Shown here piece by piece: positions 1 to 64,000 of a stretch of DNA of 64,000 nt. Positions within the stretch are counted from its first letter, which is position 1. Every line of letters starts with the position of its first letter. Source of the stretch: Escherichia coli (lineage in GTDB: Bacteria > Pseudomonadota > Gammaproteobacteria > Enterobacterales > Enterobacteriaceae). Under the pieces are notes generated by a model. It was given only the letters and a program-made list of their open reading frames with translations. It was not told the DNA's origin and searched no databases. Location: assembly GCF_024502345.1 (NCBI RefSeq), contig NZ_JALDNN010000001.1; one strand, given 5' to 3'. The translations under genes were made by a program, and so were the position numbers.

Positions 1-1958
1 GGCTACAAGCCGGACAGCGGGGCGAAGCGTTGCTGATGAACGGCGACGACGCGCGTCCGGTGCGTGCTTCGGACATCAGTGTGCTGGTGCGCAGCCGCCA
101 GGAGGCCGCCCAGGTGCGCGATGCCTTAACGTTGCTGGAAATCCCTTCCGTTTACCTTTCGAACCGCGACAGTGTTTTTGAAACTCTGGAAGCGCAGGAA
201 ATGCTTTGGTTGTTGCAGGCGGTGATGACGCCCGAACGTGAGAACACCCTGCGCAGTGCGCTGGCAACGTCAATGATGGGGCTGAATGCGCTGGATATTG
301 AAACGCTGAACAATGACGAACATGCGTGGGATGCGGTAGTTGAAGAGTTCGATGGTTATCGGCAAATCTGGCGCAAACGTGGCGTTATGCCGATGCTGCG
401 GGCGCTGATGTCGGCGCGTAACATTGCAGAAAACTTGCTGGCAACGGCAGGCGGTGAGCGGCGTCTTACCGATATCTTGCATATCAGCGAACTGCTTCAA
501 GAAGCCGGAACGCAGCTGGAAAGTGAACATGCGCTGGTACGCTGGTTATCGCAACATATCCTCGAGCCAGACAGTAATGCCTCCAGCCAACAAATGCGCC
601 TCGAAAGTGATAAACATCTGGTGCAGATTGTCACGATCCATAAATCAAAAGGGCTGGAATATCCGCTTGTCTGGTTGCCATTTATTACCAATTTCCGCGT
701 CCAGGATCAGGCGTTTTATCACGATCGCCACTCGTTTGAGGCTGTTCTGGATCTTAACGCTGCGCCAGAAAGTGTCGATCTCGCGGAGGCCGAACGTCTG
801 GCGGAAGATCTGCGTTTGCTTTACGTGGCGCTGACGCGTTCGGTTTGGCATTGCAGTCTCGGCGTTGCACCGCTGGTGCGCCGTCGTGGCGATAAAAAAG
901 GTGACACCGACGTCCACCAAAGTGCGCTCGGGCGTTTGCTGCAAAAAGGGGAACCGCAAGATGCGGCAGGGCTTCGCACCTGTATTGAAGCGTTATGCGA
1001 TGATGATATTGCCTGGCAAACGGCACAAACTGGTGATAACCAGCCCTGGCAGGTTAATGATGTTTTAACTGCAGAACTGAATGCGAGGACGCTACAACGA
1101 TTGCCCGGCGATAACTGGCGTGTCACCAGCTACTCCGGTTTGCAGCAGCGTGGTCACGGTATCGCTCAGGATCTGATGCCACGGCTGGATGTTGATGCCG
1201 CAGGCGTGGTCAGCGTCGTTGAAGAACCGACGTTAACACCGCATCAGTTCCCGCGCGGTGCGTCACCGGGGACATTCTTGCACAGTTTGTTTGAAGACCT
1301 CGATTTTACCCAGCCGGTTGACCCGAACTGGGTGCGGGAAAAACTGGAACTCGGCGGCTTTGAATCGCAGTGGGAACCGGTATTGACCGAGTGGATCACG
1401 GCTGTCCTCCAGGCACCTCTCAATGAAACCGGCGTAAGCCTGAGTCAACTTTCCGCCCGCAATAAACAGGTGGAGATGGAGTTTTATCTGCCGATTAGTG
1501 AACCGCTTATCGCCAGTCAGCTTGATACGTTAATCCGCCAGTTTGACCCGCTATCCGCTGGCTGCCCGCCGCTGGAGTTCATGCAGGTACGCGGCATGTT
1601 AAAAGGCTTTATCGACCTGGTGTTCCGCCACGAAGGGCGTTATTACCTGCTCGACTATAAATCCAACTGGTTGGGTGAAGACAGTTCGGCTTACACCCAA
1701 CAGGCTATGGCAGCGGCAATGCAGGCACACCGCTATGATCTGCAATATCAGCTTTATACCCTGGCGCTGCACCGTTATCTGCGCCATCGCATTGCTGATT
1801 ACGACTATGAGCGCCACTTTGGCGGCGTTATTTATCTGTTCCTGCGTGGTGTTGATAAAGAACATCCGCAACAAGGGATTTACACAACCCGCCCCAACGC
1901 CGGGTTGATTGACCTGATGGATGAGATGTTTGCCGGTATGACTCTGGAGGAGGCGTAA
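1..1958 (+). CDS. recB: Exodeoxyribonuclease V beta subunit RecB, C-terminal part (5' end lies outside the window)
   Basis: ORF 30..1958 is open back to the window edge in the same frame; translation recognised as the RecB C-terminal nuclease domain; stop overlaps the recD start (TAATGA). Confidence 0.9.
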
Positions 1959-3784
1959 TGAAATTGCAAAAGCAATTACTGGAAGCTGTGGAGCACAAAC
2001 AGCTACGCCCGCTGGACGTGCAGTTTGCCCTGACCGTGGCGGGAGATGAACATCCTGCCGTCACCCTCGCGGCGGCACTGTTAAGTCATGATGCCGGAGA
2101 GGGACACGTTTGTTTGCCGCTTTCACGACTGGAAAATAATGAGGAGTCGCATCCGCTGTTGGCGACCTGTGTCAGTGAAATCGGTGAGCTACAAAATTGG
2201 GAAGAATGCTTGCTGGCTTCACAAGCGGTCAGCCGGGGAGATGAACCCACGCCGATGATCCTCTGTGGCGATCGTCTTTATTTGAATCGCATGTGGTGTA
2301 ACGAGCGGACGGTAGCGCGCTTCTTCAATGAGGTGAATCATGCCATCGAGGTGGATGAAGCCTTGTTGGCGCAAACCCTGGATAAACTCTTTCCGACTGG
2401 TGATGAAATTAACTGGCAAAAAGTGGCGGCAGCAGTGGCGCTGACGCGGCGGATCTCGGTGATTTCCGGCGGCCCTGGCACCGGTAAAACGACCACCGTA
2501 GCGAAGTTGCTGGCAGCGTTAATTCAAATGGCCGACGGCGAACGCTGCCGTATCCGTCTGGCTGCACCAACGGGTAAAGCTGCCGCGCGCTTAACCGAAT
2601 CTCTCGGCAAGGCTTTGCGACAGTTACCGCTGACCGATGAACAAAAGAAACGCATTCCGGAAGATGCCAGTACTTTGCACCGATTGCTGGGTGCGCAGCC
2701 GGGTAGCCAGCGTTTACGTCATCATGCCGGTAACCCGCTGCATCTTGATGTGCTGGTGGTAGATGAAGCGTCAATGATCGATCTGCCTATGATGTCGAGA
2801 CTGATCGACGCCTTGCCCGATCATGCGCGAGTGATCTTTCTCGGCGATCGTGATCAACTGGCCTCGGTTGAGGCTGGGGCTGTGCTGGGCGATATCTGCG
2901 CTTATGCCAATGCCGGCTTTACCGCCGAGCGTGCCGGGCAGCTAAGCCGCCTGACGGGAACTCACGTTCCGGCAGGAACTGGCACAGAAGCGGCATCTTT
3001 GCGCGACAGTCTCTGCCTGCTGCAAAAAAGCTATCGTTTCGGCAGCGATTCTGGCATTGGTCAGTTAGCTTCGGCGATCAACCGTGGTGACAAAACGGCA
3101 GTGAAAACCGTTTTTCAGCAGGATTTTACTGATATTGAAAAACGGCTTTTACAGAGCGGCGAAGATTATATTGCGATGCTTGAGGAAGCTCTTGCGGGTT
3201 ATGGACGTTATCTGGATCTGCTGCAAGCGCGTGCCGAGCCGGATTTAATCATTCAGGCGTTCAATGAGTACCAACTTTTGTGCGCCCTGCGGGAAGGGCC
3301 GTTTGGCGTGGCTGGACTGAATGAGCGAATTGAGCAGTTTATGCAACAGAAGCGCAAAATTCATCGTCATCCGCACTCTCGTTGGTACGAAGGCCGACCG
3401 GTGATGATTGCCCGTAATGACAGCGCGCTTGGGTTGTTTAATGGCGATATCGGTATTGCGCTGGATCGCGGGCAGGGGACGCGCGTTTGGTTTGCGATGC
3501 CGGACGGCAATATTAAGTCTGTGCAACCGAGCCGCCTGCCAGAGCACGAAACGACGTGGGCGATGACGGTACATAAATCGCAGGGATCGGAGTTCGACCA
3601 TGCGGCGTTGATTTTACCGAGCCAACGCACGCCGGTAGTAACGCGAGAGCTGGTTTACACCGCAGTGACCCGCGCGCGTCGCCGTCTGTCGCTGTATGCC
3701 GATGAGCGTATATTAAGTGCGGCAATCGCCACTCGTACTGAGCGGCGCAGTGGTCTGGCGGCGTTGTTTAGTTCGCGGGAATAA
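1958..3784 (+). CDS. recD: Exodeoxyribonuclease V alpha subunit RecD (608 aa)
   Basis: 608-aa ORF with Walker A motif GGPGTGKTT and helicase motifs; start overlaps the recB stop. Confidence 0.93.
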
Positions 3785-3792
3785 ACGTAATT

Positions 3793-3833
3793 GCCGGATG
3801 CGACGTACGAGTGTTACGCATGTCGCATCCGGC
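3793..3833. terminator. REP-like GC-rich hairpin between convergent recD and argA; probable bidirectional terminator
   Basis: Inverted repeat gccggatgcgac...gtcgcatccggc seen directly in the sequence. Confidence 0.5.
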
Positions 3834-3845
3834 GATTTTCGTCGC

Positions 3846-5177
3846 TTACCCCAAATCCGCCATCAACACTTTGGATTTACGCTGGTAGTTGTACAACTGC
3901 TTTTTGCTCTCGGGCAGTAAATCAATATCCACTGGGGTAAATCCACGTTCCTGGAACCAGTGAATACTGCGCGTGGTCAGCACAAACAATTTGCTTAAGC
4001 CGCTCTGCTTCGCCTGAGCGGCAATGCGTTCCAGCAGAACCTCGCCCCGTGATGAGCTGCGGTAATCCGGGTGAACTGCCACACAGGCCATTTCCCCAAT
4101 CTTCTCTTCCGGGAACGGATAGAGCGCGGCGCAGGCAATAGTCGTGTTATCGCGCTGAATAATGGTGAATTTGTCGATTTCCATCTCCAGCTGCTCGCGA
4201 GAACGGCGCACCAGAATACCTTGCTGCTCCAGCGGGCGAATCAACTCCAGAATACCGCCAATATCGTTGATTGTTGCGCGACGAATCTGCTCGGCGCTTT
4301 CCATCACAATCTGCGTACCGATACCGTCGCGTGAGAACAACTCTTGCAACAGCGCGCCATCTTCCTGATAACTGATTAAATGACAGCGACGCACGCCGCT
4401 GCGGCAGGCTTTCACTGCGCCACGCAAAAAGCGCACCGTACCGGAGTTGTAATCGCCTTTCTCTTCCTGGGCTTCTACCCGTGCTTGCGCTTCGTTAGGG
4501 AAAAGTTCGGAGACAATATCACCGTCGTCATTAGTGACGCCTTGGGAAGAGCAAAAACCAATCATCTTTTCAGCTTTCAGTTTGATGGCCAGTTGAGTAG
4601 CAATCTCTTCCGAGGTCAGATTAAAGCTCTCGCCAGTGACTGAAACAGCGACCGGCCCCATTAGCACTATTGCACCGCTGTCCAGTTGACGATGGATCGC
4701 GTCTTCATCAATCCGCCGGATACGCCCGCTATGGCAGTAATCCACGCCGTCATCGACGCCCAGCGGCTGGGCGATAATAAAATTGCCACTGACGACGTTG
4801 ATATGCGCGCCCTGTAGCGGCGTGTTATTGAGACTCATCGACAGGCGAGCAGTAATATCCAGTTGCAATGTTCCCGCAGCCTGCTTCACCAGTTCCAGTG
4901 TTTTGGCGTCGGTCACACGTATATTCTTGTGATACAGCGGTTCGTGGTGATGCGCAGCCAGATTTGCGTCGATCTGCGGACGTGCGCCATAGACCACCAC
5001 CAGACGGATGCCGAGGCTGTGCAATAACCCGATATCATTAACGATACTGGAGAAATTCTCATGCTCAATGGCTTCACCGCCGAGCATGATGACAAACGTT
5101 TTTCCCCGGTGGGTATTGATATAGGGAACCGAATGGCGGAATCCCTCGACCAACTCGGTTTTACGTTCCTTTACCAC
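3846..5177 (-). CDS. argA: N-acetylglutamate synthase (443 aa, GTG start)
   Basis: ORF 3846..5243; protein [41 protein letters not shown]... recognised as ArgA; start placed at the in-frame GTG to give 443 aa. Confidence 0.9.
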
Positions 5178-5190
5178 GGCACACCTCTTT

Positions 5191-5226
5191 GCATGATTAT
5201 TCGAAATTAGTGTATTTTTATTCTGT
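5191..5226 (-). promoter_or_regulatory. Putative tandem ARG boxes (ArgR operator) in the argA promoter
   Basis: Two adjacent 18-bp AT-rich palindrome-like sites (minus strand ACAGAATAAAAATACACT and AATTTCGAATAATCATGC) 14-49 bp upstream of the argA start; resemble the ArgR consensus. Confidence 0.5.
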
Positions 5227-5408
5227 TTTTTCGCAGGGTGCAAGTGTAAATTTTATGCGAGAGCGACTTTTTTATCAGTAATGCCGTGAATATAAAAAGA
5301 ATGTTTACCGTTTATTAGATGACAGATTATGCGTCTTTCGCTAAAGTTTCCGGTCAAATTAGTCGTTTACTTGTTACACAGCTTAGATTTCTTTTGCTCG
5401 GGAGAGGC

Positions 5409-6662
5409 ATGTCAGGATCCAACACTGCAATCAGCCGTCGTCGTTTACTGCAAGGCGCGGGTGCCATGTGGCTATTGAGCGTAAGTCAGGTCAGTCTGGC
5501 TGCGGTCAGCCAGGTCGTGGCGGTGCGCGTCTGGCCTGCGTCCAGCTACACCCGTGTGACGGTAGAATCAAATCGTCAGCTGAAATATAAGCAGTTCGCG
5601 TTGAGTAACCCTGAACGCGTGGTGGTGGATATCGAAGATGTAAACCTGAACTCGGTACTCAAGGGGATGGCGGCACAAATTCGTGCAGACGACCCGTTCA
5701 TCAAGTCGGCGCGCGTCGGGCAATTTGACCCGCAAACCGTACGGATGGTTTTTGAGTTAAAGCAAAATGTAAAACCGCAGATGTTTGCCCTCGCGCCGGT
5801 CGCCGGGTTTAAAGAACGTCTGGTGATGGACCTTTATCCGGCCAATGCTCAGGACATGCAGGACCCATTGCGGGCGCTGCTGGAAGATTACAATAAAGGC
5901 GACCTCGAAAAGCAGGTGTCGCCTGCGCAGAGTGGCCCACAGCCAGGCAAGGCCGGGCGCGATCGTCCGATTGTCATTATGCTCGACCCTGGCCACGGCG
6001 GCGAAGACTCCGGCGCGGTGGGGAAATACAAAACGCGCGAAAAAGACGTGGTATTGCAAATAGCTCGCCGTCTGCGCTCTCTGATCGAGAAAGAGGGCAA
6101 TATGAAGGTTTACATGACGCGTAATGAAGACATCTTCATTCCGTTGCAAGTGCGCGTAGCAAAAGCACAGAAACAGCGTGCTGACCTGTTTGTCTCTATC
6201 CATGCCGACGCCTTTACCAGTCGTCAGCCGAGCGGTTCCTCGGTGTTTGCGCTCTCAACCAAAGGTGCAACCAGTACTGCGGCAAAATATCTGGCACAAA
6301 CCCAGAACGCCTCGGACTTGATTGGTGGCGTGAGCAAAAGCGGTGACCGCTATGTCGACCACACCATGTTCGATATGGTGCAGTCGCTGACCATTGCCGA
6401 CAGCCTGAAGTTTGGTAAAGCGGTACTGAATAAGCTCGGTAAAATCAACAAGCTGCATAAAAATCAAGTTGAACAGGCCGGGTTTGCCGTACTAAAGGCA
6501 CCAGATATTCCCTCCATTCTGGTCGAAACGGCGTTTATCAGTAACGTTGAGGAAGAGCGTAAACTGAAAACGGCGACCTTCCAGCAGGAAGTTGCGGAGT
6601 CTATTCTTGCAGGGATTAAAGCGTATTTTGCCGATCGGGCGACGCTGGCGAGAAGGGGATGA
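5409..6662 (+). CDS. amiC: N-acetylmuramoyl-L-alanine amidase AmiC (417 aa, Tat signal)
   Basis: ORF 5319..6662; start chosen at [23 protein letters not shown] (twin-arginine signal) with a GGAGAG RBS upstream; amidase_3 domain recognised. Confidence 0.9.
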
Positions 6663-6665
6663 TAA

Positions 6666-6689
6666 AAAGGCGCTGAATGGCGCTTTTTT
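6666..6689 (+). terminator. Rho-independent terminator of amiC
   Basis: Hairpin aaaggcgc-tgaatg-gcgctt followed by a T-run, immediately after the amiC stop. Confidence 0.7.
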
Positions 6690-6705
6690 ATAGGAGACCA
6701 GAAAC

Positions 6706-6728
6706 AAAAAAACACCCGTTAGGGTGTT
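6706..6728 (-). terminator. Rho-independent terminator of the initiator-tRNA operon
   Basis: On the minus strand a hairpin acaccc/gggtgt followed by a T7 run, just 3' of the last tRNA copy. Confidence 0.65.
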
Positions 6729-6735
6729 CAATAAT

Positions 6736-6812
<77 letters not shown>

Positions 6813-6844
6813 TCACCGTACTGCTTTATTTCATTAAATTTGAT

Positions 6845-6921
<77 letters not shown>

Positions 6922-6954
6922 TCACCGTACTGCTTTACTTCATCAAATTTTAAT

Positions 6955-7031
<77 letters not shown>

Positions 7032-7239
7032 TCCGTGGATGCGCACTATACTCCGCTCGCGTTTTCATGCAACCTTTTTTTTACCCCGATCACGGATTTA
7101 GCATGATTTTGAACAAAAACAAACCACTAAAGCCTATTTTTTGTGCAAAATTTGCGTCAGGGAGAGGCTGCTCATTTCATTAAACGCGGCGGTTTGTTAT
7201 CTTCGTTGCGCCTTATTTTTTAACCTGAAGAAGAGAACA

Positions 7240-8337
7240 ATGAAAGGACGTTGGGTAAAGTACCTTCTTATGGGCACGGTTGTGGCAATGCTTGCCGCCT
7301 GCTCTTCCAAACCAACCGATCGCGGACAGCAATATAAAGACGGGAAATTTACCCAGCCTTTCTCTCTGGTGAACCAGCCAGATGCCGTTGGCGCGCCGAT
7401 TAACGCCGGTGATTTTGCCGAGCAAATTAACCATATCCGTAATTCGTCACCGCGTCTGTATGGCAACCAGAGTAATGTTTATAACGCGGTGCAAGAGTGG
7501 CTGCGCGCAGGCGGTGATACCCGCAATATGCGCCAGTTCGGCATTGATGCCTGGCAGATGGAAGGTGCCGACAACTATGGTAACGTGCAGTTTACAGGCT
7601 ATTACACGCCGGTAATTCAGGCGCGCCATACCCGCCATGGCGAGTTCCAGTATCCTATTTACCGTATGCCGCCAAAACGTGGTCGTCTGCCGTCTCGTGC
7701 GGAGATCTACGCGGGGGCATTGGGCGATAAATACATCCTCGCTTACAGCAACTCTCTGATGGATAACTTCATTATGGATGTGCAGGGTAGTGGGTATATC
7801 GACTTTGGTGATGGCAGTCCGCTTAACTTTTTCAGCTATGCAGGGAAAAACGGTCATGCCTATCGCAGCATTGGTAAGGTGCTGATCGACCGTGGCGAAG
7901 TGAAAAAAGAAGATATGTCGATGCAGGCGATTCGTCATTGGGGCGAAACACACAGTGAAGCCGAGGTTCGCGAGCTGCTGGAACAGAACCCGTCTTTCGT
8001 CTTCTTTAAACCGCAATCTTTTGCACCGGTGAAAGGGGCAAGTGCGGTGCCGCTGGTTGGCCGTGCTTCTGTTGCCTCCGATCGTTCAATTATTCCGCCA
8101 GGTACTACCTTGCTGGCAGAAGTGCCGCTGCTGGATAATAACGGCAAATTTAACGGTCAGTACGAATTGCGTCTGATGGTGGCGTTGGATGTCGGGGGCG
8201 CAATCAAAGGCCAACACTTCGATATCTATCAAGGGATCGGGCCGGAAGCCGGACACCGCGCAGGTTGGTACAACCACTATGGACGTGTCTGGGTGCTGAA
8301 AACCGCCCCGGGCGCAGGTAACGTCTTTAGCGGCTGA
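7240..8337 (+). CDS. mltA: Membrane-bound lytic murein transglycosylase A (365 aa, lipoprotein)
   Basis: ORF 7141..8337; start set at MKGRWVKYLLMGTVVAMLAACSS (lipobox LAAC); MltA recognised. Confidence 0.9.
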   Translation: MKGRWVKYLLMGTVVAMLAACSSKPTDRGQQYKDGKFTQPFSLVNQPDAVGAPINAGDFAEQINHIRNSSPRLYGNQSNVYNAVQEWLRAGGDTRNMRQFGIDAWQMEGADNYGNVQFTGYYTPVIQARHTRHGEFQYPIYRMPPKRGRLPSRAEIYAGALGDKYILAYSNSLMDNFIMDVQGSGYIDFGDGSPLNFFSYAGKNGHAYRSIGKVLIDRGEVKKEDMSMQAIRHWGETHSEAEVRELLEQNPSFVFFKPQSFAPVKGASAVPLVGRASVASDRSIIPPGTTLLAEVPLLDNNGKFNGQYELRLMVALDVGGAIKGQHFDIYQGIGPEAGHRAGWYNHYGRVWVLKTAPGAGNVFSG

Positions 8338-8424
8338 TGTGATATTCTGTATGCCGTTTTTACGGATATGACAGGGTGAGGGGTAACCTCACATCCTGAT
8401 TATTGACTAAGTGCGCGTTGTTCA

Positions 8425-8524
8425 TGCCGGATGCGGCGTGAACGCCTTATCCGGCCCACAAATCATGCAAATCCAAAATATTGCAGGAGTTATGTAGGCC
8501 TGATAAGCGTAGCGCATCAGGCAT
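8425..8524. repeat. BIME: two inverted REP (palindromic unit) elements
   Basis: gccggatgcggcgtgaacgccttatccggcc and gtaggcctgataagcgtagcgcatcaggc match the E. coli REP consensus. Confidence 0.8.
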
Positions 8525-8533
8525 TTATGCGTT

Positions 8534-8561
8534 TAGGGTGAGGGAAAACCTCACCCTTTTT
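8534..8561 (+). terminator. Terminator-like hairpin with T-run, 15 bp upstream of the tcdA start
   Basis: 9-bp stem agggtgagg/cctcaccct, loop gaaaa, followed by ttttt. Confidence 0.55.
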
Positions 8562-8575
8562 AATTCTGAGGTGCT

Positions 8576-9382
8576 ATGTCTGTGGTAATTAGTGATGCAT
8601 GGCGTCAGCGTTTTGGTGGCACAGCGCGTCTGTATGGTGAAAAAGCGTTGCAACTGTTTGCTGACGCGCATATTTGTGTGGTTGGTATCGGTGGTGTCGG
8701 TTCCTGGGCGGCGGAAGCGCTGGCGCGCACGGGGATTGGCGCAATCACGCTTATCGATATGGATGATGTGTGCGTCACCAATACCAATCGGCAAATTCAT
8801 GCCCTGCGCGATAACGTTGGGCTGGCAAAAGCGGAAGTCATGGCGGAACGTATTCGCCAGATTAACCCGGAGTGCCGTGTAACGGTGGTGGATGATTTCG
8901 TGACGCCGGATAACGTAGCGCAGCATATGAGCGTGGGTTATTCGTACGTGATTGATGCCATTGATAGTGTACGGCCCAAAGCGGCGCTGATTGCTTATTG
9001 TCGGCGCAATAAAATCCCGCTGGTCACGACCGGTGGCGCGGGTGGGCAGATTGACCCAACGCAGATTCAGGTTACCGATCTGGCGAAAACGATTCAGGAC
9101 CCGCTGGCGGCGAAGTTGCGCGAGCGCCTGAAAAGCGATTTTGGCGTAGTGAAAAACAGTAAAGGTAAGCTCGGCGTGGATTGCGTGTTTTCTACTGAAG
9201 CGCTGGTGTACCCGCAGTCAGACGGTACGGTGTGTGCGATGAAAGCCACGGCAGAAGGGCCGAAGCGGATGGATTGTGCATCTGGATTTGGCGCGGCAAC
9301 GATGGTGACCGCCACCTTTGGGTTTGTTGCGGTTTCTCATGCGCTGAAGAAGATGATGGCGAAAGCGGCGCGTCAGGGTTAA
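8576..9382 (+). CDS. tcdA: tRNA threonylcarbamoyladenosine dehydratase TcdA (CsdL/YgdL), E1-like (268 aa)
   Basis: 268-aa ORF with ThiF/MoeB-type nucleotide-binding motif VVGIGGVGSW. Confidence 0.88.
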   Translation: MSVVISDAWRQRFGGTARLYGEKALQLFADAHICVVGIGGVGSWAAEALARTGIGAITLIDMDDVCVTNTNRQIHALRDNVGLAKAEVMAERIRQINPECRVTVVDDFVTPDNVAQHMSVGYSYVIDAIDSVRPKAALIAYCRRNKIPLVTTGGAGGQIDPTQIQVTDLAKTIQDPLAAKLRERLKSDFGVVKNSKGKLGVDCVFSTEALVYPQSDGTVCAMKATAEGPKRMDCASGFGAATMVTATFGFVAVSHALKKMMAKAARQG

Positions 9383-9389
9383 ACAATCA

Positions 9390-9421
9390 GGTCGGATGCG
9401 ACGCGAACGTCTTATCCGACC
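9390..9421. repeat. REP-like palindromic element between convergent tcdA and csdE
   Basis: ggtcggatgcgacgcgaacgtcttatccgacc. Confidence 0.6.
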
Positions 9422-9432
9422 TGGTTCTGTGC

Positions 9433-9876
9433 TTAAACCTGCTTCGCCGCAGCGATAATTGCCTCGCTTAACGCATTCAACCCCTGGCTGCGTGAGGCGC
9501 TAAGCTGCCCACGCAATCCCAGCTCATCAAACAATGCCAGCGGCGACTGTGCCTGTAATTCGGCGGCGGTTTTCCCCTCAACGGCAGTCAACAACACCGC
9601 CAACAGGCCGCGCACAATGCGCCCTTCGCTGTCGCCAAAGAAGTGCATTTTACCGTTTTCAGCCACGGTATATCCCAGCCAGACGCGGTTTTCGCATCCG
9701 GCAATCTCTTTAGCCTGCGCTTTTAACTCGTCTGGCAAAGCCGGAAGCTGTTTCCCCAGCATGATCAACTGGCGATATTTATCTTCCCATTGCGTCAACG
9801 GTGCGAAGGTATTGCGTAACGTTTCTGCGGTTACGGTTGTGCCGAACGGATGTCCGGCGAATTGCGGGTTTGTCAT
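9433..9876 (-). CDS. csdE: Sulfur acceptor protein CsdE (SufE-like, 147 aa)
   Basis: 147-aa ORF recognised as CsdE/YgdK; its start overlaps the csdA stop. Confidence 0.88.
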
Positions 9877-11081
9877 TAATCCACCAATAATTCCAGCGCA
9901 CGGTCAACGGCATTCACCAGCGCATCCACATCACTCTTTGTATTATATGGCGCAAAAGAGGCGCGCAGTGTGCCGGTTACGCCTAATTCTGCCAGTAGCG
10001 GCTGAGCGCAATGTTGCCCGGCCCGCAAGGCAATACCGTACTCCGCCAGTAGCGTCACCATATCGCTGTGATGAACGCCAGCAAAATCAAAGGCCAGCAG
10101 GCTGGAATCCTGGCAGCGGAATGAACGAAAGCCTGGACGTTTCGCCAGCGCATCTTCCGCCAGCGTTGCTAAGCTATGGCTCCAGTTTTCGGCCTGGTTG
10201 ATATCGTAATCTGCCAGCCATTCCAGCGCCGCGCTTAATCCTATGACACCAGCCACATTTGGCGTTCCTGCTTCCAGTTTCCACGGCGCAGATTGAGTCG
10301 TGAAGCCGTCAAAACTCACTTCGTGAATCATTTTGCCGCCACCCAGCCAGGGCGACATCGCTTCCAGCAGTTCTGATTTGCCATACAGCACGCCGATACC
10401 CGTCGGGCCATACAGTTTGTGACCAGAGAAAGCATAGAAATCGATATCCAGTTGCTGAACATCCGCGGGGAAATGCACCGCCCCCTGAGCACCATCAACC
10501 ATCACCACCATCCCTGCTGAATGAGCAAAGGTAATCGCTCGCGCCAGATCCGGGCAACCGCCAGTAACGTTCGACATCTGACTCAACGCCAGAATCCGAC
10601 TACGGGGAGTAATCAGTTCTGGCAACAAATCGACATCCGGCAGTCGCTGCGCATTAAGCGGCAATTTCACCACTTTGGCTCCAGTTTGTTGGGCGACCAT
10701 CAGCCAGGGGACGAGGTTGGCGTGGTGTTCTGCCACGCTGACAATAATCTCATCGCCCGGTTGCAGACGCGGACGCGCATAGCATTGTGCCACCATGTTG
10801 ATGGATTCAGTGGTGCCGCGCGTCCAGACGATAGTTTTATCATCCGGTGCATTCAGTAATTGCGCCACTTTCTCTCGTGCAGCTTCATAACGCGCGGTCA
10901 GGCGTTGGGCTTCGGCAAACTGGCTGCGATGGACGTTTCCGGCGCTCAGGCTGTAAAACTGTCGAGTGGCTTCAACCACGGCTTCAGGTTTAAGCGCGGT
11001 CGCGGCGCTGTCGAGATAGACGCCCGCATCCTGTAGTGCGGGAAACTGGGCGCGAAACTGCGCGGGATTAAAAACGTTCAT
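9876..11081 (-). CDS. csdA: Cysteine sulfinate desulfinase / cysteine desulfurase CsdA (401 aa)
   Basis: ORF 9876..11117; start set at [16 protein letters not shown]; class V aminotransferase with PLP-binding SGHKLYGP motif. Confidence 0.9.
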
Positions 11082-11272
11082 GGTACTCCTCGGCTTGATG
11101 CACCGATCGTGACGCAAAATTCACTTTGATACAAGGAGAGTGCTAACCATCAGAATTATCTGGATATCCTGGCGAAGCCGCGTCAGTAACATATGCTGAA
11201 TAGTGTTAGGCGTTAATTTTAGCCTGTTAATCAATACTATTAAGATTTATTAATCGCTTTAAGGAGAAGATG

Positions 11273-11500
11273 ATGAAAAAGACTGCCGCAATTATTTCTG
11301 CCTGTATGCTGACTTTTGCCCTGAGCGCCTGTTCCGGTTCGAACTATGTGATGCACACCAATGACGGACGTACCATCGTCTCTGACGGCAAACCACAGAC
11401 TGATAACGATACCGGTATGATTTCGTATAAAGACGCTAATGGCAACAAACAGCAGATCAACCGTACCGACGTGAAAGAGATGGTCGAACTGGATCAGTAA
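11273..11500 (+). CDS. ygdI: Small lipoprotein YgdI (DUF903, 75 aa)
   Basis: [23 protein letters not shown] lipoprotein signal; short ORF. Confidence 0.8.
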
Positions 11501-11516
11501 TTCGCGATCGCAAGGT

Positions 11517-11722
11517 AAAAAAAAGCACCGCAATTAGGCGGTGCTACATTAATCACTATGGACAGACAGGGTAAATGTACAGGAAGTGAAAAAAGGTAGC
11601 TTTGCTACCATGGTCTGAATCGCAGACCAATTGCAAACACAACAACACAACATCACAACCGTAAGCCAAAAGTTCACCAGAACACGCATTCCGATAAAAC
11701 TTTTCGTTCCGGCTCAGGAAGT
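11517..11722 (-). ncRNA. gcvB: GcvB small regulatory RNA (about 206 nt)
   Basis: Minus strand reads ACTTCCTGAGCCGGAACGAAAAG...GTTGTGATGTTGTGTTGTTGTGTTTGCAATTGG... and ends in a hairpin GCACCGCCTAATTGCGGTGC plus U-run; recognised as E. coli GcvB, divergent from gcvA. Confidence 0.9.
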
Positions 11723-11850
11723 GCCGCCACTATAGGTATTTGCTGGTAGAAGCTCAACGGACAATTTATAATGGCTCAGATTAAAAAAACTAATAGGTTA
11801 CACAGTGTAATCTAATTGTTAAATTCATTTAACATCAAAGTTTAAAAGCC

Positions 11851-12768
11851 ATGTCTAAACGATTACCACCGCTAAATGCCTTACGAGTTTTTGATGCCGC
11901 AGCACGCCATTTAAGTTTCACTCGCGCAGCAGAAGAGCTTTTTGTGACCCAGGCCGCAGTAAGTCATCAAATCAAGTCTCTTGAGGATTTTTTGGGGCTA
12001 AAACTGTTCCGCCGCCGTAATCGTTCACTCCTGCTGACCGAGGAAGGGCAAAGCTATTTCCTCGATATCAAAGAGATATTTTCGCAATTAACCGAAGCGA
12101 CGCGTAAACTCCAGGCCCGTAGCGCCAAGGGGGCGTTGACGGTCAGTTTACTCCCCAGTTTCGCCATTCATTGGTTGGTTCCGCGACTTTCCAGCTTTAA
12201 TTCAGCTTATCCGGGAATTGACGTTCGAATCCAGGCGGTTGATCGTCAGGAAGATAAACTGGCGGATGATGTTGATGTGGCAATTTTTTATGGCCGGGGC
12301 AACTGGCCGGGGCTACGGGTGGAAAAACTGTACGCCGAATATTTATTGCCGGTGTGTTCGCCGCTACTGCTGACTGGCGAAAAACCCTTGAAGACCCCGG
12401 AAGATCTGGCTAAACATACGCTATTACATGATGCGTCACGCCGTGACTGGCAGACATATACCCGACAGTTGGGGTTAAATCATATCAACGTTCAGCAAGG
12501 GCCAATTTTTAGCCATAGCGCCATGGTGCTGCAAGCGGCTATCCACGGGCAGGGAGTGGCGCTGGCAAATAACGTGATGGCGCAATCTGAAATTGAAGCC
12601 GGACGTCTTGTTTGCCCGTTTAATGATGTTCTGGTCAGTAAAAACGCTTTTTATCTGGTTTGTCATGACAGCCAGGCAGAACTGGGTAAAATAGCCGCCT
12701 TTCGCCAATGGATCCTGGCGAAAGCCGCTGCTGAACAAGAAAAATTCCGCTTTCGTTATGAACAATAA
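11851..12768 (+). CDS. gcvA: Glycine cleavage system transcriptional activator GcvA (LysR family, 305 aa)
   Basis: 305-aa ORF with LysR-type N-terminal HTH; recognised as GcvA. Confidence 0.93.
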   Translation: MSKRLPPLNALRVFDAAARHLSFTRAAEELFVTQAAVSHQIKSLEDFLGLKLFRRRNRSLLLTEEGQSYFLDIKEIFSQLTEATRKLQARSAKGALTVSLLPSFAIHWLVPRLSSFNSAYPGIDVRIQAVDRQEDKLADDVDVAIFYGRGNWPGLRVEKLYAEYLLPVCSPLLLTGEKPLKTPEDLAKHTLLHDASRRDWQTYTRQLGLNHINVQQGPIFSHSAMVLQAAIHGQGVALANNVMAQSEIEAGRLVCPFNDVLVSKNAFYLVCHDSQAELGKIAAFRQWILAKAAAEQEKFRFRYEQ

Positions 12769-12786
12769 TTTACGTAGGGTACGACC

Positions 12787-13182
12787 ATGACCAGCCGTTT
12801 TATGCTGATTTTCGCCGCCATTAGCGGCTTCATTTTTGTGGCACTGGGCGCTTTTGGTGCGCATGTGTTAAGTAAAACCATGGGGGCCGTTGAGATGGGC
12901 TGGATCCAAACCGGTCTCGAATACCAGGCGTTTCATACGCTGGCGATCTTAGGTCTGGCGGTGGCAATGCAGCGTCGCATCAGTATCTGGTTTTACTGGA
13001 GTAGCGTTTTCCTCGCGTTAGGCACGGTGCTATTCAGCGGCAGCCTTTATTGCCTGGCACTGTCCCATCTGCGTTTGTGGGCGTTTGTCACTCCGGTTGG
13101 CGGCGTGAGCTTCCTTGCGGGCTGGGCGTTAATGTTAGTTGGTGCTATCCGTTTAAAGCGCAAGGGCGTAAGTCATGAATAA
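12787..13182 (+). CDS. ygdD: Inner membrane protein YgdD (DUF423, 131 aa)
   Basis: Hydrophobic 131-aa ORF; 8-bp overlap with the rlmM start. Confidence 0.85.
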
Positions 13183-14275
13183 GATTGTATTGCTGTGCCG
13201 TCCGGGCTTTGAAAAAGAGTGCGCCGCAGAAATTACCGATAAAGCCGGCCAGCGGGAAATTTTCGGTTTTGCCCGCGTGAAAGAGAATGCGGGTTATGTC
13301 ATTTATGAATGTTATCAACCTGATGATGGCGATAAGTTAATCCGTGAGCTGCCGTTCAGTTCATTAATTTTTGCCCGCCAGTGGTTTGTGGTGGGGGAAC
13401 TCTTGCAGCATTTGCCGCCAGAAGATCGTATTACCCCCATTGTCGACATGTTGCAGGGCGTAGTAGAGAAGGGCGGTGAACTGCGTGTTGAAGTTGCCGA
13501 TACCAACGAAAGCAAAGAGTTGCTGAAATTCTGCCGTAAATTTACTGTTCCGCTACGCGCTGCCTTGCGCGATGCGGGGGTGCTGGCGAACTATGAAACG
13601 CCGAAGCGTCCGGTTGTGCATGTATTCTTTATTGCACCAGGCTGCTGCTATACCGGTTACTCATACAGCAACAATAATTCGCCGTTCTATATGGGCATTC
13701 CGCGCCTGAAATTTCCGGCAGATGCGCCGAGTCGTTCCACGCTCAAACTGGAAGAGGCATTTCATGTGTTTATTCCTGCGGATGAGTGGGATGAACGCCT
13801 GGCGAACGGGATGTGGGCGGTGGATTTGGGCGCTTGCCCAGGCGGCTGGACCTACCAACTGGTGAAGCGCAACATGTGGGTTTATTCCGTCGACAACGGC
13901 CCGATGGCGCAAAGTCTGATGGATACCGGGCAGGTGACGTGGCTACGGGAAGACGGGTTCAAATTCCGTCCGACACGCAGCAATATCTCCTGGATGGTAT
14001 GCGATATGGTTGAAAAACCGGCGAAAGTTGCGGCATTGATGGCGCAGTGGCTGGTTAATGGCTGGTGTCGTGAAACCATTTTCAACCTCAAACTGCCGAT
14101 GAAAAAACGCTACGAAGAAGTGTCACACAATCTGGCGTATATTCAGGCACAGCTTGATGAACATGGCATAAATGCTCAGATTCAGGCGCGGCAGTTGTAT
14201 CACGATCGCGAAGAAGTGACGGTGCACGTCCGCCGCATCTGGGCTGCGGTGGGGGGGCGTCGCGACGAGCGATAA
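13175..14275 (+). CDS. rlmM: 23S rRNA 2'-O-ribose C2498 methyltransferase RlmM (YgdE, 366 aa)
   Basis: 366-aa ORF; recognised as RlmM. Confidence 0.88.
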
Positions 14276-14318
14276 CAGGCAAGGCCGGGGCGTCGTTTCC
14301 GGCCTGCTACCCTTTCCG

Positions 14319-15050
14319 TCAGGCTGTTACCAAAGAAGTTGCAACCTGGCGTTCATCAGAAATAATGTGCGTTACCTCATCCAGATGCCCGATGCGGGCT
14401 TCCCCTGAACGATTAAATTTACTTTTATCAATCAATAACAACGATTGCGCGGCGCGTTTTAATAGCATTGATTTGTAATCAGCGTTGATAGCATTGGAGT
14501 CCCACAGTGCGCCGCTGCTATCGATCCCTTCACAAGAAAAAATAAACAGATCGATTTCCAGCGATTTAAGTTGGGAAATCAGCGAGGGATTGACGTAACA
14601 GCCATATTTGCGCTCAAGTGTGCCGCCGGAACTGATCAGTTGAATGCGTTCGCGTTTACCGAGTTCATGGCAAATCGGATGGCTATTGGTGAAGACCTGA
14701 ATGTTGATGTCAGGCAACTGGCGTGCCAGATACCAGCAGGTTGAACTGGCGTCTAAGGCTATCACCATCCCTTCTTCAATCCACGCGAGCGCCTCGCGCG
14801 CGATATCTGCTTTATGCGCATAATGGCTTTTCAGCCGGATGTGAAAGGGATCGCCACTGTCTTGATTTTGACGGTGGATATATTTAGCGCGTCCATGATT
14901 GCGCAGAATTTTACCCTGCGTCTGTAATTCATTGAGATCGCGACGAATGGTTTCTTTACTGACCTTTAGCTGTTCAGAGAGAGCTTCCGTGGTCAGGCTG
15001 GTATGGTTCAGCAGCAGGTCGACTATCGCTTGCTGGCGTGCCGCTTTCAT
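14319..15050 (-). CDS. fucR: L-fucose operon activator FucR (DeoR family, 243 aa)
   Basis: ORF 14319..15059; start set at MKAARQQAIVDLLL; DeoR HTH. Confidence 0.9.
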   Translation of the reverse strand: MKAARQQAIVDLLLNHTSLTTEALSEQLKVSKETIRRDLNELQTQGKILRNHGRAKYIHRQNQDSGDPFHIRLKSHYAHKADIAREALAWIEEGMVIALDASSTCWYLARQLPDINIQVFTNSHPICHELGKRERIQLISSGGTLERKYGCYVNPSLISQLKSLEIDLFIFSCEGIDSSGALWDSNAINADYKSMLLKRAAQSLLLIDKSKFNRSGEARIGHLDEVTHIISDERQVATSLVTA

Positions 15051-15107
15051 ATTTTTCACCCCATCATTCGATAACCGCCCGCGTCATGCGGGCGTACCGG
15101 TATGAGA

Positions 15108-15530
15108 TTACGGTGTTACCCCTTTTTTTAAAAGAATATTCCCGTACTTCGCTCGTTCGCCTGTGATAACGATCGCAAAGGCTTTTTGCGCCCGTTCATA
15201 AAACGCAAAACGATTGATGCGGATGATGTCAGGACACGGGACTTGTAGTGAAAGCGCATTACGGTAACGTCGTTCTACTTCAGGATCGAGAGTGTCACCT
15301 TCTACCGCTGCCATCATCACCAGCGGCGGTGCATAACTGTCCAGCTCAAATAACGGGATAATCGCCTGGAGCAAGTCGCTCACCAACAGGCCATCAGCGC
15401 GGATCACCTGCGGTCCCATCGAATGGGCGGGAAAGTGAGCATCGGAAAAAATAATTTCATCTCCATGTCCCATCTCTGCCAGCACTTTCAATAGTTCGGG
15501 AGAAATTAACGGCGAAATTGTTTTCAGCAT
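15108..15530 (-). CDS. fucU: L-fucose mutarotase FucU (140 aa)
   Basis: 140-aa ORF, RbsD/FucU family; position in the fuc operon. Confidence 0.9.
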
Positions 15531-15531
15531 T

Positions 15532-16950
15532 TCACACTTCCTCTATAAATTCAGGTTCAGTTTGCGGGTAGAAATAACGGTACTGATAATGAATCTGTGC
15601 ACGGGCTTCTTCCGGGCTGTTAAATTCCCCTACGCCATACCAACCGAACAGCGCAGCTCCTGCGACGGTCGTTTCGGCATCGTCGAGAACTTTTACCGGA
15701 ATATCAAGCATATTGGCTTTAATCTGATTCCACAATGTGTTGCGACTTCCTCCACCGACTAACAATAATTTAGAGGCTTTAAAGTGCCCGATTTTTTCCA
15801 GCATCTGTAGATTGCGCTGTAATTGCGCAGTTAACCCTTCCAGCGCCGCGCGATAGAAATGCCCCCGCGTGGTATTAAGCGTCACTCCTTGCCAGCCAGC
15901 GTTCTGACACGACAATAAATCACACTGCATTTTCACGCCATCCGCGCCAGGCGCGATCAGACGAGCCTCTTCAATCAACATTTGCCAAGGTGTTTCAGCC
16001 GTCCAGAACAGTTTTCTCACCCATTCCAGCACGCCGGATGCCAGCCATTGCATACCTGGGTTATACAACCCTGCCTGGCTATCCAGTTCGCAGGTGGAAC
16101 CGGCGTACTGACTTAACAGCGAAGTATCAACCTGGGCGCTACGGACCATTAAAATTTCCCATGTACCGGAAGAGAGCACGGGTTCATTTTGGTCGGCACC
16201 AGCGCCAAAAAGGGCGAACTGGGTATCGTGACCTGCGGAAATCACCGGTATGCCAACGGGTAAGCCGAGCATTGCTGCGGCGCTGTTCTGTAGCGTACCA
16301 ATCTGTTCACCCGCTTCCACCAGACGAGGGAAGAGTCGGCGTGGAATACCGGTGGCTTGTAAAATTTGCGGACTGAAATCGCGTTGCTGGATATCCAGCA
16401 TCTGGCTGGTTCCGGCCATCGTGATATCAGTAGTGAATTCGCCGGTTAAACGGTGGTTAATCAGCGACGAAATAAAGAGCCAGGCGTGCGCGCGTTCCAG
16501 CAGTTGTGGATGATTTTCTTTCAACCACACCAACTTATATAACGTATTGAAACTAAAGGCTCCGACGCCAGAAATAGCCTGCAACCGCTGTGCGGAGATC
16601 AACTGTTCAATATTGTCCATAACCGCTGCTGTTCGCGGACATTTCCAGCTAATGATCGGATAGAGCAGATTACCTTGCTTATCTACCAGAGCGCCATCCA
16701 CACCAAAGGTGGTGACGGCGATACCGCGGATGTGGCATTCAGTCAGTTCACTATTGATTTGCCGACAGCAATCAGCAAAGCGTTGCAAAATGGCGTCTAA
16801 AGACCACTGGTGCCAGGTGTTGTTTTCCATCGCGATATCGCTGGCATTAGGCGTTGAGGCGCGGGCAACAATTTTTCCCTGCCGATTAACCGCGATGGCC
16901 CTGACATTGGTCGCGCCACAGTCGAGTACCAGGATAACTTCTTGTTTCAT
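15532..16950 (-). CDS. fucK: L-fuculokinase FucK (FGGY kinase, 472 aa)
   Basis: 472-aa FGGY-family ORF in the fuc operon. Confidence 0.9.
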
Positions 16951-17058
16951 AATCGCTCCTGCAATATAGCCGGATAATATTGCTTATCCGGCTAACCACT
17001 CTTGCTTGTTCAGGCCCGGTAGCCGGAGCGACCGGGCATCACATCAGGGAGTAATGTA

Positions 17059-18834
17059 TTAACGCTTGTACAACGGCCCGTAGTTCTGGCAAGCGCGGTA
17101 ATCCTGGCCTTCAATATCCATGCCGTGCGCAGCCCAGGCAGAAGGACGATACACTTTGGTCTCTTCAACGTTGTGCATACATACCGGGATACGCAGCATG
17201 GAGGCGAGAGTGATAAAGTCTGCGCCAACGTGGCCGATGGTCAGAACCCCATGGTTAGCGCCCCAGTTCGCCATTACCGAGTACACATCCGTAAACGGCC
17301 CTTTACCGGTGAGGCGCGGTGCAAACCAGGTGGTTGGCCAGGTTGAGTTGGTGCGTTTGTTGAGGATGTCATGCACATCCTTCGGCAATTCCACGCTCCA
17401 GCCTTCCGCGATTTGCAGTACCGGTCCCAGGCCTTTGATGATGTTGACACGAGTCATGGTGAACGGGACGCCGCCTTCGGTAAGGAAGCGGGAAGAGTAA
17501 CCGCCGCCACGGAAGTATTCGTGGATCGCCGGGCACCATTCGGTAGCGGCGAGGCAAGCGTCAGCCTCTTGCTGAGAGATTTCCCAGTGTGGCTTCATCG
17601 TCGGGTTACCTTCGCTGTCGCGTTGTTTACAGGAACCGTCCAGCGCAGCAGAACCTGAGTTGATCAAATGGATGATGCCGTGTTCTGCCAGTCCATCGAG
17701 TTTATGCCCCGTTACACGCTCAATTGCTTCTGGTGACCAGTAGGTACGCACATCGGCAAATACCTGAGCGGTGCCGGTGAGCTGGTGACCCATTAGCATT
17801 GCCACGCCGTTAAGACTGTCGTTTTCAGTCGCCACGACAAAGGGTTCGCGCACGCCATTCCAGTCAAATGAACTGTTAAGGAGCGCTTCGGCGGTGTCGC
17901 CATTGGGATATTGATCGGTCCAGTGGCGTTGTCCCTGGAAGCCCGCAGCGATGGCGTTGTAGCCAAGTGATTCTTCCACGCGACCAATATCGGCCAGTTT
18001 GCTGTTGCCTTGCATCATGTCGCGGATACACATCGCCATCAGTAAACTTTCGCGCAGAACTGCGCGGCTTTGCTCGGCATTGCGTTGATACTGTTTGTTA
18101 TTTTCATCTTCGCCATAGCGGAAGTTTTTATCAGCCCAGGCCAGCGCCATTTCCAGTTCGGCTTCGTCGTAAATCTTCTGATCGATACGGCGACGCAGTT
18201 CGGTCATATCCACCGCCTGGACTTTCATTCCCAGCCAGGATTCAAAGAAGTTGTGATCAACAATAGAACCGGCGATACCCATCGAAACGCCGCCCAGCGA
18301 CAGATAGCTTTTACCTTTCATGCTGGCGACGGCCAAACCGGCGCGGGCAAAGCGCAGCAGTTTTTCTTCAACATCGGCAGGAATCGATGTGTCATCGGCA
18401 TCCTGAACGTCATGACCGTAAATGGAGAATGCCGGGATGCCTTTCTGGCTGTGAGCTGCCAGAGCCGCTGCCAGGTAAACAGCGCCGGGACGTTCAGTGC
18501 CGTTAAAGCCCCAAATGGCTTTCGGGCGGGTTGGATCCATGTCGATGGTTTCACTGCCATAGCACCAGCAAGGCGTTACCGTAATGGTGAGGCCTACATT
18601 CTGGCTGCTGAATTTTTCTTCGCAAGCAGCGGCTTCAGCCATACCCGCGATACAGGTATCGGAAATGACACACTCGACGGCAGCTCCGCAGGCATGGCGC
18701 AGTTTCTCGGTCAGCAGTGCGGCCGTAGCTTTCGCCATATTCATTGTTTGTTCTTCAAGCGACTCACGAACACCCATGCGACGACCGTCAATAACCGGGC
18801 GGATACCAATTTTCGGTAAGCTGATTTTTTTCAT
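17059..18834 (-). CDS. fucI: L-fucose isomerase FucI (591 aa)
   Basis: 591-aa ORF recognised as FucI. Confidence 0.93.
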
Positions 18835-18866
18835 TACAGATTCCTCACTTTATTCGGAAAATATGT

Positions 18867-20183
18867 TCAGTTAGTTGCCGTTTGAGAACGGAAACGGGCA
18901 AAGATAAAGATGACCGCGAAGCAGAGTGCGGGGATCAGTTCAGCAGTGGGGATGTTGCCCGCCGCGTCACTGACAAAACCCATGACCGGAGTGACAATAC
19001 CGCCGCCAATGATGGTCATAACGATGAAGGACGAACCGTATTTGGTGTCCTGGCCGAGATTCTTAATGCCCAGCGAGAAGATTGTTGGGTACTGAATCGA
19101 CATAAAGGCGCTGCATAAAGTCAGGGCTATTAAGCCCACATGACCGCCAGCGAAGGCTGAGATCAGGCACAGTGCCATAGCGATTAATGCGTAGGCGGCC
19201 AGGACTTTGTGTGGTGCGAAGCGACTGATGAGCCTGGTACCGGTGAAACGACCAATAAAGAAGCACACCATGGTTCCGGTTAAATAGTTAGCGGCAAAGC
19301 CTGCAGTCATACCTGGAATTTCTTCTACAGCGTAGCGAATCAAATAGCTCCAGCAGGCCGTTTGTGCGCCAACGTAGCAGAATTGCGCTAATACTGCCCA
19401 GCGCCAGTGGCGAATACGCGCCAGGCGAGAAAGCGATGCGGAGAACGATCCTTGTTTGGCGTCACTGTGATTATCACTCTGCAATGCCGGGAATTTCGTC
19501 AGCATGATCAGCAGGGCGACCAGTAACACGATAGCCACGATGATCATATAAGGTGTCTGTACCGATAATACCAGGCTGTGTTTATACGCACTCAATTGCT
19601 CTGGAGACATTTTATCGAGAACGTCTTGCGATTGATGTGGCACGTTAGACAAAATAAGACTTTGCCCAAAGACAACCGCGATAATTGCGCCAAATGAGTT
19701 AAATGTTTGCGCAAGATTTAAGCGGAAGTGACCACTGCTTTCCGGCCCTAATACCGTAACAAAAGGGTTTGCGGCAGTTTCCAGACAACCTAATCCGGCT
19801 GCAATAATAAATAGGCCAACTAAAAATAAGGTGTAGTTCATTATTTCTGCCGCGGGCCAGAATAATGCAGCACCCAAGGCATATAAAAATAACCCGGTAA
19901 TAATCCCTGCTTTATAACTGAGTTTTTTCATCAATATCCCAGCAGGAATTGGGATAATGAAATAACCAAAGTAAAAGGCCGATTGGATCAGGCCAGCCTG
20001 GAAATTTGTCAGCGTAAAAGCCTGCTGGAATTGAGGTAATAAAATGTCGTTAAGGTTATTGGCTACCGCCCAAAGAAAAAACAGTGAGCACAGCAGCGCG
20101 AATGGAATAATGTAACTTCTGCTTTGCCCTGCATCTTTATCTACCGCACGGTAACTCTGCGTTTGTATTGATGTGTTTCCCAT
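18867..20183 (-). CDS. fucP: L-fucose:H+ symporter FucP (MFS, 438 aa)
   Basis: 438-aa polytopic membrane ORF recognised as FucP. Confidence 0.93.
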   Translation of the reverse strand: MGNTSIQTQSYRAVDKDAGQSRSYIIPFALLCSLFFLWAVANNLNDILLPQFQQAFTLTNFQAGLIQSAFYFGYFIIPIPAGILMKKLSYKAGIITGLFLYALGAALFWPAAEIMNYTLFLVGLFIIAAGLGCLETAANPFVTVLGPESSGHFRLNLAQTFNSFGAIIAVVFGQSLILSNVPHQSQDVLDKMSPEQLSAYKHSLVLSVQTPYMIIVAIVLLVALLIMLTKFPALQSDNHSDAKQGSFSASLSRLARIRHWRWAVLAQFCYVGAQTACWSYLIRYAVEEIPGMTAGFAANYLTGTMVCFFIGRFTGTRLISRFAPHKVLAAYALIAMALCLISAFAGGHVGLIALTLCSAFMSIQYPTIFSLGIKNLGQDTKYGSSFIVMTIIGGGIVTPVMGFVSDAAGNIPTAELIPALCFAVIFIFARFRSQTATN

Positions 20184-20371
20184 AGCATCCTCTTAGGTTC
20201 AGAAGCTTAAGCACGTAATCGGTTATGTTTTCAAAAGTGCAAAACCAGCGAGTTCGGGCTTCATATCAGTGAATATTTGCCTGTCTGAAATGAACTCATG
20301 GATTCATTTTCAAATAAAAAACGCTCTGTAATATGACGGCGGTCACACTTATTAGCTGGAAGGTGACTTTA

Positions 20372-20387
20372 TGTGACTACCATCACT
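20372..20387. promoter_or_regulatory. CRP-like site in the fucPIKUR / fucAO divergent control region
   Basis: TGTGA-ctacca-TCACt, one mismatch to TGTGA-N6-TCACA. Confidence 0.35.
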
Positions 20388-20729
20388 TTAATAATCGAAA
20401 TTTCATGCCCGTTTCAGAAAATAAATCATAAAAAACACAAACCAGATGACCGTATTAATTGTTTATGCCGAAAACGGGCATTCCTGGCTTAGGTGAATAG
20501 AAAAATGACCGTTTTGATAAATATTTTTAAGAGCGGTCATTTTTAATGGGGTTATAAAAAGAGAACTTGCAGTTATTTGCTGTGATTAGTTGAGCCAGGT
20601 CACAAAATATAAGCTTGTGAATTTCTTTCTTGTTAATCAGGAAGAAGATGGTGGGTAATTAAACGGCTAATTCAATAGTGTGAAAGGAACAACATTATTG
20701 CCCTGTTTTGAATCAGAGAGAGGTAGCTA

Positions 20730-21377
20730 ATGGAACGAAATAAACTTGCTCGTCAGATTATTGACACTTGCCTGGAAATGACCCGCCTGGGACTGAACCA
20801 GGGGACAGCGGGGAACGTCAGTGTACGTTATCAGGATGGGATGCTGATTACGCCTACAGGCATTCCATATGAAAAACTGACGGAGTCGCATATTGTCTTT
20901 ATTGATGGCAACGGTAAACATGAGGAAGGAAAGCTCCCCTCAAGCGAATGGCGTTTCCATATGGCGGCCTATCAAAGCAGACCGGATGCCAACGCGGTTG
21001 TTCACAATCATGCCGTTCATTGCACAGCAGTTTCCATTCTTAACCGACCGATCCCCGCTATTCACTACATGATTGCGGCGGCAGGTGGTAATTCTATTCC
21101 TTGCGCGCCTTATGCGACCTTTGGAACACGCGAACTTTCTGAACATGTTGCGCTGGCTCTCAAAAATCGTAAGGCAACTTTGTTACAACATCATGGGCTT
21201 ATCGCTTGTGAGGTGAATCTGGAAAAAGCGTTATGGTTGGCGCATGAAGTTGAAGTGCTGGCGCAACTTTACCTGACGACCCTGGCGATTACGGACCCGG
21301 TGCCAGTGCTGAGCGATGAAGAGATTGCCGTAGTGCTGGAGAAATTCAAAACCTATGGGTTACGGATTGAAGAGTAA
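20730..21377 (+). CDS. fucA: L-fuculose-1-phosphate aldolase FucA (215 aa)
   Basis: 215-aa class II aldolase ORF. Confidence 0.93.
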   Translation: MERNKLARQIIDTCLEMTRLGLNQGTAGNVSVRYQDGMLITPTGIPYEKLTESHIVFIDGNGKHEEGKLPSSEWRFHMAAYQSRPDANAVVHNHAVHCTAVSILNRPIPAIHYMIAAAGGNSIPCAPYATFGTRELSEHVALALKNRKATLLQHHGLIACEVNLEKALWLAHEVEVLAQLYLTTLAITDPVPVLSDEEIAVVLEKFKTYGLRIEE

Positions 21378-21401
21378 TTTCGTAAAGCAACAAGGAGAAG
21401 G

Positions 21402-22553
21402 ATGATGGCTAACAGAATGATTCTGAACGAAACGGCATGGTTTGGTCGGGGTGCTGTTGGGGCTTTAACCGATGAGGTGAAACGCCGTGGTTATCAGAAG
21501 GCGCTGATCGTCACCGATAAAACGCTGGTGCAATGCGGCGTGGTGGCGAAAGTGACCGATAAGATGGATGCTGCAGGGCTGGTATGGGCGATTTACGACG
21601 GCGTAGTGCCCAACCCAACAATTACTGTCGTCAAAGAAGGGCTCGGTGTATTCCAGAATAGCGGCGCGGATTACCTGATCGCTATTGGTGGTGGTTCTCC
21701 ACAGGATACTTGTAAAGCGATTGGCATAATCAGCAACAACCCGGAGTTTGCCGATGTGCGTAGCCTGGAAGGGCTTTCCCCGACCAATAAACCCAGTGTA
21801 CCGATTCTGGCAATTCCTACCACAGCAGGTACTGCGGCAGAAGTGACCATTAACTACGTGATCACTGACGAAGAGAAACGGCGCAAGTTTGTTTGCGTTG
21901 ATCCGCATGATATCCCGCAGGTGGCGTTTATTGACGCTGACATGATGGATGGTATGCCTCCAGCGCTGAAAGCTGCGACGGGTGTCGATGCGCTCACTCA
22001 TGCTATTGAGGGGTATATTACCCGTGGCGCGTGGGCGCTAACCGATGCACTGCACATTAAAGCGATTGAAATCATTGCTGGGGCGCTGCGAGGATCGGTT
22101 GCTGGTGATAAGGATGCCGGAGAAGAAATGGCGCTCGGGCAGTATGTTGCGGGTATGGGCTTCTCGAATGTTGGGTTAGGGTTGGTGCATGGTATGGCGC
22201 ATCCACTGGGCGCGTTTTACAACACTCCACACGGTGTTGCGAACGCCATCCTGTTACCGCATGTCATGCGCTATAACGCTGACTTTACCGGTGAGAAGTA
22301 CCGCGATATCGCGCGCGTTATGGGCGTGAAAGTGGAAGGTATGAGCCTGGAAGAGGCGCGTAATGCCGCTGTTGAAGCGGTGTTTGCTCTCAACCGTGAT
22401 GTCGGTATTCCGCCACATTTGCGTGATGTTGGTGTACGCAAGGAAGACATTCCGGCACTGGCGCAGGCGGCACTGGATGATGTTTGTACCGGTGGCAACC
22501 CGCGTGAAGCAACGCTTGAGGATATTGTAGAGCTTTATCATACCGCCTGGTAA
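21402..22553 (+). CDS. fucO: Lactaldehyde reductase / propanediol oxidoreductase FucO (iron-containing ADH)
   Basis: 383-aa ORF (true start may be the second Met at 21405); Fe-ADH family. Confidence 0.93.
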   Translation: MMANRMILNETAWFGRGAVGALTDEVKRRGYQKALIVTDKTLVQCGVVAKVTDKMDAAGLVWAIYDGVVPNPTITVVKEGLGVFQNSGADYLIAIGGGSPQDTCKAIGIISNNPEFADVRSLEGLSPTNKPSVPILAIPTTAGTAAEVTINYVITDEEKRRKFVCVDPHDIPQVAFIDADMMDGMPPALKAATGVDALTHAIEGYITRGAWALTDALHIKAIEIIAGALRGSVAGDKDAGEEMALGQYVAGMGFSNVGLGLVHGMAHPLGAFYNTPHGVANAILLPHVMRYNADFTGEKYRDIARVMGVKVEGMSLEEARNAAVEAVFALNRDVGIPPHLRDVGVRKEDIPALAQAALDDVCTGGNPREATLEDIVELYHTAW

Positions 22554-22572
22554 ATGCGCTGATGTGATAATG

Positions 22573-22601
22573 CCGGATACGACGTTTGCGGCGTATCCGG
22601 C
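22573..22601. terminator. REP-like hairpin between convergent fucO and xni
   Basis: gccggatacg...cgtatccggc inverted repeat. Confidence 0.5.
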
Positions 22602-22607
22602 TCGCCG

Positions 22608-23474
<867 letters not shown>

Positions 23475-24842
23475 TTAATCGCAGGCAACGATCTTCATTG
23501 CCAGGCCGCCGCGAGAGGTTTCGCGGTACTTGGCGTTCATATCTTTACCTGTTTCGTACATGGTTTCGATAACTTTATCGAGGCAGACGCGCGGCTCGCT
23601 GGTACGGCGCAGCGCCATACGTGCGGCGTTCACCGCTTTTACTGCCGCAATGGCGTTACGCTCGATGCATGGCACCTGTACCTGTCCGGCGACCGGGTCA
23701 CACGTCAGACCGAGGTTGTGCTCCATGGCGATTTCCGCCGCGATGCACACCTGCGCCGGGCTTGCACCTAACAGTTCTGCCAGACCAGCCGCCGCCATTG
23801 AGCACGCCACACCAACTTCACCCTGGCAACCCACTTCGGCACCAGAAATCGACGCGTTCATCTTATAAAGAGAACCAATGGCGCTGGCTACCAGCAGGTA
23901 ACGAGCCAGTGAGTTAGCGTTCACTTCGCGGATAAACTTATCGTAGTACGCCAGCACTGCCGGGATAATCCCGCACGCACCGTTAGTCGGCGCAGTCACC
24001 ACGCGACCGCCAGCAGCGTTCTCTTCGTTCACTGCCAGTGCAAACATGTTGATCCAGTCAACAACCGCCATCGGGTCAGTGGTGGTTTTATCCTGGCTGA
24101 CCAGCATCCGGCGTAGTGCCGCAGCACGGCGTGGAACACGCAGTTTGCCAGGTAACACACCTTCGGTGGAAATACCGCGCTCAATACCGCCACGCATCAC
24201 TTCCCAGACGTTCGCCAGGTGCTGTTCCAGCTCTTCTTTGCTGTGCAGCGCCAGCTCGTTTTTCATCATCAGGCCAGAGAGTGACAGCCCGGTTTCCTGA
24301 CAATGTTTTTGCAGATCGGCTGCTGAACTGTACGGATAAGGAACTTCAACCGGTGCGCTATCCTGCTGGCCAAAATGCTCTTCATCAACGATAAAGCCAC
24401 CGCCAATAGAGTAGTAAGTCTGACTGTAAACGACTTTATCACCCGCCAGCGCGGTAATGCGCATACCGTTTTCATGCAGAGAAAGGTTGTCGGCATGGAA
24501 GTTCATGCACTGATCAACCGGGAACTCCACTTCATGCTGACCGTTTGCCAGCATCAGGCGACCATGAGTATTCACATCCTGAATAAAACCGGGGATGGAA
24601 TCGATATCCACGGTATCCGGCAGGTTACCCGCCAGGCCCATAATAATGGCGATATCAGTGTGGTGGCCTTTACCAGTCAGAGAGAGCGAGCCGTACACGT
24701 CAACCACCACGCGGGTCACGTCTTTAAGCAGGTTACGGGCAATCAGATCGTCGGTAAATTGTTTACCCGCTTTCATTGGTCCAACGGTATGAGAACTGGA
24801 AGGGCCAATGCCGATTTTGAAAATATCGAATACGCTAATCAT
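23475..24842 (-). CDS. sdaB: L-serine dehydratase 2 SdaB (455 aa)
   Basis: 455-aa ORF recognised as an Fe-S L-serine dehydratase; downstream of sdaC. Confidence 0.92.
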   Translation of the reverse strand: MISVFDIFKIGIGPSSSHTVGPMKAGKQFTDDLIARNLLKDVTRVVVDVYGSLSLTGKGHHTDIAIIMGLAGNLPDTVDIDSIPGFIQDVNTHGRLMLANGQHEVEFPVDQCMNFHADNLSLHENGMRITALAGDKVVYSQTYYSIGGGFIVDEEHFGQQDSAPVEVPYPYSSAADLQKHCQETGLSLSGLMMKNELALHSKEELEQHLANVWEVMRGGIERGISTEGVLPGKLRVPRRAAALRRMLVSQDKTTTDPMAVVDWINMFALAVNEENAAGGRVVTAPTNGACGIIPAVLAYYDKFIREVNANSLARYLLVASAIGSLYKMNASISGAEVGCQGEVGVACSMAAAGLAELLGASPAQVCIAAEIAMEHNLGLTCDPVAGQVQVPCIERNAIAAVKAVNAARMALRRTSEPRVCLDKVIETMYETGKDMNAKYRETSRGGLAMKIVACD

Positions 24843-24899
24843 AGGAAATACATCGCGTTAAAACGGAGGAAGCGCCGCCCGAAAGCGGCGCGAAAGGAC

Positions 24900-26189
24900 T
24901 TAGCTGAACAGAGAGTAGAAGATTGCAGAGATTGCAATCAGACCCATCACGACAACGAATACGTTGCTGATGTGACCGCTGTACTTACGCATTGCCGGTA
25001 CTTTCTGAATTGCGTACATCGGCATCAGGAACAGGATCATCGCGATGATTGGGCCGCCCAGGGTTTCAATCATACCCAGGATGCTCGGGTTCAGGGTGGC
25101 AACAATCCAGGTCGTTACCAGCATGAACAGCGCAGTGATACGGTTCAGCTTGTTGATTTCAATAGACTTACCTTTACCACGCAGAGATTTAATCACCATA
25201 CCGTTGAAGCCTTCACGTGCGCCCAGGTAGTGGCCGAGGAAGGATTTGGTGATAGCGATAATCGCGATAATCGGAGCCATCCACGCGATGATCGGCGCGT
25301 TAAAGTGGTTAGCCAGGTAAGACAGAATCGAGATGTTCTGCTCTTTAGCCGCAGCCAGGTCTGCCGGAGTCAGGCTCAGTACGCAGCTGAATACGAAGAA
25401 CATTACGGTCAGCACCATCATGATGTGTGCGAATGCCAGGATCTTCGAGCATTTCTGTTCTGCCATATCGCCGTACTCTTCACGCTTCGCAACGGCGAAA
25501 GAAGAGATGATCGGAGAGTGGTTGAACGAGAACACCATTACCGGAATTGCCAGCCACAGGGTCATCCACAGACCGTTTCCGGTTGCAGATGCAGTGTCCA
25601 GAGACAGCGTTTCCAGTGCTGCGCCGTTCCACTGCGGGATCAGGTACAGAGCCAGCAGCATCAGTACGCCAACAAACGGGAATACCAGAATACTCATCGC
25701 TTTAACGATCATCTGTTCACCAAAGCGAACGATGGTCATCATACCCACGATCAGGATCAGCGACAGAATCGCACGCGGCGGTGGCGTCATACCCAGCTGG
25801 TGAGACATGAAGCTTTCAACTGTATTGGTGATTGCCACGCTATAAACCAGCAGGATCGGGTAGATAGCGAAGAAGTAGAGCAGGGTAATCAGTTTACCTG
25901 CGCCAATACCAAAGTGTTCTTCTACAACCTCGGTGATGTCTTCGCCCGGGTTTTTACCAGACAGTACGAAGCGAGTCAGGCCGCGGTGAGCAAAAAACGT
26001 CATCGGGAACGCAAGGATAGCCATGATGATCAGCGGGATCATACCGCCAACACCGGCGTTGATTGGCAGGAACAGCACGCCCGCGCCGATTGCCGTGCCG
26101 TAAAGGCCCAGCATCCACATGGTGTCTGTCTTGCGCCAGGCACTACGAGAGTCTTTCGACGCAATCGTGCTGGTTTGAGTCGTTTCCAT
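24900..26189 (-). CDS. sdaC: Serine:H+ symporter SdaC (429 aa)
   Basis: 429-aa polytopic membrane ORF (HAAAP family). Confidence 0.92.
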
Positions 26190-26745
26190 CTATTTCTCCT
26201 GGAGGAATGCAAATAATTCAGCTTTTAGCCAGTTCAGCCCGGGAAGGTGCCTGACCGTAAAAATGAAATCTGTCTATCGGCGATGGCTTAATCATTTACC
26301 GCCGTAATAATTTGAGGGCGGAAAGATACACACAAGTTATGTATCTATCAGTGATCTTGATCCCAAATACAATAATCTACTTGGAAGATAGATTATCCCA
26401 ACGCTTTACTCTGTAAATCAAAAGTAAAAGAGAATTTAAGGGCAATATTTGCCCATTAAACGACATCTGACTTCTTCCTGGGCGCGCAATATATGTAGGT
26501 TGAACTGAAAAAATCAATACTTTTAGTTAATCATGGCGATAATTTCTTTTTCATAGCGATAAAATACGGTTTATGAAAATAGGGAAACGTTTCCGTTGCA
26601 ACATAAATTGTATGACATATTAACTGTGATGATGTTTATCATCTGAGGATGGTGAGAAACATTCATATAACAAATGAAAAAAAATGATGAGTAAGTGACC
26701 AAAAACGAGAAAACCCGGCAACAAACGTCACCGGGGGAGGGGAGA

Positions 26746-28110
26746 TTACGTGCAGATTTCGTAGCAAGGGATGTAGGCTGAGCCTGGCAACTTCATACGA
26801 TGCTGGGCAACAAAACCCTGTAGCAGGTCGTCCATACGACGCATAATCTCTTTATCGCCGTTGATTTTGTAAGGACCAAACTCTTCAATGGCGCGAATAC
26901 CGACTTCTTTTACGTTACCCGCCACAATACCGGAGAACGCACGGCGCAGGTCGGCAGCCAGCACTTCAACAGGTTGATCCGGGTAAAGCTTCAGATTAGC
27001 CATATTCTCGTGAGACGGCTCAAACGGCATTTGCAAATCTGGTGCAATGCGCATTGACCAGTTAAAGCTGTAAGCGTCACCGGTGTCGCGGCGATTTTCT
27101 TTCACCAGCGGCATCGATTTTTTCATCTGACGAGCGACTTCAGCGGCGTCATCAATGATGATGCGGTAATGGCGGCGCGCGTTTTCACCCAGCGTATGCA
27201 CGACAAACTCGTCCAGTACGCGGAAGTAGTCGGCGCTCTCTTTCGGGCCGGTGAGGATCAATGGTAAAACCTGATCTTTGTTGGCCGGGTTCATTAAAAT
27301 TCCCAGCAAATACAGCAACTCTTCTGCCGTACCCACACCGCCAGGGAAGATAATGATACCGTGAGCGATACGGACAAACGCTTCCAGACGTTTTTCGATA
27401 TCTGGCATGATGATCAATTCGTTGACCAGCGGGTTAGGCGGTTCAGCGGCGATAATCGACGGCTCTGTCATACCAATAAAACGACTGTCTTTGTAACGCT
27501 GCTGCGCGTGTCCGACCGCAGCACCTTTCATCGGCGCTTCCATCGCTCCCGGACCACAGCCGGTGCAGATATTCAGCTCACGCAGGCCCAGCTGGTTTCC
27601 GACGCGACGGGCATACAAATACTCATTTTCGTTAATTGAGTGACCGCCCCAGCAGACCACCATATTTGGCGCTTCACCCACATGCAGCGCGCGAGCGTTA
27701 CGCAAGATGGAAAAGACCAGGTTAGTGATGTGTACGGAGTTGTCGAGATTCAGGTTGGGAAAACGAACGATGTTATGGATTTGCCCGTAAACGAAGAGAA
27801 TGTCTCGCAGAACCGCGAACAAGTTGGCCTGCAAAGCGCGAATAATTCGCCCATCGACAAAAGCCTCTTCCGGGGGATTAATCAGTTCCAGCTTTACGCC
27901 GCGTTCACGGCGCAGGACGTTAATATCGAAATTTTCAAAACGAGACAGCAATTCTTTGCTGTTATCGGTCAAACTACCGGAGTTCAGTACGGCAAGTGAA
28001 CAGTTGCGAAACAGTTGATAGAGGTCGCTGCTGGCGGTGCGTTTAAGCATATCCACTTCCAGCTGCGACAACATATCCATGGAGCCAAGCGGGCTAATAT
28101 GTGTAATCAA
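26746..28110 (-). CDS. ppnN: Pyrimidine/purine nucleotide 5'-monophosphate nucleosidase PpnN (YgdH, LOG family, 454 aa)
   Basis: 454-aa ORF with LOG-family motif region (GGYGTMEEL-like [10 protein letters not shown]). Confidence 0.85.
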
Positions 28111-28221
28111 GAAAAACTCCTTATGGGACGAATATCGTCATTCCCTTTGATTACAATAGCCCTGCCTGATGACCTTTCACAACCTTCTGCGTGAATCCAG
28201 CACGCAAAATTGAGAAAAAAT

Positions 28222-29070
28222 TTATTGCCGAACCAGTCTTGTGGTCGATGGGACAAAATCGCTATTACTGCGCCACGGGTTAATGTCCAGACCGCCACGA
28301 CGGGTATAACGTGCGTAAACGCTCAATTTTTCTGGCTGGCAGAAGCGTAACAGGTCATTAAAGATGCGTTCCACGCACTGTTCGTGGAACTCGTTGTGAT
28401 GACGGAATGAGACCAGGTAACGCAGCAGTTTTTCTCTGTCAATTTGGCGTCCACGATACTGAATTTGGATCGAACCCCAATCTGGTTGATGGGTGATCAG
28501 GCAGTTTGATTTCAGCAGGTGGCTGACAAGCGTCTCTTCCACTACTTTTTCACCACAGGTGGCATTCTCCAGATAGTCAGTAGTGAATTCATAGTTATCG
28601 ATAGTGATATCCTGGTCATCAATGCAAGTGCCATTAAAATGACCTATCGGCTGGCCTTCCAGTTCATCAAGACGATATAACGCCACGCTAACCTTACCCT
28701 GGGCGCAAGTGCTTAAGTCGCGCTCCAGCGTCTGGCGCACCTCATCCCAGTTATTAAAACGCGTCTGGTTAAAACTGTTGAGATAGAGCTTAAAACTCTT
28801 CGACTCAATCAGATTTGCGCTGGTGTAATCAAGTTCAACGTGACCGACGGCAACCTGCGGCAAACCTTTCGCATTCAGCCAGGAAAGTTCATACAGCGTC
28901 CAGATATCCGTACCGTGAAAAGGCAGGTTATCCGCTTTCAGACCCAGCGGGTCGCGATTCAGGCTGCGTGGAACGCCTTGCAGTAGGCTGGCGTCATAGG
29001 TATCCCGGTAATCGGTTGATTTTCCAAGAGTCAGGCCCGCAAGTGCCTGATGGTTTGCATAAGAAGACAT
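28222..29070 (-). CDS. queF: NADPH-dependent 7-cyano-7-deazaguanine reductase QueF (YqcD, 282 aa)
   Basis: 282-aa ORF recognised as two-domain QueF. Confidence 0.88.
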
Positions 29071-29137
29071 GTTTCACCGTCATAAACCAGATAAACTAAA
29101 CGACAAGTGTATCTGGTTTAAGTGAAGAGAGAAATTA

Positions 29138-29683
29138 GTGGACGATTTGACCGCACAAGCCCTGAAAGATTTTACTGCACGCTACTGCGATGCGTGGCAT
29201 GAAGAGCATAAAAGCTGGCCGTTAAGTGAGGAACTGTACGGTGTTCCTTCACCGTGCATTATTTCAACTACCGAAGATGCCGTATACTGGCAACCCCAGC
29301 CGTTTACCGGGGAACAAAATGTAAACGCGGTTGAACGCGCTTTTGATATTGTGATACAACCCACAATTCATACCTTTTATACGACTCAGTTTGCCGGGGA
29401 TATGCACGCGCAGTTTGGCGATATCAAACTGACATTGCTGCAAACCTGGAGTGAAGACGACTTCCGTCGGGTGCAGGAAAATCTGATTGGTCATCTGGTG
29501 ACTCAGAAAAGGCTAAAACTGCCGCCCACGCTATTTATCGCGACGCTGGAAGAAGAGTTAGAGGTCATCTCGGTGTGTAATCTCTCCGGTGAAGTGTGCA
29601 AAGAGACGCTGGGAACACGTAAACGGACGCATTTAGCCTCAAATCTTGCGGAATTCCTTAATCAACTTAAGCCTCTTCTGTAA
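29138..29683 (+). CDS. syd: SecY-interacting protein Syd (181 aa)
   Basis: 181-aa ORF recognised as Syd. Confidence 0.88.
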
Positions 29684-29702
29684 TCCAAATACCCCATCTG
29701 GT

Positions 29703-29720
29703 TGTGAGAGATCTCTTACA
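29703..29720. promoter_or_regulatory. UvrY (SirA)-type 18-bp palindrome upstream of csrB
   Basis: TGTGAGAGATCTCTTACA near-perfect palindrome about 175 bp upstream of the CsrB start. Confidence 0.7.
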
Positions 29721-29894
29721 GACTCTGTAGGAGATCGCCAGGAAATAAGCGAATACTTAAAAAGATAAGAATCGTTATTTTCATTTAAAATCAAAATGTT
29801 GATTGTTAATTCTTAACTTTCATATGAAATTTTCCTTAAGGCATTGTCTGTAAGCGCCTTGTAAGACTTCGCGAAAAAGACGATTCTATCTTCG

Positions 29895-30259
29895 TCGACA
29901 GGGAGTCAGACAACGAAGTGAACATCAGGATGATGACACTTCTGCAGGACACACCAGGATGGTGTTTCAGGGAAAGGCTTCTGGATGAAGCGAAGAGGAT
30001 GACGCAGGACGCGTTAAAGGACACCTCCAGGATGGAGAATGAGAACCGGTCAGGATGATTCGGTGGGTCAGGAAGGCCAGGGACACTTCAGGATGAAGTA
30101 TCACATCGGGGTGGTGTGAGCAGGAAGCAATAGTTCAGGATGAACGATTGGCCGCAAGGCCAGAGGAAAAGTTGTCAAGGATGAGCAGGGAGCAACAAAA
30201 GTAGCTGGAATGCTGCGAAACGAACCGGGAGCGCTGTGAATACAGTGCTCCCTTTTTTT
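29895..30259 (+). ncRNA. csrB: CsrB regulatory RNA (CsrA-sequestering, multiple GGA motifs)
   Basis: About 365 nt with roughly 18 repeated CAGGA(U)G/AGGA motifs and a terminal hairpin GGGAGCGCTGTGAATACAGTGCTCCC plus U-run. Confidence 0.9.
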
Positions 30260-30304
30260 ATTCCTGCTATCCTTCGCGGCAGTTTTTCTTATTGAGGTTG
30301 CTTT

Positions 30305-30634
30305 ATGACCACTCATGACCGCGTTCGTCTCCAGTTGCAGGCGCTTGAAGCGTTACTGCGTGAACATCAGCACTGGCGAAACGATGAACCCCAGCCGCAT
30401 CAATTTAATAGTACCCAACCGTTCTTTATGGACACCATGGAACCACTGGAGTGGTTGCAGTGGGTGCTGATCCCGCGAATGCACGATTTGTTAAATAACA
30501 ACCAGCCGTTACCGGGCGCTTTTGCTGTTGCACCCTATTATGAAATGGCGCTGGCGACGGACCATCCGCAACGCGCGCTTATTCTGGCTGAGTTGGAAAA
30601 ACTGGATGCTCTTTTTGCGGATGATGCGAGCTAA
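30305..30634 (+). CDS. yqcC: DUF446 protein YqcC (109 aa)
   Basis: 109-aa ORF immediately upstream of and abutting truC. Confidence 0.8.
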   Translation: MTTHDRVRLQLQALEALLREHQHWRNDEPQPHQFNSTQPFFMDTMEPLEWLQWVLIPRMHDLLNNNQPLPGAFAVAPYYEMALATDHPQRALILAELEKLDALFADDAS

Positions 30635-31416
30635 TGCTGGAAATACTCTATCAGGATGAATGGCTGGTTGCGGTAAATAAACCCTCCGGCTGGCTGGTTC
30701 ACCGTAGCTGGCTGGATCGCGACGAGAAAGTAGTGGTCATGCAAACCGTGCGTGACCAGATAGGACAGCATGTTTTTACTGCTCATCGTCTGGACCGACC
30801 CACTTCTGGTGTGTTGTTGATGGGATTATCCAGCGAGGCCGGACGGCTGCTGGCACAACAGTTTGAACAGCACCAAATCCAGAAACGTTACCATGCGATT
30901 GTGCGCGGCTGGTTGATGGAAGAAGCGGTGCTGGATTATCCACTGGTGGAAGAACTGGACAAAATCGCTGATAAATTTGCCCGCGAAGATAAAGGCCCGC
31001 AGCCAGCAGTGACGCATTATCGCGGTCTGGCGACCGTAGAAATGCCGGTAGCGACCGGACGTTACCCGACCACGCGCTACGGCCTGGTGGAACTGGAGCC
31101 GAAAACCGGACGCAAACATCAGCTTCGCCGACATCTTGCCCATTTGCGTCATCCGATTATTGGCGATAGCAAACATGGCGATTTACGCCAGAATCGCAGC
31201 GGTGCTGAGCATTTTGGCCTCCAGCGGTTAATGCTACATGCCAGTCAGTTGTCATTGACTCATCCTTTTACTGGCGAGCCGCTGACTATTCACGCGGGCC
31301 TGGACGACACCTGGATGCAGGCGTTATCACAATTTGGCTGGCGCGGTCTGCTTCCTGAAAATGAAAGGGTTGAGTTCAGTGCGCCATCGGGTCAGGATGG
31401 AGAGATAAGTTCCTAA
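30634..31416 (+). CDS. truC: tRNA pseudouridine(65) synthase TruC (YqcB, 260 aa)
   Basis: 260-aa ORF with RluA-family catalytic motif HRLDRPTSG. Confidence 0.88.
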
Positions 31417-31433
31417 TCCAGGGAGAAAACGGT

Positions 31434-31883
31434 ATGGCGGAAATTGGTATTTTTGTCGGCACCATGTACGGAAATTCGCTGTTAGTGGCGGAAGAAGCAG
31501 AAGCAATTCTGACCGCACAGGGCCACAAAGCAACGGTATTTGAAGATCCTGAATTAAGCGACTGGCTGCCTTATCAGGATAAGTATGTTCTGGTGGTTAC
31601 GTCCACGACCGGGCAGGGCGACCTTCCTGATAGCATTGTGCCGCTCTTTCAGGGAATCAAAGATAGTCTGGGCTTCCAGCCGAATCTGCGTTATGGCGTG
31701 ATTGCGCTCGGCGACAGCAGTTATGTAAATTTCTGCAATGGCGGCAAACAGTTCGATGCCTTGTTGCAGGAACAGAGCGCTCAGCGGGTTGGCGAAATGC
31801 TGTTGATTGACGCCAGTGAGAACCCGGAACCGGAAACGGAATCAAATCCGTGGGTCGAACAGTGGGGCACGCTGTTGTCCTGA
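31434..31883 (+). CDS. yqcA: Flavodoxin YqcA (149 aa)
   Basis: 149-aa ORF, short-chain flavodoxin fold. Confidence 0.85.
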
Positions 31884-32316
31884 TATGTCAGCGAGCGGTA
31901 AATGTCGTTTTAGCGGTGCTGAATCGAATCTTTTCAGGCAAATGCCAGTAAAAACTGCTTCATAGCGCGGATTTTTACTGGCGTTTGCCTGGAGTCAAGC
32001 GATCCATTTCATACTCTTCTTTATTTCTTCGTTTTTACCCTTCCTTTCTTGTTCTTGTTTTCATTTCCGTGAAGTGGATTCCACCGTCCAGGGCTAATGC
32101 CAAAATCGGGCCTCATTGAACGCATTAATGTTGTGTTGTTGCACGGTGAGCCGCTATGGCGCGCTTTTTATACTGCTATTGCCAGATATAAACACGCGCC
32201 GTATTCGGCGAACGACCTATAAAAACGGCAAAAAACACCCTACGTCACCTCTGATTTCCTGGCGATGTCGCAGTCCAGAGTGAGCGTGGCTAACGCGAAT
32301 TTTCAGGAGTGCAACA

Positions 32317-33669
32317 ATGAGTTCTTTAAGTCAGGCTGCGAGCAGTGTGGAAAAACGCACGAATGCTCGTTACTGGATAGTGGTGATGTTGTTTATCGTC
32401 ACATCCTTCAACTACGGCGACCGCGCTACGCTTTCTATTGCTGGTTCGGAAATGGCCAAAGATATCGGCCTTGATCCCGTGGGAATGGGCTATGTGTTCT
32501 CTGCCTTCTCATGGGCTTATGTTATCGGGCAGATCCCTGGTGGTTGGTTGCTGGATCGTTTTGGTTCAAAACGCGTCTACTTCTGGTCGATCTTTATCTG
32601 GTCGATGTTTACCTTGCTGCAAGGCTTCGTCGATATCTTTAGTGGATTCGGCATTATCGTTGCCCTGTTTACGCTGCGCTTCCTGGTCGGGCTTGCTGAA
32701 GCGCCATCTTTCCCCGGCAACAGTCGCATTGTTGCGGCCTGGTTTCCGGCGCAGGAAAGGGGAACGGCGGTGTCGATTTTTAACTCCGCTCAATACTTCG
32801 CAACGGTGATCTTCGCGCCGATTATGGGCTGGCTGACGCATGAAGTGGGCTGGTCACACGTCTTCTTCTTTATGGGCGGTCTGGGGATTGTCATCAGCTT
32901 TATCTGGTTGAAAGTCATCCACGAGCCAAATCAACATCCGGGGGTAAATCAGAAAGAGCTGGAGTACATCGCCGCGGGTGGCGCGCTGATCAATATGGAT
33001 CAGCAAAACACCAAAGTTAAAGTGCCGTTCAGCGTGAAGTGGGGGCAGATCAAACAGCTGCTCGGGTCACGGATGATGATCGGCGTTTATATCGGTCAGT
33101 ACTGTATCAACGCCCTGACTTACTTTTTCATTACCTGGTTTCCGGTTTATCTGGTGCAGGCGCGTGGGATGTCGATTCTGAAAGCGGGCTTTGTGGCTTC
33201 CGTTCCGGCGGTTTGCGGTTTTATCGGCGGTGTGCTGGGTGGGATTATTTCCGACTGGCTGATGCGCCGCACGGGATCGCTGAACATTGCGCGTAAAACA
33301 CCGATCGTAATGGGCATGTTGCTGTCGATGGTGATGGTGTTCTGCAACTACGTCAACGTTGAGTGGATGATCATCGGCTTTATGGCGCTGGCCTTCTTCG
33401 GTAAGGGCATCGGGGCGCTGGGTTGGGCAGTAATGGCAGATACCGCGCCAAAAGAGATCAGCGGTCTTTCCGGTGGCCTGTTCAACATGTTCGGTAACAT
33501 TTCTGGCATCGTCACGCCAATCGCAATTGGTTATATCGTTGGCACGACTGGCTCCTTTAATGGGGCGCTGATTTATGTTGGTGTTCATGCCTTAATCGCG
33601 GTACTGAGCTACCTGGTGCTGGTGGGCGATATCAAGCGTATCGAGCTGAAACCTGTCGCGGGGCAATAA
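32317..33669 (+). CDS. gudP: Glucarate/galactarate MFS transporter GudP (450 aa)
   Basis: 450-aa MFS ORF at the head of the gud operon. Confidence 0.9.
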
Positions 33670-33670
33670 G

Positions 33671-35011
33671 ATGACGACACAATCCAGTCCTGTTATTACT
33701 GATATGAAAGTCATTCCGGTCGCCGGGCACGATAGCATGTTGCTTAATATTGGTGGGGCACATAACGCATATTTCACCCGCAATATTGTGGTACTCACCG
33801 ATAACGCCGGGCATACCGGCATTGGTGAAGCGCCGGGCGGAGAGGTGATTTATCAAACACTGGTCGATGCTATTCCGATGGTTCTGGGCCAGGAAGTTGC
33901 GCGCCTGAATAAAGTGGTTCAGCAGGTGCATAAAGGTAATCAGGCAGCCGATTTTGATACCTTCGGCAAAGGTGCCTGGACTTTTGAATTGCGCGTTAAT
34001 ACCGTGGCGGCGCTGGAAGCCGCCTTGCTTGACCTGCTAGGTAAGGCGCTGAATGTTCCGGTCTGCGAACTGTTGGGGCCAGGCAAGCAACGCGAGACTA
34101 TTACCGTCCTCGGTTATCTGTTTTATATCGGTGATCGGACCAAAACCGATCTTCCTTATCTGGAAAATACGCCGGGCAACCATGAGTGGTATCAGTTGCG
34201 CCATCAGAAAGCGATGAACAGCGAAGCCGTTGTGCGTCTGGCGGAAGCCTCACAGGATCGCTATGGCTTTAAAGATTTCAAACTTAAGGGCGGGGTGTTA
34301 CCTGGCGAGCAAGAAATCGACACTGTTCGTGCATTGAAGAAACGCTTCCCTGATGCGCGGATTACCGTTGATCCCAACGGTGCCTGGCTGCTTGATGAAG
34401 CCATTTCTCTATGCAAAGGGCTGAATGATGTTCTTACCTATGCCGAAGATCCATGCGGCGCAGAACAGGGTTTCTCCGGTCGTGAAGTTATGGCGGAGTT
34501 TCGGCGGGCGACCGGCTTGCCCGTCGCGACTAACATGATCGCCACCAACTGGCGCGAAATGGGTCATGCGGTGATGCTCAATGCGGTAGATATTCCACTT
34601 GCCGATCCGCACTTCTGGACGCTTTCCGGTGCAGTCCGTGTGGCGCAGCTTTGCGACGACTGGGGGCTGACCTGGGGCTGCCATTCTAATAACCATTTCG
34701 ATATCTCTCTGGCGATGTTTACCCATGTGGGCGCGGCGGCACCGGGTAATCCTACCGCTATCGATACCCACTGGATTTGGCAGGAGGGCGATTGTCGCCT
34801 GACCAAAAATCCGCTGGAGATTAAAAACGGAAAAATTGCCGTTCCTGATGCGCCCGGTCTGGGCGTGGAACTGGACTGGGAACAGGTACAAAAGGCACAT
34901 GAGGCCTATAAACGTCTGCCTGTCGGTGCGCGTAACGACGCAGGTCCGATGCAGTACCTGATCCCCGGCTGGACCTTTGACCGTAAACGTCCCGTTTTCG
35001 GCCGTCATTGA
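33671..35011 (+). CDS. gudX: Glucarate dehydratase-related protein GudX (enolase superfamily, 446 aa)
   Basis: 446-aa ORF, close paralogue of the following gene. Confidence 0.9.
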
Positions 35012-35031
35012 TTCTGAAAAAGGACATAAAT

Positions 35032-36372
35032 ATGAGTTCTCAATTTACGACGCCTGTTGTTACTGAAATGCAGGTCATCCCGGTGGCGGGTCATGACAGT
35101 ATGCTGATGAATCTGAGTGGTGCACACGCACCGTTCTTTACGCGTAATATTGTGATTATCAAAGATAATTCTGGTCACACTGGCGTAGGGGAAATTCCCG
35201 GCGGCGAGAAAATCCGTAAAACGCTGGAAGATGCGATTCCGCTGGTGGTAGGTAAAACGCTGGGTGAATACAAAAACGTTCTGACGCTGGTGCGTAATAC
35301 TTTTGCCGATCGTGATGCTGGTGGGCGCGGTTTGCAGACATTTGATTTGCGTACCACTATTCATGTAGTTACCGGGATAGAAGCGGCAATGCTGGATCTG
35401 CTGGGGCAGCATCTGGGGGTAAACGTGGCATCCCTGCTGGGCGATGGTCAACAGCGTAGCGAAGTCGAAATGCTCGGTTATCTGTTCTTCGTCGGTGATC
35501 GCAAAGCCACACCGCTGCCGTATCAAAGCCAGCCGGATGACTCATGCGACTGGTATCGCCTGCGTCATGAAGAAGCGATGACGCCGGATGCGGTGGTGCG
35601 CCTGGCGGAAGCGGCGTATGAAAAATATGGCTTCAACGATTTCAAACTGAAAGGCGGTGTACTGGCCGGGGAAGAAGAGGCCGAGTCTATTGTGGCACTG
35701 GCGCAACGCTTCCCGCAGGCGCGTATTACGCTCGATCCTAACGGTGCCTGGTCGCTGAACGAAGCGATTAAAATTGGTAAATACCTGAAAGGGTCGCTGG
35801 CTTATGCAGAAGATCCGTGTGGTGCGGAGCAAGGTTTCTCCGGGCGTGAAGTGATGGCAGAGTTCCGTCGCGCAACTGGCCTGCCGACCGCAACCAATAT
35901 GATCGCCACCGACTGGCGGCAGATGGGCCATACGCTCTCCCTGCAATCCGTTGATATCCCGCTGGCGGATCCGCATTTCTGGACGATGCAAGGTTCGGTA
36001 CGTGTGGCGCAAATGTGCCATGAATTTGGCCTGACCTGGGGTTCACACTCAAACAACCACTTCGATATTTCCCTGGCGATGTTTACCCATGTTGCCGCCG
36101 CTGCACCGGGTAAAATCACCGCGATTGATACGCACTGGATTTGGCAGGAAGGCAATCAGCGCTTGACCAAAGAACCGTTTGAGATCAAAGGCGGTCTGGT
36201 TCAGGTGCCGGAAAAACCGGGGCTGGGTGTAGAAATCGATATGGATCAAGTGATGAAAGCCCATGAGCTGTATCAGAAACACGGGCTTGGCGCGCGTGAC
36301 GATGCGATGGGAATGCAGTATCTGATTCCTGGCTGGACGTTTGATAACAAGCGCCCGTGCATGGTGCGTTAA
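35032..36372 (+). CDS. gudD: D-glucarate dehydratase GudD (446 aa)
   Basis: ORF 35008..36372; start set at [15 protein letters not shown]; enolase superfamily. Confidence 0.9.
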
Positions 36373-36495
36373 GACAGAAAACCAAAACCGGCTCTATCTG
36401 GAGCCGGCTTGAGACTGATGCTAAACGCAAAATAGCCTGTTGTGCTATGTATCAGGTCTACATCATTTTTTAATTCATTGAATTTAATTGGTTTT

Positions 36496-36530
36496 GTAGG
36501 CCGGATAAGGCGTTAACGCCGCATCCGGCA
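36496..36530. repeat. REP element between gudD and barA
   Basis: gtaggccggataaggcgttaacgccgcatccggca. Confidence 0.75.
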
Positions 36531-36603
36531 TAAACACAGGCACTTTGTCACCAATCTGAAACCAGCGTCATAAAAAGCCGATTGCTACTCGACAAGACGT
36601 CCG

Positions 36604-39360
36604 TTACCCGAGAATTTTGCTGGCTTCGCGCGCGACATTATCCATCTCGTCCAACAGTTCCAGCAGCTCCGGCTCCAAATCTTCTTCTTTAGTACCGCTA
36701 CGTAGCTGTTGTTCGATCAGTTGGCAGAGATTCTTCATACGCGGCACACCGCTATAGCCGCAACTGCCATGCAGTTTATGAATCAAATCAACCAGGCCTT
36801 CCGGGTTTTCTCCAACCAGCTGCTCCTCAACTTTGTTGCGAACTTCAGGCAGGAAATCGAGTAACATTTGCAGCATATCGCGCGCTAAATCGGTTTTTCC
36901 TGCTGCCTGGCGTAGTGCCAGTTGCCAGTCGAGGGTCGCATTCGGGTTCACCACAATTTCGTTGACTTCGGGCGTCACGACGCGAGACGAAATACCGCTG
37001 CCAGGCTTGTAGCGCAACAACAAATTATGCAATCGCTCTTCTTCAATCGGTTTCGCCAGATAATCGCTCATCCCTGCGCCAAGCAGCTTCTCTTTTTGCC
37101 CGGCCATTGCATGCGCCGTTACCGCGATAACCGGCGTTTGTTGCTGATGGGGGAGCTGGTGGATGAGCTCGCAGGCCCGAATGCCATCCATGTCAGGCAT
37201 TTGAATATCCATTAAGATCAAATCGAACGGCATCTGTTTCGCCCGTTCAACCGCCTGATGCCCGCTATCGCAAAGTTCCATATGTTGCACCATATCTTCC
37301 AGCAATGCGCCGATAAGTTTCAGGTTAGCGGGGTTGTCATCAACTGCCATGACTGTCATTGCCAGCTTGCTTTCATCGGTTACAGGCAAAAGCGTGTTTT
37401 GTTTGTGATGACAAAATTCCGTCAGGGCAGGCAACAGGCGCGTAGGTGTTAATGGTTTCAGCAGACACGCGCCGATACCATCTTGCTTGAGTTTTTCTGC
37501 ATTGACTTGTGCATGGCAAGGAAGTGCCAGCATCAGGAAATCGGTCATCGATACCGCTTTCGCTAATCGCTCATGTTGCATTGTTAGCGGCTCGCGGAAG
37601 GTCACCGCGATGCCTAACAACATCATGTCGTAATGCGCGGGAGGCAGCGCGGAGAACGTTGGGCTATAAACCACTTCCAGCGGCGTTTCACTTAAAATAT
37701 CCAGCGTGCATTGCGCTGCTGCGGAGTTTGGTTCGACATAGGCCAGGCGCTTACCGGCGAGGCACTGGGTGGATGGCCCTTCGATAATAATGTTCGGGTT
37801 CAGATCGAGATTAATGTGGAACCAGAAAGTTGAACCGCGATTCGGCTGGCTATGGAACGAAATATCGCCGCCCATTTCATTAACCAGTTTTTGTGTAATC
37901 ACCAGCCCCAGACCGGTGCCACCATGACGGCGGGAAATACTGGCATCAGCCTGTCGGAAGGCCTGGAATAAGCGCGATTGATCGCGTTCAGGAATACCAA
38001 TGCCGGTATCCCGAATCTGCACTTCAATCTGCACTTTGGTATTACTCAGCGCACGTTTTTCTACCAGAATATCAATGTTGCCATTCTCGGTGAATTTAAT
38101 TGCATTCCCCACCAGGTTAGTGATGATTTGCTGTAATCGCAGTGGGTCGCCGATCACGTTATCAGGCACGTCGCTTTTAATATTGAGCGTCAGTTCCAAC
38201 CCTTTATCGTGAGAAGAATGTGCCAGCAGAGTAACGACTTCATCCAGCGTGCTGCGTAGTGGGAATGGAATACTTTCCAGAATCAGCTTACCTGCTTCCA
38301 GTTTCGAGAAGTCGAGAACATCATTAATAATTGCCAGCAAATTATTTGCCGAACGTTCAATCGTATTCAGGTGATCGCGCTGCGTTGGTGTTAATTCTGT
38401 TTTCAGCGTCAGGCGGGTAAAGCCAATAACACCATTCAGTGGTGTACGCAGCTCGTGTGACATATTTGCCAGAAACTCGGATTTAATACGCGCCGCTTCC
38501 TGGGCGCGCTTTTTCGCCAGATCTAACTCAACGTTCTGAATTTCCATCTGCTCCAGCGTTTCACGCAGATCGGACGTCGCCTGGTCGATATTGTGCTGCA
38601 TCTCTTCGTGATAAGCAGCCAGCGACATTGCCATCGAGTTGATACCGTTTTTCAGCATATCCAGCTCGCCGAGCATAAATCCTTCCACCCGGCTGTCGAG
38701 TTGCCCGCGACGGATGCGGTCGACGGTATTCACCATGTTGCGAATCGGACCGGTTACATCGCGCATTAAGCGCCAGCCAAAAATAAGCGCAATACCGATA
38801 CAAAACAGCATCATCACGCTGGAAATAAAGATCTCTTTATATTGCTGCAAGCGAACCGATTTAAGATCCAGCTCCAGCGCAATATATCCCAACATATTTT
38901 GACTATTTTTGGCATCGCTACTGGGCGATTCGTCGGGGGAGTAACTCTCAGAAATAATCGGCGTGCGGAGGATCATAATATCGCCGTCACGAGTGACAGT
39001 GAGCTGGCGAGGAAACGGCACGTTGCTGCCGAGCTGCATTGATGAGGGATCAAGATGAAAATTGGAGGTGACAAAGAGTCGGTTATTTTCATCATAAACC
39101 GAAATCGCGCGAACAATATCGGAATGGCGACGATGCAGTACGCTTATTAACTGACCGATAGATTCGCGATTTTGCAGGCTCATGCCATATTCAGTAGAAA
39201 CTGCAAGCGGCTCAATAATGCTGGCACCGGCATCTTCCAGTTGACGCTGCAAGTCGTTATAGCGATGCACGACGAAAAAGATACTCAGCAATAAACCAAT
39301 AAGGACGGTCGGTGCCAGGATCAGAATCATCATGCGTGCGCGCAGGCTGTAGTTGGTCAT
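36604..39360 (-). CDS. barA: Tripartite sensor histidine kinase BarA (918 aa)
   Basis: 918-aa ORF with HAMP, HisKA/HATPase, receiver and HPt domains; recognised as BarA. Confidence 0.93.
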
Positions 39361-39416
39361 GGAGTTCCGTTATGGGACAATTAAGGTCACACTGTTAAAT
39401 TGAGAAAGTCTCGCCA

Positions 39417-40718
39417 ATGGCGCAATTCTACTCTGCAAAACGACGCACGACGACGCGTCAGATCATAACCGTTTCAGTCAACGACCTCGACTCTTTTGGT
39501 CAGGGCGTGGCGCGACATAACGGCAAAACGTTATTTATCCCCGGATTATTGCCGCAGGAAAACGCGGAAGTTGCTGTTACTGAAGATAAAAAACAGTATG
39601 CCCGCGCTAAAGTCGTACGCCGGTTAAGCGATAGCCCGGAACGCGAAACGCCACGCTGTCCTCATTTTGGCGTATGCGGCGGCTGTCAGCAACAACACGC
39701 CAGCGTGGATTTACAGCAGCGAAGCAAAAGTGCGGCACTCGCCCGATTAATGAAACACGATGTCTCTGAAGTGATCGCCGATGTTCCCTGGGGCTATCGC
39801 CGCCGCGCGCGTTTAAGTCTGAACTACTTACCGAAAACACAGCAACTTCAGATGGGGTTTCGCAAAGCGGGCTCCAGTGACATTGTCGACGTTAAACAAT
39901 GCCCCATTTTAGTGCCCCAACTTGAAGCATTGCTGCCCAAAGTCAGGCCATGCCTGGGCAGCTTACAAGTTATGCGCCATCTTGGTCATGTTGAACTGGT
40001 ACAGGCAACCAGCGGCACGCTGATGATTTTGCGCCATACCGCACCGCTAAGTTCGGCAGATCGCGAAAAACTGGAACGCTTTTCGCATTCTGAAGGCCTG
40101 GATCTGTATCTCGCCCCCGATAGTGAGATACTCGAAACCGTCTCTGGTGAGATGCCCTGGTATGACTCAAACGGGTTGCGCTTAACTTTTAGCCCGCGCG
40201 ATTTTATTCAGGTCAATGCGGGTGTGAACCAAAAAATGGTAGCGCGTGCGTTGGAATGGCTGGATGTGCAACCTGAAGATCGCGTACTGGATCTGTTCTG
40301 CGGTATGGGCAACTTTACACTGCCATTGGCGAAACAAGCAGCCAGTGTGGTCGGTGTAGAAGGTGTTCCGGCGCTGGTGGAAAAAGGCCAGCAGAATGCG
40401 CGTCTTAATGGTTTACAGAATGTGACGTTTTATCACGAAAATCTTGAAGAAGATGTCACAAAGCAGCCGTGGGCGAAAAACGGCTTCGATAAAGTGTTGC
40501 TGGACCCGGCGCGAGCAGGTGCCGCAGGTGTTATGCAGCAAATTATAAAACTGGAACCTATTCGTATAGTTTATGTATCCTGTAACCCTGCAACGCTGGC
40601 TCGGGATAGCGAAGCGTTATTAAAAGCAGGATATACCATTGCGCGACTGGCGATGCTGGATATGTTCCCACACACGGGACATCTGGAATCGATGGTACTT
40701 TTCTCGCGCGTTAAATAG
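39417..40718 (+). CDS. rlmD: 23S rRNA m5U1939 methyltransferase RlmD (RumA, 433 aa)
   Basis: 433-aa ORF with TRAM domain and Fe-S cysteine cluster. Confidence 0.9.
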
Positions 40719-40765
40719 TTACGATTTGCCGATTTCGGCAGGTCTGGTCCCTAAAGGAGAGGACA

Positions 40766-43000
40766 ATGGTTGCGGTAAGAAGTGCACATATCAATAAGGC
40801 TGGTGAATTTGATCCGGAAAAATGGATCGCAAGTCTGGGTATTACCAGCCAGAAGTCGTGTGAGTGCTTAGCCGAAACCTGGGCGTATTGTCTGCAACAG
40901 ACGCAGGGGCATCCGGATGCCAGTCTGTTATTGTGGCGTGGTGTTGAGATGGTGGAGATCCTCTCGACATTAAGTATGGACATTGACACGCTGCGGGCGG
41001 CGCTGCTGTTCCCTCTGGCCGATGCCAACGTAGTCAGCGAAGATGTGCTGCGTGAGAGCGTCGGTAAGTCTGTCGTTAACCTTATTCACGGCGTGCGTGA
41101 TATGGCGGCGATCCGCCAGCTGAAAGCGACGCACACTGATTCTGTTTCCTCCGAACAGGTCGATAACGTTCGCCGGATGTTATTGGCGATGGTCGATGAT
41201 TTTCGCTGCGTGGTCATCAAACTGGCGGAGCGTATTGCTCATCTGCGCGAAGTAAAAGATGCGCCGGAAGATGAACGCGTACTGGCGGCAAAAGAGTGCA
41301 CCAATATCTACGCGCCGTTGGCGAACCGTCTTGGGATTGGGCAACTGAAATGGGAGCTGGAAGATTACTGCTTCCGTTATCTGCACCCGACCGAATACAA
41401 ACGCATCGCAAAACTGCTGCATGAACGCCGTCTCGACCGCGAACACTATATCGAAGAGTTTGTCGGTCATCTGCGCGCTGAGATGAAAGCTGAAGGCGTT
41501 AAAGCTGAAGTGTATGGCCGTCCGAAACACATCTACAGCATCTGGCGCAAAATGCAGAAAAAGAACCTCGCCTTCGATGAGCTGTTTGATGTGCGTGCGG
41601 TACGTATTGTCGCCGAGCGTTTACAGGATTGTTATGCCGCACTGGGGATAGTGCACACTCACTATCGCCACCTGCCGGATGAGTTTGACGATTATGTCGC
41701 TAACCCGAAACCAAACGGTTATCAGTCTATTCATACCGTGGTTCTGGGGCCAGGTGGCAAAACCGTTGAGATCCAAATCCGCACCAAACAGATGCATGAA
41801 GATGCAGAGTTGGGTGTTGCTGCGCACTGGAAATATAAAGAGGGCGCGGCAGCTGGCGGCGCACGTTCGGGACATGAAGACCGGATTGCCTGGCTGCGTA
41901 AACTGATTGCGTGGCAGGAAGAGATGGCTGATTCCGGCGAAATGCTCGACGAAGTACGCAGCCAGGTCTTTGACGACCGGGTGTATGTCTTTACGCCGAA
42001 AGGTGATGTCGTTGATTTGCCTGCGGGATCAACGCCGCTGGACTTCGCTTACCACATCCACAGTGATGTCGGACACCGCTGCATCGGGGCAAAAATTGGC
42101 GGGCGCATTGTGCCGTTCACCTACCAGCTGCAGATGGGCGACCAGATTGAAATTATCACCCAGAAACAGCCGAACCCCAGCCGTGACTGGTTAAACCCAA
42201 ACCTCGGTTACGTCACAACCAGCCGTGGGCGTTCGAAAATTCACGCCTGGTTCCGTAAACAGGACCGTGACAAAAACATTCTGGCTGGGCGGCAAATCCT
42301 TGACGACGAGCTGGAACATCTGGGGATCAGCCTGAAAGAAGCAGAAAAACATCTGCTGCCGCGTTACAACTTTAATGATGTCGACGAGTTGCTGGCGGCG
42401 ATTGGTGGCGGGGATATCCGTCTCAATCAGATGGTGAACTTCCTGCAATCGCAATTTAATAAGCCGAGTGCCGAAGAGCAGGACGCCGCCGCGCTGAAGC
42501 AACTTCAGCAAAAAAGCTACACGCCGCAAAACCGCAGTAAAGATAACGGTCGCGTGGTAGTCGAAGGTGTTGGCAACCTGATGCACCACATCGCGCGCTG
42601 CTGCCAGCCGATTCCTGGAGATGAGATTGTCGGCTTCATTACCCAGGGGCGCGGTATTTCAGTACACCGCGCCGATTGCGAACAACTGGCGGAACTGCGC
42701 TCCCATGCGCCAGAACGCATTGTTGACGCGGTATGGGGTGAGAGCTACTCCGCCGGATATTCGCTGGTGGTCCGCGTGGTGGCTAATGATCGTAGTGGGT
42801 TGTTACGTGATATCACGACCATTCTCGCCAACGAGAAGGTGAACGTGCTTGGCGTTGCCAGCCGTAGCGACACCAAACAGCAACTGGCGACCATCGACAT
42901 GACCATTGAGATTTACAACCTGCAAGTGCTGGGGCGCGTGCTGGGTAAACTCAACCAGGTGCCGGATGTTATCGACGCGCGTCGGTTGCACGGGAGTTAG
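40766..43000 (+). CDS. relA: GTP pyrophosphokinase RelA, (p)ppGpp synthetase I (744 aa)
   Basis: 744-aa ORF recognised as RelA. Confidence 0.95.
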   Translation: MVAVRSAHINKAGEFDPEKWIASLGITSQKSCECLAETWAYCLQQTQGHPDASLLLWRGVEMVEILSTLSMDIDTLRAALLFPLADANVVSEDVLRESVGKSVVNLIHGVRDMAAIRQLKATHTDSVSSEQVDNVRRMLLAMVDDFRCVVIKLAERIAHLREVKDAPEDERVLAAKECTNIYAPLANRLGIGQLKWELEDYCFRYLHPTEYKRIAKLLHERRLDREHYIEEFVGHLRAEMKAEGVKAEVYGRPKHIYSIWRKMQKKNLAFDELFDVRAVRIVAERLQDCYAALGIVHTHYRHLPDEFDDYVANPKPNGYQSIHTVVLGPGGKTVEIQIRTKQMHEDAELGVAAHWKYKEGAAAGGARSGHEDRIAWLRKLIAWQEEMADSGEMLDEVRSQVFDDRVYVFTPKGDVVDLPAGSTPLDFAYHIHSDVGHRCIGAKIGGRIVPFTYQLQMGDQIEIITQKQPNPSRDWLNPNLGYVTTSRGRSKIHAWFRKQDRDKNILAGRQILDDELEHLGISLKEAEKHLLPRYNFNDVDELLAAIGGGDIRLNQMVNFLQSQFNKPSAEEQDAAALKQLQQKSYTPQNRSKDNGRVVVEGVGNLMHHIARCCQPIPGDEIVGFITQGRGISVHRADCEQLAELRSHAPERIVDAVWGESYSAGYSLVVRVVANDRSGLLRDITTILANEKVNVLGVASRSDTKQQLATIDMTIEIYNLQVLGRVLGKLNQVPDVIDARRLHGS

Positions 43001-43015
43001 GCCGAAATTTGCTCG

Positions 43016-43058
43016 TATCTACAATGTAGATTGATATATACTGTATCTACATATGATA
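43016..43058 (+). promoter_or_regulatory. mazEF promoter region with alternating palindrome
   Basis: Perfect palindrome ATCTACAATGTAGAT followed by overlapping TGTATCTACAT immediately upstream of mazE. Confidence 0.65.
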
Positions 43059-43077
43059 GCGGTTTGAGGAAAGGGTT

Positions 43078-43326
43078 ATGATCCACAGTAGCGTAAAGCG
43101 TTGGGGAAATTCACCGGCGGTGCGGATCCCGGCTACGTTAATGCAGGCGCTCAATCTGAATATTGATGATGAAGTGAAGATTGACCTGGTGGATGGCAAA
43201 TTAATTATTGAGCCAGTGCGTAAAGAGCCCGTATTTACGCTTGCTGAACTGGTCAACGACATCACGCCGGAAAACCTCCACGAGAATATCGACTGGGGAG
43301 AGCCGAAAGATAAGGAAGTCTGGTAA
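43078..43326 (+). CDS. mazE: Antitoxin MazE (82 aa)
   Basis: 82-aa [30 protein letters not shown], AbrB/SpoVT-type fold. Confidence 0.95.
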
Positions 43327-43661
43327 TGGTAAGCCGATACGTACCCGATATGGGCGATCTGATTTGGGTTGATTTTGACCCGACAAAAGGTAGCGAGCAA
43401 GCTGGACATCGTCCAGCTGTTGTCCTGAGTCCTTTCATGTACAACAACAAAACAGGTATGTGTCTGTGTGTTCCTTATACAACGCAATCAAAAGGATATC
43501 CGTTCGAAGTTGTTTTATCCGGTCAGGAACGTGATGGCGTAGCGTTAGCTGATCAGGTAAAAAGTATCGCCTGGCGGGCAAGAGGAGCAACGAAGAAAGG
43601 AACAGTTGCCCCAGAGGAATTACAACTCATTAAAGCCAAAATTAACGTACTGATTGGGTAG
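43326..43661 (+). CDS. mazF: Toxin MazF, ACA-specific mRNA interferase (111 aa)
   Basis: 111-aa ORF overlapping the mazE stop; recognised as MazF. Confidence 0.95.
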   Translation: MVSRYVPDMGDLIWVDFDPTKGSEQAGHRPAVVLSPFMYNNKTGMCLCVPYTTQSKGYPFEVVLSGQERDGVALADQVKSIAWRARGATKKGTVAPEELQLIKAKINVLIG

Positions 43662-43731
43662 TGTTACTAACTCACTTCTATTCTGGTCACAGGTTTCCAC
43701 CTGATAGACCCGCAATTTTCAGGACAATTCA

Positions 43732-44523
43732 ATGAATCAAATCGACCGTTTGCTCACTATTATGCAGCGCCTGCGCGATCCGGAAAACGGCTGCCCGTGG
43801 GATAAAGAGCAGACATTTGCCACCATTGCGCCTTACACCCTTGAAGAAACCTACGAAGTGCTGGACGCCATCGCCCGTGAAGATTTTGACGATCTTCGCG
43901 GTGAACTGGGCGATCTGCTATTCCAGGTGGTGTTTTACGCGCAAATGGCTCAGGAAGAAGGGCGCTTTGACTTTAATGATATTTGCGCTGCTATTAGCGA
44001 TAAATTAGAGCGTCGCCATCCGCATGTTTTTGCTGATAGTTCTGCCGAAAACAGTAGTGAAGTGCTTGCCCGTTGGGAGCAAATCAAAACCGAAGAGCGC
44101 GCGCAGAAAGCGCAGCATTCGGCGCTGGACGATATTCCTCGTAGTTTACCGGCTTTAATGCGTGCGCAAAAAATCCAGAAACGTTGCGCCAACGTTGGCT
44201 TCGATTGGACGACGCTTGGTCCGGTAGTCGATAAAGTCTACGAAGAGATCGACGAGGTGATGTACGAAGCGCGGCAGGCTGTTGTCGACCAGGCTAAACT
44301 GGAGGAGGAAATGGGGGACCTGCTGTTTGCCACGGTCAATCTGGCTCGTCATTTAGGGACAAAAGCGGAAATCGCATTGCAAAAAGCGAACGAAAAATTT
44401 GAGCGTCGTTTTCGCGAAGTGGAGCGTATTGTTGCCGCGCGTGGACTGGAAATGACAGGTGTTGACCTCGAAACAATGGAAGAAGTCTGGCAACAGGTAA
44501 AACGGCAGGAAATTGATCTCTAA
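43732..44523 (+). CDS. mazG: Nucleoside triphosphate pyrophosphohydrolase MazG (263 aa)
   Basis: 263-aa ORF with tandem MazG domains. Confidence 0.92.
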   Translation: MNQIDRLLTIMQRLRDPENGCPWDKEQTFATIAPYTLEETYEVLDAIAREDFDDLRGELGDLLFQVVFYAQMAQEEGRFDFNDICAAISDKLERRHPHVFADSSAENSSEVLARWEQIKTEERAQKAQHSALDDIPRSLPALMRAQKIQKRCANVGFDWTTLGPVVDKVYEEIDEVMYEARQAVVDQAKLEEEMGDLLFATVNLARHLGTKAEIALQKANEKFERRFREVERIVAARGLEMTGVDLETMEEVWQQVKRQEIDL

Positions 44524-44735
44524 GGGAATTACGCGGTCAAGCGCCATTTGTGTCATTTTTTAAATGACAAGCGCTTGATTTGCGTCAAAAACATTTACCC
44601 CAAAGGGGCTATTTTCTCACTCCTGATTTCAATAGTGCGCTGGCGAAGAGGAGGGATAATGAAAGTTTGTGGCACAGGTCATGTTCGGGTATACTGCTTT
44701 CCCGTCCTGGTTATTCCATCGTCTTTTCAACCTAA

Positions 44736-46388
<1,653 letters not shown>

Positions 46389-46460
46389 GTAAAAAAGTTA
46401 GAACGGCAACGCGTACCCTGGGTACGCGTTGTTTGTCTGGAGTTTCAGTTTAACTAGTGA

Positions 46461-47774
<1,314 letters not shown>

Positions 47775-47796
47775 GACTGACTTTATCTGATTTAAA

Positions 47797-47824
47797 AATG
47801 CCAGCCTCCGGGCTGGCATTTTTT
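47797..47824 (+). terminator. Rho-independent terminator of eno
   Basis: 10-bp stem aatgccagcc/ggctggcatt followed by a T-run. Confidence 0.8.
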
Positions 47825-47833
47825 ATGGTTGAG

Positions 47834-48706
47834 TTACCAGCGGCCGGATGCGCCGCCACCTCCAGAAGAACCGCCACCGCCGCTAAATCCGCCGCCACTT
47901 GAGCCTCCACCGGAACCGCTGTTATCTGAATGATAACTTTTACCTGATGCTCTTTTCTGAAGTACACATAAACAGGTAAAGACCATAAATATGGTGAAAG
48001 TAAAAAAGAAGGAAAATACAGCAATGGAAAAAATTTTATCGGAGAACAGGAATAAATCTAAAAGATAGATTGCTGAAATATAGACTCCACTTTTACATGC
48101 GCGACAAAAATTACTGCCTTGATGAAAAAACCAGAAAGGGAAGAACATCACTGCAAATACCCAAAAAATAGCAAAGTAATAATGATCACTGGAAGACGCT
48201 GATTCACTTTCTGAAGGATTAGTCGGATATTGGTGTTGTGAAGTGAGTTGGTTATTCAAAGCGTTTATAGCTAGCTCTAATCCCTGAGCAAATTTTTGTT
48301 GTTTAAATGCGGGTATCATGTTGCTACGGATGATATCTCCAGCCAGAGCATCGGTTACCTTTTCTTCCAGCCCATAACCTACCTGGATGCGGACAGTACG
48401 ATCTGACCAGGCAACAATGATCAGTATCCCATCATTACGTTTGGCATCTCCTAAACGCCAATTGTCAAAAACTCTTGTAGCATATTGTTCAATTGTCTCG
48501 TCTTTGGTTGTGGGAACAATTAATACAGCAATTTGCACTTGGGTATTATTGAAAATAGATTCTAACTTGTGCGTCAGTTCTTTCTTTTCTTGTGAGTTTA
48601 AGCTACTCGTAAGATCCGTAACTTGTTGCTGTAATTGTGGGACAATAGTTGGTTGGGCTGCAACAAAGGAACATACGAAAGTGAACATTAGTATGAAATA
48701 GCGCAT
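47834..48706 (-). CDS. ygcG: TPM-domain protein YgcG with signal peptide and Gly-rich C-terminus (290 aa)
   Basis: ORF 47834..48775; start set at [18 protein letters not shown]; C-terminal [16 protein letters not shown] tail. Confidence 0.8.
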
Positions 48707-48998
48707 TATAAATTTCTCATTAAATCTGGATAAATAAATTGACGGCGGCATCGGTAATTTTAGATTCGTTATCATTAAAAACTAATACAGAAAAAATAAA
48801 TATAATTTTGGTGAATGTTTTGACATGATTAAATCCATTTTCTTTATTTTCTTCTGACATAATACGTTACTCCCTTTAATTATTAACGATATGTTTCGCA
48901 TTTTTCTTTAAATCTGCCTGTAACAGAATGTTAATAAGACATGATTGTTGTGGCAGGATCTGCAATAATTAACAATTATCCACTTCACAGAGAATGCT

Positions 48999-49670
48999 AT
49001 GCAGTACCCGATTAACGAGATGTTCCAGACCCTGCAAGGTGAGGGTTACTTTACCGGCGTCCCCGCCATTTTTATTCGTTTACAGGGATGCCCGGTTGGC
49101 TGTGCCTGGTGCGACACCAAACACACCTGGGAAAAGCTTGAGGATCGGGAAGTCTCCCTTTTCAGCATTCTGGCGAAGACCAAAGAGAGTGATAAGTGGG
49201 GGGCGGCGAGCAGTGAAGACTTGTTGGCTGTCATTAGTCGCCAGGGATACACCGCGCGGCATGTGGTGATTACGGGTGGTGAGCCTTGCATTCATGATTT
49301 GCTACCACTGACTGATCTGCTCGAAAAGAACGGTTTTAGCTGCCAGATCGAAACCAGTGGTACTCATGAGGTACGCTGCACACCGAATACCTGGGTTACC
49401 GTATCACCAAAGCTGAACATGCGCGGCGGCTATGAAGTGTTGTCACAGGCACTGGAGCGAGCCAACGAAATCAAGCATCCAGTGGGGCGCGTACGTGATA
49501 TTGAAGCACTGGATGAACTACTGGCAACGCTGACCGATGATAAACCGCGAGTCATTGCACTGCAGCCGATTAGCCAAAAGGATGATGCCACACGTTTGTG
49601 CATTGAAACCTGCATTGCGCGTAATTGGCGTTTGTCGATGCAAACACATAAATATCTAAATATTGCCTGA
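48999..49670 (+). CDS. queE: 7-carboxy-7-deazaguanine synthase QueE (YgcF, radical SAM, 223 aa)
   Basis: 223-aa ORF with radical-SAM cysteine motif CPVGCAWCDT. Confidence 0.9.
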   Translation: MQYPINEMFQTLQGEGYFTGVPAIFIRLQGCPVGCAWCDTKHTWEKLEDREVSLFSILAKTKESDKWGAASSEDLLAVISRQGYTARHVVITGGEPCIHDLLPLTDLLEKNGFSCQIETSGTHEVRCTPNTWVTVSPKLNMRGGYEVLSQALERANEIKHPVGRVRDIEALDELLATLTDDKPRVIALQPISQKDDATRLCIETCIARNWRLSMQTHKYLNIA

Positions 49671-49689
49671 TTAAACATTTATAAGCGTT

Positions 49690-50009
49690 ATAAATGGGTG
49701 GAACCTGTAAAGACTTCTACTCATTTATATTGTTTGTCGCCTCTGAAAACTCCTCCATTTTACCCATCCAGGGCTAATCATTAGCATTCTCTACAAATTC
49801 TGTGGCATTAATTTTTCGCTGGAGTGAAAATTATTGCGGTAAAGTTTGGTAGATTTTAGTTTGTATAGAGTTATTTTAAATATTTACCTTTTTAATCAAT
49901 GGATTAAGTGCTCTTTAACATAATGGATGTGTTGTTTGTGTGATACTATAAAGTTGGTAGATTGTGACTGGCTTAAAAAATCATTAATTAATAATAGGTT
50001 ATGTTTAGA
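49690..50009 (+). promoter_or_regulatory. AT-rich CRISPR leader
   Basis: AT-rich non-coding stretch directly abutting the first repeat, on the side opposite the degenerate terminal repeat. Confidence 0.6.
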
Positions 50010-50832
50010 GTGTTCCCCGCGCCAGCGGGGATAAACCGCGCGATTTGTTAGCGCCCGTTGCGCCTGGTGGGTGTTCCCCGCGCCAGCGGGGATAAACCGC
50101 GCGAGTTCGTGCGCATGGGGCGCATTTTTGGCGTGTTCCCCGCGCCAGCGGGGATAAACCGCGGCGTTCATGCCCTCCAGCACTGTTACGCGGGTGTTCC
50201 CCGCGCCAGCGGGGATAAACCGTAGTCAAGCGGTAATTCATCGCCTGCAGATCCGAGTTCCCCGCGCCAGCGGGGATAAACCGGCTAATTTACGTAATTT
50301 ACGTGCTATTGCACTGAGTTCCCCGCGCCAGCGGGGATAAACCGTGGGTCATGCCGGTGATCGCCTGCCCGTCGTGGAGTTCCCCGCGCCAGCGGGGATA
50401 AACCATCACCACCGCTTGTCATAAAATTAGCGTCATAGAGTTCCCCGCGCCAGCGGGGATAAACCGGGGAGTGGCACTTCTGGGGTAGCGGCGGCCCTGA
50501 GTTCCCCGCGCCAGCGGGGATAAACCGTCAACGCGCTCAGACGTTGCGTGAGTGAACCAGAGTTCCCCGCGCCAGCGGGGATAAACCGAAATATCCAGGG
50601 CTGGGCTGGAGGCAGACGGCGAGTTCCCCGCGCCAGCGGGGATAAACCGGCGTTGATGTTCTTGCGGGTGTTGCAAATATTGAGTTCCCCGCGCCAGCGG
50701 GGATAAACCGTTTCAGCAGTTCAGCGTAACACCGACGGTCACGAGTTCCCCGCGCCAGCGGGGATAAACCGCCCGGAATGCATTCTGAAGGTTTGCTGTA
50801 TATGAGTTCCCCGCGCCAGCGGGGATAAACCA
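50010..50832 (+). CRISPR. Type I-E CRISPR array: 14 repeats of 29 bp, 13 spacers (32-33 bp)
   Basis: Repeat GAGTTCCCCGCGCCAGCGGGGATAAACCG at strict 61-62 bp periodicity from 50010 to 50804; the first 3 repeats carry a GTG variant, and repeats 7 and 14 end in A. Confidence 0.97.
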
Positions 50833-51286
50833 CCATATAACCCGTTATCTCTTTCTCAAGTTTTTATATTAGCAGTACTTGTAATAAGCAACATATCCAC
50901 GTAACACCTCATGTTCAAAATAGTTCTCCATGCCAGAGAGGTTCACAATTATCGATACAAAAAATTAAATTTAATCAAAGTGTTATTTGTATGACTCTTA
51001 AATCGTTAAGAAATTTTAATCTATTATTTTTTTAATATTGAATTAATGCCTGTTAATTTTTTCTTTAGAATAACAGTATATTTTTTAAGCTTGTTATTCA
51101 TTGGTTAAGTAATAAATCTGGAAGTTTGTCTTTGTTTTGAGGCTAATGAGTGGTTTTACATAACCGCCTCTATACGCTGTTGATGAATAGTTCTTATGAA
51201 TAAAGATATCCAGTTCATACTTTAAGTGAAAATTGATAAAGTGCGATTCGTATTGTCTTTAATTCTAAAGACATCGAGTGTAGTTA

Positions 51287-51425
51287 ATATTCCTTGTAAA
51301 AACAGGGATAAACCGAACTAGTTAAAGTTTTTATTATGTTCCCTGCATCAGCGGGGATAAACCGGACTTGTTATCATTTTTTAAGTTGTCGAACTTATGT
51401 TCCCCGCGTCAGCGGGGATAACCAT
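51287..51425 (+). CRISPR. Degenerate CRISPR remnant (about 3 diverged repeats)
   Basis: ATGTTCCCTGCATCAGCGGGGATAAACCG and ATGTTCCCCGCGTCAGCGGGGATAACCAT separated by a 32-bp spacer, preceded by a partial ...CAGGGATAAACCG copy. Confidence 0.75.
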
Positions 51426-51437
51426 TTAGGTATGTTC

Positions 51438-51463
51438 AGGCCGGGCAGTTTTCCGCCCGGCCT
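51438..51463. terminator. GC-rich hairpin downstream of ygcE (no clear T-run)
   Basis: 9-bp stem aggccgggc/gcccggcct with an 8-nt loop. Confidence 0.4.
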
Positions 51464-51470
51464 ACCTCAT

Positions 51471-52949
51471 TCACGCATTCGACCAGCTCTGGATCGAATC
51501 CACATTCCCCAATTCCCCATGCATCACTTCATACGATTTTTTCAGGATCACATCAGTATGTTTGGTTAGGTCTTTGAAAATGCCTTTATTCATCGCGTCG
51601 TAGCGTTTGGCATTGCTCTCAATCGGTATAAAGATATCTTTCACGCGAACCATCTTATCAACAGCCGTTGCGTAATCCGGGTATAGCCCCAGACCTACCG
51701 CTGTATTAATCGCTGCTCCCAGACTTGCACAACCGTTAATGGCGTTACGGCGTGCCGGAAGGTTGAACACGTCGGCAAAAATTTGCATAAACAGATCGCT
51801 GTTCGAACCGCCGCCAGTAATGATCACATGCTTCGCAAAGTGATTCATTTCATTACACATATTGTCGTAATTGTTCTTCAGCGTTAGCGCCACGCTTTCC
51901 AATATCGAACGATATATCCATGCGTAATCCATGCTGGAATCAAAGCCGATCATAATCCCGCGTTTGTACGGTTCCCACGGATTGGTCAGCCAGTCCAGCA
52001 CCGTCATCAGCCCATTACAGCCAGGTGGCACACTAGAGGCTTTCTTGTTGAGTAAATCTTCCGGTGAAAGATCCTGCGCCCTGGCATCCTGAATTAACGA
52101 CTCGCCTAACATGTCACGCAGCCAGCTCACCGTCCACATACCTTTGCGAATACCGTAACCTTCATACAGCAATGTTTGCGGAATAGAAGACATAATCGGC
52201 CAGTACGCCACCGGATCTTTCGGCAGTGCTTTGCCGTTCATCATCAATGCGATGTAAGTGCCAAGAGAAATTACCGCAGTTTCATCATCCAGTAATCCGG
52301 CCCCCAGAGCTTCTACCGGTTTATCACTGGTGGTACAAACAACCGGCAGTCCTGCCGGGAAATGTGTCGCCAGTGCGGCTTGTGGTGTGATATGTCCGAG
52401 GACGGTGCCAGGCATTTGCACATCAAACAGCATATGACGGGGGATATTAAACTTATCCATTACCGCAGCATCTTCGCTCCATGCCCAGCTCTTATAATCC
52501 ACCGGCCACTGACCAAAATAGTTGGCGATATTGTCTTTAAACTCGCCGGTTAAGCGATGCGTCAGATAACCCGAAAAAGAGGTGACATACGCCACGTCAG
52601 GATTCGTATGTTCGTAAGGGCGTGTAACGCGTGCATCCTGCCAGCTAATCAACGGCGCAGCTGGCGTGCCGTCGGCTTTCAATAACGCACGGCAGCAACG
52701 GATGGAGCCCAGGCCGATGCCAACAATATCTTCTTTATTCCCGGCAAACTGGCTCATCAAATCGTGACCTGCAAAACATAATGATGCCCATAAATCGTCG
52801 TCAGGATGTTCTGCAGTATCGGCATAAGGCGTGTGCATCGGCTGTAATAAGCCTTTACCTTCGCAAACCACATTACCTTCCAGATCGTACATCACCACTT
52901 TTGTGCTCTGACTTCCGCCATCAATCCCTATGATGTATTTTTTCGACAT
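51471..52949 (-). CDS. ygcE: FGGY-family carbohydrate kinase YgcE (492 aa)
   Basis: 492-aa ORF MSKKYIIGIDGGSQSTKVVMYD... with actin-like ATPase motifs. Confidence 0.85.
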   Translation of the reverse strand: MSKKYIIGIDGGSQSTKVVMYDLEGNVVCEGKGLLQPMHTPYADTAEHPDDDLWASLCFAGHDLMSQFAGNKEDIVGIGLGSIRCCRALLKADGTPAAPLISWQDARVTRPYEHTNPDVAYVTSFSGYLTHRLTGEFKDNIANYFGQWPVDYKSWAWSEDAAVMDKFNIPRHMLFDVQMPGTVLGHITPQAALATHFPAGLPVVCTTSDKPVEALGAGLLDDETAVISLGTYIALMMNGKALPKDPVAYWPIMSSIPQTLLYEGYGIRKGMWTVSWLRDMLGESLIQDARAQDLSPEDLLNKKASSVPPGCNGLMTVLDWLTNPWEPYKRGIMIGFDSSMDYAWIYRSILESVALTLKNNYDNMCNEMNHFAKHVIITGGGSNSDLFMQIFADVFNLPARRNAINGCASLGAAINTAVGLGLYPDYATAVDKMVRVKDIFIPIESNAKRYDAMNKGIFKDLTKHTDVILKKSYEVMHGELGNVDSIQSWSNA

Positions 52950-52975
52950 GATTTTTCTCCTGTAATTTTCCTGGC

Positions 52976-54253
52976 TTACTTGCTGCTAGCCATTGCGGGG
53001 GCGCTATCAGCAGTACGAATTTTTTGGAACAGCAAAAAGGTAAAGACAATCACCATGGCAAGCGCCGCCATTCCCATCAGCCACATATTGCGGTAGGCTT
53101 CTGCTGCGGGCAGGGTGTCTTGCCAGTGGCCGATAATCGGGTAAACGAAGACATCCGGCAGGAATCCAATCACCGAACAAATACCTACCGTGGTGCCCAT
53201 AATGTAAGACGGTGTTCTCGCTTCGCCAGGGCAGGCCCAGTACAGCCCGCGTGAGGCGTAACAGGTGAATCCCAGCAGTAAAATCAGGCCAATCCCCATC
53301 GCGACCGATTGCGGGTTAGAGTTCGTGACGAGCAGGGCAGTTAACGCCAGCAGGTCGAGTACGGAAAGGATTTGGATCACGCGGGTAGGGGATTTCACTT
53401 TACTGTAGGTGGTGATAATGCCGCCAAGTGGGCCGCACAGCGCGCGGAAGATTTTGTTGATCACAATCCCCATGTAGCTCGCTGCCACCAGCGACATGCC
53501 GTACATTTCGGTCAGATAGTTGGTGGAGTAACTCAGAATGGCGTAGATTGTGAAGACACCAAAAATCACCATGCTGCAATACCAGGTGGTGCTGATACGC
53601 AAAACGGCAAGGATGTCGCTAAGCTGGAATGACTGTTTTTCTTCGTTATTGGCACTGCGCAGGTTGTTGTTATCGCTAACAAAAAACCAGCACAGAATCC
53701 CCAACAAGATGTAAACCACACTGTAGATGATAATGACTGTTTTCAGGCTGGCGCTGTCATCCGGTGCAAAGCGAGAAAAGACCCACATGGTAAACACCGC
53801 CAGCGACATTACACCGACGCCGCGCAGCCCTTCCATCCAGCCCATAATTTTCCCTTGCTCACTATGATCGCCCAGCAACGAGGCGGCTTTAATCGACACC
53901 GACCACAGCATTAAAATCGTCGTTATCGCAAAGGCGACCTGAATACAGAGCATTACCCACAGCGGTGGATACGTTGCCATTAACAGACCCAGTAATCCGG
54001 TAATGATCATCGCGGAAGTAATCATTTTGCGGTGTGAAAATTTATCGGCAATAACGCCGCTGGGGGCATAAAGAATAATAGCCGCAATACCAAAGGTACT
54101 CATTATTAAACCTATCTCGGTATTGCTGAATCCCATAAATTTCGCCATGGGAATTTGATAAATATAACGTAAATAAGCCAGGTCAAAACTAACGCCGCCG
54201 CTAAAACTAATTATCGCGAGGGTTATCCAACGGCGATATGAGTTGTGTTGCAT
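52976..54253 (-). CDS. yqcE: MFS transporter YqcE (425 aa)
   Basis: 425-aa 12-TM-like ORF directly upstream of ygcE on the same strand. Confidence 0.8.
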   Translation of the reverse strand: MQHNSYRRWITLAIISFSGGVSFDLAYLRYIYQIPMAKFMGFSNTEIGLIMSTFGIAAIILYAPSGVIADKFSHRKMITSAMIITGLLGLLMATYPPLWVMLCIQVAFAITTILMLWSVSIKAASLLGDHSEQGKIMGWMEGLRGVGVMSLAVFTMWVFSRFAPDDSASLKTVIIIYSVVYILLGILCWFFVSDNNNLRSANNEEKQSFQLSDILAVLRISTTWYCSMVIFGVFTIYAILSYSTNYLTEMYGMSLVAASYMGIVINKIFRALCGPLGGIITTYSKVKSPTRVIQILSVLDLLALTALLVTNSNPQSVAMGIGLILLLGFTCYASRGLYWACPGEARTPSYIMGTTVGICSVIGFLPDVFVYPIIGHWQDTLPAAEAYRNMWLMGMAALAMVIVFTFLLFQKIRTADSAPAMASSK

Positions 54254-54431
54254 ATCGTATTCCCATTTGTAATAGAAAAAAAAAAGAGAAAAGTAAGCCG
54301 CCCTTTCAGGTGGATTACTTTTCTCAGGTCTCTAGTAATTGCAATAAGAAATAACATGGAAAGCAGAGGTGTTGTGTGAGAGTAATCACGCTTCTGCTTT
54401 TTAAAACTATTTGACAATACGAATATCACAC

Positions 54432-54447
54432 TGTGATTACGATCACA
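54432..54447. promoter_or_regulatory. Consensus CRP site in the yqcE / ygcW divergent intergenic region
   Basis: TGTGA-ttacga-TCACA, perfect match to both half-sites. Confidence 0.6.
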
Positions 54448-54498
54448 TTAGCAGTTATGCCGTTATGCTAAAAATTATCTCCAGTTACCAGAGATAAT

Positions 54499-54547
54499 GA
54501 GAAAGGTAACTTCCCTCTCGCGGGGGAAGTTACCTTTCTTTTTTTTT
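54499..54547 (+). terminator. Strong intrinsic-terminator-like hairpin in the ygcW leader (candidate attenuator)
   Basis: Perfect 16-bp stem agaaaggtaacttccc/gggaagttacctttct, loop tctcgcg, then a T9 run; ends 25 bp before the ygcW ATG. Confidence 0.7.
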
Positions 54548-54571
54548 GCCTTACGGAAATTGGAGCTAACT

Positions 54572-55357
54572 ATGTCAATCGAATCTCTCAATGCGTTCTC
54601 AATGGATTTTTTCTCACTGAAAGGTAAAACCGCAATTGTTACCGGTGGGAATAGCGGTTTAGGCCAGGCATTTGCCATGGCGTTGGCCAAAGCTGGCGCA
54701 AATATCTTTATTCCTAGTTTCGTCAAAGATAACGGCGAAACAAAGGAAATGATTGAAAAACAGGGTGTTGAGGTGGACTTCATGCAGGTGGATATCACCG
54801 CAGAAGGCGCGCCGCAGAAGATTATCGCTGCTTGCTGTGAGCGTTTCGGTACAGTTGATATTCTGGTAAACAATGCCGGTATTTGTAAGCTGAATAAGGT
54901 GCTGGACTTCGGTCGTGCCGACTGGGATCCGATGATTGATGTGAACCTGACCGCCGCATTCGAGTTAAGCTATGAAGCGGCAAAAATTATGATCCCGCAG
55001 AAAAGCGGCAAAATTATTAATATCTGTTCATTGTTCTCTTACTTAGGTGGACAATGGTCACCTGCATATTCTGCCACTAAACATGCTCTTGCCGGATTCA
55101 CCAAAGCTTATTGTGATGAACTAGGTCAATATAATATTCAGGTAAATGGTATTGCCCCTGGCTATTATGCAACAGATATTACGCTGGCGACACGCAGTAA
55201 TCCAGAAACCAATCAGCGCGTTCTTGATCATATTCCGGCAAACCGTTGGGGCGATACTCAGGATTTAATGGGCGCAGCTGTATTCCTCGCAAGTCCGGCT
55301 TCAAATTATGTCAATGGGCATTTATTAGTGGTCGATGGTGGTTATTTAGTGCGCTAA
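54572..55357 (+). CDS. ygcW: Short-chain dehydrogenase/reductase YgcW (261 aa)
   Basis: ORF 54497..55357; start set at MSIESLNAF after a GGAG RBS; SDR motif TGGNSGLG. Confidence 0.85.
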   Translation: MSIESLNAFSMDFFSLKGKTAIVTGGNSGLGQAFAMALAKAGANIFIPSFVKDNGETKEMIEKQGVEVDFMQVDITAEGAPQKIIAACCERFGTVDILVNNAGICKLNKVLDFGRADWDPMIDVNLTAAFELSYEAAKIMIPQKSGKIINICSLFSYLGGQWSPAYSATKHALAGFTKAYCDELGQYNIQVNGIAPGYYATDITLATRSNPETNQRVLDHIPANRWGDTQDLMGAAVFLASPASNYVNGHLLVVDGGYLVR

Positions 55358-55426
55358 TCCATAACGGTGGTTTCTGTTTTCTCTTATTAATGATTATTCC
55401 ATTTTTATTATCAGGAAGGAATTACT

Positions 55427-56881
55427 ATGTCTTTATCTCGCGCAGCGATTGTCGACCAACTAAAGGAAATTGTTGGTGCAGATCGCGTAATTACCGATGA
55501 AACAGTATTAAAGAAGAACAGTATTGACCGTTTTCGTAAATTTCCGGATATTCATGGCATTTATACTTTGCCGATTCCGGCAGCGGTCGTAAAACTCGGT
55601 TCCACAGAGCAAGTATCCCGTGTGCTGAATTTTATGAATGCGCACAAAATTAACGGTGTGCCGCGTACCGGTGCTTCCGCCACCGAAGGTGGGCTGGAAA
55701 CTGTTGTAGAAAACTCGGTGGTGCTCGACGGTTCCGCCATGAATCAAATCATTAATATTGATATTGAGAATATGCAGGCGACGGCGCAATGTGGCGTTCC
55801 CCTGGAAGTGCTGGAAAATGCGTTGCGTGAAAAAGGTTACACCACGGGGCATTCTCCGCAGTCAAAGCCGCTGGCGCAGATGGGCGGCCTGGTAGCAACC
55901 CGCAGTATCGGGCAGTTCTCCACACTCTACGGCGCAATCGAAGATATGGTCGTTGGTCTGGAGGCAGTGTTGGCAGATGGCACCGTCACACGCATTAAAA
56001 ACGTGCCACGCCGCGCGGCTGGCCCGGACATTCGTCACATCATCATCGGCAACGAAGGTGCATTGTGCTATATCACTGAAGTAACAGTGAAAATCTTTAA
56101 ATTCACCCCGGAAAACAACCTCTTCTACGGCTATATCCTGGAAGACATGAAAACCGGCTTCAACATCCTGCGTGAAATCATGGTGGAAGGGTATCGTCCG
56201 TCGATCGCTCGTTTGTATGACGCTGAAGATGGCACCCAACACTTCACCCATTTTGCCGACGGTAAATGTGTGCTGATCTTTATGGCTGAAGGCAATCCTC
56301 GCATTGCGAAGGCGACGGGCGAAGGGATTGCGGAAATCGTTGCCCGCTACCCGCAGTGCCAGCGCGTGGACAGCAAACTGATCGAAACCTGGTTTAACAA
56401 CCTGAACTGGGGACCGGATAAAGTGGCTGCCGAACGTGTGCAGATCCTCAAAACCGGCAACATGGGCTTTACCACTGAAGTGTCCGGCTGCTGGAGCTGC
56501 ATCCACGAAATCTACGAAAGCGTTATTAACCGTATTCGTACTGAGTTCCCGCACGCCGACGACATCACCATGCTGGGCGGTCACTCCTCTCATAGCTATC
56601 ATAACGGCACCAACATGTACTTCGTCTACGATTACAACGTCGTTGACTGTAAGCCGGAAGAGGAAATCGACAAGTACCACAATCCGCTCAACAAGATCAT
56701 CTGTGAAGAAACCATTCGCCTCGGCGGTTCGATGGTGCACCACCACGGTATCGGTAAACATCGCGTTCACTGGAGCAAACTGGAACACGGCAGCGCGTGG
56801 GCGTTGCTGGAAGGGCTGAAAAAGCAGTTCGATCCTAATGGCATTATGAATACGGGTACTATCTATCCGATTGAAAAATAA
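55427..56881 (+). CDS. ygcU: FAD-linked oxidoreductase YgcU (GlcD/vanillyl-alcohol-oxidase superfamily, 484 aa)
   Basis: 484-aa ORF with FAD-binding PCMH-type domain features. Confidence 0.8.
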   Translation: MSLSRAAIVDQLKEIVGADRVITDETVLKKNSIDRFRKFPDIHGIYTLPIPAAVVKLGSTEQVSRVLNFMNAHKINGVPRTGASATEGGLETVVENSVVLDGSAMNQIINIDIENMQATAQCGVPLEVLENALREKGYTTGHSPQSKPLAQMGGLVATRSIGQFSTLYGAIEDMVVGLEAVLADGTVTRIKNVPRRAAGPDIRHIIIGNEGALCYITEVTVKIFKFTPENNLFYGYILEDMKTGFNILREIMVEGYRPSIARLYDAEDGTQHFTHFADGKCVLIFMAEGNPRIAKATGEGIAEIVARYPQCQRVDSKLIETWFNNLNWGPDKVAAERVQILKTGNMGFTTEVSGCWSCIHEIYESVINRIRTEFPHADDITMLGGHSSHSYHNGTNMYFVYDYNVVDCKPEEEIDKYHNPLNKIICEETIRLGGSMVHHHGIGKHRVHWSKLEHGSAWALLEGLKKQFDPNGIMNTGTIYPIEK

Positions 56882-56974
56882 TGTGTCAGGCAGCGTTCCG
56901 CGATGACGGGGCGTTGCCTTTTCGGCTTCTCAGGCGAGAAGCCGTTCTTATTACCGGACAATGAAGGGGTAAAG

Positions 56975-58312
56975 ATGAACACTTCACCGGTGCGAATGGA
57001 TGATTTACCGCTTAACCGTTTTCACTGCCGCATTGCTGCGCTCACTTTCGGCGCACACCTGACCGACGGTTATGTTCTCGGCGTCATTGGTTACGCCATT
57101 ATTCAGCTTACGCCCGCCATGCAACTGACGCCGTTTATGGCGGGAATGATCGGCGGCTCGGCGCTCCTTGGTTTGTTTCTTGGCAGCCTGGTTCTTGGGT
57201 GGATCTCCGACCATATTGGTCGGCAAAAAATCTTCACCTTCAGCTTTTTGCTGATTACGCTCGCTTCGTTCTTGCAATTTTTTGCCACCACGCCAGAGCA
57301 TCTTATTGGGCTGCGCATTTTGATCGGCATTGGGCTGGGAGGCGATTACTCAGTTGGTCACACCTTGCTGGCTGAATTTTCCCCGCGCCGCCATCGCGGT
57401 ATTTTGCTGGGCGCATTCAGCGTGGTGTGGACCGTAGGTTATGTGCTGGCAAGTATTGCCGGACATCACTTTATTTCCGAAAACCCGGAGGCCTGGCGCT
57501 GGCTGCTGGCATCGGCAGCTCTGCCCGCATTGTTGATTACGTTATTACGCTGGGGAACGCCAGAATCGCCACGCTGGCTACTGCGCCAGGGGCGTTTTGC
57601 AGAAGCTCACGCTATCGTGCATCGCTATTTTGGTCCCCATGTTTTACTGGGCGATGAAGTGGCAACGGCGACCCATAAACACATCAAAACCTTGTTCTCT
57701 TCGCGCTACTGGCGGCGTACGGCGTTTAACAGCGTCTTCTTTGTCTGCCTCGTAATTCCATGGTTTGTGATTTATACCTGGCTGCCAACTATCGCCCAGA
57801 CTATTGGACTGGAAGATGCGCTGACTGCCAGCCTGATGCTTAATGCGTTGTTAATTGTGGGCGCGCTGCTGGGATTAGTTCTGACGCACCTGCTGGCACA
57901 TCGCAAGTTTTTGCTGGGAAGTTTTTTGCTGCTGGCGGCAACGCTGGTAGTGATGGCCTGTTTGCCTTCCGGCAGTTCATTAACGCTACTGCTTTTTGTT
58001 CTCTTCAGCACCACCATTTCGGCAGTCAGTAATCTGGTGGGCATTTTGCCTGCGGAAAGTTTTCCTACTGACATTCGCTCGCTGGGCGTCGGTTTTGCCA
58101 CCGCCATGAGTCGGTTGGGGGCGGCGGTAAGTACTGGCCTGCTGCCGTGGGTGCTGGCGCAGTGGGGAATGCAAGTTACCTTATTGATCCTGGCGGCAGT
58201 GTTGTTAGTTGGTTTTGTCGTGACCTGGCTATGGGCACCAGAAACCAAAGCACTCCCGCTGGTGGCGGCGGGAAATGTAGGAGGTGCGAATGAACATTCT
58301 GTTAGCGTTTAA
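56975..58312 (+). CDS. ygcS: MFS sugar-porter-like transporter YgcS (445 aa)
   Basis: ORF 56903..58312; start set at MNTSPVRMDDLPLNRF; sugar-porter-like motifs. Confidence 0.8.
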   Translation: MNTSPVRMDDLPLNRFHCRIAALTFGAHLTDGYVLGVIGYAIIQLTPAMQLTPFMAGMIGGSALLGLFLGSLVLGWISDHIGRQKIFTFSFLLITLASFLQFFATTPEHLIGLRILIGIGLGGDYSVGHTLLAEFSPRRHRGILLGAFSVVWTVGYVLASIAGHHFISENPEAWRWLLASAALPALLITLLRWGTPESPRWLLRQGRFAEAHAIVHRYFGPHVLLGDEVATATHKHIKTLFSSRYWRRTAFNSVFFVCLVIPWFVIYTWLPTIAQTIGLEDALTASLMLNALLIVGALLGLVLTHLLAHRKFLLGSFLLLAATLVVMACLPSGSSLTLLLFVLFSTTISAVSNLVGILPAESFPTDIRSLGVGFATAMSRLGAAVSTGLLPWVLAQWGMQVTLLILAAVLLVGFVVTWLWAPETKALPLVAAGNVGGANEHSVSV

Positions 58313-59069
58313 AGCCGAACCGGATGCCGGAATGCTGGCGGAAAAAGAGTGGCAGGCGGCGGCTCAGGGTAATAGCGGACCGGATGTTTCGCTACTGCGA
58401 AGTTTACTCGGTGCTGATGAACAGGCTGCCGCCGCGCTGCTGTTGGCGCAGATAAAAAACGGTACGCCGATGTCTTTAACCGCGTTGAGCATGGGGGATG
58501 AACGGGCGTTACACTGGCTGCGCTATCTCATGGCTCTTGGGTTTGAGGAAGCTGTATTGCTGGAGACGGCGGCAGATCTGCGCTTTGCACCGGAATTTGT
58601 CGCTCGCCATATTGCCGAATGGCAGCGTCAGAATCCGCTGGATCTGATAATTACCGGCTGCCAAAGCAGCGAAGGGCAGAATTGGCAAACGCCATTTTTG
58701 CTGGCGGAAATGCTGGGCTGGCCCTGCTTCACCCAGGTGGAGCGTTTCACTCTCGACGCGCCGTTTATCACCCTCGAACAGCGTACTGAACATGGGTTGC
58801 GTTGTTGCCGGGTTCGCTTGCCTGCGGTGATTGCCGTGCGCCAGTGTGGTGAAGTGGCCTTGCCAGTACCGGGAATGCGCCAGCGAATGGCTGCGGGGAA
58901 AGCGGAAATTATCCGTAAAACTGTTGCTGCCGAATTGCCAGCGATGCAGTGTCTGCAACTGGCAAGAGCAGAGCAACGACGCGGAGCGACGCTGATTGAT
59001 GGGAAAACGGTAGCAGAAAAAGCGCAAAAGCTATGGCAGGACTATTTACGCCAAAGGATGCAGCCATGA
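58290..59069 (+). CDS. ygcR: Electron transfer flavoprotein beta-subunit-like protein YgcR (FixA-like)
   Basis: 259-aa ORF overlapping the ygcS 3' end; ETF-beta-like. Confidence 0.75.
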   Translation: MNILLAFKAEPDAGMLAEKEWQAAAQGNSGPDVSLLRSLLGADEQAAAALLLAQIKNGTPMSLTALSMGDERALHWLRYLMALGFEEAVLLETAADLRFAPEFVARHIAEWQRQNPLDLIITGCQSSEGQNWQTPFLLAEMLGWPCFTQVERFTLDAPFITLEQRTEHGLRCCRVRLPAVIAVRQCGEVALPVPGMRQRMAAGKAEIIRKTVAAELPAMQCLQLARAEQRRGATLIDGKTVAEKAQKLWQDYLRQRMQP

Positions 59070-59926
59070 ATATCGCAATTGTGACAATAAATCAGGAGAA
59101 TGCCGCATTAGCGGGCTGGCTGGCGGCGCAGGATTTCAGCGGTTGTACCCTGGCGCACTGGCAAATAGAACCACAGCCCGTAGTGGTGGAACAGGTGCTG
59201 GATGCGCTGGTGGAACAGTGGAAGCGAACGCCTACGGACGTTGTTCTCTTTCCGCAGGGAACGTTTGGCGATGAACTGTCGACCCGGCTGGCCTGGCGTT
59301 TACATGGTGCAAGCATCTGCCAGGTGACTTCGTTAGATATTCCAACCGTAAGCGTGCGCAAATCCCACTGGGGAAATGCGCTAACGGCGACGCTGCAAAC
59401 AGAAAAACGCCCGCTATGCCTTTCCCTGGCGCGTCAGGCGGGAGCAGAGAAAAACGCCACGTTGCCCTCTGGTATGCAGCAACTGAACATTGTCCCAGGT
59501 GCGCTTCCCGACTGGCTGGTTAGCATAGAGAATCTGAAAAATGTTAGCCGCGACCCATTAGCTGAAGCCAGACGGGTGCTGGTGGTGGGGCAGGGCGGAG
59601 AGGCAGATAACCAGGAAATCGCTATGCTGGCAGAAAAGCTGGGAGCCGAAGTGGGCTACAGTCGGGCGCGAGTGATGAACGGTGGCGTTGATGCTGAAAA
59701 AGTGATTGGTATTTCCGGACATCTGCTGGCACCTGAGGTGTGTATTGTTGTTGGCGCTTCTGGCGCAGCAGCGTTAATGGCGGGCGTACGCAATAGCAAG
59801 TTTGTGGTGGCGATTAATCATGACGCCAGCGCAGCGGTATTTTCACAGGCAGATGTTGGCGTGGTTGATGACTGGAAAGTGGTGCTGGAGGCACTGGTGA
59901 CAAACATTGACGCAGAATGCCAATAA
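59066..59926 (+). CDS. ygcQ: Electron transfer flavoprotein alpha-subunit-like protein YgcQ (FixB-like, 286 aa)
   Basis: ORF 59033..59926; start set at MNIAIVTINQ, overlapping the ygcR stop (ATGA). Confidence 0.75.
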   Translation: MNIAIVTINQENAALAGWLAAQDFSGCTLAHWQIEPQPVVVEQVLDALVEQWKRTPTDVVLFPQGTFGDELSTRLAWRLHGASICQVTSLDIPTVSVRKSHWGNALTATLQTEKRPLCLSLARQAGAEKNATLPSGMQQLNIVPGALPDWLVSIENLKNVSRDPLAEARRVLVVGQGGEADNQEIAMLAEKLGAEVGYSRARVMNGGVDAEKVIGISGHLLAPEVCIVVGASGAAALMAGVRNSKFVVAINHDASAAVFSQADVGVVDDWKVVLEALVTNIDAECQ

Positions 59927-59970
59927 CGTGCTGCCGGATGATCCTGCCTACGGTTCTGGACTGGGGACCT

Positions 59971-60007
59971 GTAGGCCTGATAAGACGCGTTAAGCGTCGC
60001 ATCAGGC
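59971..60007. repeat. REP element between convergent ygcQ and ygcP
   Basis: gtaggcctgataagacgcgttaagcgtcgcatcaggc. Confidence 0.75.
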
Positions 60008-60072
60008 GCTGAAGGTCGGATGTGGCATGCAGCCTACAAATCACACAAATTCAATTCGTTACGATTATCCCG

Positions 60073-60648
60073 TCAAAGCAATTTTTTAGCTAACGTCCAG
60101 ACTCCGGTATTCGTGGTGGAAAGCGCCACGACACCCGCGTTAATCGCATTACGCGCATTTTCTTCATCGCATACCAGCCCGCCAGCAATCAGCGGTTGAC
60201 GGATTTTCTCCGTCACCCAGCCCAGCACTTTGGGCATACAGCCAGGCAGGATCTCAATACAATCCGGATTCGATTGCGCAACTTGCTTATCAATGTTGTG
60301 AAACGAAATTGAATCAACAATAAACAGGCGATGAATACAGAAAAAACCTTCCGCTCTTGCCGCTTTCAGCATTGAGGCTTTGGTACTGATAATTCCGTCC
60401 GCCTCGGTCACCAGTTTCAAAAACTGAATCACGACTTCTTTATTTGACGCGCCTTCCAGCAAATCAACATGAATAAAAGCATATTTCCCGGCGTTCTTAA
60501 TCTTTTTAACGATATTACTGATGGTGCAGATATTGCCGTACAACACGGAAATAAACTGGCATTCAGAGTCGATTGCCAGTTGCAGGCTGGCATTATCTTT
60601 AACGGCAGCAATCACCGGATTCTGGCGGAGCAGGTGTAAGAGGGGCAT
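60073..60648 (-). CDS. ygcP: GlpP-family putative RNA-binding antiterminator YgcP (191 aa)
   Basis: 191-aa ORF recognised as belonging to the glycerol-3-phosphate responsive antiterminator (GlpP) family. Confidence 0.75.
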   Translation of the reverse strand: MPLLHLLRQNPVIAAVKDNASLQLAIDSECQFISVLYGNICTISNIVKKIKNAGKYAFIHVDLLEGASNKEVVIQFLKLVTEADGIISTKASMLKAARAEGFFCIHRLFIVDSISFHNIDKQVAQSNPDCIEILPGCMPKVLGWVTEKIRQPLIAGGLVCDEENARNAINAGVVALSTTNTGVWTLAKKLL

Positions 60649-60664
60649 AAATTATCCTTTTTAC

Positions 60665-60925
60665 TTATCCAAAGCGGTAGGTGATGCCGAATCCGGAAGG
60701 CGGATAGCGCCACTGTTGTAGTGTTTTTTCGTCGCACAGCAAACGGCAGGTGCCACACTCCAGGCAGCCGTGATAATCAACGCGTAAGTCACCTTCCGGT
60801 GTGAGCGAAAAAAGACCAGCCGGACAAGCGTTAATCAACCGTTGTACCGTCTGGCGCTCAACGGAGTCAGCCGGAACAATGTGCGGCGCATCGGCAACGC
60901 GCCAGAGATTACGGGCTACAGACAT
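60665..60925 (-). CDS. ygcO: Ferredoxin-like protein YgcO (FixX-like, 86 aa)
   Basis: Cys-rich short ORF (CPAGLF...CLECGTC); overlaps the ygcN 3' end. Confidence 0.75.
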   Translation of the reverse strand: MSVARNLWRVADAPHIVPADSVERQTVQRLINACPAGLFSLTPEGDLRVDYHGCLECGTCRLLCDEKTLQQWRYPPSGFGITYRFG

Positions 60926-62187
60926 CGAACACTCCTGATAACATCGCCCGCCAGATGCCACAGGCCATGACGACGTAAATGACGCCAGAGTAACTGGCGC
61001 AGCGGTGGAACAGGTTTATCACCCTGATCCCATAAATCGCGGGAAATATCCTGCATTAACGCAGGCCACGTACGGTACCATCCCGGGCGTTGCAAAAGCG
61101 CCGGAACATGCTGATAACGCTGTAGAACATCCCACAGCAGGCTGCGCTCGACGTTGTGATGATAAAGCGGAAACAGATTTTGCGGCTCGCGGTGCTGGCA
61201 GGCGCTTATCAGTGTTTGTGCCGCCGCCTGCGCGCCAGTTAGCGCCGTATCCATGCCGCGCACGGAAATTCCGGTATTGACGCAACTGCGCAACGCATCG
61301 CCTACCAGCAGCCAGCCGTTACCGGCGTATTGCACTGGCATACTGTGCAAGCCACCTTCTGGCACCAGATGCGCACCATACTCCAGTGATTCCGTGTTTT
61401 TGATAAGCGGGCGCACTGCCGGATGCGTTTTAAAGCGAGCCAGCAGCTCGCTTGCCGGAACACGACTTTGCGTAAGGGAAGAGAGCGGGCAAACAATCCC
61501 TAACGAGAGCGTTTGTTGATTAGTATAAAGAAATGCGCCGCCGGGAAAGTCATCACAGATTCCGCCGCTGAACAGCAACGCTGCGCCTTCGTTATTCTCC
61601 AGATGAAAACGTTCTTCAATAGCGGATGTTTCCAGCGACAGCACTTCTTTGATCCCCAACGCCATCGCTTCGCCAGCAGGACGAGTCACTAATCCGTGAC
61701 GTTCAGCCAGGACGCTGTTGGCACCTTCTGCCAGCACCACATAACGGGCGCGGAGAATATCGTCACCACAAATGACACCACACACCCTGCCGTTTTCTTC
61801 ATACAGTGCATTCACCGTCGCTCCGGGGATGCATTCGACACCTTCTTTTTCGGCTTCGGCAACCAGCCACGGATCGAACCGTGCACGTAATACACTCCAG
61901 GATTCACCGCCGGGCTGTAAGCTGGAAAATGTCGTTACGCCATCGGGCGTTAACAGGGAAAGGCTTTCGTGAGTGATGCGTCGTTCAAGAGGCGCGGTCA
62001 GATGAAATTGCGGGAGGAGTTCCGCGAGTGCATGGGTATATAACCGCCCGCCGGAAAGATTTTTGCTGCCGGGGATTTCAGCGCGTTCCAGTAACAAAAC
62101 GGATAAACCCGCTCGCGCGCAGCGTAACGCGCAAGCGGTGCCTGCAATACCGGCACCAATAATAATAATGTCGCAGTCGTCTTCCAT
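60916..62187 (-). CDS. ygcN: FAD-dependent oxidoreductase YgcN (FixC/ETF-QO-like, 423 aa)
   Basis: ORF 60916..62217; start set at MEDDCDIIIIGAGIAG (Rossmann FAD motif). Confidence 0.8.
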   Translation of the reverse strand: MEDDCDIIIIGAGIAGTACALRCARAGLSVLLLERAEIPGSKNLSGGRLYTHALAELLPQFHLTAPLERRITHESLSLLTPDGVTTFSSLQPGGESWSVLRARFDPWLVAEAEKEGVECIPGATVNALYEENGRVCGVICGDDILRARYVVLAEGANSVLAERHGLVTRPAGEAMALGIKEVLSLETSAIEERFHLENNEGAALLFSGGICDDFPGGAFLYTNQQTLSLGIVCPLSSLTQSRVPASELLARFKTHPAVRPLIKNTESLEYGAHLVPEGGLHSMPVQYAGNGWLLVGDALRSCVNTGISVRGMDTALTGAQAAAQTLISACQHREPQNLFPLYHHNVERSLLWDVLQRYQHVPALLQRPGWYRTWPALMQDISRDLWDQGDKPVPPLRQLLWRHLRRHGLWHLAGDVIRSVRCL

Positions 62188-62264
62188 GTCATGCCCCAGA
62201 TATCCAGAACACAACACCCTAACATAGCGTTACTTAAGGGAAATTGACCGCCGACACACTCTTA

Positions 62265-62630
62265 TCATTCGCCGCGATAGATACAACCAGCGGTGCAGGT
62301 TTCTTTTACCATCACCGCACTTAACAGCGGCACAACGGGTTTAACCTGATCCCAAATCCATTTTGCTAAAACTTCGCTGGTCGGGTTTTCCAGGCCTGGA
62401 ATATCATTGAGATAATGGTGATCGAGGCGCTCATAAGTTGGCTTAAACGCTGCTTTCAGTTCAGCGAAATCGATAACCCAGCCCGTATGCGGATCGACTT
62501 CCCCGGTAATTTCCAGTCGCACCATAAAGGAATGCCCGTGCAGGCGACCACATTTATGCCCTTCCGGGACGTGTGGTAAGCGGTGAGCGGCTTCGAAGGT
62601 GAAATCTTTAAATAACGTGGTGGACATCAT
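62265..62630 (-). CDS. queD: 6-carboxy-5,6,7,8-tetrahydropterin synthase QueD (YgcM, 121 aa)
   Basis: ORF 62265..62714; start set at [33 protein letters not shown] (zinc-binding CxxxHGH). Confidence 0.88.
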
Positions 62631-62945
62631 AATTTCTCTACAGGACGATAAAACCGCCGTAGAGTACCGGAAAGGCTGTTTTTTCGCATTATCTAAAACG
62701 ACTTTGTTGCGCAAAATCGCTGATTTATCTTAATGATTGGCTAAATTCATTTGTTTTTCATTAGGTTGGTTAATCTATTTTGTTGTTAAAGACTATTGCT
62801 AAAACAGGTTAGTCGATTTGGTTATTAGTTATCGCTATCCCGTCTTTAATCCACACCGTTCACCCCGTTAACCTTACCTTCTCTTCTGTTTTATGGGCGC
62901 TGACAGGGCGCAGAAACAGCTTTGCTTACTGGAACATAACGACGC

Positions 62946-64000
62946 ATGACGACACAGGTCCCACCTTCCGCGTTGCTTCCGTTGAACCCGGAGCAACTGG
63001 CACGCCTTCAGGCGGCCACGACCGATTTAACTCCCACCCAGCTTGCCTGGGTTTCTGGCTATTTCTGGGGCGTGCTCAATCAGCAGCCTGCTGCGCTTGC
63101 AGCAACGCCAGCGCCAGCCGCAGAAATGCCGGGTATAACTATTATCTCCGCCTCGCAAACCGGCAATGCGCGCCGGGTTGCTGAAGCATTACGTGATGAT
63201 TTATTAGCGGCAAAACTGAACGTTAAGCTGGTGAACGCGGGCGACTATAAATTCAAACAAATCGCCAGCGAAAAACTGCTTATCGTGGTGACGTCAACGC
63301 AAGGAGAAGGGGAACCGCCGGAAGAAGCCGTCGCGCTGCATAAGTTCCTGTTCTCCAAAAAAGCGCCGAAGCTGCAAAACACCGCATTTGCCGTGTTTAG
63401 CCTCGGCGATAGCTCTTATGAATTTTTCTGCCAGTCCGGGAAAGATTTTGACAGCAAGCTGGCGGAACTGGGCGGTGAACGCCTGCTCGACCGTGTCGAT
63501 GCCGACGTTGAATACCAGACCGCTGCCAGCGAGTGGCGCGCTCGCGTGGTTGATGCGCTTAAATCGCGTGCGCCTGTCGCGGCACCTTCGCAATCCGTCG
63601 CTACTGGCGCGGTAAATGAAATCCACACCAGCCCGTACAGCAAAGACTCGCCGCTGGTGGCGAGCCTCTCTGTTAACCAGAAAATTACCGGGCGTAACTC
63701 TGAAAAAGACGTTCGCCATATCGAAATTGACTTAGGTGACTCGGGCCTGCGTTACCAGCCGGGTGACGCGCTGGGCGTCTGGTATCAGAACGATCCGGCA
63801 CTGGTGAAAGAACTTGTCGAACTGCTGTGGCTGAAAGGCGATGAACCTGTCACCGTCGAGGGCAAAACGTTGCCTCTGAACGAAGCGCTACAGTGGCACT
63901 TCGAACTGACCGTCAACACCGCCAATATTGTTGAGAACTATGCCACGCTTACCCGCAGCGAAACGCTGTTGCCGCTGGTGGGCGATAAAGCGAAGTTACA
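62946..64000 (+). CDS. cysJ: Sulfite reductase [NADPH] flavoprotein alpha-component CysJ, N-terminal part (3' end outside the window)
   Basis: ATG at 62946; hand translation [42 protein letters not shown]... stays open to the window edge; absent from the ORF track only because it has no stop in the window. Confidence 0.9.

Follow-up and report, generated by a model that had tools for sequence, protein, structure and literature searches.

queE and queD, two genes of queuosine biosynthesis, point towards each other across a long stretch of unrelated genes in the 64,000-nt piece of Escherichia coli DNA analysed here (the window), which raises the question of how this intervening DNA came to lie between them. 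The left boundary of the interval is queE (48999-49670, + strand), a 7-carboxy-7-deazaguanine synthase gene that is annotated as such at homologous E. coli loci. Its product of 223 amino acids scored 369.4 bits against TIGR04322 (QueE, E. coli type; cut-off 200), with residues 9-223 aligning to profile positions 1-215. The right boundary is queD (62265-62630, - strand), encoding a 6-carboxytetrahydropterin synthase of 121 amino acids, which scored 112 bits against TIGR03367 (cut-off 89.25) and 131.8 bits against TIGR00039 (cut-off 125.5). Both genes pass NCBIfam equivalog cut-offs. We placed the start of queD at the ATG at 62630, in agreement with RefSeq at homologous loci; the mechanical ORF has its start further out, at a TTG (62714). 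The pair is convergently oriented with 12,594 bp in between (49671-62264), in line with the roughly 12.6 kb given in an earlier note on this DNA. Divergently from queD, cysJ starts at ~62949 (+), and the window stops inside it. queF lies in the same window (28222-29070), and no queC was found within it.

The interval contains CRISPR arrays and a ygc cluster, as that note had described; we found two type I-E arrays and ten ygc genes. As read directly from the sequence, the queE 3' flank and an AT-rich CRISPR leader occupy 49671-50009 (+), the leader end touching the first repeat. An imperfect AT-rich hairpin with a T-rich tail is located 10-67 nt past the queE stop, and this flank folds with -22.5 kcal/mol. 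The repeat-proximal part of the leader is conserved in E. albertii, Phytobacter, Pseudocitrobacter and UBA3516. Array A of the CRISPR-II locus (CRISPR2.2-type, ~50010-50832, +) consists of 14 type I-E repeats of 29 nt and 13 spacers with a 61-nt period, reading away from queE. After ~0.45 kb follows array B (CRISPR2.3-type, ~51287-51425, +), which is degenerate and retains three decayed repeats. The CRISPR-II locus has been described between ygcE and ygcF (queE) with the arrays CRISPR2.2 and CRISPR2.3 spaced 0.5 kb apart (PMC3903273), and the CRISPR2 site as the 'cysJ-ygcF' interval (PMC2886076). All features of the description in PMC3903273 are present in the window, i.e., the repeat type, the 61-nt period, the leader, the position between ygcE and queE and two arrays ~0.5 kb apart. 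What the earlier note called both CRISPR arrays are thus the two CRISPR-II arrays; the cas-linked CRISPR-I array lies past cysJIH, outside the window, and related E. coli loci carry cas3/casA past cysH.

A GC hairpin (GGCCGGGCAGTTTTCCGCCCGGCC, 51440-51463) just beyond the ygcE stop is the counterpart of the hairpin spacer found between convergent queE and ygcE in array-less genera. The ygc block begins with ygcE (51471-52949, -), an FGGY-family carbohydrate kinase gene (PF00370, PF02782) for which no NCBIfam equivalog reaches its cut-off, and yqcE (52976-54253, -), encoding an MFS transporter (PF07690). On the opposite strand, a leader intrinsic terminator (54499-54547, +) with a 19-bp stem followed by T9 is located 25 nt upstream of ygcW; 17 cassettes keep this terminator with compensatory changes, and it has no match in Rfam. 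Downstream follow ygcW (54572-55357, +; SDR oxidoreductase, PF13561, PF00106), ygcU (55427-56881, +; FAD-linked oxidase of the GlcD-like/alkyl-DHAP-synthase-like type, PF01565, PF02913), ygcS (56903-58312, +; MFS sugar-type transporter, PF00083), ygcR (58290-59069, +; ETF beta/FixA-like subunit, PF01012) and ygcQ (59066-59926, +; ETF alpha/FixB-like subunit, PF00766). Relatives of ygcU at 71-84% identity reach well outside Enterobacterales. The remaining three genes are again on the minus strand. ygcP (60073-60648) encodes a GlpP-family antiterminator of the glycerol-3-phosphate-responsive type (PF04309, 209 bits), and ygcO (60665-60925) a FixX-like protein of 86 amino acids, which is annotated as ferredoxin family in RefSeq, scored 82.7 bits against NF011993 (FixX-like), under the cut-off, and matched no family in Pfam. 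The last gene is ygcN (60916-62187), a FixC/ETF-QO-like FAD oxidoreductase (PF01266, PF21162; 375 bits against NF007450, under the cut-off), which overlaps ygcO by 10 nt; 16 nt separate ygcO from ygcP. All ten ORFs are intact in the window, and no further noteworthy ORFs were found in the interval. The ygc block is a self-contained ten-gene cassette of sugar-type catabolic character with conserved internal order. Its leader terminator is the likely target of YgcP, which would then regulate the cassette.

With the gene content at hand, we compared the locus in 80 Enterobacteriaceae species representatives, a biased sample consisting of the best 80 of more than 589 matches and lacking E. fergusonii. 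Within these best 80, 40 species have queE and queD as convergent direct neighbours with a spacer of 28-184 bp; each of these 40 empty spacers forms a stable hairpin and contains no ygc remnants. The ygc cassette occupies the site in 17 of the 80, a CRISPR array only in three or four, and unrelated cargo in a further 17, such as an MFS transporter with M20 and AraC genes, a histidine phosphatase, or an MFS_2 gene plus an arabinofuranosidase; three are unclassified. Adjacency is also seen in the outgroups Serratia ficaria (63 bp) and Dickeya solani (39 bp), with cysJIH next, and is hence ancestral. The same convergent order up to cysJIH is present in genome AP025685.1, and Erwinia sp. E602 is an exception. 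Linkage of queE and queD is not a matter of chance but is conserved across Enterobacterales, and the proposal that the pair is often adjacent elsewhere holds.

Moreover, the flanks pyrG-eno-(ygcG)-queE and queD-cysJ-cysI have an unchanged order and orientation at all loci, whether or not the block is present. Both que genes are good boundaries of the accessory segment, as had been suggested. The block itself is composite. Arrays in the corresponding position 3' of queE occur without ygc in Salmonella, Phytobacter and Pseudocitrobacter, and ygc occurs without an array in Citrobacter and others, so the arrays and the cassette are separate fillings. The cassette is also portable. In Limnobaculum parvum the identical ten-gene order and orientation is found beside radA, an unrelated locus, Serratia fonticola carries the cassette beside metH with ygcP moved, and Pantoea has half a cassette at another locus; the leader terminator accompanies the cassette to other genomic contexts. 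Cassette phylogeny is incongruent with that of the core genes. In Citrobacter youngae the cassette DNA is 89-95% identical to that of Klebsiella spallanzanii but only 67-85% to that of its congeners, with which its core genes share 90-97% identity, which indicates lateral exchange. When the cassette of Escherichia is compared with its counterparts from other genera, synonymous sites are near saturation; the acquisition is therefore old, leaving donor and mechanism unreadable from sequence.

The composition of the block is native. Its GC content is 0.501 compared to 0.508 for the whole window, and the cassette genes (GC 0.45-0.56, GC3 0.42-0.61, codon index 0.65-0.77) stay within the limits set by 22 core ORFs from the flanks, the GC3 of ygcW (0.42) being the sole marginally low value. 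The earlier note had counted indistinguishable composition together with congruent phylogenies against an insertion; the composition is indeed indistinguishable from the flanking core, whereas the phylogeny is incongruent. No integrase or transposase was found among the Pfam matches of the cassette, which comprise only metabolic, transport and regulatory families (ygcO matching none), no tRNA in 44000-64000, and no direct repeats at the block boundaries. At 80% query coverage or more, at least 5060 of 5425 complete E. coli genomes carry the block. We also considered a classical genomic island and rejected it, given the native composition, the lack of these mobility hallmarks and the near-universal presence in E. 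coli, which together point to old, composite cargo in a hotspot. The window allele is a mosaic, being ~100% identical to strain UTAK-18 over 44.5-55.5 kb and 96.4-99% identical from ygcU to cysJ; over the whole cassette, no complete genome is more than 98.5% identical to the window.

Taken together, the queE-queD interval is very probably accessory DNA that fills a conserved soft spot, namely a terminator-type spacer between convergent core genes. The ancestral Enterobacterales order was (eno)-queE facing queD-cysJIH, with a hairpin spacer alone between the que genes. In Escherichia, a first filling would be CRISPR-II, comprising the leader and orphan type I-E arrays immediately 3' of queE, and a second, independent one the ygc cassette, although we only infer this relative order. 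At this site, Enterobacteriaceae have gained, lost and swapped the cassette, most likely by homologous recombination via the eno/queE and queD/cysJ flanks; movement by an element-encoded mechanism is not apparent for it.

The strongest competitor to this reading places the cassette at the site already in the Enterobacteriaceae ancestor and regards empty sites as the result of repeated deletion or replacement by an empty allele; the window would then represent the older state within the family rather than a lineage-specific insertion. Loci of the Escherichia, Citrobacter, Raoultella/Klebsiella and Cedecea types have the cassette in the same position and orientation and share the queD-ygcN junction, and identical junctions in different genera are also compatible with one early insertion and many later losses. 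The native composition and synonymous saturation agree with this, as do E. coli SC407, where secondary deletion has reduced ygcE to a stump and loss is seen under way, and pseudogenes in several E. coli strains. However, adjacency is clean in the outgroup families, and Fitch parsimony of ygc presence on a rough neighbour-joining tree of three core genes requires at least ten state changes with absence at the root (80 species, the best of more than 589 matches). Very close pairs differ in their state (Citrobacter Cu233 versus wls619, C. youngae versus C. werkmanii), and the tidy hairpins at empty sites and the incongruent cassette phylogeny speak in the same direction. We thus consider an ancestral cassette possible but unlikely. 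It would shift the timing and not the main claim, because the cassette would still have entered an ancestrally adjacent queE/queD pair. The earlier note had also allowed for separation by rearrangement, i.e., an inversion or translocation instead of extra DNA. Nothing specific favours this alternative, and it is highly improbable, since the flanks are collinear in every locus, the ygc genes are missing from the neighbourhood in empty-site genomes and the block recurs as one unit at other sites in other families. Of 'inserted or rearranged', the synteny comparison hence retains insertion and drops rearrangement.

Selection could also have favoured the position of the cassette beside queD, with ygcN, ygcO and ygcP, including the antiterminator, on the queD promoter, so that queuosine synthesis and ygc expression would be coupled. 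As had been noted, queD (stop codon 62267-62265) lies 77 bp from ygcN (ATG 62187-62185) on the same strand. In this spacer (62188-62264, -), which has a hairpin just ahead of the ygcN start and a fold z-score of -0.56 to -0.92, we found neither an intrinsic terminator nor a good sigma-70 match. Read-through of queD transcripts into ygcN-ygcO-ygcP is thus plausible, judging from the sequence, and the insertion would have left queD without a terminator ahead of these genes. Citrobacter-like and Raoultella-like loci share the sequence of this spacer, which is conserved across three genera, and the tight packing of ygcN, ygcO and ygcP also agrees with selected placement. On the other hand, the cassettes of Limnobaculum and Serratia fonticola have no que neighbour, the Cedecea-like locus alone has a canonical terminator, inserted directly after queD, and no report of a queD-ygcN link was found in the literature searched. 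We therefore regard selected placement as doubtful. Slightly less probable still is the broader proposal of a family-wide capture site in the convergent queE-queD spacer, at which homologous recombination between the flanks would bring in, exchange and delete complete modules time and again, including cas-less CRISPR arrays, combined with ygcNOP placed under the queD promoter by the conserved junction without a terminator. If true, a horizontally exchanged catabolic pathway would be coupled to a tRNA-modification gene through the queD promoter, because YgcP would open the leader terminator before ygcWUSRQ. The locus is known, every part of it is already annotated and the outcome is ordinary genome plasticity.

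Within E. coli, the window follows the K-12 arrangement eno-ygcG-queE(ygcF)-CRISPR-II-ygcE...ygcN-queD(ygcM)-cysJIH, with order, orientation and spacing as in RefSeq-annotated genomes. It agrees with E. coli CRISPR-II in its 29-nt repeat, the leader by queE/ygcF and the paired arrays; the spacer content of its array is strain-specific. ST131-type strains carry the scr sucrose regulon in place of the arrays. The CRISPR2 array of Salmonella, with 18 repeats, has the same queE side and orientation as the window array, but is followed by a metallo-hydrolase (Lactamase_B) ORF and then queD, without the ygc cassette (PMC3356390).

With classical genomic islands, the block shares a patchy distribution (17 of 80 species, the best of more than 589 matches) and sharp core-gene boundaries; an integrase, a tRNA site, flanking repeats and atypical composition were each looked for and are absent here. 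Queuosine precursor genes are reportedly clustered, as in the queCDEF operon of Bacillus subtilis, an observation said to go back to Reader et al. in 2004. The ancestral Enterobacterales order resembles this in that queD and queE are neighbours, with queF nearby in the window, but differs in that the two genes are convergent with a hairpin spacer between them and are therefore linked, not co-transcribed. Like known plasticity hotspots of Enterobacteriaceae, a single core interval holds ygc, CRISPR, scr or peptidase/arabinofuranosidase modules, or nothing. Unlike the usual ones, it has no tRNA, integrase or att-type repeats and its cargo is compositionally native, so that its turnover looks driven by recombination rather than by mobile elements.

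From 44.7 kb, the window carries pyrG, eno and ygcG (minus strand) up to queE (ygcF; 48999-49670, plus strand), which was identified by profile TIGR04322 (369 bits, cut-off 200). An AT-rich leader leads from queE to a type I-E CRISPR array of 14 repeats (about 50010-50832), and about 0.45 kb of AT-rich DNA separates this array from a decayed one with 3 repeats (about 51287-51425). These are the two arrays of the known CRISPR-II locus, CRISPR2.2 and CRISPR2.3, described as "separated by 0.5 kb" and lying between ygcE and ygcF (PMC3903273). The ygc cassette follows with ygcE and yqcE on the minus strand, ygcW, ygcU, ygcS, ygcR and ygcQ on the plus strand, and ygcP, ygcO and ygcN again on the minus strand; all ten genes are intact. 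Next to ygcN lies queD (ygcM; 62265-62630, minus strand; TIGR03367, 112 bits, cut-off 89.25), and beyond it cysJ starts on the plus strand. The convergent queE and queD genes are 12,594 bp apart, and a 77-nt spacer lies between the queD stop (62265) and the ATG of ygcN (62187) on the same strand. As judged from profile scores and coordinates, every element of the earlier note's observation is correct, i.e. the identity, convergence and spacing of the two que genes, the contents between them and the 77-nt junction. The accessory interval holding CRISPR-II and the ygc genes gets clean limits at the queE stop (49670) and the queD stop (62265).

Outside these limits, queF (28222-29070, minus strand; TIGR03138, 434 bits, cut-off 293) is located about 20 kb to the left of queE, and queD, queE and queF, three of the four preQ1-pathway genes, all fall within 34.4 kb. 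In the ygcG/yqcG region from eno to queE (47834-48998), ygcG is markedly AT-rich compared to its neighbours (GC 0.40, GC3 0.34). Among genera, the gap between eno and queE differs in content and in length (about 135 bp in some, about 5 kb at most) and forms a second plastic junction adjoining queE. In K. spallanzanii, which also has the ygc cassette, 22 copies of this type I-E repeat form an array on the opposite side of queE, between eno and queE (6154-7435 of its locus).

For the synteny comparison, GTDB representatives (one genome per species) were scanned for QueE, and the best-scoring 80 of more than 589 hits were taken as Enterobacteriaceae loci, each with flanks of at most 10 kb. We classified these loci by where the CRISPR repeat and the proteins of the window mapped in them. 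Among these best 80 of more than 589, queE(+) and queD(-) are directly adjacent in 40 of 80 species, the ygc cassette stands straight after queE with unchanged order and orientation in 17, a type I-E array alone occupies the site in 3 (plus one cut contig), and unrelated cargo lies between queE and queD in 17; 3 loci were left out of the state classes. The 40 adjacent pairs have spacers of 28-184 bp (median 68), each of which yields a stable hairpin on folding. As cargo, the Enterobacter cloacae complex, for instance, has an MFS transporter, an M20 peptidase and an AraC regulator, Kluyvera has a histidine phosphatase, and Enterobacter sp. BIGb0383 has an MFS_2 transporter with an alpha-L-arabinofuranosidase. 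The sole cargo in K. oxytoca (10846-11646 of its locus) and Kosakonia pseudosacchari (3247-4059) is a ygcW-like SDR of 73-75% identity. As true ygcW orthologues reach 83-100%, this gene is too divergent for us to claim it as a remnant of the cassette; it could be what is left of a cassette that had diverged, or else an unrelated paralogue.

The convergent pair is also adjacent in Serratia ficaria (Yersiniaceae; 63 bp between the genes) and Dickeya solani (Pectobacteriaceae; 39 bp), followed in both by cysJIH, and AP025685.1 shows the order relA-mazG-pyrG-eno-queE-queD-cysJIH with queE and queD convergent. Erwinia sp. E602 is an exception, with no queD within 5 kb. The adjacency in the outgroups S. 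ficaria and D. solani settles the polarity of the change. Thus, the synteny data support the proposal of the earlier note that a block entered an ancestral que locus, and of its two wordings, "inserted or rearranged", the former stands and the latter falls.

A foreign, recently mobile block would be one reading of such an insertion. Comparison with 22 flanking core ORFs finds the ygc genes not atypical: GC is 0.501 for the block and 0.508 for the window, per-gene GC3 0.42-0.61 for the cassette and 0.47-0.645 for the core ORFs, and the codon index 0.65-0.77 and 0.65-0.81, respectively. Composition is therefore unusable as evidence for a foreign origin of the ygc genes, and AT-richness is confined to ygcG, which lies beyond the interval, and to the leader and spacers of the CRISPR locus. 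We also rejected a classical genomic island, as there are no direct or inverted repeats at the block boundaries, no tRNA or tmRNA at the locus, and no integrase, transposase or other mobility domain among the cassette proteins. At least 5060 of 5425 complete E. coli genomes carry the cassette, as do E. albertii and E. whittamii, and synonymous sites are near saturation between the Escherichia cassette and those of other genera. Together with the native composition and the lack of mobility features, this makes the cassette an old Escherichia resident, accessory at family level and near-core at species level. The filling as a whole is composite, old and compositionally native.

The earlier note had set core-like composition combined with core-congruent phylogenies against an insertion; the former is what we found, the latter is not. 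Within the Enterobacteriaceae, the history of the cassette departs from that of the core genes. The cassettes of C. youngae and Klebsiella spallanzanii share 89-95% DNA identity per gene, whereas identity drops to 67-85% between the C. youngae cassette and its counterparts in Citrobacter Cu233 and MGH106, whose pyrG, eno and queE match C. youngae at 90-97%. These identities indicate lateral exchange of the cassette. On a rough NJ tree of pyrG, eno and queE its presence takes at least 10 changes from an absent root, and sister species show opposite states (e.g. Citrobacter Cu233 and wls619). Because the NJ tree of the cassette contains some suspect long branches, caused by tblastn hit boundaries and a pseudogene, we relied on the per-gene identity table instead. 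As a synonymous-site clock, pyrG, eno and queE are highly expressed and codon-constrained, so only internal contrasts were used. The right junction (queD, a short spacer and ygcN-ygcO-ygcP) is common to Citrobacter-like, Raoultella-like and Cedecea-like loci. This would fit one original insertion, after which presence and absence alleles may have been swapped via recombination in the conserved flanks.

YgcU has relatives far beyond the Enterobacteriaceae (71-84% identity). Limnobaculum parvum (Budviciaceae) possesses the identical ten-gene order and orientation, with radA on one side and an ADH/LysR pair on the other. Serratia fonticola carries nine genes in unchanged order with ygcP shifted to the front, adjoining metH, Pantoea sp. 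has half a cassette of five genes, and Photobacterium a version with rearranged genes. In cassettes outside the family, the FGGY kinase shares 46-49% identity with YgcE of the window, compared to 84% for YgcU and 74-80% for YqcE, and may have been replaced or altered in specificity. The ETF/Fix-like proteins YgcR, YgcQ, YgcO and YgcN (58290-59926, 60665-62187) diverge far faster than the other cassette proteins: against Citrobacter they are 62-75% identical, versus 90-96% for YgcE, YqcE, YgcW, YgcU and YgcP, and within Escherichia 86-93% versus 97-100% for the rest. YgcP, encoded between these fast genes, holds at 96%.

Within E. coli, turnover at the queE-queD site goes on at a low rate. A deletion in strain SC407 left a 3' stump of ygcE beside queD. 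In ST131-type strains such as EC32 (2757-9235 of its locus), the CRISPR-II arrays between queE and ygcE are replaced by an scr sucrose PTS regulon with five genes, for a LacI-type regulator, a sucrose-6-P hydrolase, EIIBC, a porin and a kinase, and another strain carries IS1397 between ygcQ and ygcP (20220-21568 of its locus). Moreover, annotated strains often have ygc pseudogenes; E2865, JNEC-KY179 and UTAK-18 display among them a frameshift in ygcE with an internal stop in ygcW, an internal stop in ygcU, and a yqcE that is only partial. This suggests that selection on the cassette is relaxed in some lineages. The window itself is a recombination mosaic. It matches UTAK-18 at about 100% over 44.5-55.5 kb and at 96.4-99% from ygcU through cysJ (55500-64000); many B1-type strains reach 99.6% identity over its left flank (24000-48999), while identity over the whole cassette is at most 98.5% in every complete E. 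coli genome.

A consensus scan detected no terminator 3' of queE or queD, and it missed an AT-rich hairpin that folding reveals in the queE 3' flank. The fold of the queD-ygcN spacer is no more stable than expected from shuffling (z = -0.56 and -0.92), its sequence is kept in Citrobacter-like and Raoultella-like loci, and ygcN, ygcO and ygcP are closely packed. Judging from these sequence features, the co-transcription of queD and ygcN raised previously is plausible. In a Cedecea-like locus, a canonical terminator of 29 nt is inserted directly after queD; it illustrates how a terminator at this place would look and that the window lacks one. We found no literature naming both queD and ygcN in the library searched.

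The divergent yqcE-ygcW spacer contains a putative intrinsic terminator of leader type (54499-54547, plus strand), with a perfect 19-bp stem and a T9 run, 25 nt ahead of the ygcW start. The hairpin is conserved in every ygc cassette examined, including those of Serratia fonticola, Pantoea, Limnobaculum and Photobacterium, with compensatory changes (e.g. 5 of 17 sequences have A-U for G-C). Neither the hairpin nor any other part of 47.5-64 kb matched an Rfam family (E ≤ 0.1). As YgcP of this cassette belongs to the GlpP family of antiterminators, the hairpin is likely an antitermination switch for ygcWUSRQ. The other assignments are likewise at family level: an FGGY kinase, two MFS transporters, an SDR, an FAD-linked oxidase, ETF alpha/beta and a FixC/FixX-like pair. 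No ygc protein passed an NCBIfam equivalog cut-off, and for this reason we discarded guesses at the substrate such as those implied by xylulokinase or glycolate oxidase. In the library searched we found neither a paper with three or more ygc gene names nor a functional assignment for the cassette. In other families the cassette occurs without que neighbours, and nothing ties it to queuosine chemistry; it is not part of queuosine metabolism, and neighbourhood annotation should not pass a "que" context to its genes. The ygc genes are better regarded as a portable, putatively self-regulated cassette.

The CRISPR arrays and the ygc cassette are independent fillings. Citrobacter, Superficieibacter, Cedecea, Raoultella, K. 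spallanzanii and others have the cassette without an array at the site, with a hairpin-bearing queE-ygcE spacer of 40-124 bp whose hairpin counterpart is kept in the window at 51440-51463. Conversely, Salmonella, Phytobacter and Pseudocitrobacter have the array without ygc genes; its leader adjoins queE in unchanged orientation, and the repeat-proximal leader part is conserved. Little in this result is new, as all parts are already annotated on the E. coli map or in the CRISPR literature, and its significance is small and mostly bookkeeping. An insertion-prone interval accounts for the variable content between ygcF/queE and cysJ in CRISPR typing schemes, and "cysJ-ygcF" appears in that literature as the core-gene interval housing CRISPR2 (PMC2886076). 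A Salmonella locus reads eno, queE, an 18-repeat array, a Lactamase_B-type ORF, queD and cysJ, without ygc genes, and this order agrees with the published description of the Salmonella CRISPR locus (PMC3356390).

Follow-up and report, generated by a model that had tools for sequence, protein, structure and literature searches.

The stretch of E. coli DNA analyzed here (64,000 nucleotides; hereafter the window) contains a CRISPR array accompanied by no cas genes, in which the repeats nearest the leader differ from the others at their second position, and one internal repeat shares its last base with the terminal repeat. The locus raises the question of which known array this is, whether it has been orphaned, and how its two kinds of repeat came together. 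The array is the CRISPR2.3 array (CRISPR-II) of the E. coli type I-E system, which occupies a fixed chromosomal site between queE and ygcE. In the explanation that we regard, as a whole, as likely, this array would be an orphan and a chimera of two allele types, with its youngest spacers next to the leader, spacer targets in temperate phages, and an internal repeat (R7) whose last base arrived with a spacer.

The results from exact repeat mapping bear out the 14 repeats, the 13 spacers and each of the 13 spacer coordinates given in the initial annotation. The 26-nt core of the repeat, GTTCCCCGCGCCAGCGGGGATAAACC, occurs in 14 exact copies at a spacing of 61–62 nt between 50012 and 50831, where none is expected by chance (100 shuffles). 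The spacers are 32 nt long in 12 of 13 cases, S2 being 33 nt, and none has a match elsewhere in the window, hence there is no self-targeting. The repeat is predicted to form a hairpin of the Cas6e type with a 7-bp stem and a 4-nt loop (-15.1 kcal/mol; z about -3.3 to -3.6), which would leave an 8-nt 5' handle, ATAAACCG; repeat position 2 lies outside the stem. A type I-E array is transcribed rightward from the leader, and Cas6e cleaves each repeat hairpin of the transcript at its base, so that crRNAs of 61 nt are released; Cascade with its crRNA then locates AWG-flanked protospacers and Cas3 degrades the target. New spacers are placed by Cas1-Cas2 at the leader/R1 junction, with duplication of 28 nt of R1, while the 29th nucleotide is PAM-derived. 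All 14 repeats of the window fit the published consensus of the E. coli type I-E repeat, GWGTTCCCCGCGCCAGCGGGGATAAACCG (PMC3338789), and vary only at W (position 2) and at the last base.

In its gene order, relA-mazEFG-pyrG-eno-ygcG-queE, array, ygcE-yqcE-ygcWUSRQPON-queD-cysJ, the window is collinear with annotated genomes, and the presence of GcvB and CsrB (Rfam) likewise identifies the window as E. coli chromosome; at the Rfam gathering thresholds no family was reported for the array itself. The array is correctly placed between queE, upstream, and the ygc cluster, of which ygcE is the downstream neighbor. The 339-bp leader matches the CRISPR2.3 leader of K-12 MG1655 at 100% over its full length, and the type I-E assignment is sustained by the repeat consensus, spacing, hairpin, leader and flanking genes. 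Both flanks are AT-rich (30% and 28% GC), so that base composition alone cannot orient the array; its orientation follows from the sense of the repeat and from comparison, the right-hand spacers being widely shared and the left-hand ones not. Using a simple sigma-70 model, a scan for promoters and terminators found no excess of sites over shuffled sequence, and the plus strand of the leader had none. The CRISPR-II locus, which comprises CRISPR2.3 and CRISPR2.2 in the ygcE–ygcF interval, was set out by Almendros et al. (PMC3903273). A CRISPR2.2 remnant, overlooked in the initial annotation, lies 0.5 kb downstream of the CRISPR2.3 array and is kept in NCTC9064, ML775, K-12, JNEC-KY179 and Res13. 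The downstream flank gene ygcE differs at 1 of 1,477 nt from both NCTC9064 and ML775, and at 37 from K-12.

Table. Features of the CRISPR2.3 locus and its surroundings, in window coordinates.
Feature	Position	Strand	Description
queE (ygcF), upstream flank gene	48999..49670	+	haplotype of KL53/ECONIH4 type, not K-12 type
CRISPR2.3 leader	49671..50009	+	queE stop to repeat 1; AT-rich, 30% GC
CRISPR2.3 array	50010..50832	+	14 repeats of 29 nt, 13 spacers; crRNA sense left to right
Leader-proximal block	50010..50222	+	R1-R4, GTG (CRISPR-A type), spacers S1-S3
Distal block	50255..50832	+	R5-R14, GAG (CRISPR-T type), S5-S13; S4 just upstream, between R4 and R5
S2	50100..50132	+	30/33, portal/minor-head gene of STEC384 prophage (annotated DUF1073), ATG PAM
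S3	50162..50193	+	32/32, lambdoid viral contig IMGVR_UViG_2713896897_000016 (L014) 5206-5237, ATG PAM
S6	50345..50376	+	29/32, Salmonella phage ST64B gene sb44 and relatives, E = 0.07, ATG PAM
Repeat 7	50377..50405	+	ends ...ACCA, not ...ACCG
S7	50406..50437	+	flank rebuilt from overlapping spacer is GCA, a non-consensus PAM
S12	50711..50742	+	27/32, tail-region gene of same STEC384 prophage as S2 (L003 19873), ATG PAM
CRISPR2.2 remnant	51287..51425	+	three decayed repeats, no leader
ygcE, downstream flank gene	51471..52949	-	
cysJ, first 351 codons	62946..64000	+	cut by window end; in relatives cysI, cysH, hok/sok and cas3 then follow

The spacers nearest the leader, S1–S3, are the youngest of the array. 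None of the 5,426 complete E. coli genomes contains them; five other public assemblies have them, likewise with four GTG repeats. Together with the window these form a lineage of six arrays (window, ERZ920157, ERZ1304739, GCA_050023715, GCA_050029375 and GCA_002543795) that have in common an identical leader, four GTG repeats and S1–S5. Apart from internal losses and one duplication the six are alike, and none carries a spacer newer than S1. The fullest of them, ERZ920157, reads S1 S2 S3 S4 S5 x1 x4 S6 S7 x20 x5 x6 S8-S13, and relative to it the window array is without x1, x4, x20, x5 and x6. At least one spacer of the S4–S13 set is shared by 368 of the 5,426 complete genomes, and NCTC9064 has eight of the window spacers in the same order.

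The comparison of the spacers with phage, plasmid and prophage sequences, which had been proposed as a check, was productive for S2, S3, S6 and S12, each of which matched a temperate-phage gene (Table); BLAST of the 13 spacers against plasmids gave chance-level matches only, with the exception of a 24-nt match of S11 to a record that is really a chromosome. The S3 protospacer lies in a phrog_1138 ORF; the replication genes resembling lambda O and P are two genes away. The gene matched by S6 encodes a phage DNA methyltransferase or PAPS-reductase-like protein, and the five mismatches of S12 all fall in one codon phase. The PAM (AWG) reads ATG before all four protospacers found, as expected for the majority, non-K-12 variant of cas-E, of which CWT (equivalent to AWG) is the acquisition motif. 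The four spacers record encounters with temperate enterobacterial phages. No target was found for S1, S4, S5, S7–S11 and S13 by BLAST, or in the viral, metagenome and genome collections searched for some of them. Exact-pattern scans of IMG/VR with S1 (IUPAC, two variants) and S2 (IUPAC) gave no match, nor did a genome scan with the core of S1. The same phage regions have been sampled repeatedly, since S1 and S2 are similar to spacers in the CRISPR-I arrays of other strains (the reverse complement of S2 is a CRISPR-I spacer in 26 genomes among the matches listed) and S11 overlaps a spacer of K-12-type arrays.

The mapping confirmed that R7 and the terminal repeat R14 (50804-50832) both end in ...ACCA, a likeness initially taken as the possible mark of an old array junction. 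The spacer that follows R7, S7, is absent from all 5,426 complete genomes. However, a CRISPR-I spacer on the opposite strand, present in 30 genomes including STW0522-31, overlaps S7 by 24 nt. In STW0522-31 the reverse complement of this spacer reads GTTCAGCA followed directly by TCACCACC..., so that an A precedes the S7 protospacer. Reciprocally, S7 predicts a C before the overlapping CRISPR-I spacer, and that spacer's own repeat ends in ...ACCC. The two spacers rebuild 40 nt of the target, GTTCAGCA, TCACCACCGCTTGTCATAAAATTA and GCGTCATA in succession (that is, GTTCAGCATCACCACCGCTTGTCATAAAATTAGCGTCATA). [quoted passage not shown] The final A of R7 is thus supported as the PAM-derived (-1) nucleotide that would have arrived with S7, on an argument consisting of two single-base agreements with a chance of roughly 1 in 10–16, the S7 target itself not having been found. 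Scanning IMG/VR for the 24-mer of S7 returned nothing, and one metagenome scan and a genome scan returned only CRISPR-I arrays with the opposite-strand spacer, and no target. The ...ACCA repeat stands before S7 in every lineage array that retains S7. Variants of position 29 (A, C or T) occur as scattered singletons in many arrays; the 14 internal ones that we compared are scattered rather than in blocks, and the only adjacent identical pair is part of a duplicated repeat-spacer unit. The final A of the terminal repeat, for its part, is fixed in nearly all CRISPR2.3 arrays read. Ectopic (internal) integration of S7 was also considered and dropped, since S7 holds the same position in four of the six lineage arrays and one adjacent loss (S7 and x20) explains its absences.

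The absence of cas genes from the window was confirmed by tblastn, in which none of the eight Cas proteins, taken from both E. coli I-E variants, had a match and the CysJ control matched 62946-63998. This absence within 64 kb says little about the strain, because the window stops in cysJ and the canonical cas3 site is some 3.9 kb further on: in ECONIH4, cas3 begins 4,931 nt after the start of cysJ. The order past cysJ in NCTC9064, KL53, ML775, ECONIH4 and K-12 is cysI, cysH, hok/sok (sokX in K-12), cas3, Cascade genes, cas1, cas2, CRISPR-I and iap, and the cas site is about 17 kb from the array in all five. ECONIH4 and K-12 have a complete cas-E locus; in NCTC9064 (casA stop), ML775 (casB frameshift) and KL53 (loss of casB-cas6e) it has partly decayed. 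Near-identical contigs were found by look-ups with the YqcE and YgcN variants of the window in larger public collections. Seven contigs have 0–4 mismatches to window positions 50915–64000 over 13,086 bp, and all seven have a common deletion junction that joins position 20327 (in cas3) to position 26623 (in cas2) in ECONIH4 numbering. The deletion, of 6,295 bp with 2 bp of microhomology, removes the 3' end of cas3, casA, casB, cas7, cas5, cas6e, cas1 and the 5' end of cas2. Some contigs thereby encode an in-frame Cas3'-'Cas2 fusion of 753 aa, a protein present on 16 contigs; in others it is already split or not called as a gene. In one of the seven, GCA_050023715.1 (JBAOMP010000011.1), the deletion and an array beginning S1 S2 S3 S4 S5 occur in the same record. 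The CRISPR-I arrays of the deletion contigs have their first spacer in common and differ by losses only, and such loss-only divergence of both arrays is the pattern expected after loss of cas1.

The two kinds of repeat in the window array correspond to the CRISPR-A/CRISPR-T polymorphism, i.e., the W at the second repeat position (Diez-Villasenor 2013; PMC3737337). GTG is carried by R1 (50010), R2 (50071), R3 (50133) and R4 (50194), and GAG by R5–R14; the initial count of only three GTG repeats had missed R4. We surveyed 54 distinct arrays (39 CRISPR-II, 13 CRISPR-I and 2 unclassified), and in all 54 position 2 shows either no transition or a single one along the array, the variants always forming contiguous blocks. 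This block inheritance is as predicted by copying of the leader-proximal repeat, and for the window array alone the one-block order of 4 T and 10 A has a probability of 0.002 under random order. Interspersed GTG and GAG repeats, the pattern that had been named as speaking against a chronology of acquisition, were seen in no array. The order proposed in that chronology, with the leader-proximal spacers newest, is right, but four GTG repeats correspond to three spacers and not two.

The leader adjoining these repeats is informative. A leader with GTG-R1 identical at 100% to that of the window is found in at least 60 genomes, and at 99% or more in 2,626. Outside the lineage, the arrays with an identical leader all start with GTG (13 of 13) and share no spacer with the window, whereas those sharing spacers of the S4–S13 set are all-GAG (12 of 12), with 5–6 leader SNPs (at 49859, 49902, 49910, 49948 and 50008, plus 49905 in some). 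The flanks are mosaic as well, with queE of KL53/ECONIH4 type, a leader of K-12 type, and ygcE of NCTC9064/ML775 type. Both the mosaic flanks and the pattern of leader, repeats and spacers would be accounted for by a junction between the leader and S4. Thus, the array is probably a chimera, in which a K-12-type leader with four GTG repeats and S1–S3 was joined, within or next to R4, to the S13-anchored GAG family. It would have arisen by homologous recombination with a common K-12-type CRISPR2.3 allele, the junction most simply lying inside a repeat. Recombination between repeats would also explain why the same old spacer stands behind GTG in one K-12-type array and behind GAG in another. The association of leader type with repeat type is not strict, since arrays one base away from the leader of the window can be all-GAG. 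A donor array with S1–S3 in another context was not found among complete genomes, and the genome search revealed no intermediate with GTG directly before S4 but without S1–S3. According to Kupczok et al. (PMC4524480), spacer order alone needs no recombination to explain E. coli arrays.

The initial annotation had explained the GTG repeats by a mutation in the first repeat. In this account a private A-to-T change (GAG to GTG) in R1 was copied at each later in situ acquisition by active Cas1-Cas2, which agrees with the contiguity of the position-2 variants, expected if R1 is the template, with the position of S4 in NCTC9064 and ML775, where it is the first spacer and stands behind GAG, and with the occurrence of S1–S3 behind GTG repeats only; the ATG PAMs of S2 and S3 are, moreover, typical of genuine acquisition. 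A lone point mutation nevertheless leaves unexplained the linked changes in the adjoining leader, which differs at 5–6 positions from all other S13-anchored arrays and equals the K-12-type leader, the same leader that carries GTG at R1 in each of the 13 other arrays. GTG is, in addition, the commonest variant at CRISPR2.3 and so no private change, and the count first stated, three repeats and two spacers, is wrong. With GTG being common and the K-12-type leader linked to it, we consider the mutation unlikely and not the best reading, and recombination with a K-12-type allele rather likely to be the better explanation of the structure. S1–S3 may have entered by that recombination or have been gained later. 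The K-12-type leader, the GTG repeats and S1–S3 might have been imported as a unit by homologous recombination, possibly into a strain already without cas1, which we put forward tentatively, as a possibility that is on balance doubtful.

Two further alternatives concern the state and the history of the array. An intact type I-E cas operon just past the end of the window would make the array fully functional, and the cas-E locus does lie about 17 kb away in every annotated genome examined. There is also a close relative, ERZ1314738 (6 mismatches in 13 kb), with intact cas3 and casA, and the perfect match of S3 to a phage contig suggests a fairly recent acquisition. When used as queries, YgcE and the YqcE variant of ERZ1314738 matched very common proteins, and the array of this relative was not retrieved. 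Against a functional array, the closest contigs (0–1 mismatch in 13 kb) all have the cas3'-'cas2 deletion, neither array of any lineage member shows a spacer gained after S1, and cas pseudogenes are frequent even in the cas-bearing strains of the array family; we consider this alternative quite improbable. Since seven near-identical contigs share the deletion at the cas site, which itself lies outside the window, the strain of the window very probably has it too, and the array is probably an orphan. Of the two options initially offered, cas genes elsewhere or an orphan array, the latter is thus probably right, while the argument from 64 kb of cas-free sequence was weak. Without the Cascade genes, cas6e and cas1, the array would be neither processed nor extended, and would change only by spacer loss and duplication, which probably makes it a static record of earlier phage encounters. 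The proposal that R7 is a former terminal repeat at which two arrays were joined draws on the ...ACCA end common to R7 and R14. This agreement is limited to one base, the sequences following R7 and R14 are unrelated, and related arrays are collinear through the point (S6 ... S8). An A also flanks the S7 protospacer, and variants at position 29 are scattered in many arrays and known to be PAM-derived and not propagated. A junction at R7 is accordingly unsupported and extremely improbable.

The array has some practical value. S1–S3 behind four GTG repeats serve as a marker of a lineage, a clade seen in isolates and gut metagenomes. The array is also a natural illustration of two rules, i.e., that the inner base of the repeat is inherited in blocks from R1 and that the last base travels with the spacer. 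It further provides a caution that an array cannot be called an orphan from a cas-free window if the known cas site is immediately beyond the edge of that window. If the recombination is true, the window would offer a concrete chimeric array from a species in which exchange of this kind has been debated. If the import of the whole block into a strain without cas1 is true, the array would have gained spacers without adaptation machinery, and would clearly exemplify natural recombination within an E. coli array, which analyses of spacer order had failed to detect (PMC4524480); as recombination of E. coli arrays is debated, this would be of modest interest.

The locus, the repeat, the leader, the repeat variants, the PAM-derived base, spacer loss and cas deletion have all been described already. 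The window array, which is real and ordinary, adds a new allele to this known locus. The CRISPR2.3 array of K-12 MG1655 resembles it in site, 339-bp leader, repeat, the CRISPR2.2 remnant downstream, GTG repeats at the leader end, and a terminal GAG repeat that ends in A. In contrast, the two share no spacers, and K-12 has 6 where the window has 13, the distal ten spacers of the window belonging to another spacer group than those of K-12, one anchored by S13. Members of this S13-anchored group (NCTC9064, ML775, KL53, ECONIH4 and others) share up to eight spacers in the order of the window but, unlike it, are all-GAG, have a leader with 5–6 SNPs, and are without S1–S3 and S7. With respect to the CRISPR-A/CRISPR-T variants, the GTG and GAG repeats equal the published W position, and the ...ACCA repeat before S7 fits the rule that the last base comes from the PAM (Swarts 2012); neither is new in kind, although the window array shows both published effects together, as a block at position 2 and as singletons at position 29. 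The closest known category consists of E. coli without cas genes that retain I-E arrays, such as BL21 and arrangements B–G of Almendros et al. 2014. Compared with these strains, in the near-identical relatives of the window one internal deletion accounts for the loss, with an in-frame Cas3'-'Cas2 fusion and the CRISPR-I leader remaining.

S2 and S11 of the array (CRISPR2.3, type I-E) correspond to targets that have been sampled more than once. The protospacer of S2, which lies in a prophage of E. coli STEC384, was also taken up in the reverse orientation as a spacer of CRISPR-I, the array adjoining the cas operon, in 26 of the genomes listed. The S2 version implies that ATG flanks the 32-bp core of this protospacer on either strand (5'-ATG...CAT-3'). 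Both S2 and the opposite-strand spacer are 33 nt in length, and each takes in the base of the other strand's PAM. In S11, the final 23 nt are identical to the initial 23 nt of a spacer found in K-12-type CRISPR2.3 arrays; the two are on the same strand with an offset of 9 nt and therefore represent independent sampling of one target. Read from S11, the PAM of the K-12-type spacer is ATG. A 24-nt stretch overlapping S11 was the sole match to NZ_OL790696.1, a 4.8-Mb E. coli record in the PLSDB plasmid collection, which is evidently a chromosome, though filed among plasmids.

A spacer overlapping S7 is present in the CRISPR-I array of E. coli STW0522-31 and in that of JAEWTL010000035.1 (L025). 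The latter contig, labelled 'MAG: Bacillota bacterium OH_SDB_141', carries E. coli-type cas6e-cas1-cas2 as well as the array, and is most likely a binning contaminant of the Bacillota MAG.

Among the strains whose CRISPR2.3 arrays are anchored by S13, four with cas genes were examined, and three of these have disabling lesions in the cas locus; the I-E system seems to be in decay throughout the family. In contigs near-identical to the window, the deletion of casA through cas1 leaves an in-frame fusion of 753 aa, Cas3(1-679)-Cas2(24-97). Sixteen contigs, some from isolates and some from gut metagenomes, carry it in intact form. Other near-identical contigs have the fusion split, or no gene called, which suggests decay rather than function. 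Downstream of the array lies a CRISPR2.2 remnant, absent from the initial annotation, which is kept in K-12, NCTC9064, ML775, JNEC-KY179 and Res13. The RNA genes detected with Rfam are ordinary E. coli features, and served only to place the window.

Features of the window and of related loci
Feature	Record	Coordinates	Strand	Remarks
S2	window	50100-50132		
S2 protospacer	STEC384 prophage (L003)	12001-12033		
Opposite-orientation counterpart of S2	JNEC-KY179 (L004)			CRISPR-I spacer 2
S11	window	50650-50681		
S11-overlapping spacer	97-3250, A7, EA2 (L015, L017, L018)			K-12-type CRISPR2.3 arrays
cas locus	NCTC9064 (L006)			casA internal stop
cas locus	KL53 (L007)			casB-to-cas6e deletion, IS421 close by
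cas locus	ML775 (L008)			casB frameshift
Cas3-Cas2 fusion gene	GCA_050022275.1 (L037)	2053-4314		also on 15 other contigs
CRISPR2.2 remnant	window	51287-51425		degenerate type I-E repeats (three), 0.5 kb downstream of array
Three identical tandem tRNA genes	window	6739-7031	-	
ES036 sRNA	window	8459-8501	+	
GcvB	window	11517-11722	-	
CsrB	window	29903-30262	+	

Repeat variants were also seen in other arrays. In CRISPR-I of STW0522-31 (L013), a second SNP inside the repeat (GCGCCAGC versus GCGTCAGC) is likewise distributed in blocks, with C in R1-R9 and T in R10-R29; the sole exception, C in R30 and T in R31, may mark an internal rearrangement. The CRISPR2.3 array of E. coli J2 (L016) includes a tandem duplication of a repeat-spacer unit at spacers 8-9, and both copies keep the unusual repeat end ...ACCC; the last base of the repeat therefore travels with its spacer. 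The J2 duplication is resembled by that of spacer x4, a spacer of the lineage arrays, in ERZ1304739.

Follow-up and report, generated by a model that had tools for sequence, protein, structure and literature searches.

The window, by which we mean the whole 64-kb stretch of Escherichia coli DNA analyzed here, carries a type I-E CRISPR array (CRISPR2.3) in the intergenic region between queE (ygcF) and ygcE, and a second, much smaller set of repeats on the ygcE side of the same region. An earlier note, made from the sequence alone, had listed the latter as a degenerate secondary CRISPR remnant at 51287-51425, about 450 bp downstream of the main array. These coordinates are exact, and the measured distance to the end of CRISPR2.3 is 454 nt. 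The features of the locus are as follows.

48999..49670, + strand: queE (ygcF), an ORF, with queE annotated at the equivalent position in homologous loci; core gene flanking the array on the leader side
49671..50009, + strand: AT-rich leader of CRISPR2.3 (leader 2.3), 30% GC, with ...ATAATAGGTTATGTTTAGA abutting the first repeat
50010..50832, + strand: CRISPR2.3, the main array (type I-E), with 14 repeats separated by 13 spacers; the equivalent stretch is marked as CRISPR by PGAP elsewhere
50833..51286, no strand assigned: AT-rich non-coding gap between CRISPR2.3 and CRISPR2.2, 454 nt, 28% GC, no ORF of 40 aa or more
51287..51315, + strand: CRISPR2.2 copy 1, ATATTCCTTGTAAAAACAGGGATAAACCG, 11/29 mismatches to the consensus GAGTTCCCCGCGCCAGCGGGGATAAACCG; hairpin and AUAAACCG handle intact
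51316..51335, + strand: CRISPR2.2 short spacer, 20 nt, AACTAGTTAAAGTTTTTATT, 15% GC, invariant
51336..51364, + strand: CRISPR2.2 copy 2, 5/29 mismatches to GAGTTCCCCGCGCCAGCGGGGATAAACCG; handle intact
51365..51396, + strand: CRISPR2.2 long spacer, 32 nt, GACTTGTTATCATTTTTTAAGTTGTCGAACTT, 28% GC, invariant
51397..51425, + strand: CRISPR2.2 copy 3, 6/29 mismatches to GAGTTCCCCGCGCCAGCGGGGATAAACCG when aligned ungapped; degenerate terminal repeat of CRISPR-II
51438..51463, no strand assigned: GC-rich 9-bp hairpin AGGCCGGGC/GCCCGGCCT, 7 nt from the stop codon of ygcE; neither strand has a U-tract
51471..52949, - strand: ygcE (FGGY-family sugar kinase), flanking gene on the trailer side

The stretch 51287-51425 is the known E. 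coli CRISPR2.2 mini-array of the CRISPR-II locus, and from copy 1 through copy 3 it is identical at every base to K-12 MG1655. As a discovery it is nothing new: it has been on record since 2010, and K-12 carries it unchanged. The nomenclature is that of Díez-Villaseñor et al. (2010), as relayed by later papers of the same group. Almendros et al. (2014) describe the ygcE-ygcF locus as holding either CRISPR2.2 and CRISPR2.3, 0.5 kb apart, or a fused CRISPR2.2-3 (PMC3903273), and CRISPR2.2 was also described by García-Gutiérrez et al. (PMC4489801). The literature definition comprises three repeats and two invariable spacers, and the element in the window agrees with it in locus, 0.5-kb distance, repeat number and spacers, with no difference. 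Just outside the element the window departs from most strains, with T for C at 51427 and changes at a few sites of the hairpin and junction. PGAP marks the main array alone as CRISPR and leaves CRISPR2.2 unannotated; that a very degenerate three-repeat array, unmarked by this pipeline, was recognizable from sequence alone makes it a useful calibration point. The scientific point that remains is that the remnant is far better conserved than the surrounding intergenic DNA and carries hairpins that look processable.

A second remnant in E. coli, the orphan CRISPR4.1-2 between clpA and infA, likewise has 2-3 repeats, a fixed site and no acquisition activity. Unlike that remnant, CRISPR2.2 belongs to the I-E family and resides in cis with an active-type array where cas-E genes exist, so that its expression by read-through, and its processing, are possible in such strains.

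The main array mixes two published repeat variants, the 4 leader-proximal repeats starting with GTG (‘T-type’) and the 10 older ones with GAG (‘A-type’). Its spacer 2 is 33 nt long, and two of its repeats, at 50377 and 50804, have ...ACCA at the end in place of ...ACCG. Leader 2.3 is 338-339 nt long in 13/14 of the E. coli sequences compared (window and loci); that of E. whittamii (L008) is shorter, at 230 nt. Upstream of queE (window 47834-48860) there is a gene pair, yqcG (46 aa) and ygcG, also found in K-12; PU-1 and O157-type strains (loci L003, L005 and L015) have a LemA-family gene and a different TPM-domain gene upstream of queE.

Repeat copies, spacers and hairpins

All three copies are on the same strand as the main array. 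Their alignment to the consensus, which the earlier note had proposed as a check, gives the mismatch counts listed above (11, 5 and 6 of 29) and a hairpin shared by every copy. Copies 1 and 2 start 49 nt apart, the spacer between them being 12 nt shorter than canonical, and copies 2 and 3 start the canonical 61 nt apart. Where the earlier note counted two to three copies with one 32-bp spacer, there are three copies, with spacers of 20 nt and 32 nt. With a gapped alignment, copy 3 is explained by a C>T change in the loop (C13>T) and a 1-nt deletion in the ATAAACCG tail, giving ATAACCAT.

Copies 2 and 3 are beyond chance, since zero repeat matches with 3 or fewer mismatches are expected from shuffles of the window, and the closest site in the rest of the 64 kb has at least 10 mismatches to the repeat (Hamming scan). 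The Hamming distance of copy 1, taken alone, is at chance level (11 mismatches, as for several random sites); what qualifies copy 1 as a repeat is where it lies, an intact 3' half (CAGGGATAAACCG, 12/13), the canonical hairpin that it forms and the three-repeat count in the literature. Ten of its 11 changes are GC>AT. All three CRISPR2.2 copies start with ‘AT’, whereas the repeats of the main array start with GA or GT and never with AT. The CRISPR2.2 repeats belong to the type I-E (CRISPR2 / repeat cluster 2) family. An Rfam scan of 49600-51600 returned no match and missed the main array too, and is hence uninformative.

The consensus and the three copies have an identical dot-bracket structure, in which a 7-bp stem (positions 5-11/16-22) closes a 4-nt loop, with folding energies of -15.1 (consensus), -7.9 (copy 1), -12.1 (copy 2) and -15.1 kcal/mol (copy 3), and the three hairpins also form in context (fold of the 206-nt region). 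The multiple substitutions in the stem region mentioned in the earlier note would suggest broken stems; the stems are kept in all three copies. The stem of copy 1 carries C8>T (a G.U pair), C9>T together with G18>A, and C11>T together with G16>A; copy 2 has a single stem change, C9>T, giving a G.U pair, and the sole stem or loop change of copy 3 sits in the loop. All stem changes, across the copies, are transitions that are either G.U-compatible or doubly compensated. We rejected the compensatory changes as proof of selection on the hairpins, as enumeration gave p about 0.08, which is suggestive and not significant. Copies 1 and 2, which lie upstream of spacers, have an intact 8-nt AUAAACCG handle; in the terminal copy 3 the handle is truncated. 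Read on the minus strand, the G.U pairs are C.A mismatches, which interrupt the stems of copies 1 and 2.

Strain distribution, spacer targets and the origin of CRISPR2.2

Of 5426 complete E. coli genomes, 4040-4120 carry CRISPR2.2 at 80% coverage or more. In O157-type strains (e.g., strain 140) the gap and copy 1 are retained, there is a single further repeat, and the 32-nt spacer is missing. The fused arrays of E. coli PU-1 and 19AR0646 run from the leader to a last repeat, GAGTTCCCCGCGTCAGCGGGGATAACCATTCAGG, that adjoins the ygcE hairpin; CRISPR-II of E. albertii has the same fused arrangement with two spacers, and E. whittamii has only a solo terminal repeat behind its shortened leader. All four of these end in ...GCGTCAGCGGGGATAACCATT followed by the ygcE hairpin; the gap, copies 1-2 and the two fixed spacers are missing from them. 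B2 strains are reported to carry a two-repeat CRISPR2.2-3 (PMC2941450). In E. albertii the hairpin at 51438-51463, probably the 3'-end hairpin of ygcE, is kept beside the terminal repeat; E. whittamii has lost part of it.

Every Escherichia version of CRISPR-II examined, gapless ones included, has copy 3 as its terminal repeat. The fused CRISPR2.2-3 (B2 strains such as LF82; PU-1; 19AR0646) and the arrays of E. albertii and E. whittamii share leader, locus and terminal repeat (GCGTCAGCGGGGATAACCATT) with the split form and differ in the start of the terminal repeat, which is GAG or GGG in these arrays and ATG in CRISPR2.2. Terminal repeats are degenerate at the 3' end, as reported by Touchon & Rocha (PMC2886076), and copy 3 shares this typical degeneration. 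In contrast to ordinary trailer ends, CRISPR2.2 is split off by 454 nt of non-repeat DNA and has, in addition, the diverged copy 1 and the truncated 20-nt spacer. The oldest, leader-distal spacers are known to be common to different strains (PMC3903273).

The terminal repeat of the fused arrays is a chimera, with the canonical GAG start and the T13 loop and ATAACCAT tail of copy 3, which would be explained if a canonical repeat had recombined with copy 3 to produce the fused CRISPR2.2-3 forms; the chimera fits deletion by such recombination. The gap may have been inserted, or it may have been deleted in the fused forms. It is absent from both outgroups (E. albertii and E. whittamii), and simple parsimony would favor an E. 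coli-specific insertion over repeated deletions.

The suggestion that the 32-nt spacer might match self or mobile DNA was not borne out. There was no match to it in the rest of the 64-kb window, nor in metagenome contigs once array context was excluded. The best match among INPHARED phages was 24/27 (E=0.3), the perfect matches in PLSDB were solely 4.8-4.9 Mb E. coli chromosomes mislabeled as plasmids, and the single IMG/VR match was the chromosomal CRISPR-II locus itself. The lack of a protospacer is usual for old E. coli spacers. One IMG/VR contig (IMGVR_UViG_2531839665_000019, positions 11480-12500) contains the array, the gap, CRISPR2.2 and part of ygcE; its ygcE homology ends abruptly near position 11480 with unrelated sequence beyond, and the contig could reflect an element inserted in ygcE or be a piece of chromosome mis-called viral.

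We consider it highly probable that CRISPR2.2 is a vestigial, leaderless mini-array at the trailer end of the type I-E CRISPR-II locus, and that it is immunologically inert. It may be the fossil trailer end of an array that was once continuous, or that of an old sister array which repeat-repeat recombination joined to it, and the trailer would have become separated from the active, leader-proximal part by the 454 nt of AT-rich non-coding DNA. Spacer acquisition would be impossible for CRISPR2.2, because it has no recognizable leader or promoter. Transcription would occur solely as read-through from the CRISPR2.3 promoter, which the literature places in leader 2.3 (PMC3903273); no intrinsic terminator is predicted on the + strand in 50833-51600, which includes all the DNA in between. 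If transcribed in a cas-E-positive cell, CRISPR2.2 would be a plausible Cas6e substrate, since the three hairpins and both AUAAACCG handles are intact. Processing would then yield one full-length crRNA (with the 32-nt spacer) and one short crRNA (with the 20-nt spacer), neither of which has a detectable target. In the literature searched we found no data on CRISPR2.2 transcription or processing.

Two of the loci compared have lost parts of this region. In E. coli OkiPb01688 (L004, 2562-3650) an IS1 lies 62 nt after the main array, and the remaining gap, CRISPR2.2, ygcE, yqcE and part of ygcW are missing. In E. coli IBS28 (L011, 2139-3100) CRISPR2.2 is retained and the truncated ygcE is followed by queD and cysJ, a deletion of ~12 kb; a similar ~12-kb deletion was reported in O156:H8 isolates (PMC5359238).

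Conservation of the 110-nt core

Diversity was measured in a sample of 12 strains spanning the identity range, with the stretch from copy 1 to the 32-nt spacer taken as the core. The values for these 12 strains are given below.

Gap (454 nt): 59 variable columns, pi 0.0455
Copy 1 to 32-nt spacer (110 nt): 2 variable columns, pi 0.0032
Copy 3 (29 nt): 4 variable columns, pi 0.0313
Junction and hairpin (45 nt): 8 variable columns, pi 0.0532
ygcE third codon positions (99 sites): 28 variable columns

The core has significantly fewer variable columns than the gap (Fisher p = 2e-4), and both spacers have none. Mean pairwise differences in the core are 0.35, versus 4.9 expected at the flank rate, a ~14-fold lower diversity. 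In searches across many genomes, the core is at least 99% identical in 3964/4155 genomes, while a size-matched gap control (megablast) is detectable in only 2843 genomes and at least 99% identical in 2183 of them. The published description of CRISPR2.2 as ‘invariable’ is thereby confirmed and quantified. These data also qualify the view of a decaying array. The array is degenerate, but the element is nearly invariant across the species, so its decay is old and is not continuing at the flank rate.

Variants among the 12 strains are few, and most of them affect loop positions, the wobble position of copy 2 or the part of the copy 3 tail that follows the cleavage site. An exception is E. coli strain 135 (L013), in which copy 3 (CCCCACGTTAGCGGGG) is unusual and one stem pair is broken (G10>A). 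The same strain has nine singleton substitutions in the ~50 nt upstream of copy 1 (window 51226-51272), a cluster that looks like a short imported or hypermutated tract ending at the invariant core.

The low diversity of the core hints at constraint, and is unexpected for inert DNA. One explanation is that CRISPR2.2 is an RNA element under purifying selection, giving rise to one or two conserved + strand crRNA-like RNAs or to a structured 3' extension of the CRISPR2.3 pre-crRNA; it might guide Cascade to a host or regulatory target, or serve as a processing or termination module. The contrast between core and gap, in the 12 strains and in the larger genome set alike, speaks for this explanation, as do the hairpins, fully intact on the + strand only, and the positions at which most of the few variants fall. 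We nevertheless regard it as unlikely. A target was found nowhere in phages, plasmids, IMG/VR, the window or metagenome contigs, and the preservation of the hairpins, given the transitions observed, is not significant (the p about 0.08 above). B2 E. coli, E. albertii and E. whittamii do without the element, and O157-type strains lack the 32-nt spacer. Moreover, the sample of 12 strains is small, and diversity within the gap is itself patchy, other 50-nt windows there also showing 1-4 variable sites.

A more specific proposal along the same lines is that CRISPR2.2 is selectively maintained because Cas6e cleaves its read-through transcript to one or two crRNA-like RNAs, conserved across the species, that act outside immunity, either in targeting host or regulatory sequences or as a Cascade-loading or processing module. 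Such a role, if true, would explain both the ~14-fold lower diversity of the core and the retention of hairpins on the + strand only. We judge it quite unlikely, and favor the vestigial, inert trailer.

The gap and the 3' side of ygcE

The AT-rich stretch at 50833-51286 had been put forward as a possible decayed leader of CRISPR2.2. It has 28% GC, against 51% for the whole window, and in this respect resembles the true CRISPR2.3 leader (30%). Local alignment of the gap to that leader gave a score of 29, versus 23.3±2.7 in shuffles, with 9/200 shuffles as good. The weak similarity covers 48 nt at about 230-275 nt upstream of copy 1, which is not the equivalent distance. A leader profile (nhmmer) was built from 16 extracted leader-2.3 sequences, of which one (E. 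albertii L007) was mis-anchored; the E. albertii leader was read directly from its locus. The profile gave E=13 on the gap and E=0.11 on the leader core of K-12 CRISPR-I, used as a positive control. Copy 1 is not preceded by the conserved leader-repeat junction (…TTATGTTTAGA|G). A sigma-70 scan found no credible promoter upstream of copy 1, all sites being at or below chance; the scan also missed the leader 2.3 promoter, returning no + strand site there, so a weak promoter in the gap could have escaped it.

These results bear on the idea that CRISPR2.2 was an independent second array, with its own leader in what is now the gap, which once drove transcription and spacer uptake. Along with the AT-richness and the marginal 48-nt similarity, the shared ‘AT’ start of the three copies would fit such an origin, as if the array had once grown independently by duplication of its own first repeat. 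The profile is blank on the gap, yet detects the leader core of CRISPR-I; the alignment is misplaced, the junction is missing and promoter-like sites are at chance level. In addition, the region is at its most variable in the gap, and the literature reports leaders solely beside CRISPR2.1 and CRISPR2.3 (PMC3903273). From sequence comparison, a decayed leader lacks real support, AT-richness being the only property common to both, and an independent array with its own leader is distinctly improbable.

Other origins of the gap were tried and rejected. A site at 50921-50949 (TAGTTCTCCATGCCAGAGAGGTTCACAAT), about two periods past the last repeat of the main array, matches the repeat at 17/29 positions; it forms no hairpin (z = -0.29) and varies between strains, and the window has ~60 sites with 12 or fewer mismatches, which is chance level. 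As this is the sole repeat-like site in the gap, origin of the gap from a decayed array was dropped as well. Mobile DNA was likewise rejected, as sensitive blastn gave no match in phages or true plasmids and the gap is single-copy in E. coli genomes.

The last alternative, that the repeat hairpins are unrelated to CRISPR and serve ygcE on the minus strand as stabilizing or terminator hairpins of its 3'-UTR, draws on the start of the element 46 nt past the ygcE stop codon, after a GC-rich hairpin with no U-tract, and on a strongly structured minus-strand fold (z = -4.4), but it is very improbable given the C.A mismatches that interrupt the minus-strand stems of copies 1 and 2, the invariance of two spacers that it leaves unaccounted for, and the lineages with fused arrays or a solo repeat that keep an intact ygcE without copies 1-2. 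The vestigial trailer-end mini-array thus remains our preferred reading of CRISPR2.2.

Two small ORFs touching the remnant were discarded as genes. One (31 aa, 51226-51321) overlaps the remnant; the other (77 aa, 51336-51569) is antisense to ygcE, and the 61-nt deletion of O157-type strains would put it out of frame. By gap identity, the nearest genome to the window is that of E. coli E2865 (L018; 15470-18169 and 33096-34573), which has a complete I-E cas operon 16 kb away. With just 6 repeats in its CRISPR2.3, E2865 is a different strain from the one in the window; its cas3 has an internal stop (pseudogene), and its ygcE is frameshifted.

Follow-up and report, generated by a model that had tools for sequence, protein, structure and literature searches.

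In GlpK/GlpD and in EryA/EryB of Brucella, an FGGY kinase phosphorylates a polyol and a flavoenzyme then oxidises the phosphate ester, feeding the quinone pool. In the eukaryotic ether-lipid pathway, alkylglycerol, alkyl-glycerol-3-phosphate and alkyl-DHAP are interconverted by alkyl-DHAP reductase (an SDR), alkylglycerol kinase and AGPS, the peroxisomal alkyl-dihydroxyacetonephosphate synthase. The paradigm for control by GlpP is antitermination at the glpD, glpFK and glpTQ leaders of the Bacillus subtilis glp regulon. There the 5' UTR combines promoter, GlpP site and terminator (PMC9604022). Here we compare the ygc cluster of Escherichia coli with these systems. We think it probable, though far from assured, that the cluster encodes a catabolic system, under catabolite control and inducible by its substrate, in which antitermination by YgcP switches two structural operons and in which AGPS-type chemistry is used.

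The ten-gene cluster (ygcE-yqcE, ygcWUSRQ and ygcNOP) occupies positions 51471-62187 of the window, the whole 64-kb stretch of DNA analysed, and is up to 98.5% identical to the annotated E. coli cluster. All ten ORFs are intact, with ATG starts and no internal stops, in agreement with the gene content and the three strand-wise units of the original prediction. The region occurs in 5421 of the 5426 complete E. coli genomes, and in 5060 of these 5421 a single piece covers 80% or more of it; yqcE carries a pseudogene annotation in at least one strain. Genes overlap only at ygcS/ygcR (23 nt), ygcR/ygcQ (4 nt) and ygcN/ygcO (10 nt), so the proposed translational coupling holds for these three junctions and not for ygcW-ygcU and ygcU-ygcS, where gaps of 69 and 21 nt intervene. 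The cluster had been called uncharacterised and without a defined substrate, and so it stands: none of the ten proteins reached an NCBIfam equivalog cut-off (the curated cut-offs of characterised families), and the searchable literature offers no function, phenotype or inducer. The predicted family assignments (FGGY, two MFS, SDR, ETF beta/alpha, FixC-like, FixX-like and PF04309) were confirmed, with one exception: YgcU is AGPS-like and not GlcD-like. A neighbourhood comparison, which had been proposed as a check, found the SDR, AGPS-like and FGGY genes as a trio in almost all of 80 loci; with a GlpP-like regulator and a transporter, these genes form the conserved core.

The kinase YgcE (51471-52949, minus strand, 492 aa, an intact ORF) scores below cut-off for all of its best NCBIfam families (XylB, 142 bits against 380; LsrK, 138 against 528; GlpK, 98 against 590), and its best PDB match is LsrK (7e-29). 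It retains the equivalents of GlpK Arg83, Trp103 and Asp245 and lacks Glu84, the Tyr135 segment and Phe270. The SDR oxidoreductase YgcW (54572-55357, plus strand, 261 aa) reaches 350.6 bits with the KduD model NF005390, slightly under the cut-off of 369, and is 63-82% identical to relatives from other phyla. Two MFS permeases are encoded, YqcE (52976-54253, minus strand, 425 aa), the first gene of the yqcE-ygcE operon, and YgcS (56903-58312, plus strand, 469 aa). In the 80-locus comparison ygcS was restricted to Enterobacterales versions of the cluster; outside this order the transporters are of the BCCT or OpuA type, and MttB-like genes are also found there.

The 318-bp divergent region between yqcE and ygcW holds two CRP sites, one of them predicted only, and two paralogous leader RNAs of ~65 nt. 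The CRP site that had been noted in this promoter was borne out: TGTGATTACGATCACA (54432-54447), with its centre 44.5 nt ahead of the ygcW leader helix P1, is the only perfect CRP consensus in the window (0.05 expected) and is bound with a Kd of 1.7 nM in vitro by Footprint-seq (PMC12871828). It ranks in the top 20 PhyloScan CRP predictions, taking second place in two of the six ranked lists (PMC1794230), and other Enterobacterales have CRP-like sites at the equivalent position. The predicted second CRP-like site, TGTGAGAGTAATCACG (54375-54390), matches 9/10 consensus positions and has a computed centre 43.5 nt before P1 of the yqcE leader. CRP activation of yqcE-ygcE has been inferred from transcriptomics (PMC8085971).

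In each leader a covarying antiterminator helix, P1, comes first and an intrinsic terminator follows; the loop of P1 carries AGAG-N3-5-GAGAAA. In the yqcE leader (54276-54341, minus strand), the P1 arms ATTACT (54339-54334) and AGTAAT (54319-54314) enclose the loop AGAGACCTGAGAAA, and the terminator comprises a stem at 54325-54286 and a U10 tract at 54285-54276 (fold z = -4.6; covariance model R1, 70.1 bits, E 3e-14). In the ygcW leader (54482-54550, plus strand), AGTTACC (54483-54489) and GGTAACT (54505-54511) enclose AGAGATAATGAGAAA, and a terminator scan placed a 19-bp stem at 54499-54540 with a U9 tract at 54539-54547 (fold -35.2 kcal/mol, z = -6.7; R1, 73 bits, E 6e-15). Both strands of the divergent region thus carry a terminator, with no gene upstream that could need one. 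These two leaders are the only strong R1 matches in the window, and the R1 search found no leader motif upstream of ygcN. In the ygcW leader, P1 is worth -6.7 kcal/mol in the truncated sequence, against -35 kcal/mol for the perfect 19-bp terminator helix; a weak P1 facing so strong a terminator counts against an antitermination reading in E. coli.

The leader is conserved in Proteobacteria, Firmicutes and Actinobacteria, and is not in Rfam. In 45 leaders from the three phyla, 95.9% of P1 cells are paired and five of seven pairs show compensatory changes, including GC/AU at 3-33, UA/CG at 8-28 and AU/GC at 6-30; none of 500 shuffles attained the observed values, and slid controls were at most 59% paired. 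In the 3' arm of P1, two nucleotides form pairs in 44 or more of the 45 leaders; in the terminator register they are mostly left unpaired, in 26 and 33 leaders, respectively, and P1 itself is therefore under selection. RNAalifold independently recovered the terminator, with compensation at 11 of 16 pairs. Over ~1.58 Mb of loci, R1 matched only the leaders of cluster operons, which precede SDR, AGPS-like, MFS, BCCT and OpuA-type genes and an MttB-like operon. The motif is present in all 58 loci with a GlpP-like gene and absent from 18 loci that lack this gene and keep the same enzymes; a metagenome scan anchored on the motif yielded five contigs, every one of them ygc-type.

The GlpP-like gene was listed in the original prediction, which missed its likely targets, the two terminator/antiterminator leader RNAs. 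YgcP (60073-60648, minus strand, 191 aa) is a putative RNA-binding antiterminator of the GlpP family (PF04309, Pfam E 4e-62) that matches Listeria GlpP (PDB 3kts) at 1e-27 and shares 31% identity with GlpP of Priestia. In eight glp-regulon leaders, drawn from five Bacilli genomes (four glpD, three glpF and one upstream of glpP), a short covarying P1 encloses tandem GGAGA repeats, which extend into the terminator 5' arm. The ygc cluster thus shares with the B. subtilis glp regulon a PF04309 regulator, an intrinsic terminator close to the promoter, within the 5' UTR of operons for catabolism and transport, a short covarying helix with tandem purine-rich GAGA-type repeats overlapping the terminator 5' arm, an FGGY kinase able to make a phosphorylated inducer, and superimposed catabolite control. 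The leader sequences differ, with a GUUAC P1 and AGAG/GAGAAAAG in ygc as opposed to AAGUUAAUA with GGAGA-N3-GGAGA in glp; R1 scored at most 17 bits on canonical GlpP leaders, with no match inside a leader. Because R1 misses these leaders and YgcP is only 31% identical, the analogy rests on architecture, not sequence. The regulons also differ in content (SDR, AGPS-like enzyme and ETF as opposed to GlpF/K/D) and in host, the ygc host being Gram-negative with CRP where B. subtilis has CcpA.

A model in which CRP-activated, default-terminated operons would be read through upon binding of YgcP to their leaders is well supported by these sequence comparisons. We propose that cAMP-CRP, at two sites each ~42-44 nt upstream of a leader start, would activate one promoter apiece, and that the ~65-nt leader on each transcript, which folds into an intrinsic terminator, would leave expression off by default. 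The terminators are most likely overridden by YgcP: when loaded with its effector, this protein, supplied from the separate ygcNOP unit, would bind the P1-presented loop AGAG-N3-5-GAGAAA(A/G), stabilise P1 and sequester the terminator 5' arm, allowing RNA polymerase to enter yqcE-ygcE and ygcWUSRQ. We infer the YgcP step from covariation, from the joint occurrence of motif and gene, and from canonical GlpP leaders being built alike. GlpP responds to glycerol-3-phosphate and, by analogy, the effector of YgcP is probably what YgcE makes by phosphorylation. The leader terminators and YgcP offer a direct experimental handle on the compound degraded by the pathway.

The AGPS-like FAD enzyme YgcU (55427-56881, plus strand, 484 aa; PF01565 and PF02913) is 65-76% identical across phyla. 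A profile search gave AGPS (PDB 4bby and 2uuu, E 4e-56) as its nearest solved relatives, with which it shares the FAD_binding_4/FAD-oxidase_C fold. Its family-invariant residues R262, Y398 and H438-440 align with AGPS R419, Y578 and H615-617 (the HHH loop), so that the residues mutated in PDB 4bc7 (Arg419His) and 4bca (Tyr578Phe) are conserved, as is the HHH loop. The GlcD-like assignment was rejected, given 144 bits against a glcD cut-off of 568, the closer match to AGPS and the retention of AGPS catalytic residues; the structure model of YgcU was poor (pLDDT 66). With its kinase, SDR and AGPS-like enzyme, the ygc core mirrors the three eukaryotic ether-lipid activities. YgcU nevertheless lacks the ~180-residue N-terminal region of AGPS (484 as opposed to 658 aa, the alignment beginning at AGPS residue 179), and ygcU, unlike AGPS, belongs to a catabolic CRP-controlled operon with solute transporters and with ETF genes after it; lipid substrates are not indicated. 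Compared with GlpK/GlpD and EryA/EryB, the flavoenzyme is of the VAO/AGPS rather than the DAO/GlpD family, and an extra SDR step is always there.

The substrate chemistry that we infer for the pathway is as follows. YqcE and YgcS would take up a glycerol-like compound that bears a substituent at one end, YgcE would phosphorylate its free primary hydroxyl, and YgcW, with NAD(P)+, would oxidise the neighbouring secondary hydroxyl to give a 1-substituted dihydroxyacetone phosphate. Using the AGPS catalytic set, YgcU might then act at C1 of this ketone phosphate, either releasing the substituent to leave DHAP or oxidising it, with YgcR/Q and YgcN/O relaying the electrons to quinone. The substituent in marine and halophilic relatives is most likely one with a quaternary ammonium group; because E. 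coli has MFS rather than quaternary-amine transporters, it may use a different substrate from the marine clusters.

It is possible, though rather unlikely, that under the same regulation the cluster instead serves, along the lines of the original prediction, a sugar, polyol or sugar-acid route, with YgcU a GlcD/LctD-type 2-hydroxy-acid or polyol-phosphate dehydrogenase feeding its dedicated ETF (YgcR/Q) and the ETF-quinone oxidoreductase YgcN/O, much like the kinase and FAD-dehydrogenase pairs GlpK/GlpD and EryA/EryB. Because AGPS chemistry is redox-neutral, it leaves the ETF and FixCX neighbours unexplained, and this neighbourhood may mark YgcU as an ordinary ETF-linked dehydrogenase. In E. 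coli and most anaerobes, ETF beta/alpha genes come immediately after ygcU or ygcS, just as an FAD_binding_4 enzyme adjoins such genes in LctBCD and GlcD-type ETF-coupled dehydrogenases; enzymes of this fold such as LctD (PDB 7qh2, matched by YgcU) work with ETF, the E. coli cluster has no other flavoenzyme to feed ETF, and YgcW resembles KduD and gluconate 5-dehydrogenase. On the other hand, LctD and GlcD are more distant from YgcU than is AGPS, whose specific Arg, Tyr and HHH it retains. In anaerobic relatives, moreover, the LctD-like protein is a second enzyme, F2, which is absent from E. coli and lies after the ETF genes, in an ETFb-ETFa-F2 order that matches lctBCD of Acetobacterium woodii. 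The module itself comprises the divergent ETF beta subunit YgcR (58290-59069, plus strand, 259 aa; weak ETF-beta matches, 40 bits), the divergent ETF alpha subunit YgcQ (59066-59926, plus strand, 286 aa; 64-76 bits), the FixX-like ferredoxin YgcO (60665-60925, minus strand, 86 aa; NF011993 FixX, 82.7 bits against 166) and the FixC-like ETF-quinone oxidoreductase YgcN (60916-62187, minus strand, 423 aa, first gene of ygcNOP; 375 bits with NF007450 and 359 with the FixC model, each under its cut-off). The same four-protein set occurs in E. coli FixABCX (carnitine-linked) and YdiQRST, whereas in ygc all scores are under the family cut-offs and the genes are split over two converging units. It is the least conserved part of the cluster, with median identities among Enterobacterales of 46% (YgcR) and 44% (YgcQ), and it evolves much faster than the core, which argues against a dedicated-ETF dehydrogenase. 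It is absent from many otherwise identical clusters: ETF is missing from Halobacillus-type, Alkalihalobacillus and Erwinia/Pantoea-type clusters, which retain the SDR, AGPS-like enzyme and kinase at 65-85% identity. The original claim of a complete route wired to a dedicated electron-transfer chain was therefore overstated.

Two further explanations are less likely still. We give almost no credence to the leaders being metabolite-binding riboswitches, or constitutive attenuators, that act without YgcP while YgcP has another role, such as an enzyme-like TIM barrel. Their sequence is highly conserved, like that of riboswitch aptamers, and ygcP is not adjacent to either leader in E. coli; yet a ~30-nt loop on a 5-7 bp helix is small for an aptamer, the motif follows the PF04309 gene in presence and absence alike, and canonical GlpP leaders have the same design. 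It is improbable, if less so, that the E. coli cluster is a cryptic or decaying remnant in a niche without usable substrate, silenced by its two strong terminators and with a drifting ETF/FixCX module. The lack of a reported phenotype or inducer, the unusually strong ygcW terminator, the low ETF/FixCX identities among close relatives and the yqcE pseudogene annotation would fit such decay. Against decay stand the ten intact ORFs, a cluster that is nearly universal in E. coli and mostly full length, and the 88-92% identity of YgcW, YgcU and YgcP across Enterobacterales; both leaders and both CRP sites are likewise conserved.

The original prediction described an uncharacterised block of ten genes at 51471-62187, and its coordinates proved correct: all ten open reading frames start with ATG and contain no internal stop. 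The minus strand carries ygcE (51471-52949) and yqcE (52976-54253), the plus strand ygcW (54572-55357), ygcU (55427-56881), ygcS (56903-58312), ygcR (58290-59069) and ygcQ (59066-59926), and the minus strand again ygcP (60073-60648), ygcO (60665-60925) and ygcN (60916-62187). Starts and stops overlap at ygcS/ygcR (23 nt), ygcR/ygcQ (4 nt) and ygcN/ygcO (10 nt), and 16-69 nt separate the genes at the remaining junctions. The cluster was found in 5421 of 5426 complete genomes, in 5060 of them as one piece with at least 80% coverage, and the annotated E. coli cluster matches this stretch with up to 98.5% identity. All ten proteins stay below the curated cut-off of every characterised NCBIfam family. 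In the searchable library, papers that name ygc genes are surveys of promoters or of CRP and a single over-expression screen, with no functional study among them, and no such study was retrieved there through the topics AGPS/FGGY/ETF/antiterminator, BCCT with FGGY, MttB or betaine-lipid head groups. A Citrobacter paper on quaternary amines deals with cai/fix and not with ygc. Therefore, within the limits of this library, the cluster can still be called uncharacterised, and it belongs to those blocks of E. coli K-12 that still lack a function. Its core enzymes are 65-80% identical between E. coli and members of the Firmicutes and Actinobacteria, which points to a defined, widespread reaction. 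The earlier outline holds in part, as the cluster is real and has no assigned function, while the class of YgcU and the extent of the conserved unit had to be revised. What is new here is an AGPS-like YgcU, two conserved leader RNAs of antiterminator/terminator design that are linked to YgcP, and a conserved unit that is smaller than the ten genes.

YgcU had been called GlcD-like, yet it scores 143.8 bits against the glcD model (TIGR00387), whose cut-off is 567.9. The protein consists of FAD_binding_4 (PF01565) and FAD-oxidase_C (PF02913) domains, and its best PDB matches are the mammalian and Dictyostelium alkyl-DHAP synthases (AGPS), with E-values of 4e-40 for the single sequence and 3.6e-56 (4bby) for the family profile; glycolate oxidase, LctD and the D-lactate dehydrogenases rank behind them. 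In the profile alignment with AGPS, R262 of YgcU corresponds to Arg419, Y398 to Tyr578 and H438-H440 to His615-617, and these YgcU residues are invariant among twelve aligned family members from Enterobacterales, SAR324, Desulfobacterota, Negativicutes, Bacilli and Vibrionaceae. Arg419, Tyr578 and His615-617 are catalytic in AGPS, and two PDB entries are titled as the Arg419His (4bc7) and Tyr578Phe (4bca) mutants of that enzyme. Unlike AGPS, YgcU (484 aa) lacks the first ~180 residues; the alignment begins at AGPS residue 179, and no counterpart of the AGPS N-terminal domain with its lipid-binding tunnel was found in YgcU. When the AlphaFold model of YgcU was used as a Foldseek query, each of the 29 best PDB matches was an AGPS structure; this model is poor (pLDDT 66, from a shallow alignment), and these matches lend weak support to an AGPS fold. 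Judged by sequence, YgcU is AGPS-like rather than GlcD-like.

The other proteins could be placed at the family level. The kinase YgcE scores 142 bits against XylB (cut-off 380), 138 against LsrK (528) and 98 against GlpK (590), and reaches none of the equivalog cut-offs of the characterised FGGY kinases XylB, LsrK, GlpK, AraB, FucK, RhaB and GntK. It retains the Arg, Trp and catalytic Asp of GlpK and has no equivalents of GlpK Glu84, Tyr135 and Phe270, and its pocket is opened. YgcW narrowly misses the model NF005390 of KduD (2-dehydro-3-deoxy-D-gluconate 5-dehydrogenase), with 350.6 bits against 369, and scores 276 against 339 for TIGR01832, so that neither equivalog cut-off is reached. The four candidate components of a FixABCX-type module give family-level matches that stay below the curated cut-offs: YgcR to ETF beta (40 bits versus 350), YgcQ to ETF alpha (76 versus 240), YgcN to FixC (359 versus 610) and YgcO to FixX (83 versus 166). 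YgcP has no NCBIfam match; residues 12-184 match Pfam G3P_antiterm (PF04309) with an E-value of 4.3e-62, and the Listeria GlpP structure 3kts matches with 1.2e-27.

Direct reading of the divergent region between yqcE and ygcW (54254-54571) revealed two CRP sites and two leader hairpins. The CRP site that had been noted in this promoter region is a perfect consensus, TGTGATTACGATCACA at 54432-54447, the sole one in the 64-kb window (expected number 0.05). It is bound in vitro, with a Kd of 1.7 nM by Footprint-seq (PMC12871828), and was among the top 20 CRP predictions of PhyloScan, ranking second in two of six lists (PMC1794230). A candidate second site at 54375-54390 matches 9 of 10 consensus positions. 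Directly 5' of ygcW, a plus-strand leader (54482-54550) contains a terminator at 54499-54547, a G+C-rich hairpin of 19 bp followed by nine U (-35.2 kcal/mol, z = -6.7). Directly 5' of yqcE, the minus-strand leader (54276-54341) ends in a terminator at 54325-54276, a hairpin followed by ten U (z = -4.6). As no upstream gene is transcribed into either hairpin, both are leader terminators and not operon ends. Each terminator is preceded on its 5' side by a short stretch that can pair with the distal portion of the terminator 5' arm; the resulting helix P1, the putative antiterminator, is AGTTACC...GGTAACT in the ygcW leader and ATTACT...AGTAAT in the yqcE leader, and both share the loop motif AGAG-N4-5-GAGAAA. 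The centres of CRP sites 1 and 2 lie 44.5 and 43.5 nt, respectively, upstream of the P1 segments, a spacing that would fit class II CRP promoters with transcription starting a few nucleotides before each leader. It should be noted that an in-frame ATG at 54497 lengthens the mechanical ygcW reading frame to 286 aa. We rejected it as the ygcW start, since it lies within the leader and is not conserved outside Enterobacteriaceae; the conserved start is 54572, with a GGAG ribosome-binding site. The longer frame would start within the leader terminator, where gene callers could misplace the start of ygcW.

We assembled 80 loci encoding relatives of YgcU (65-100% identity, one genome per species) and located the counterparts of the cluster proteins in each. 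Conserved sequence upstream of the SDR gene was found in Enterobacterales, Photobacterium, Sporomusa, Geosporobacter, Dethiosulfatibacter, Halobacillus, Thalassobacillus, Virgibacillus, uncultured Bacillota and Saccharopolyspora. Across an alignment of 45 distinct leader instances, P1 is paired in 95.9% of cells, and five of its seven pairs show two-sided changes (G-C/A-U 33:11, U-A/C-G 37:4 and A-U/G-C 43:2). None of 500 shuffles reached the observed values, and sliding the partner segment reduced pairing to at most 59%. For the terminator, pairing holds in 86% of cells; RNAalifold predicted it independently and found compensation in 11 of 16 pairs. Within the 3' arm of P1, two nucleotides pair in at least 44 of 45 leaders, and in the terminator register the same two have no partner in 26 and 33 of the 45, which indicates that their complementarity is kept for P1, as an antiterminator requires. 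No Rfam 15 family matched the leaders at E <= 1 in 50000-63000, where a weak REP-related match lies elsewhere.

A covariance model built from this alignment (R1) gave exactly two strong matches in the window, of 73 and 70 bits, and over ~1.58 Mb of comparison loci its strong matches fall only in front of cluster operons. Neither R1 nor reading of the sequence revealed a third leader upstream of ygcN. Each enterobacterial locus that spans the divergent region has two leader copies, one per divergent operon, and loci from other phyla have one to three, preceding an SDR, AGPS-like, BCCT or MFS gene or an OpuA-type ABC operon, one of which also contains a gene for an MttB-like methyltransferase. 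The motif is present in all 58 loci that encode a GlpP-like protein, and this co-occurrence lends indirect support to a predicted binding of the protein to the leader RNA that would prevent termination. It is missing, together with the GlpP-like gene, from 18 loci that encode the enzymes, mostly Desulfobacterales with LysR or sigma-54 regulators instead. In the few loci with the motif and no GlpP-like gene, a contig or locus end is nearby or the gene is on another contig (S. microhaemolytica). A metagenome scan anchored on the motif alone returned five contigs, all with ygc-type genes. In one locus from an uncultured Bacillota (L074, 6997-14029, minus strand), the second leader copy precedes an operon encoding an MttB-family methyltransferase homologue (402 bits), a PanB-like protein, an OpuA-type betaine/choline ABC transporter and a proline-racemase-like protein, linking the leader regulon to quaternary-amine metabolism. 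In E. coli, the 78 bp between ygcN and the upstream queD on the same strand (62188-62265) contain no leader motif and no clear promoter, and ygcNOP, including the regulator gene ygcP, may be transcribed by read-through from queD.

Two other explanations for the leaders were considered. A mobile repeat of the MITE or REP type could account for two copies in one region; we rejected this origin, since the copies differ by compensatory changes, stand at fixed positions in front of particular genes and are retained across phyla. The leaders could also be plain canonical GlpP targets. In B. subtilis, GlpP with glycerol-3-phosphate overrides 5'-UTR terminators of glpD, glpFK and glpTQ (PMC9604022, PMC10573289), and the ygc system resembles it in having a PF04309 regulator and a leader in which an upstream element overlaps an intrinsic terminator. 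We compared canonical glpP-glpF-glpK-glpD loci of Priestia, Lysinibacillus, Paenibacillus, Lentibacillus and one Bacillus species. Priestia GlpP is only 31% identical to YgcP, and R1, run with filters off on three canonical loci, scored at most 17 bits, with no match within a glp leader. Eight canonical leaders, a small sample inspected by eye, share the box AAGTTAATA followed by a covarying helix of 3-4 bp (variants GGT/ACC, GTGG/CCAC, GTGA/TCAC and TGGT/ACCA) around a tandem GGAGA-N3-GGAGA, of which the second repeat and the helix 3' arm form the 5' arm of the terminator. These leaders lie at 8580-8740 and 11140-11296 (locus L085), 6130-6288 and 8565-8723 (L087), 6800-7003 and 9130-9395 (L093), 11080-11285 (L094) and 7556-7805 (L095). 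They have no Rfam coverage, and the Bacilli glp-regulon leaders look like an uncurated RNA class of their own. Plain membership of the ygc leaders in this canonical class was rejected at the level of sequence, and the likeness is one of architecture only; the ygc leader probably works like a GlpP target and forms a distinct sequence class.

The ten genes had been read as a complete route with a dedicated electron-transfer chain; they are intact in E. coli, but the unit conserved across lineages is smaller, namely the SDR, the AGPS-like enzyme, the kinase, the regulator and a transporter. The SDR, which is 63-97% identical to YgcW, is invariant across phyla, as are the AGPS-like enzyme and the FGGY kinase, and a GlpP-like gene accompanies this core in most lineages. 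One Halobacillus locus (L066) has a simple four-gene operon, BCCT-SDR-kinase-AGPS-like. ETF beta/alpha genes are frequent and are missing from Halobacillus-type clusters (order P / leader / W-K-U-BCCT) and from Alkalihalobacillus and Erwinia/Pantoea-type clusters; the FixC/FixX-like pair is confined to Enterobacterales. Even within Enterobacterales (loci L008-L049 and L081), median identity is 44-60% for the ETF and FixCX proteins versus 88-92% for YgcW, YgcU and YgcP, indicating either relaxed constraint on the electron-transfer module or its repeated replacement. Anaerobes have an additional FAD_binding_4 enzyme (F2); among solved structures LctD is its best relative, and the gene order ETFb-ETFa-F2 is that of lctBCD in Acetobacterium woodii. 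Transporters also vary: Enterobacterales use the MFS permeases YqcE and YgcS, and in Firmicutes, SAR324, Desulfobacterota and Photobacterium the transporters are BCCT or OpuA/ProW-type systems, in many cases accompanied by MttB-family methyltransferase homologues. Other genes that recur nearby encode an SSADH-like aldehyde dehydrogenase, a Zn-ADH, a Lyase_1-family protein and a YghZ-like aldo-keto reductase, with a Fae-like protein in Erwinia-type clusters. The patterns of these accessory genes (ALDH, Zn-ADH, Lyase_1, AKR, Fae-like, MttB-like and proline-racemase-like) are suggestive only and identified no substrate. Clusters of the Erwinia/Pantoea/Serratia type lack ETF and FixCX, as seen in Erwinia typographi (L034, 1-5402) and in the similar loci L035, L039, L045, L048 and L049; in L034 the flanking reading frames encode an SSADH-like aldehyde dehydrogenase, a YghZ-like aldo-keto reductase, a GcvA-like LysR regulator and a formaldehyde-activating-enzyme-like protein (135 bits, over its cut-off of 118). 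Two loci carry unexpected taxonomic labels, a Planctomycetota-binned contig with a ygcU 100% identical to that of E. coli (L005, 2-1450) and a 'Chryseobacterium' assembly with an Enterobacteriaceae-type cluster across the whole locus at 88% identity (L028), and probably reflect contamination or mis-binning of public assemblies.

Based on these comparisons, we propose that CRP would activate the ygc operons, that transcription would terminate by default in the leaders, and that a phosphorylated intermediate would trigger YgcP-dependent read-through. This regulatory scheme has good comparative support from the sequences. It would represent protein-dependent antitermination of the GlpP type in a Gram-negative bacterium and outside glycerol metabolism, with a defined RNA element that is missing from Rfam, and the two leaders and ygcP offer a route to the inducer and thence to the substrate. 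As the regulator family senses glycerol-3-phosphate and YgcE keeps GlpK residues in an opened pocket, we infer that the substrate may have a glycerol end, which would be phosphorylated and then oxidised to a 1-substituted DHAP. AGPS acts on C1 of a DHAP ester with the same catalytic set, and the presence of an SDR and a flavoenzyme with this set suggests that the DHAP compound would be processed at C1. In organisms with quaternary-amine transporters and MttB-like genes, these suggest that the substituent carries a trimethylammonium group, and deacylated betaine-lipid head groups are one candidate substrate there; such genes in marine and gut anaerobes would connect a ygc-type system to trimethylamine-related metabolism. 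The presence of the ETF may mean that YgcU carries out a net oxidation; alternatively, the ETF may have other partners and be dispensable. We speculate further, and consider it rather unlikely, that the kinase, SDR and AGPS-like core is a widespread undescribed pathway that runs the chemistry of eukaryotic ether-lipid synthesis catabolically, controlled in three phyla by a new class of GlpP-dependent antiterminator RNA sensing the phosphorylated intermediate. Soluble glyceryl ethers or other 1-substituted glycerols, such as the deacylated head groups of marine betaine lipids, would then be cleaved by way of 1-substituted glycerol-3-phosphate and 1-substituted DHAP to DHAP. If YgcU does use AGPS chemistry in catabolism, this would be a new role for that flavoenzyme family.

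Other features were observed in and beside the cluster. Between the convergent ygcQ and ygcP, at ~59960-60010, lie REP/BIME-like palindromes (gcctgataagacgcg...cgcatcaggc), which give rise to a weak, sub-threshold naRNA4 match at 59975-60007. Directly downstream of ygcE is a short CRISPR array (50196-50404) of 3.4 units with a period of 61 and the type I-E repeat GTTCCCCGCGCCAGCGGGGATAAACCG, and the matching E. coli reference has a CRISPR array annotated at the corresponding place.

Follow-up and report, generated by a model that had tools for sequence, protein, structure and literature searches.

Protein-mediated antitermination switches are few in E. coli, BglG being the classic example. In the RAT-terminator leaders of BglG in E. 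coli and of SacY and LicT in B. subtilis, the protein stabilizes a small hairpin sharing sequence with the 5′ arm of a terminator. B. subtilis also has GlpP, which together with glycerol-3-phosphate relieves terminators in the leaders of glpD, glpFK and glpTQ. The glpD 5′ UTR alone renders foreign promoters glycerol-inducible, and this property is lost in a glpP deletion (PMC9604022). In the glpD leader, GGUCCUGAGAUGAGGAGAGACC precedes a 26-bp terminator and a U-run. The small hairpin of this leader (GGUC.../...GACC, with the loop GAGAUGAGG) has as its 3′ strand the start of the terminator 5′ arm.

The ygc cluster is one of the gene blocks of E. coli whose function remains unassigned, and our literature searches for ygcP, ygcW and the short RNAs ecr2774/ecr2775 returned no functional study. 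Here we analyze this cluster in a 64-kb stretch of E. coli DNA (the window), where ygcE and yqcE lie on the minus strand, ygcW-U-S-R-Q on the plus strand and ygcP-O-N on the minus strand, the whole being inverted with respect to K-12 (Table 1). The genes ygcW to ygcQ are close-set or overlapping and presumably form a single operon. The initial annotation of this DNA had assigned YgcP to the GlpP family; the protein is indeed a full-length match to PF04309 (E = 4.3e-62) with no further domain, and its closest solved structures, 3KTS and 1VKF, are both ‘glycerol uptake operon antiterminator’ proteins. The same annotation had proposed that a hairpin ahead of ygcW serves as a ligand-responsive attenuator.

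Other repeated or structured elements of the region are a short CRISPR array between queE and ygcE (50196-50404, 3.4 copies with a period of 61, repeat GTTCCCCGCGCCAGCGGGGATAAACCG), annotated by RefSeq at the matching place in K-12, and a 9-bp G+C-rich hairpin, CGGCTTCTCAGGCGAGAAGCCG, just within the ygcS start (56923-56944) and lacking a proper T-run. The convergent ygcQ-ygcP spacer (59930-60010) contains GCCGGATG...GCCTGATAAGACGCG...CGTCGCATCAGGC, which we take to resemble the REP/BIME palindromic consensus.

Table 1. Positions in the window of the operons, leader elements and regulatory sites of the ygc cluster
Feature	Position	Strand	Description
Operon 2	51471..54253	-	yqcE (MFS transporter), ygcE (FGGY sugar kinase)
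yqcE-leader intrinsic terminator	54276..54325	-	stem 54325-54286, imperfect, 15/17 positions paired; U10 54285-54276
Candidate antiterminator hairpin, yqcE leader	54314..54339	-	AUUACU 54339-54334 pairs with AGUAAU 54319-54314; loop AGAGACCUGAGAAA
Predicted extended -10, yqcE promoter	54348..54356	-	TGtTATTTC; ecr2775 5′ end a few nt downstream
Second CRP-like site	54375..54390		CGTGATTACTCTCACA (- strand sequence); 9/10 core bases; class-II distance from yqcE leader start
Perfect CRP site	54432..54447		TGTGAttacgaTCACA; centre 43.5 nt 5′ of the A in AGUUACC; at class-II spacing from predicted start
Predicted extended -10, ygcW promoter	54466..54474	+	TGcTAAAAA; predicted start ~54481-54484
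Candidate antiterminator hairpin, ygcW leader	54483..54511	+	AGUUACC 54483-54489 pairs with GGUAACU 54505-54511
ygcW-leader intrinsic terminator	54499..54547	+	19-bp stem 54499-54517/54522-54540, 4-nt loop, U-run to 54547
Operon 1	54572..59926	+	ygcW (SDR), ygcU (FAD oxidase), ygcS (MFS), ygcR and ygcQ (ETF subunits)
ygcP, proposed antiterminator	60073..60648	-	GlpP-family (G3P_antiterm); RefSeq name

The ygcW leader contains a perfect 16-bp inverted repeat, AGAAAGGTAACTTCCC at 54500-54515 and its exact reverse complement GGGAAGTTACCTTTCT at 54524-54539, followed by a T9 run (54539-54547) whose first T doubles as the last base of the stem. A terminator scan counted 19 pairs including wobble, 8 of them G-C, in the hairpin at 54499-54540 and ranked it as the top candidate within 14 kb, while terminator-like sites overall numbered 25 against 17.6 +/- 4 expected, which is not a clear enrichment. 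For the hairpin RNA the folding energy is -32 kcal/mol (z = -5.4), a stability reached by none of 200 shuffles, and the fold of the full leader gives -34.2 kcal/mol for the terminator. Because its T-run is confined to the plus strand, the element is directed at ygcW. Hairpin and U-run together, with RNA 3′ ends at or near the U-runs, are those of an intrinsic (Rho-independent) terminator. Only 24 nt (54548-54571) separate the T-run from the ygcW ATG at 54572, and the GGAG Shine-Dalgarno sequence lies within them (54562-54565). Thus both the perfect 16-bp stem with its T9 run and the lack of room for a promoter between hairpin and gene, as initially annotated, hold at this locus. Of the 5063 E. 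coli genomes carrying the 72-nt leader, 4525 have it at 99 % identity or more.

The start of ygcW at 54572 (261 aa) matches that of RefSeq K-12. An in-frame ATG at 54497, inside the hairpin and unconserved in other genera, opens a spurious ORF at 54497-55357 of 286 aa with 25 additional codons; it could nevertheless mislead automated annotation of the ygcW start. A leader peptide beginning at this ATG was likewise rejected, because other genera have AAG, CTG, ACG or GGG at this place. The region is missing altogether from about 360 of the 5426 complete E. coli genomes, and in E. coli PK8277 IS1 copies truncate ygcE, yqcE and ygcP, ygcW-ygcQ are lost and 44 nt of the intergenic region are left.

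The divergent yqcE leader, absent from the initial annotation, has its own hairpin on the minus strand followed by a T10 run. This hairpin folds at -23.8 kcal/mol (z = -4.05), and 22 nt lead from the end of its U10 to the yqcE ATG at 54253. Aligned over 90 nt, the two leaders agree at about 60 % of positions, and they have in common the motif TTACYAGAGA...TGAGAAARGTAA...TTACYTTTCT plus a T-run, found twice in the window versus zero occurrences expected. By scanning genomes with a YgcP query we obtained 64 loci; leaders were gathered with nhmmer, and a covariance model, R1, was then built from 96 aligned leaders. Within the 64-kb window R1 matches the ygcW leader (54462-54561, plus strand, 93 bits) and the yqcE leader (54265-54360, minus strand, 92 bits) and nothing else. 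A third leader ahead of ygcNOP was considered and rejected: the queD-ygcN gap is only ~50-70 nt and has neither a hairpin nor an R1 match. A scan of 53800-55000 against Rfam 15 (E up to 10) gave only chance matches, the best scoring 22 bits against a threshold of 80.

R1 located exactly two divergent leaders per source in 50 Enterobacterales sources, one of which is the window. The 96 distinct enterobacterial leaders have terminators of -19 to -33.5 kcal/mol with stems of 16-21 bp and T-runs of 6-9; 92 % of their stem cells are paired, and covariation exceeds that of all 500 shuffles and of all slid controls. The long perfect palindrome of the ygcW stem would suit an element acting at the DNA level, either a REP-like repeat or an operator for a DNA-binding regulator; the following observations speak against this. 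The element occurs at a median of 2 and a maximum of 4 places per E. coli genome, none of them dispersed as would be required of REP/BIME sequences, and its U-run is on a single strand. The many G-U pairs of the leader stems would be mismatches in DNA and A-C mismatches on the other strand, which argues for selection on the sense RNA. Upper-stem sequence is free to vary between genera while pairing is kept, and the ygc cluster encodes no DNA-binding regulator (nor any PTS component). We therefore consider action at the DNA level extremely improbable and treat both hairpins as RNA terminators.

Short RNAs from both leaders are already on record. The ‘potential novel sRNAs’ of Romero et al. 2014 include two that lie between ygcW and yqcE and that the authors classed as simple stem-loops, ‘perhaps REP-like’ (PMC4681348): ecr2774, of 73 nt on the ygcW strand (2898315-2898388; PMC4681348 Table S5), and ecr2775, of 63 nt on the yqcE strand and confirmed by northern blot (2898527-2898590; PMC4681348). 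We transferred their coordinates to the window via the ygcW start and the position of the CRP site. The 5′ ends then fall at ~54484 for ecr2774 and ~54345 for ecr2775, 139 nt apart and a few nt from the predicted transcription starts; by the same transfer the 3′ end of ecr2775 lies inside its U-run and that of ecr2774 ~10 nt beyond the U-run. ecr2774 and ecr2775 are the terminated ygcW and yqcE leaders. A short terminated ygcW transcript, which had been suggested as the experiment to perform, was thus already published as ecr2774, and its 5′ end lies upstream of the hairpin rather than downstream of it. From an in vitro run-off array study comes a weak hint at most, an intergenic probe upstream of yqcE being among the differentially transcribed ones.

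Their listing as potential novel sRNAs, together with an abundance sufficient for northern blot, would also fit free-standing trans-acting sRNAs, with terminators that just end sRNA genes and with ygcW and yqcE expressed by leakage or other signals and without YgcP. We judge this very unlikely. The 24 and 22 nt to the start codons leave no space for a separate promoter, the elements stand always directly upstream of the same gene families, across gene orders and phyla, and a plain sRNA would have no use for the conserved competing helix described below. The leaders may, however, serve both in cis and in trans.

The ygcW/yqcE intergenic region measures 318 bp and appears to hold a promoter for each leader. 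In the aligned leaders a TGnTA stands at a constant 17 nt before AGTTAC, and this fixed spacing is as expected for an extended -10 element whose transcripts begin just ahead of AGUUAC. Two CRP sites, absent from the initial annotation, accompany these elements (Table 1). The perfect one is known, with an in vitro Kd of ~1.7 nM (PMC12871828), and had been predicted earlier by PhyloScan (PMC1794230); yqcE-ygcE is among the Crp-activated units (PMC8085971). Every locus has at least one near-perfect CRP site 41.5-44.5 nt from one leader, and the CRP-site geometry of the yqcE leader is also kept in other genera. A promoter scan flagged neither the ygcW nor the yqcE promoter, which we attribute to the replacement of their -35 regions by CRP sites.

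An alternative structure competing with the terminator, which the initial annotation had left to be looked for by RNA folding, is present in both leaders: an AGUUACY/RGUAACU helix that folds and covaries. In the ygcW leader it closes a loop of 15 nt, AGAGAUAAUGAGAAA (54490-54504), with an invariant GAG...GAGAAA, and the candidate antiterminator shares 54499-54511 with the terminator 5′ arm. RGUAACU forms the middle of this arm, so that its pairing with the upstream AGUUACY is predicted to exclude the terminator. The nascent 34-nt ygcW RNA adopts the candidate hairpin in 72 % of its ensemble (-6.2 kcal/mol), while the yqcE counterpart, at -1.4 kcal/mol, is weak by itself and on par with shuffled sequence; these values of -6.2 and -1.4 kcal/mol stand against -34 and -21 kcal/mol for the respective terminators. 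The helix is present in 93 of the 96 nascent-RNA folds.

Several positions of the alternative helix have changed on both strands. Pair 25-55 is G-C in 68 leaders, A-U in 27 and unpaired in 1, and pair 30-50 is U-A in 67, C-G in 25 and unpaired in 4. At pair 28-52 an A-U has become G-C in one locus (L028) and again, independently, in Listeria and Bacillus, and the yqcE helix carries a compensatory G-C to A-U change relative to other genera. These compensatory changes amount to about four independent events, the leaders being closely related, so that the shuffle control overstates the significance. Counts were taken from alignment A2, the model-based alignment A4 and a regex count; the MAFFT alignment A3, and likewise alignment A5, was set aside because rows with a 3-nt insertion were misplaced in it. 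Column 55 is unpaired with its terminator partner in 62 of the 96 leaders and yet paired in the alternative helix, which argues that this helix is selected in its own right. The loop blocks GAG and GAGAAA, spaced by 4-9 nt, are invariant in the aligned leaders. As the first GAG block is explained by neither helix, we take it as a likely protein contact.

In the enterobacterial loci the leader pair always lies between ygcW(-ygcU) and yqcE(-ygcE), and in Serratia, Pantoea and Erwinia it is kept despite a rearranged cluster without ETF genes. Beyond this order, a leader was found in Thalassobacillus beside a YgcP homologue and ygcW/ygcE/ygcU-like genes, a twin divergent pair in Vibrio hannami and two copies in Clostridium sediminicola, the latter two likewise beside a YgcP homologue and ygc-like genes. 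Listeria species and Bacillus sp. DNRA2 gave only weak R1 matches (E 0.025-0.21), with the variant helix GUUGCU/AGCGAC, and these too adjoin a YgcP homologue and ygc-like genes. YgcP homologues outside the Enterobacterales are 54-59 % identical, and across differing gene orders one lies within 10 kb of every leader found. This joint occurrence in distant groups indicates that regulator, RNA and catabolic genes travel together across phyla. In five loci from Firmicutes and a Vibrio, YgcW is 70-77 %, YgcU 62-67 % and YgcP 55-59 % identical to the E. coli proteins, levels of identity that suggest horizontal transfer of the whole ygc module. In Listeria, ygcP is inside the leader-controlled operon.

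Enterobacterial loci without a clean leader pair are, with one exception and one separate case, contigs ending before the ygcW/yqcE junction. The exception, Serratia microhaemolytica, has a lone ygcP homologue at 7431-8000 (70 % identical), with no ygc catabolic genes or leader motif within 7-10 kb on either side of it. The separate case is Limnobaculum eriocheiris (L033, 13865-13973), where a spacer of just ~70 nt between ygcW and yqcE contains a single A9/T9-flanked hairpin and no promoter-bearing pair; in a sister species (L034) both leaders are present and their hairpins are identical. The single hairpin of L. eriocheiris looks like a deletion through recombination between twin hairpins, or an assembly collapse.

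The close association of leader and YgcP homologue also bears on whether the conditional terminators might respond to something other than YgcP, be it a metabolite bound by a small riboswitch, another factor, or nothing at all in a constitutive attenuator that dampens CRP-driven transcription. Like riboswitch cores, the element shows high sequence conservation, and the binding of YgcP to the leader is something that we infer. Still, its invariant part is a loop of ~15 nt on a helix of 6-7 bp, which leaves little room for a ligand pocket; it has no match in Rfam; all instances have the YgcP homologue within 10 kb; and the sole characterized relative of YgcP acts on such leaders. A switch other than YgcP therefore seems unlikely to us, though less so than either of the two alternatives weighed above.

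We consider it probable that the ygc leaders combine CRP-activated promoters and default termination with a ligand-triggered antitermination by YgcP at both leaders, in which the binding of YgcP and its need for a ligand are the conjectural parts. In such a mechanism, the two divergent promoters, each with a CRP site and an extended -10 element, would fire when glucose is absent. Each would yield a leader of ~65 nt that ends by default at the terminator just before the Shine-Dalgarno sequence, giving ecr2774 and ecr2775. The small hairpin would take up the initial 29 nt of each leader, its loop showing GAG and GAGAAA. Ligand-bound YgcP would bind and stabilize this 5′ hairpin as the RNA leaves RNA polymerase. 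This would keep the 13 lower terminator pairs from forming and allow read-through into ygcWUSRQ and yqcE-ygcE. The attenuation switch proposed in the initial annotation is thereby supported and extended to a second leader, with YgcP in a presumptive role.

What YgcP senses may be guessed from the genes under its putative control. None of these is a glp gene; their products are an SDR, an FGGY kinase, an FAD oxidase together with ETF partners, and MFS transporters, and glycerol-3-phosphate may accordingly not be the ligand. The YgcE kinase is conserved with the module, which points to its phosphorylated product. By analogy with GlpK, which makes glycerol-3-phosphate for GlpP, a reasonable guess is that this product would be the ligand of YgcP.

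We put at about even the chances of a wider reading, in which YgcP and the twin leaders would constitute a self-contained, horizontally mobile module of Clostridia, Bacilli, Vibrio and Enterobacterales, made of a regulator, its RNA target and a catabolic cluster for a polyol or sugar. All of the following would then hold jointly: Proteobacteria would have in this module their first example of GlpP-type antitermination, its signal would be the phosphorylated YgcE product instead of glycerol-3-phosphate, and proteins of the GlpP family would recognize RNA through the GAG...GAGAAA loop.

If ecr2774 and ecr2775 are taken for attenuators under YgcP control, regulation of the cluster acquires a logic that can be tested, in which CRP acts together with an antiterminator loaded with inducer. 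Read-through of the 65-nt leader offers a simple reporter for finding the ygc substrate. The alignment of ~100 leaders delimits a compact, conserved RNA element, usable to work out RNA recognition by the GlpP family. The leader element could also act as a portable switch, as that of glpD does in B. subtilis (PMC9604022).

Compared with the described antiterminators, the ygc leaders resemble those of BglG, from what is established about that system, in that each is the leader of a CRP-dependent catabolic operon with a hairpin overlapping the terminator 5′ arm. The proteins differ: in the BglG family RNA is bound by a CAT domain and PTS regulation acts on PRD domains, while YgcP is a single PF04309 domain. 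A likeness of another kind is to HutP and TRAP, which read spaced NAG/GAG triplets, as the ygc leader loops carry spaced invariant GAG blocks; one report describes HutP as recognizing XAG-rich sites (PMC2425495). YgcP might read its GAG blocks in a comparable way. However, the folds of HutP and TRAP are unrelated to that of YgcP, and TRAP promotes termination instead of preventing it. In the literature examined we found no description of how GlpP-family proteins recognize RNA.

The closest relative remains GlpP and the glpD leader, and the ygc locus presents three features of a GlpP-type leader: a PF04309 protein encoded with the genes it would control, a terminator in the 5′ UTR and a mutually exclusive alternative structure upstream. 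Both regulators are PF04309 proteins, both systems have a promoter, a short leader and a terminator just before the ribosome-binding site, and both join catabolite control, through CcpA for GlpP in B. subtilis and through CRP in E. coli. The glpD leader and the ygcW and yqcE leaders have the same hairpin-over-terminator layout, and the glpD loop is purine-rich (GAGAUGAGGAGA), with GAGA/GAG seen by eye. The comparison covered one proven GlpP target, glpD; a metagenome scan for its leader gave a single 3.7-kb glpK-glpD contig, which does not include the glpFK leader. The helix sequences differ, GGUC/GACC in glpD versus GUUACY/RGUAAC in the E. coli leaders, and R1 matches the B. subtilis glpD leader at the correct place with a marginal 19 bits (E ~0.08). 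Since this sequence similarity is marginal, we class the E. coli leaders as GlpP/glpD-like in their working, a sister target class and not demonstrated homologues. The initially drawn analogy to the glpD leader is borne out in layout, the likeness being mainly architectural. Unlike GlpP and glpD, the ygc system resides in a Gram-negative host and sets two leaders back to back around CRP sites. While the kind of mechanism is known, this member of it appears to be undescribed, with its twin layout, its conserved RNA motif and its spread, together with a non-glycerol cluster, into Gram-negatives.
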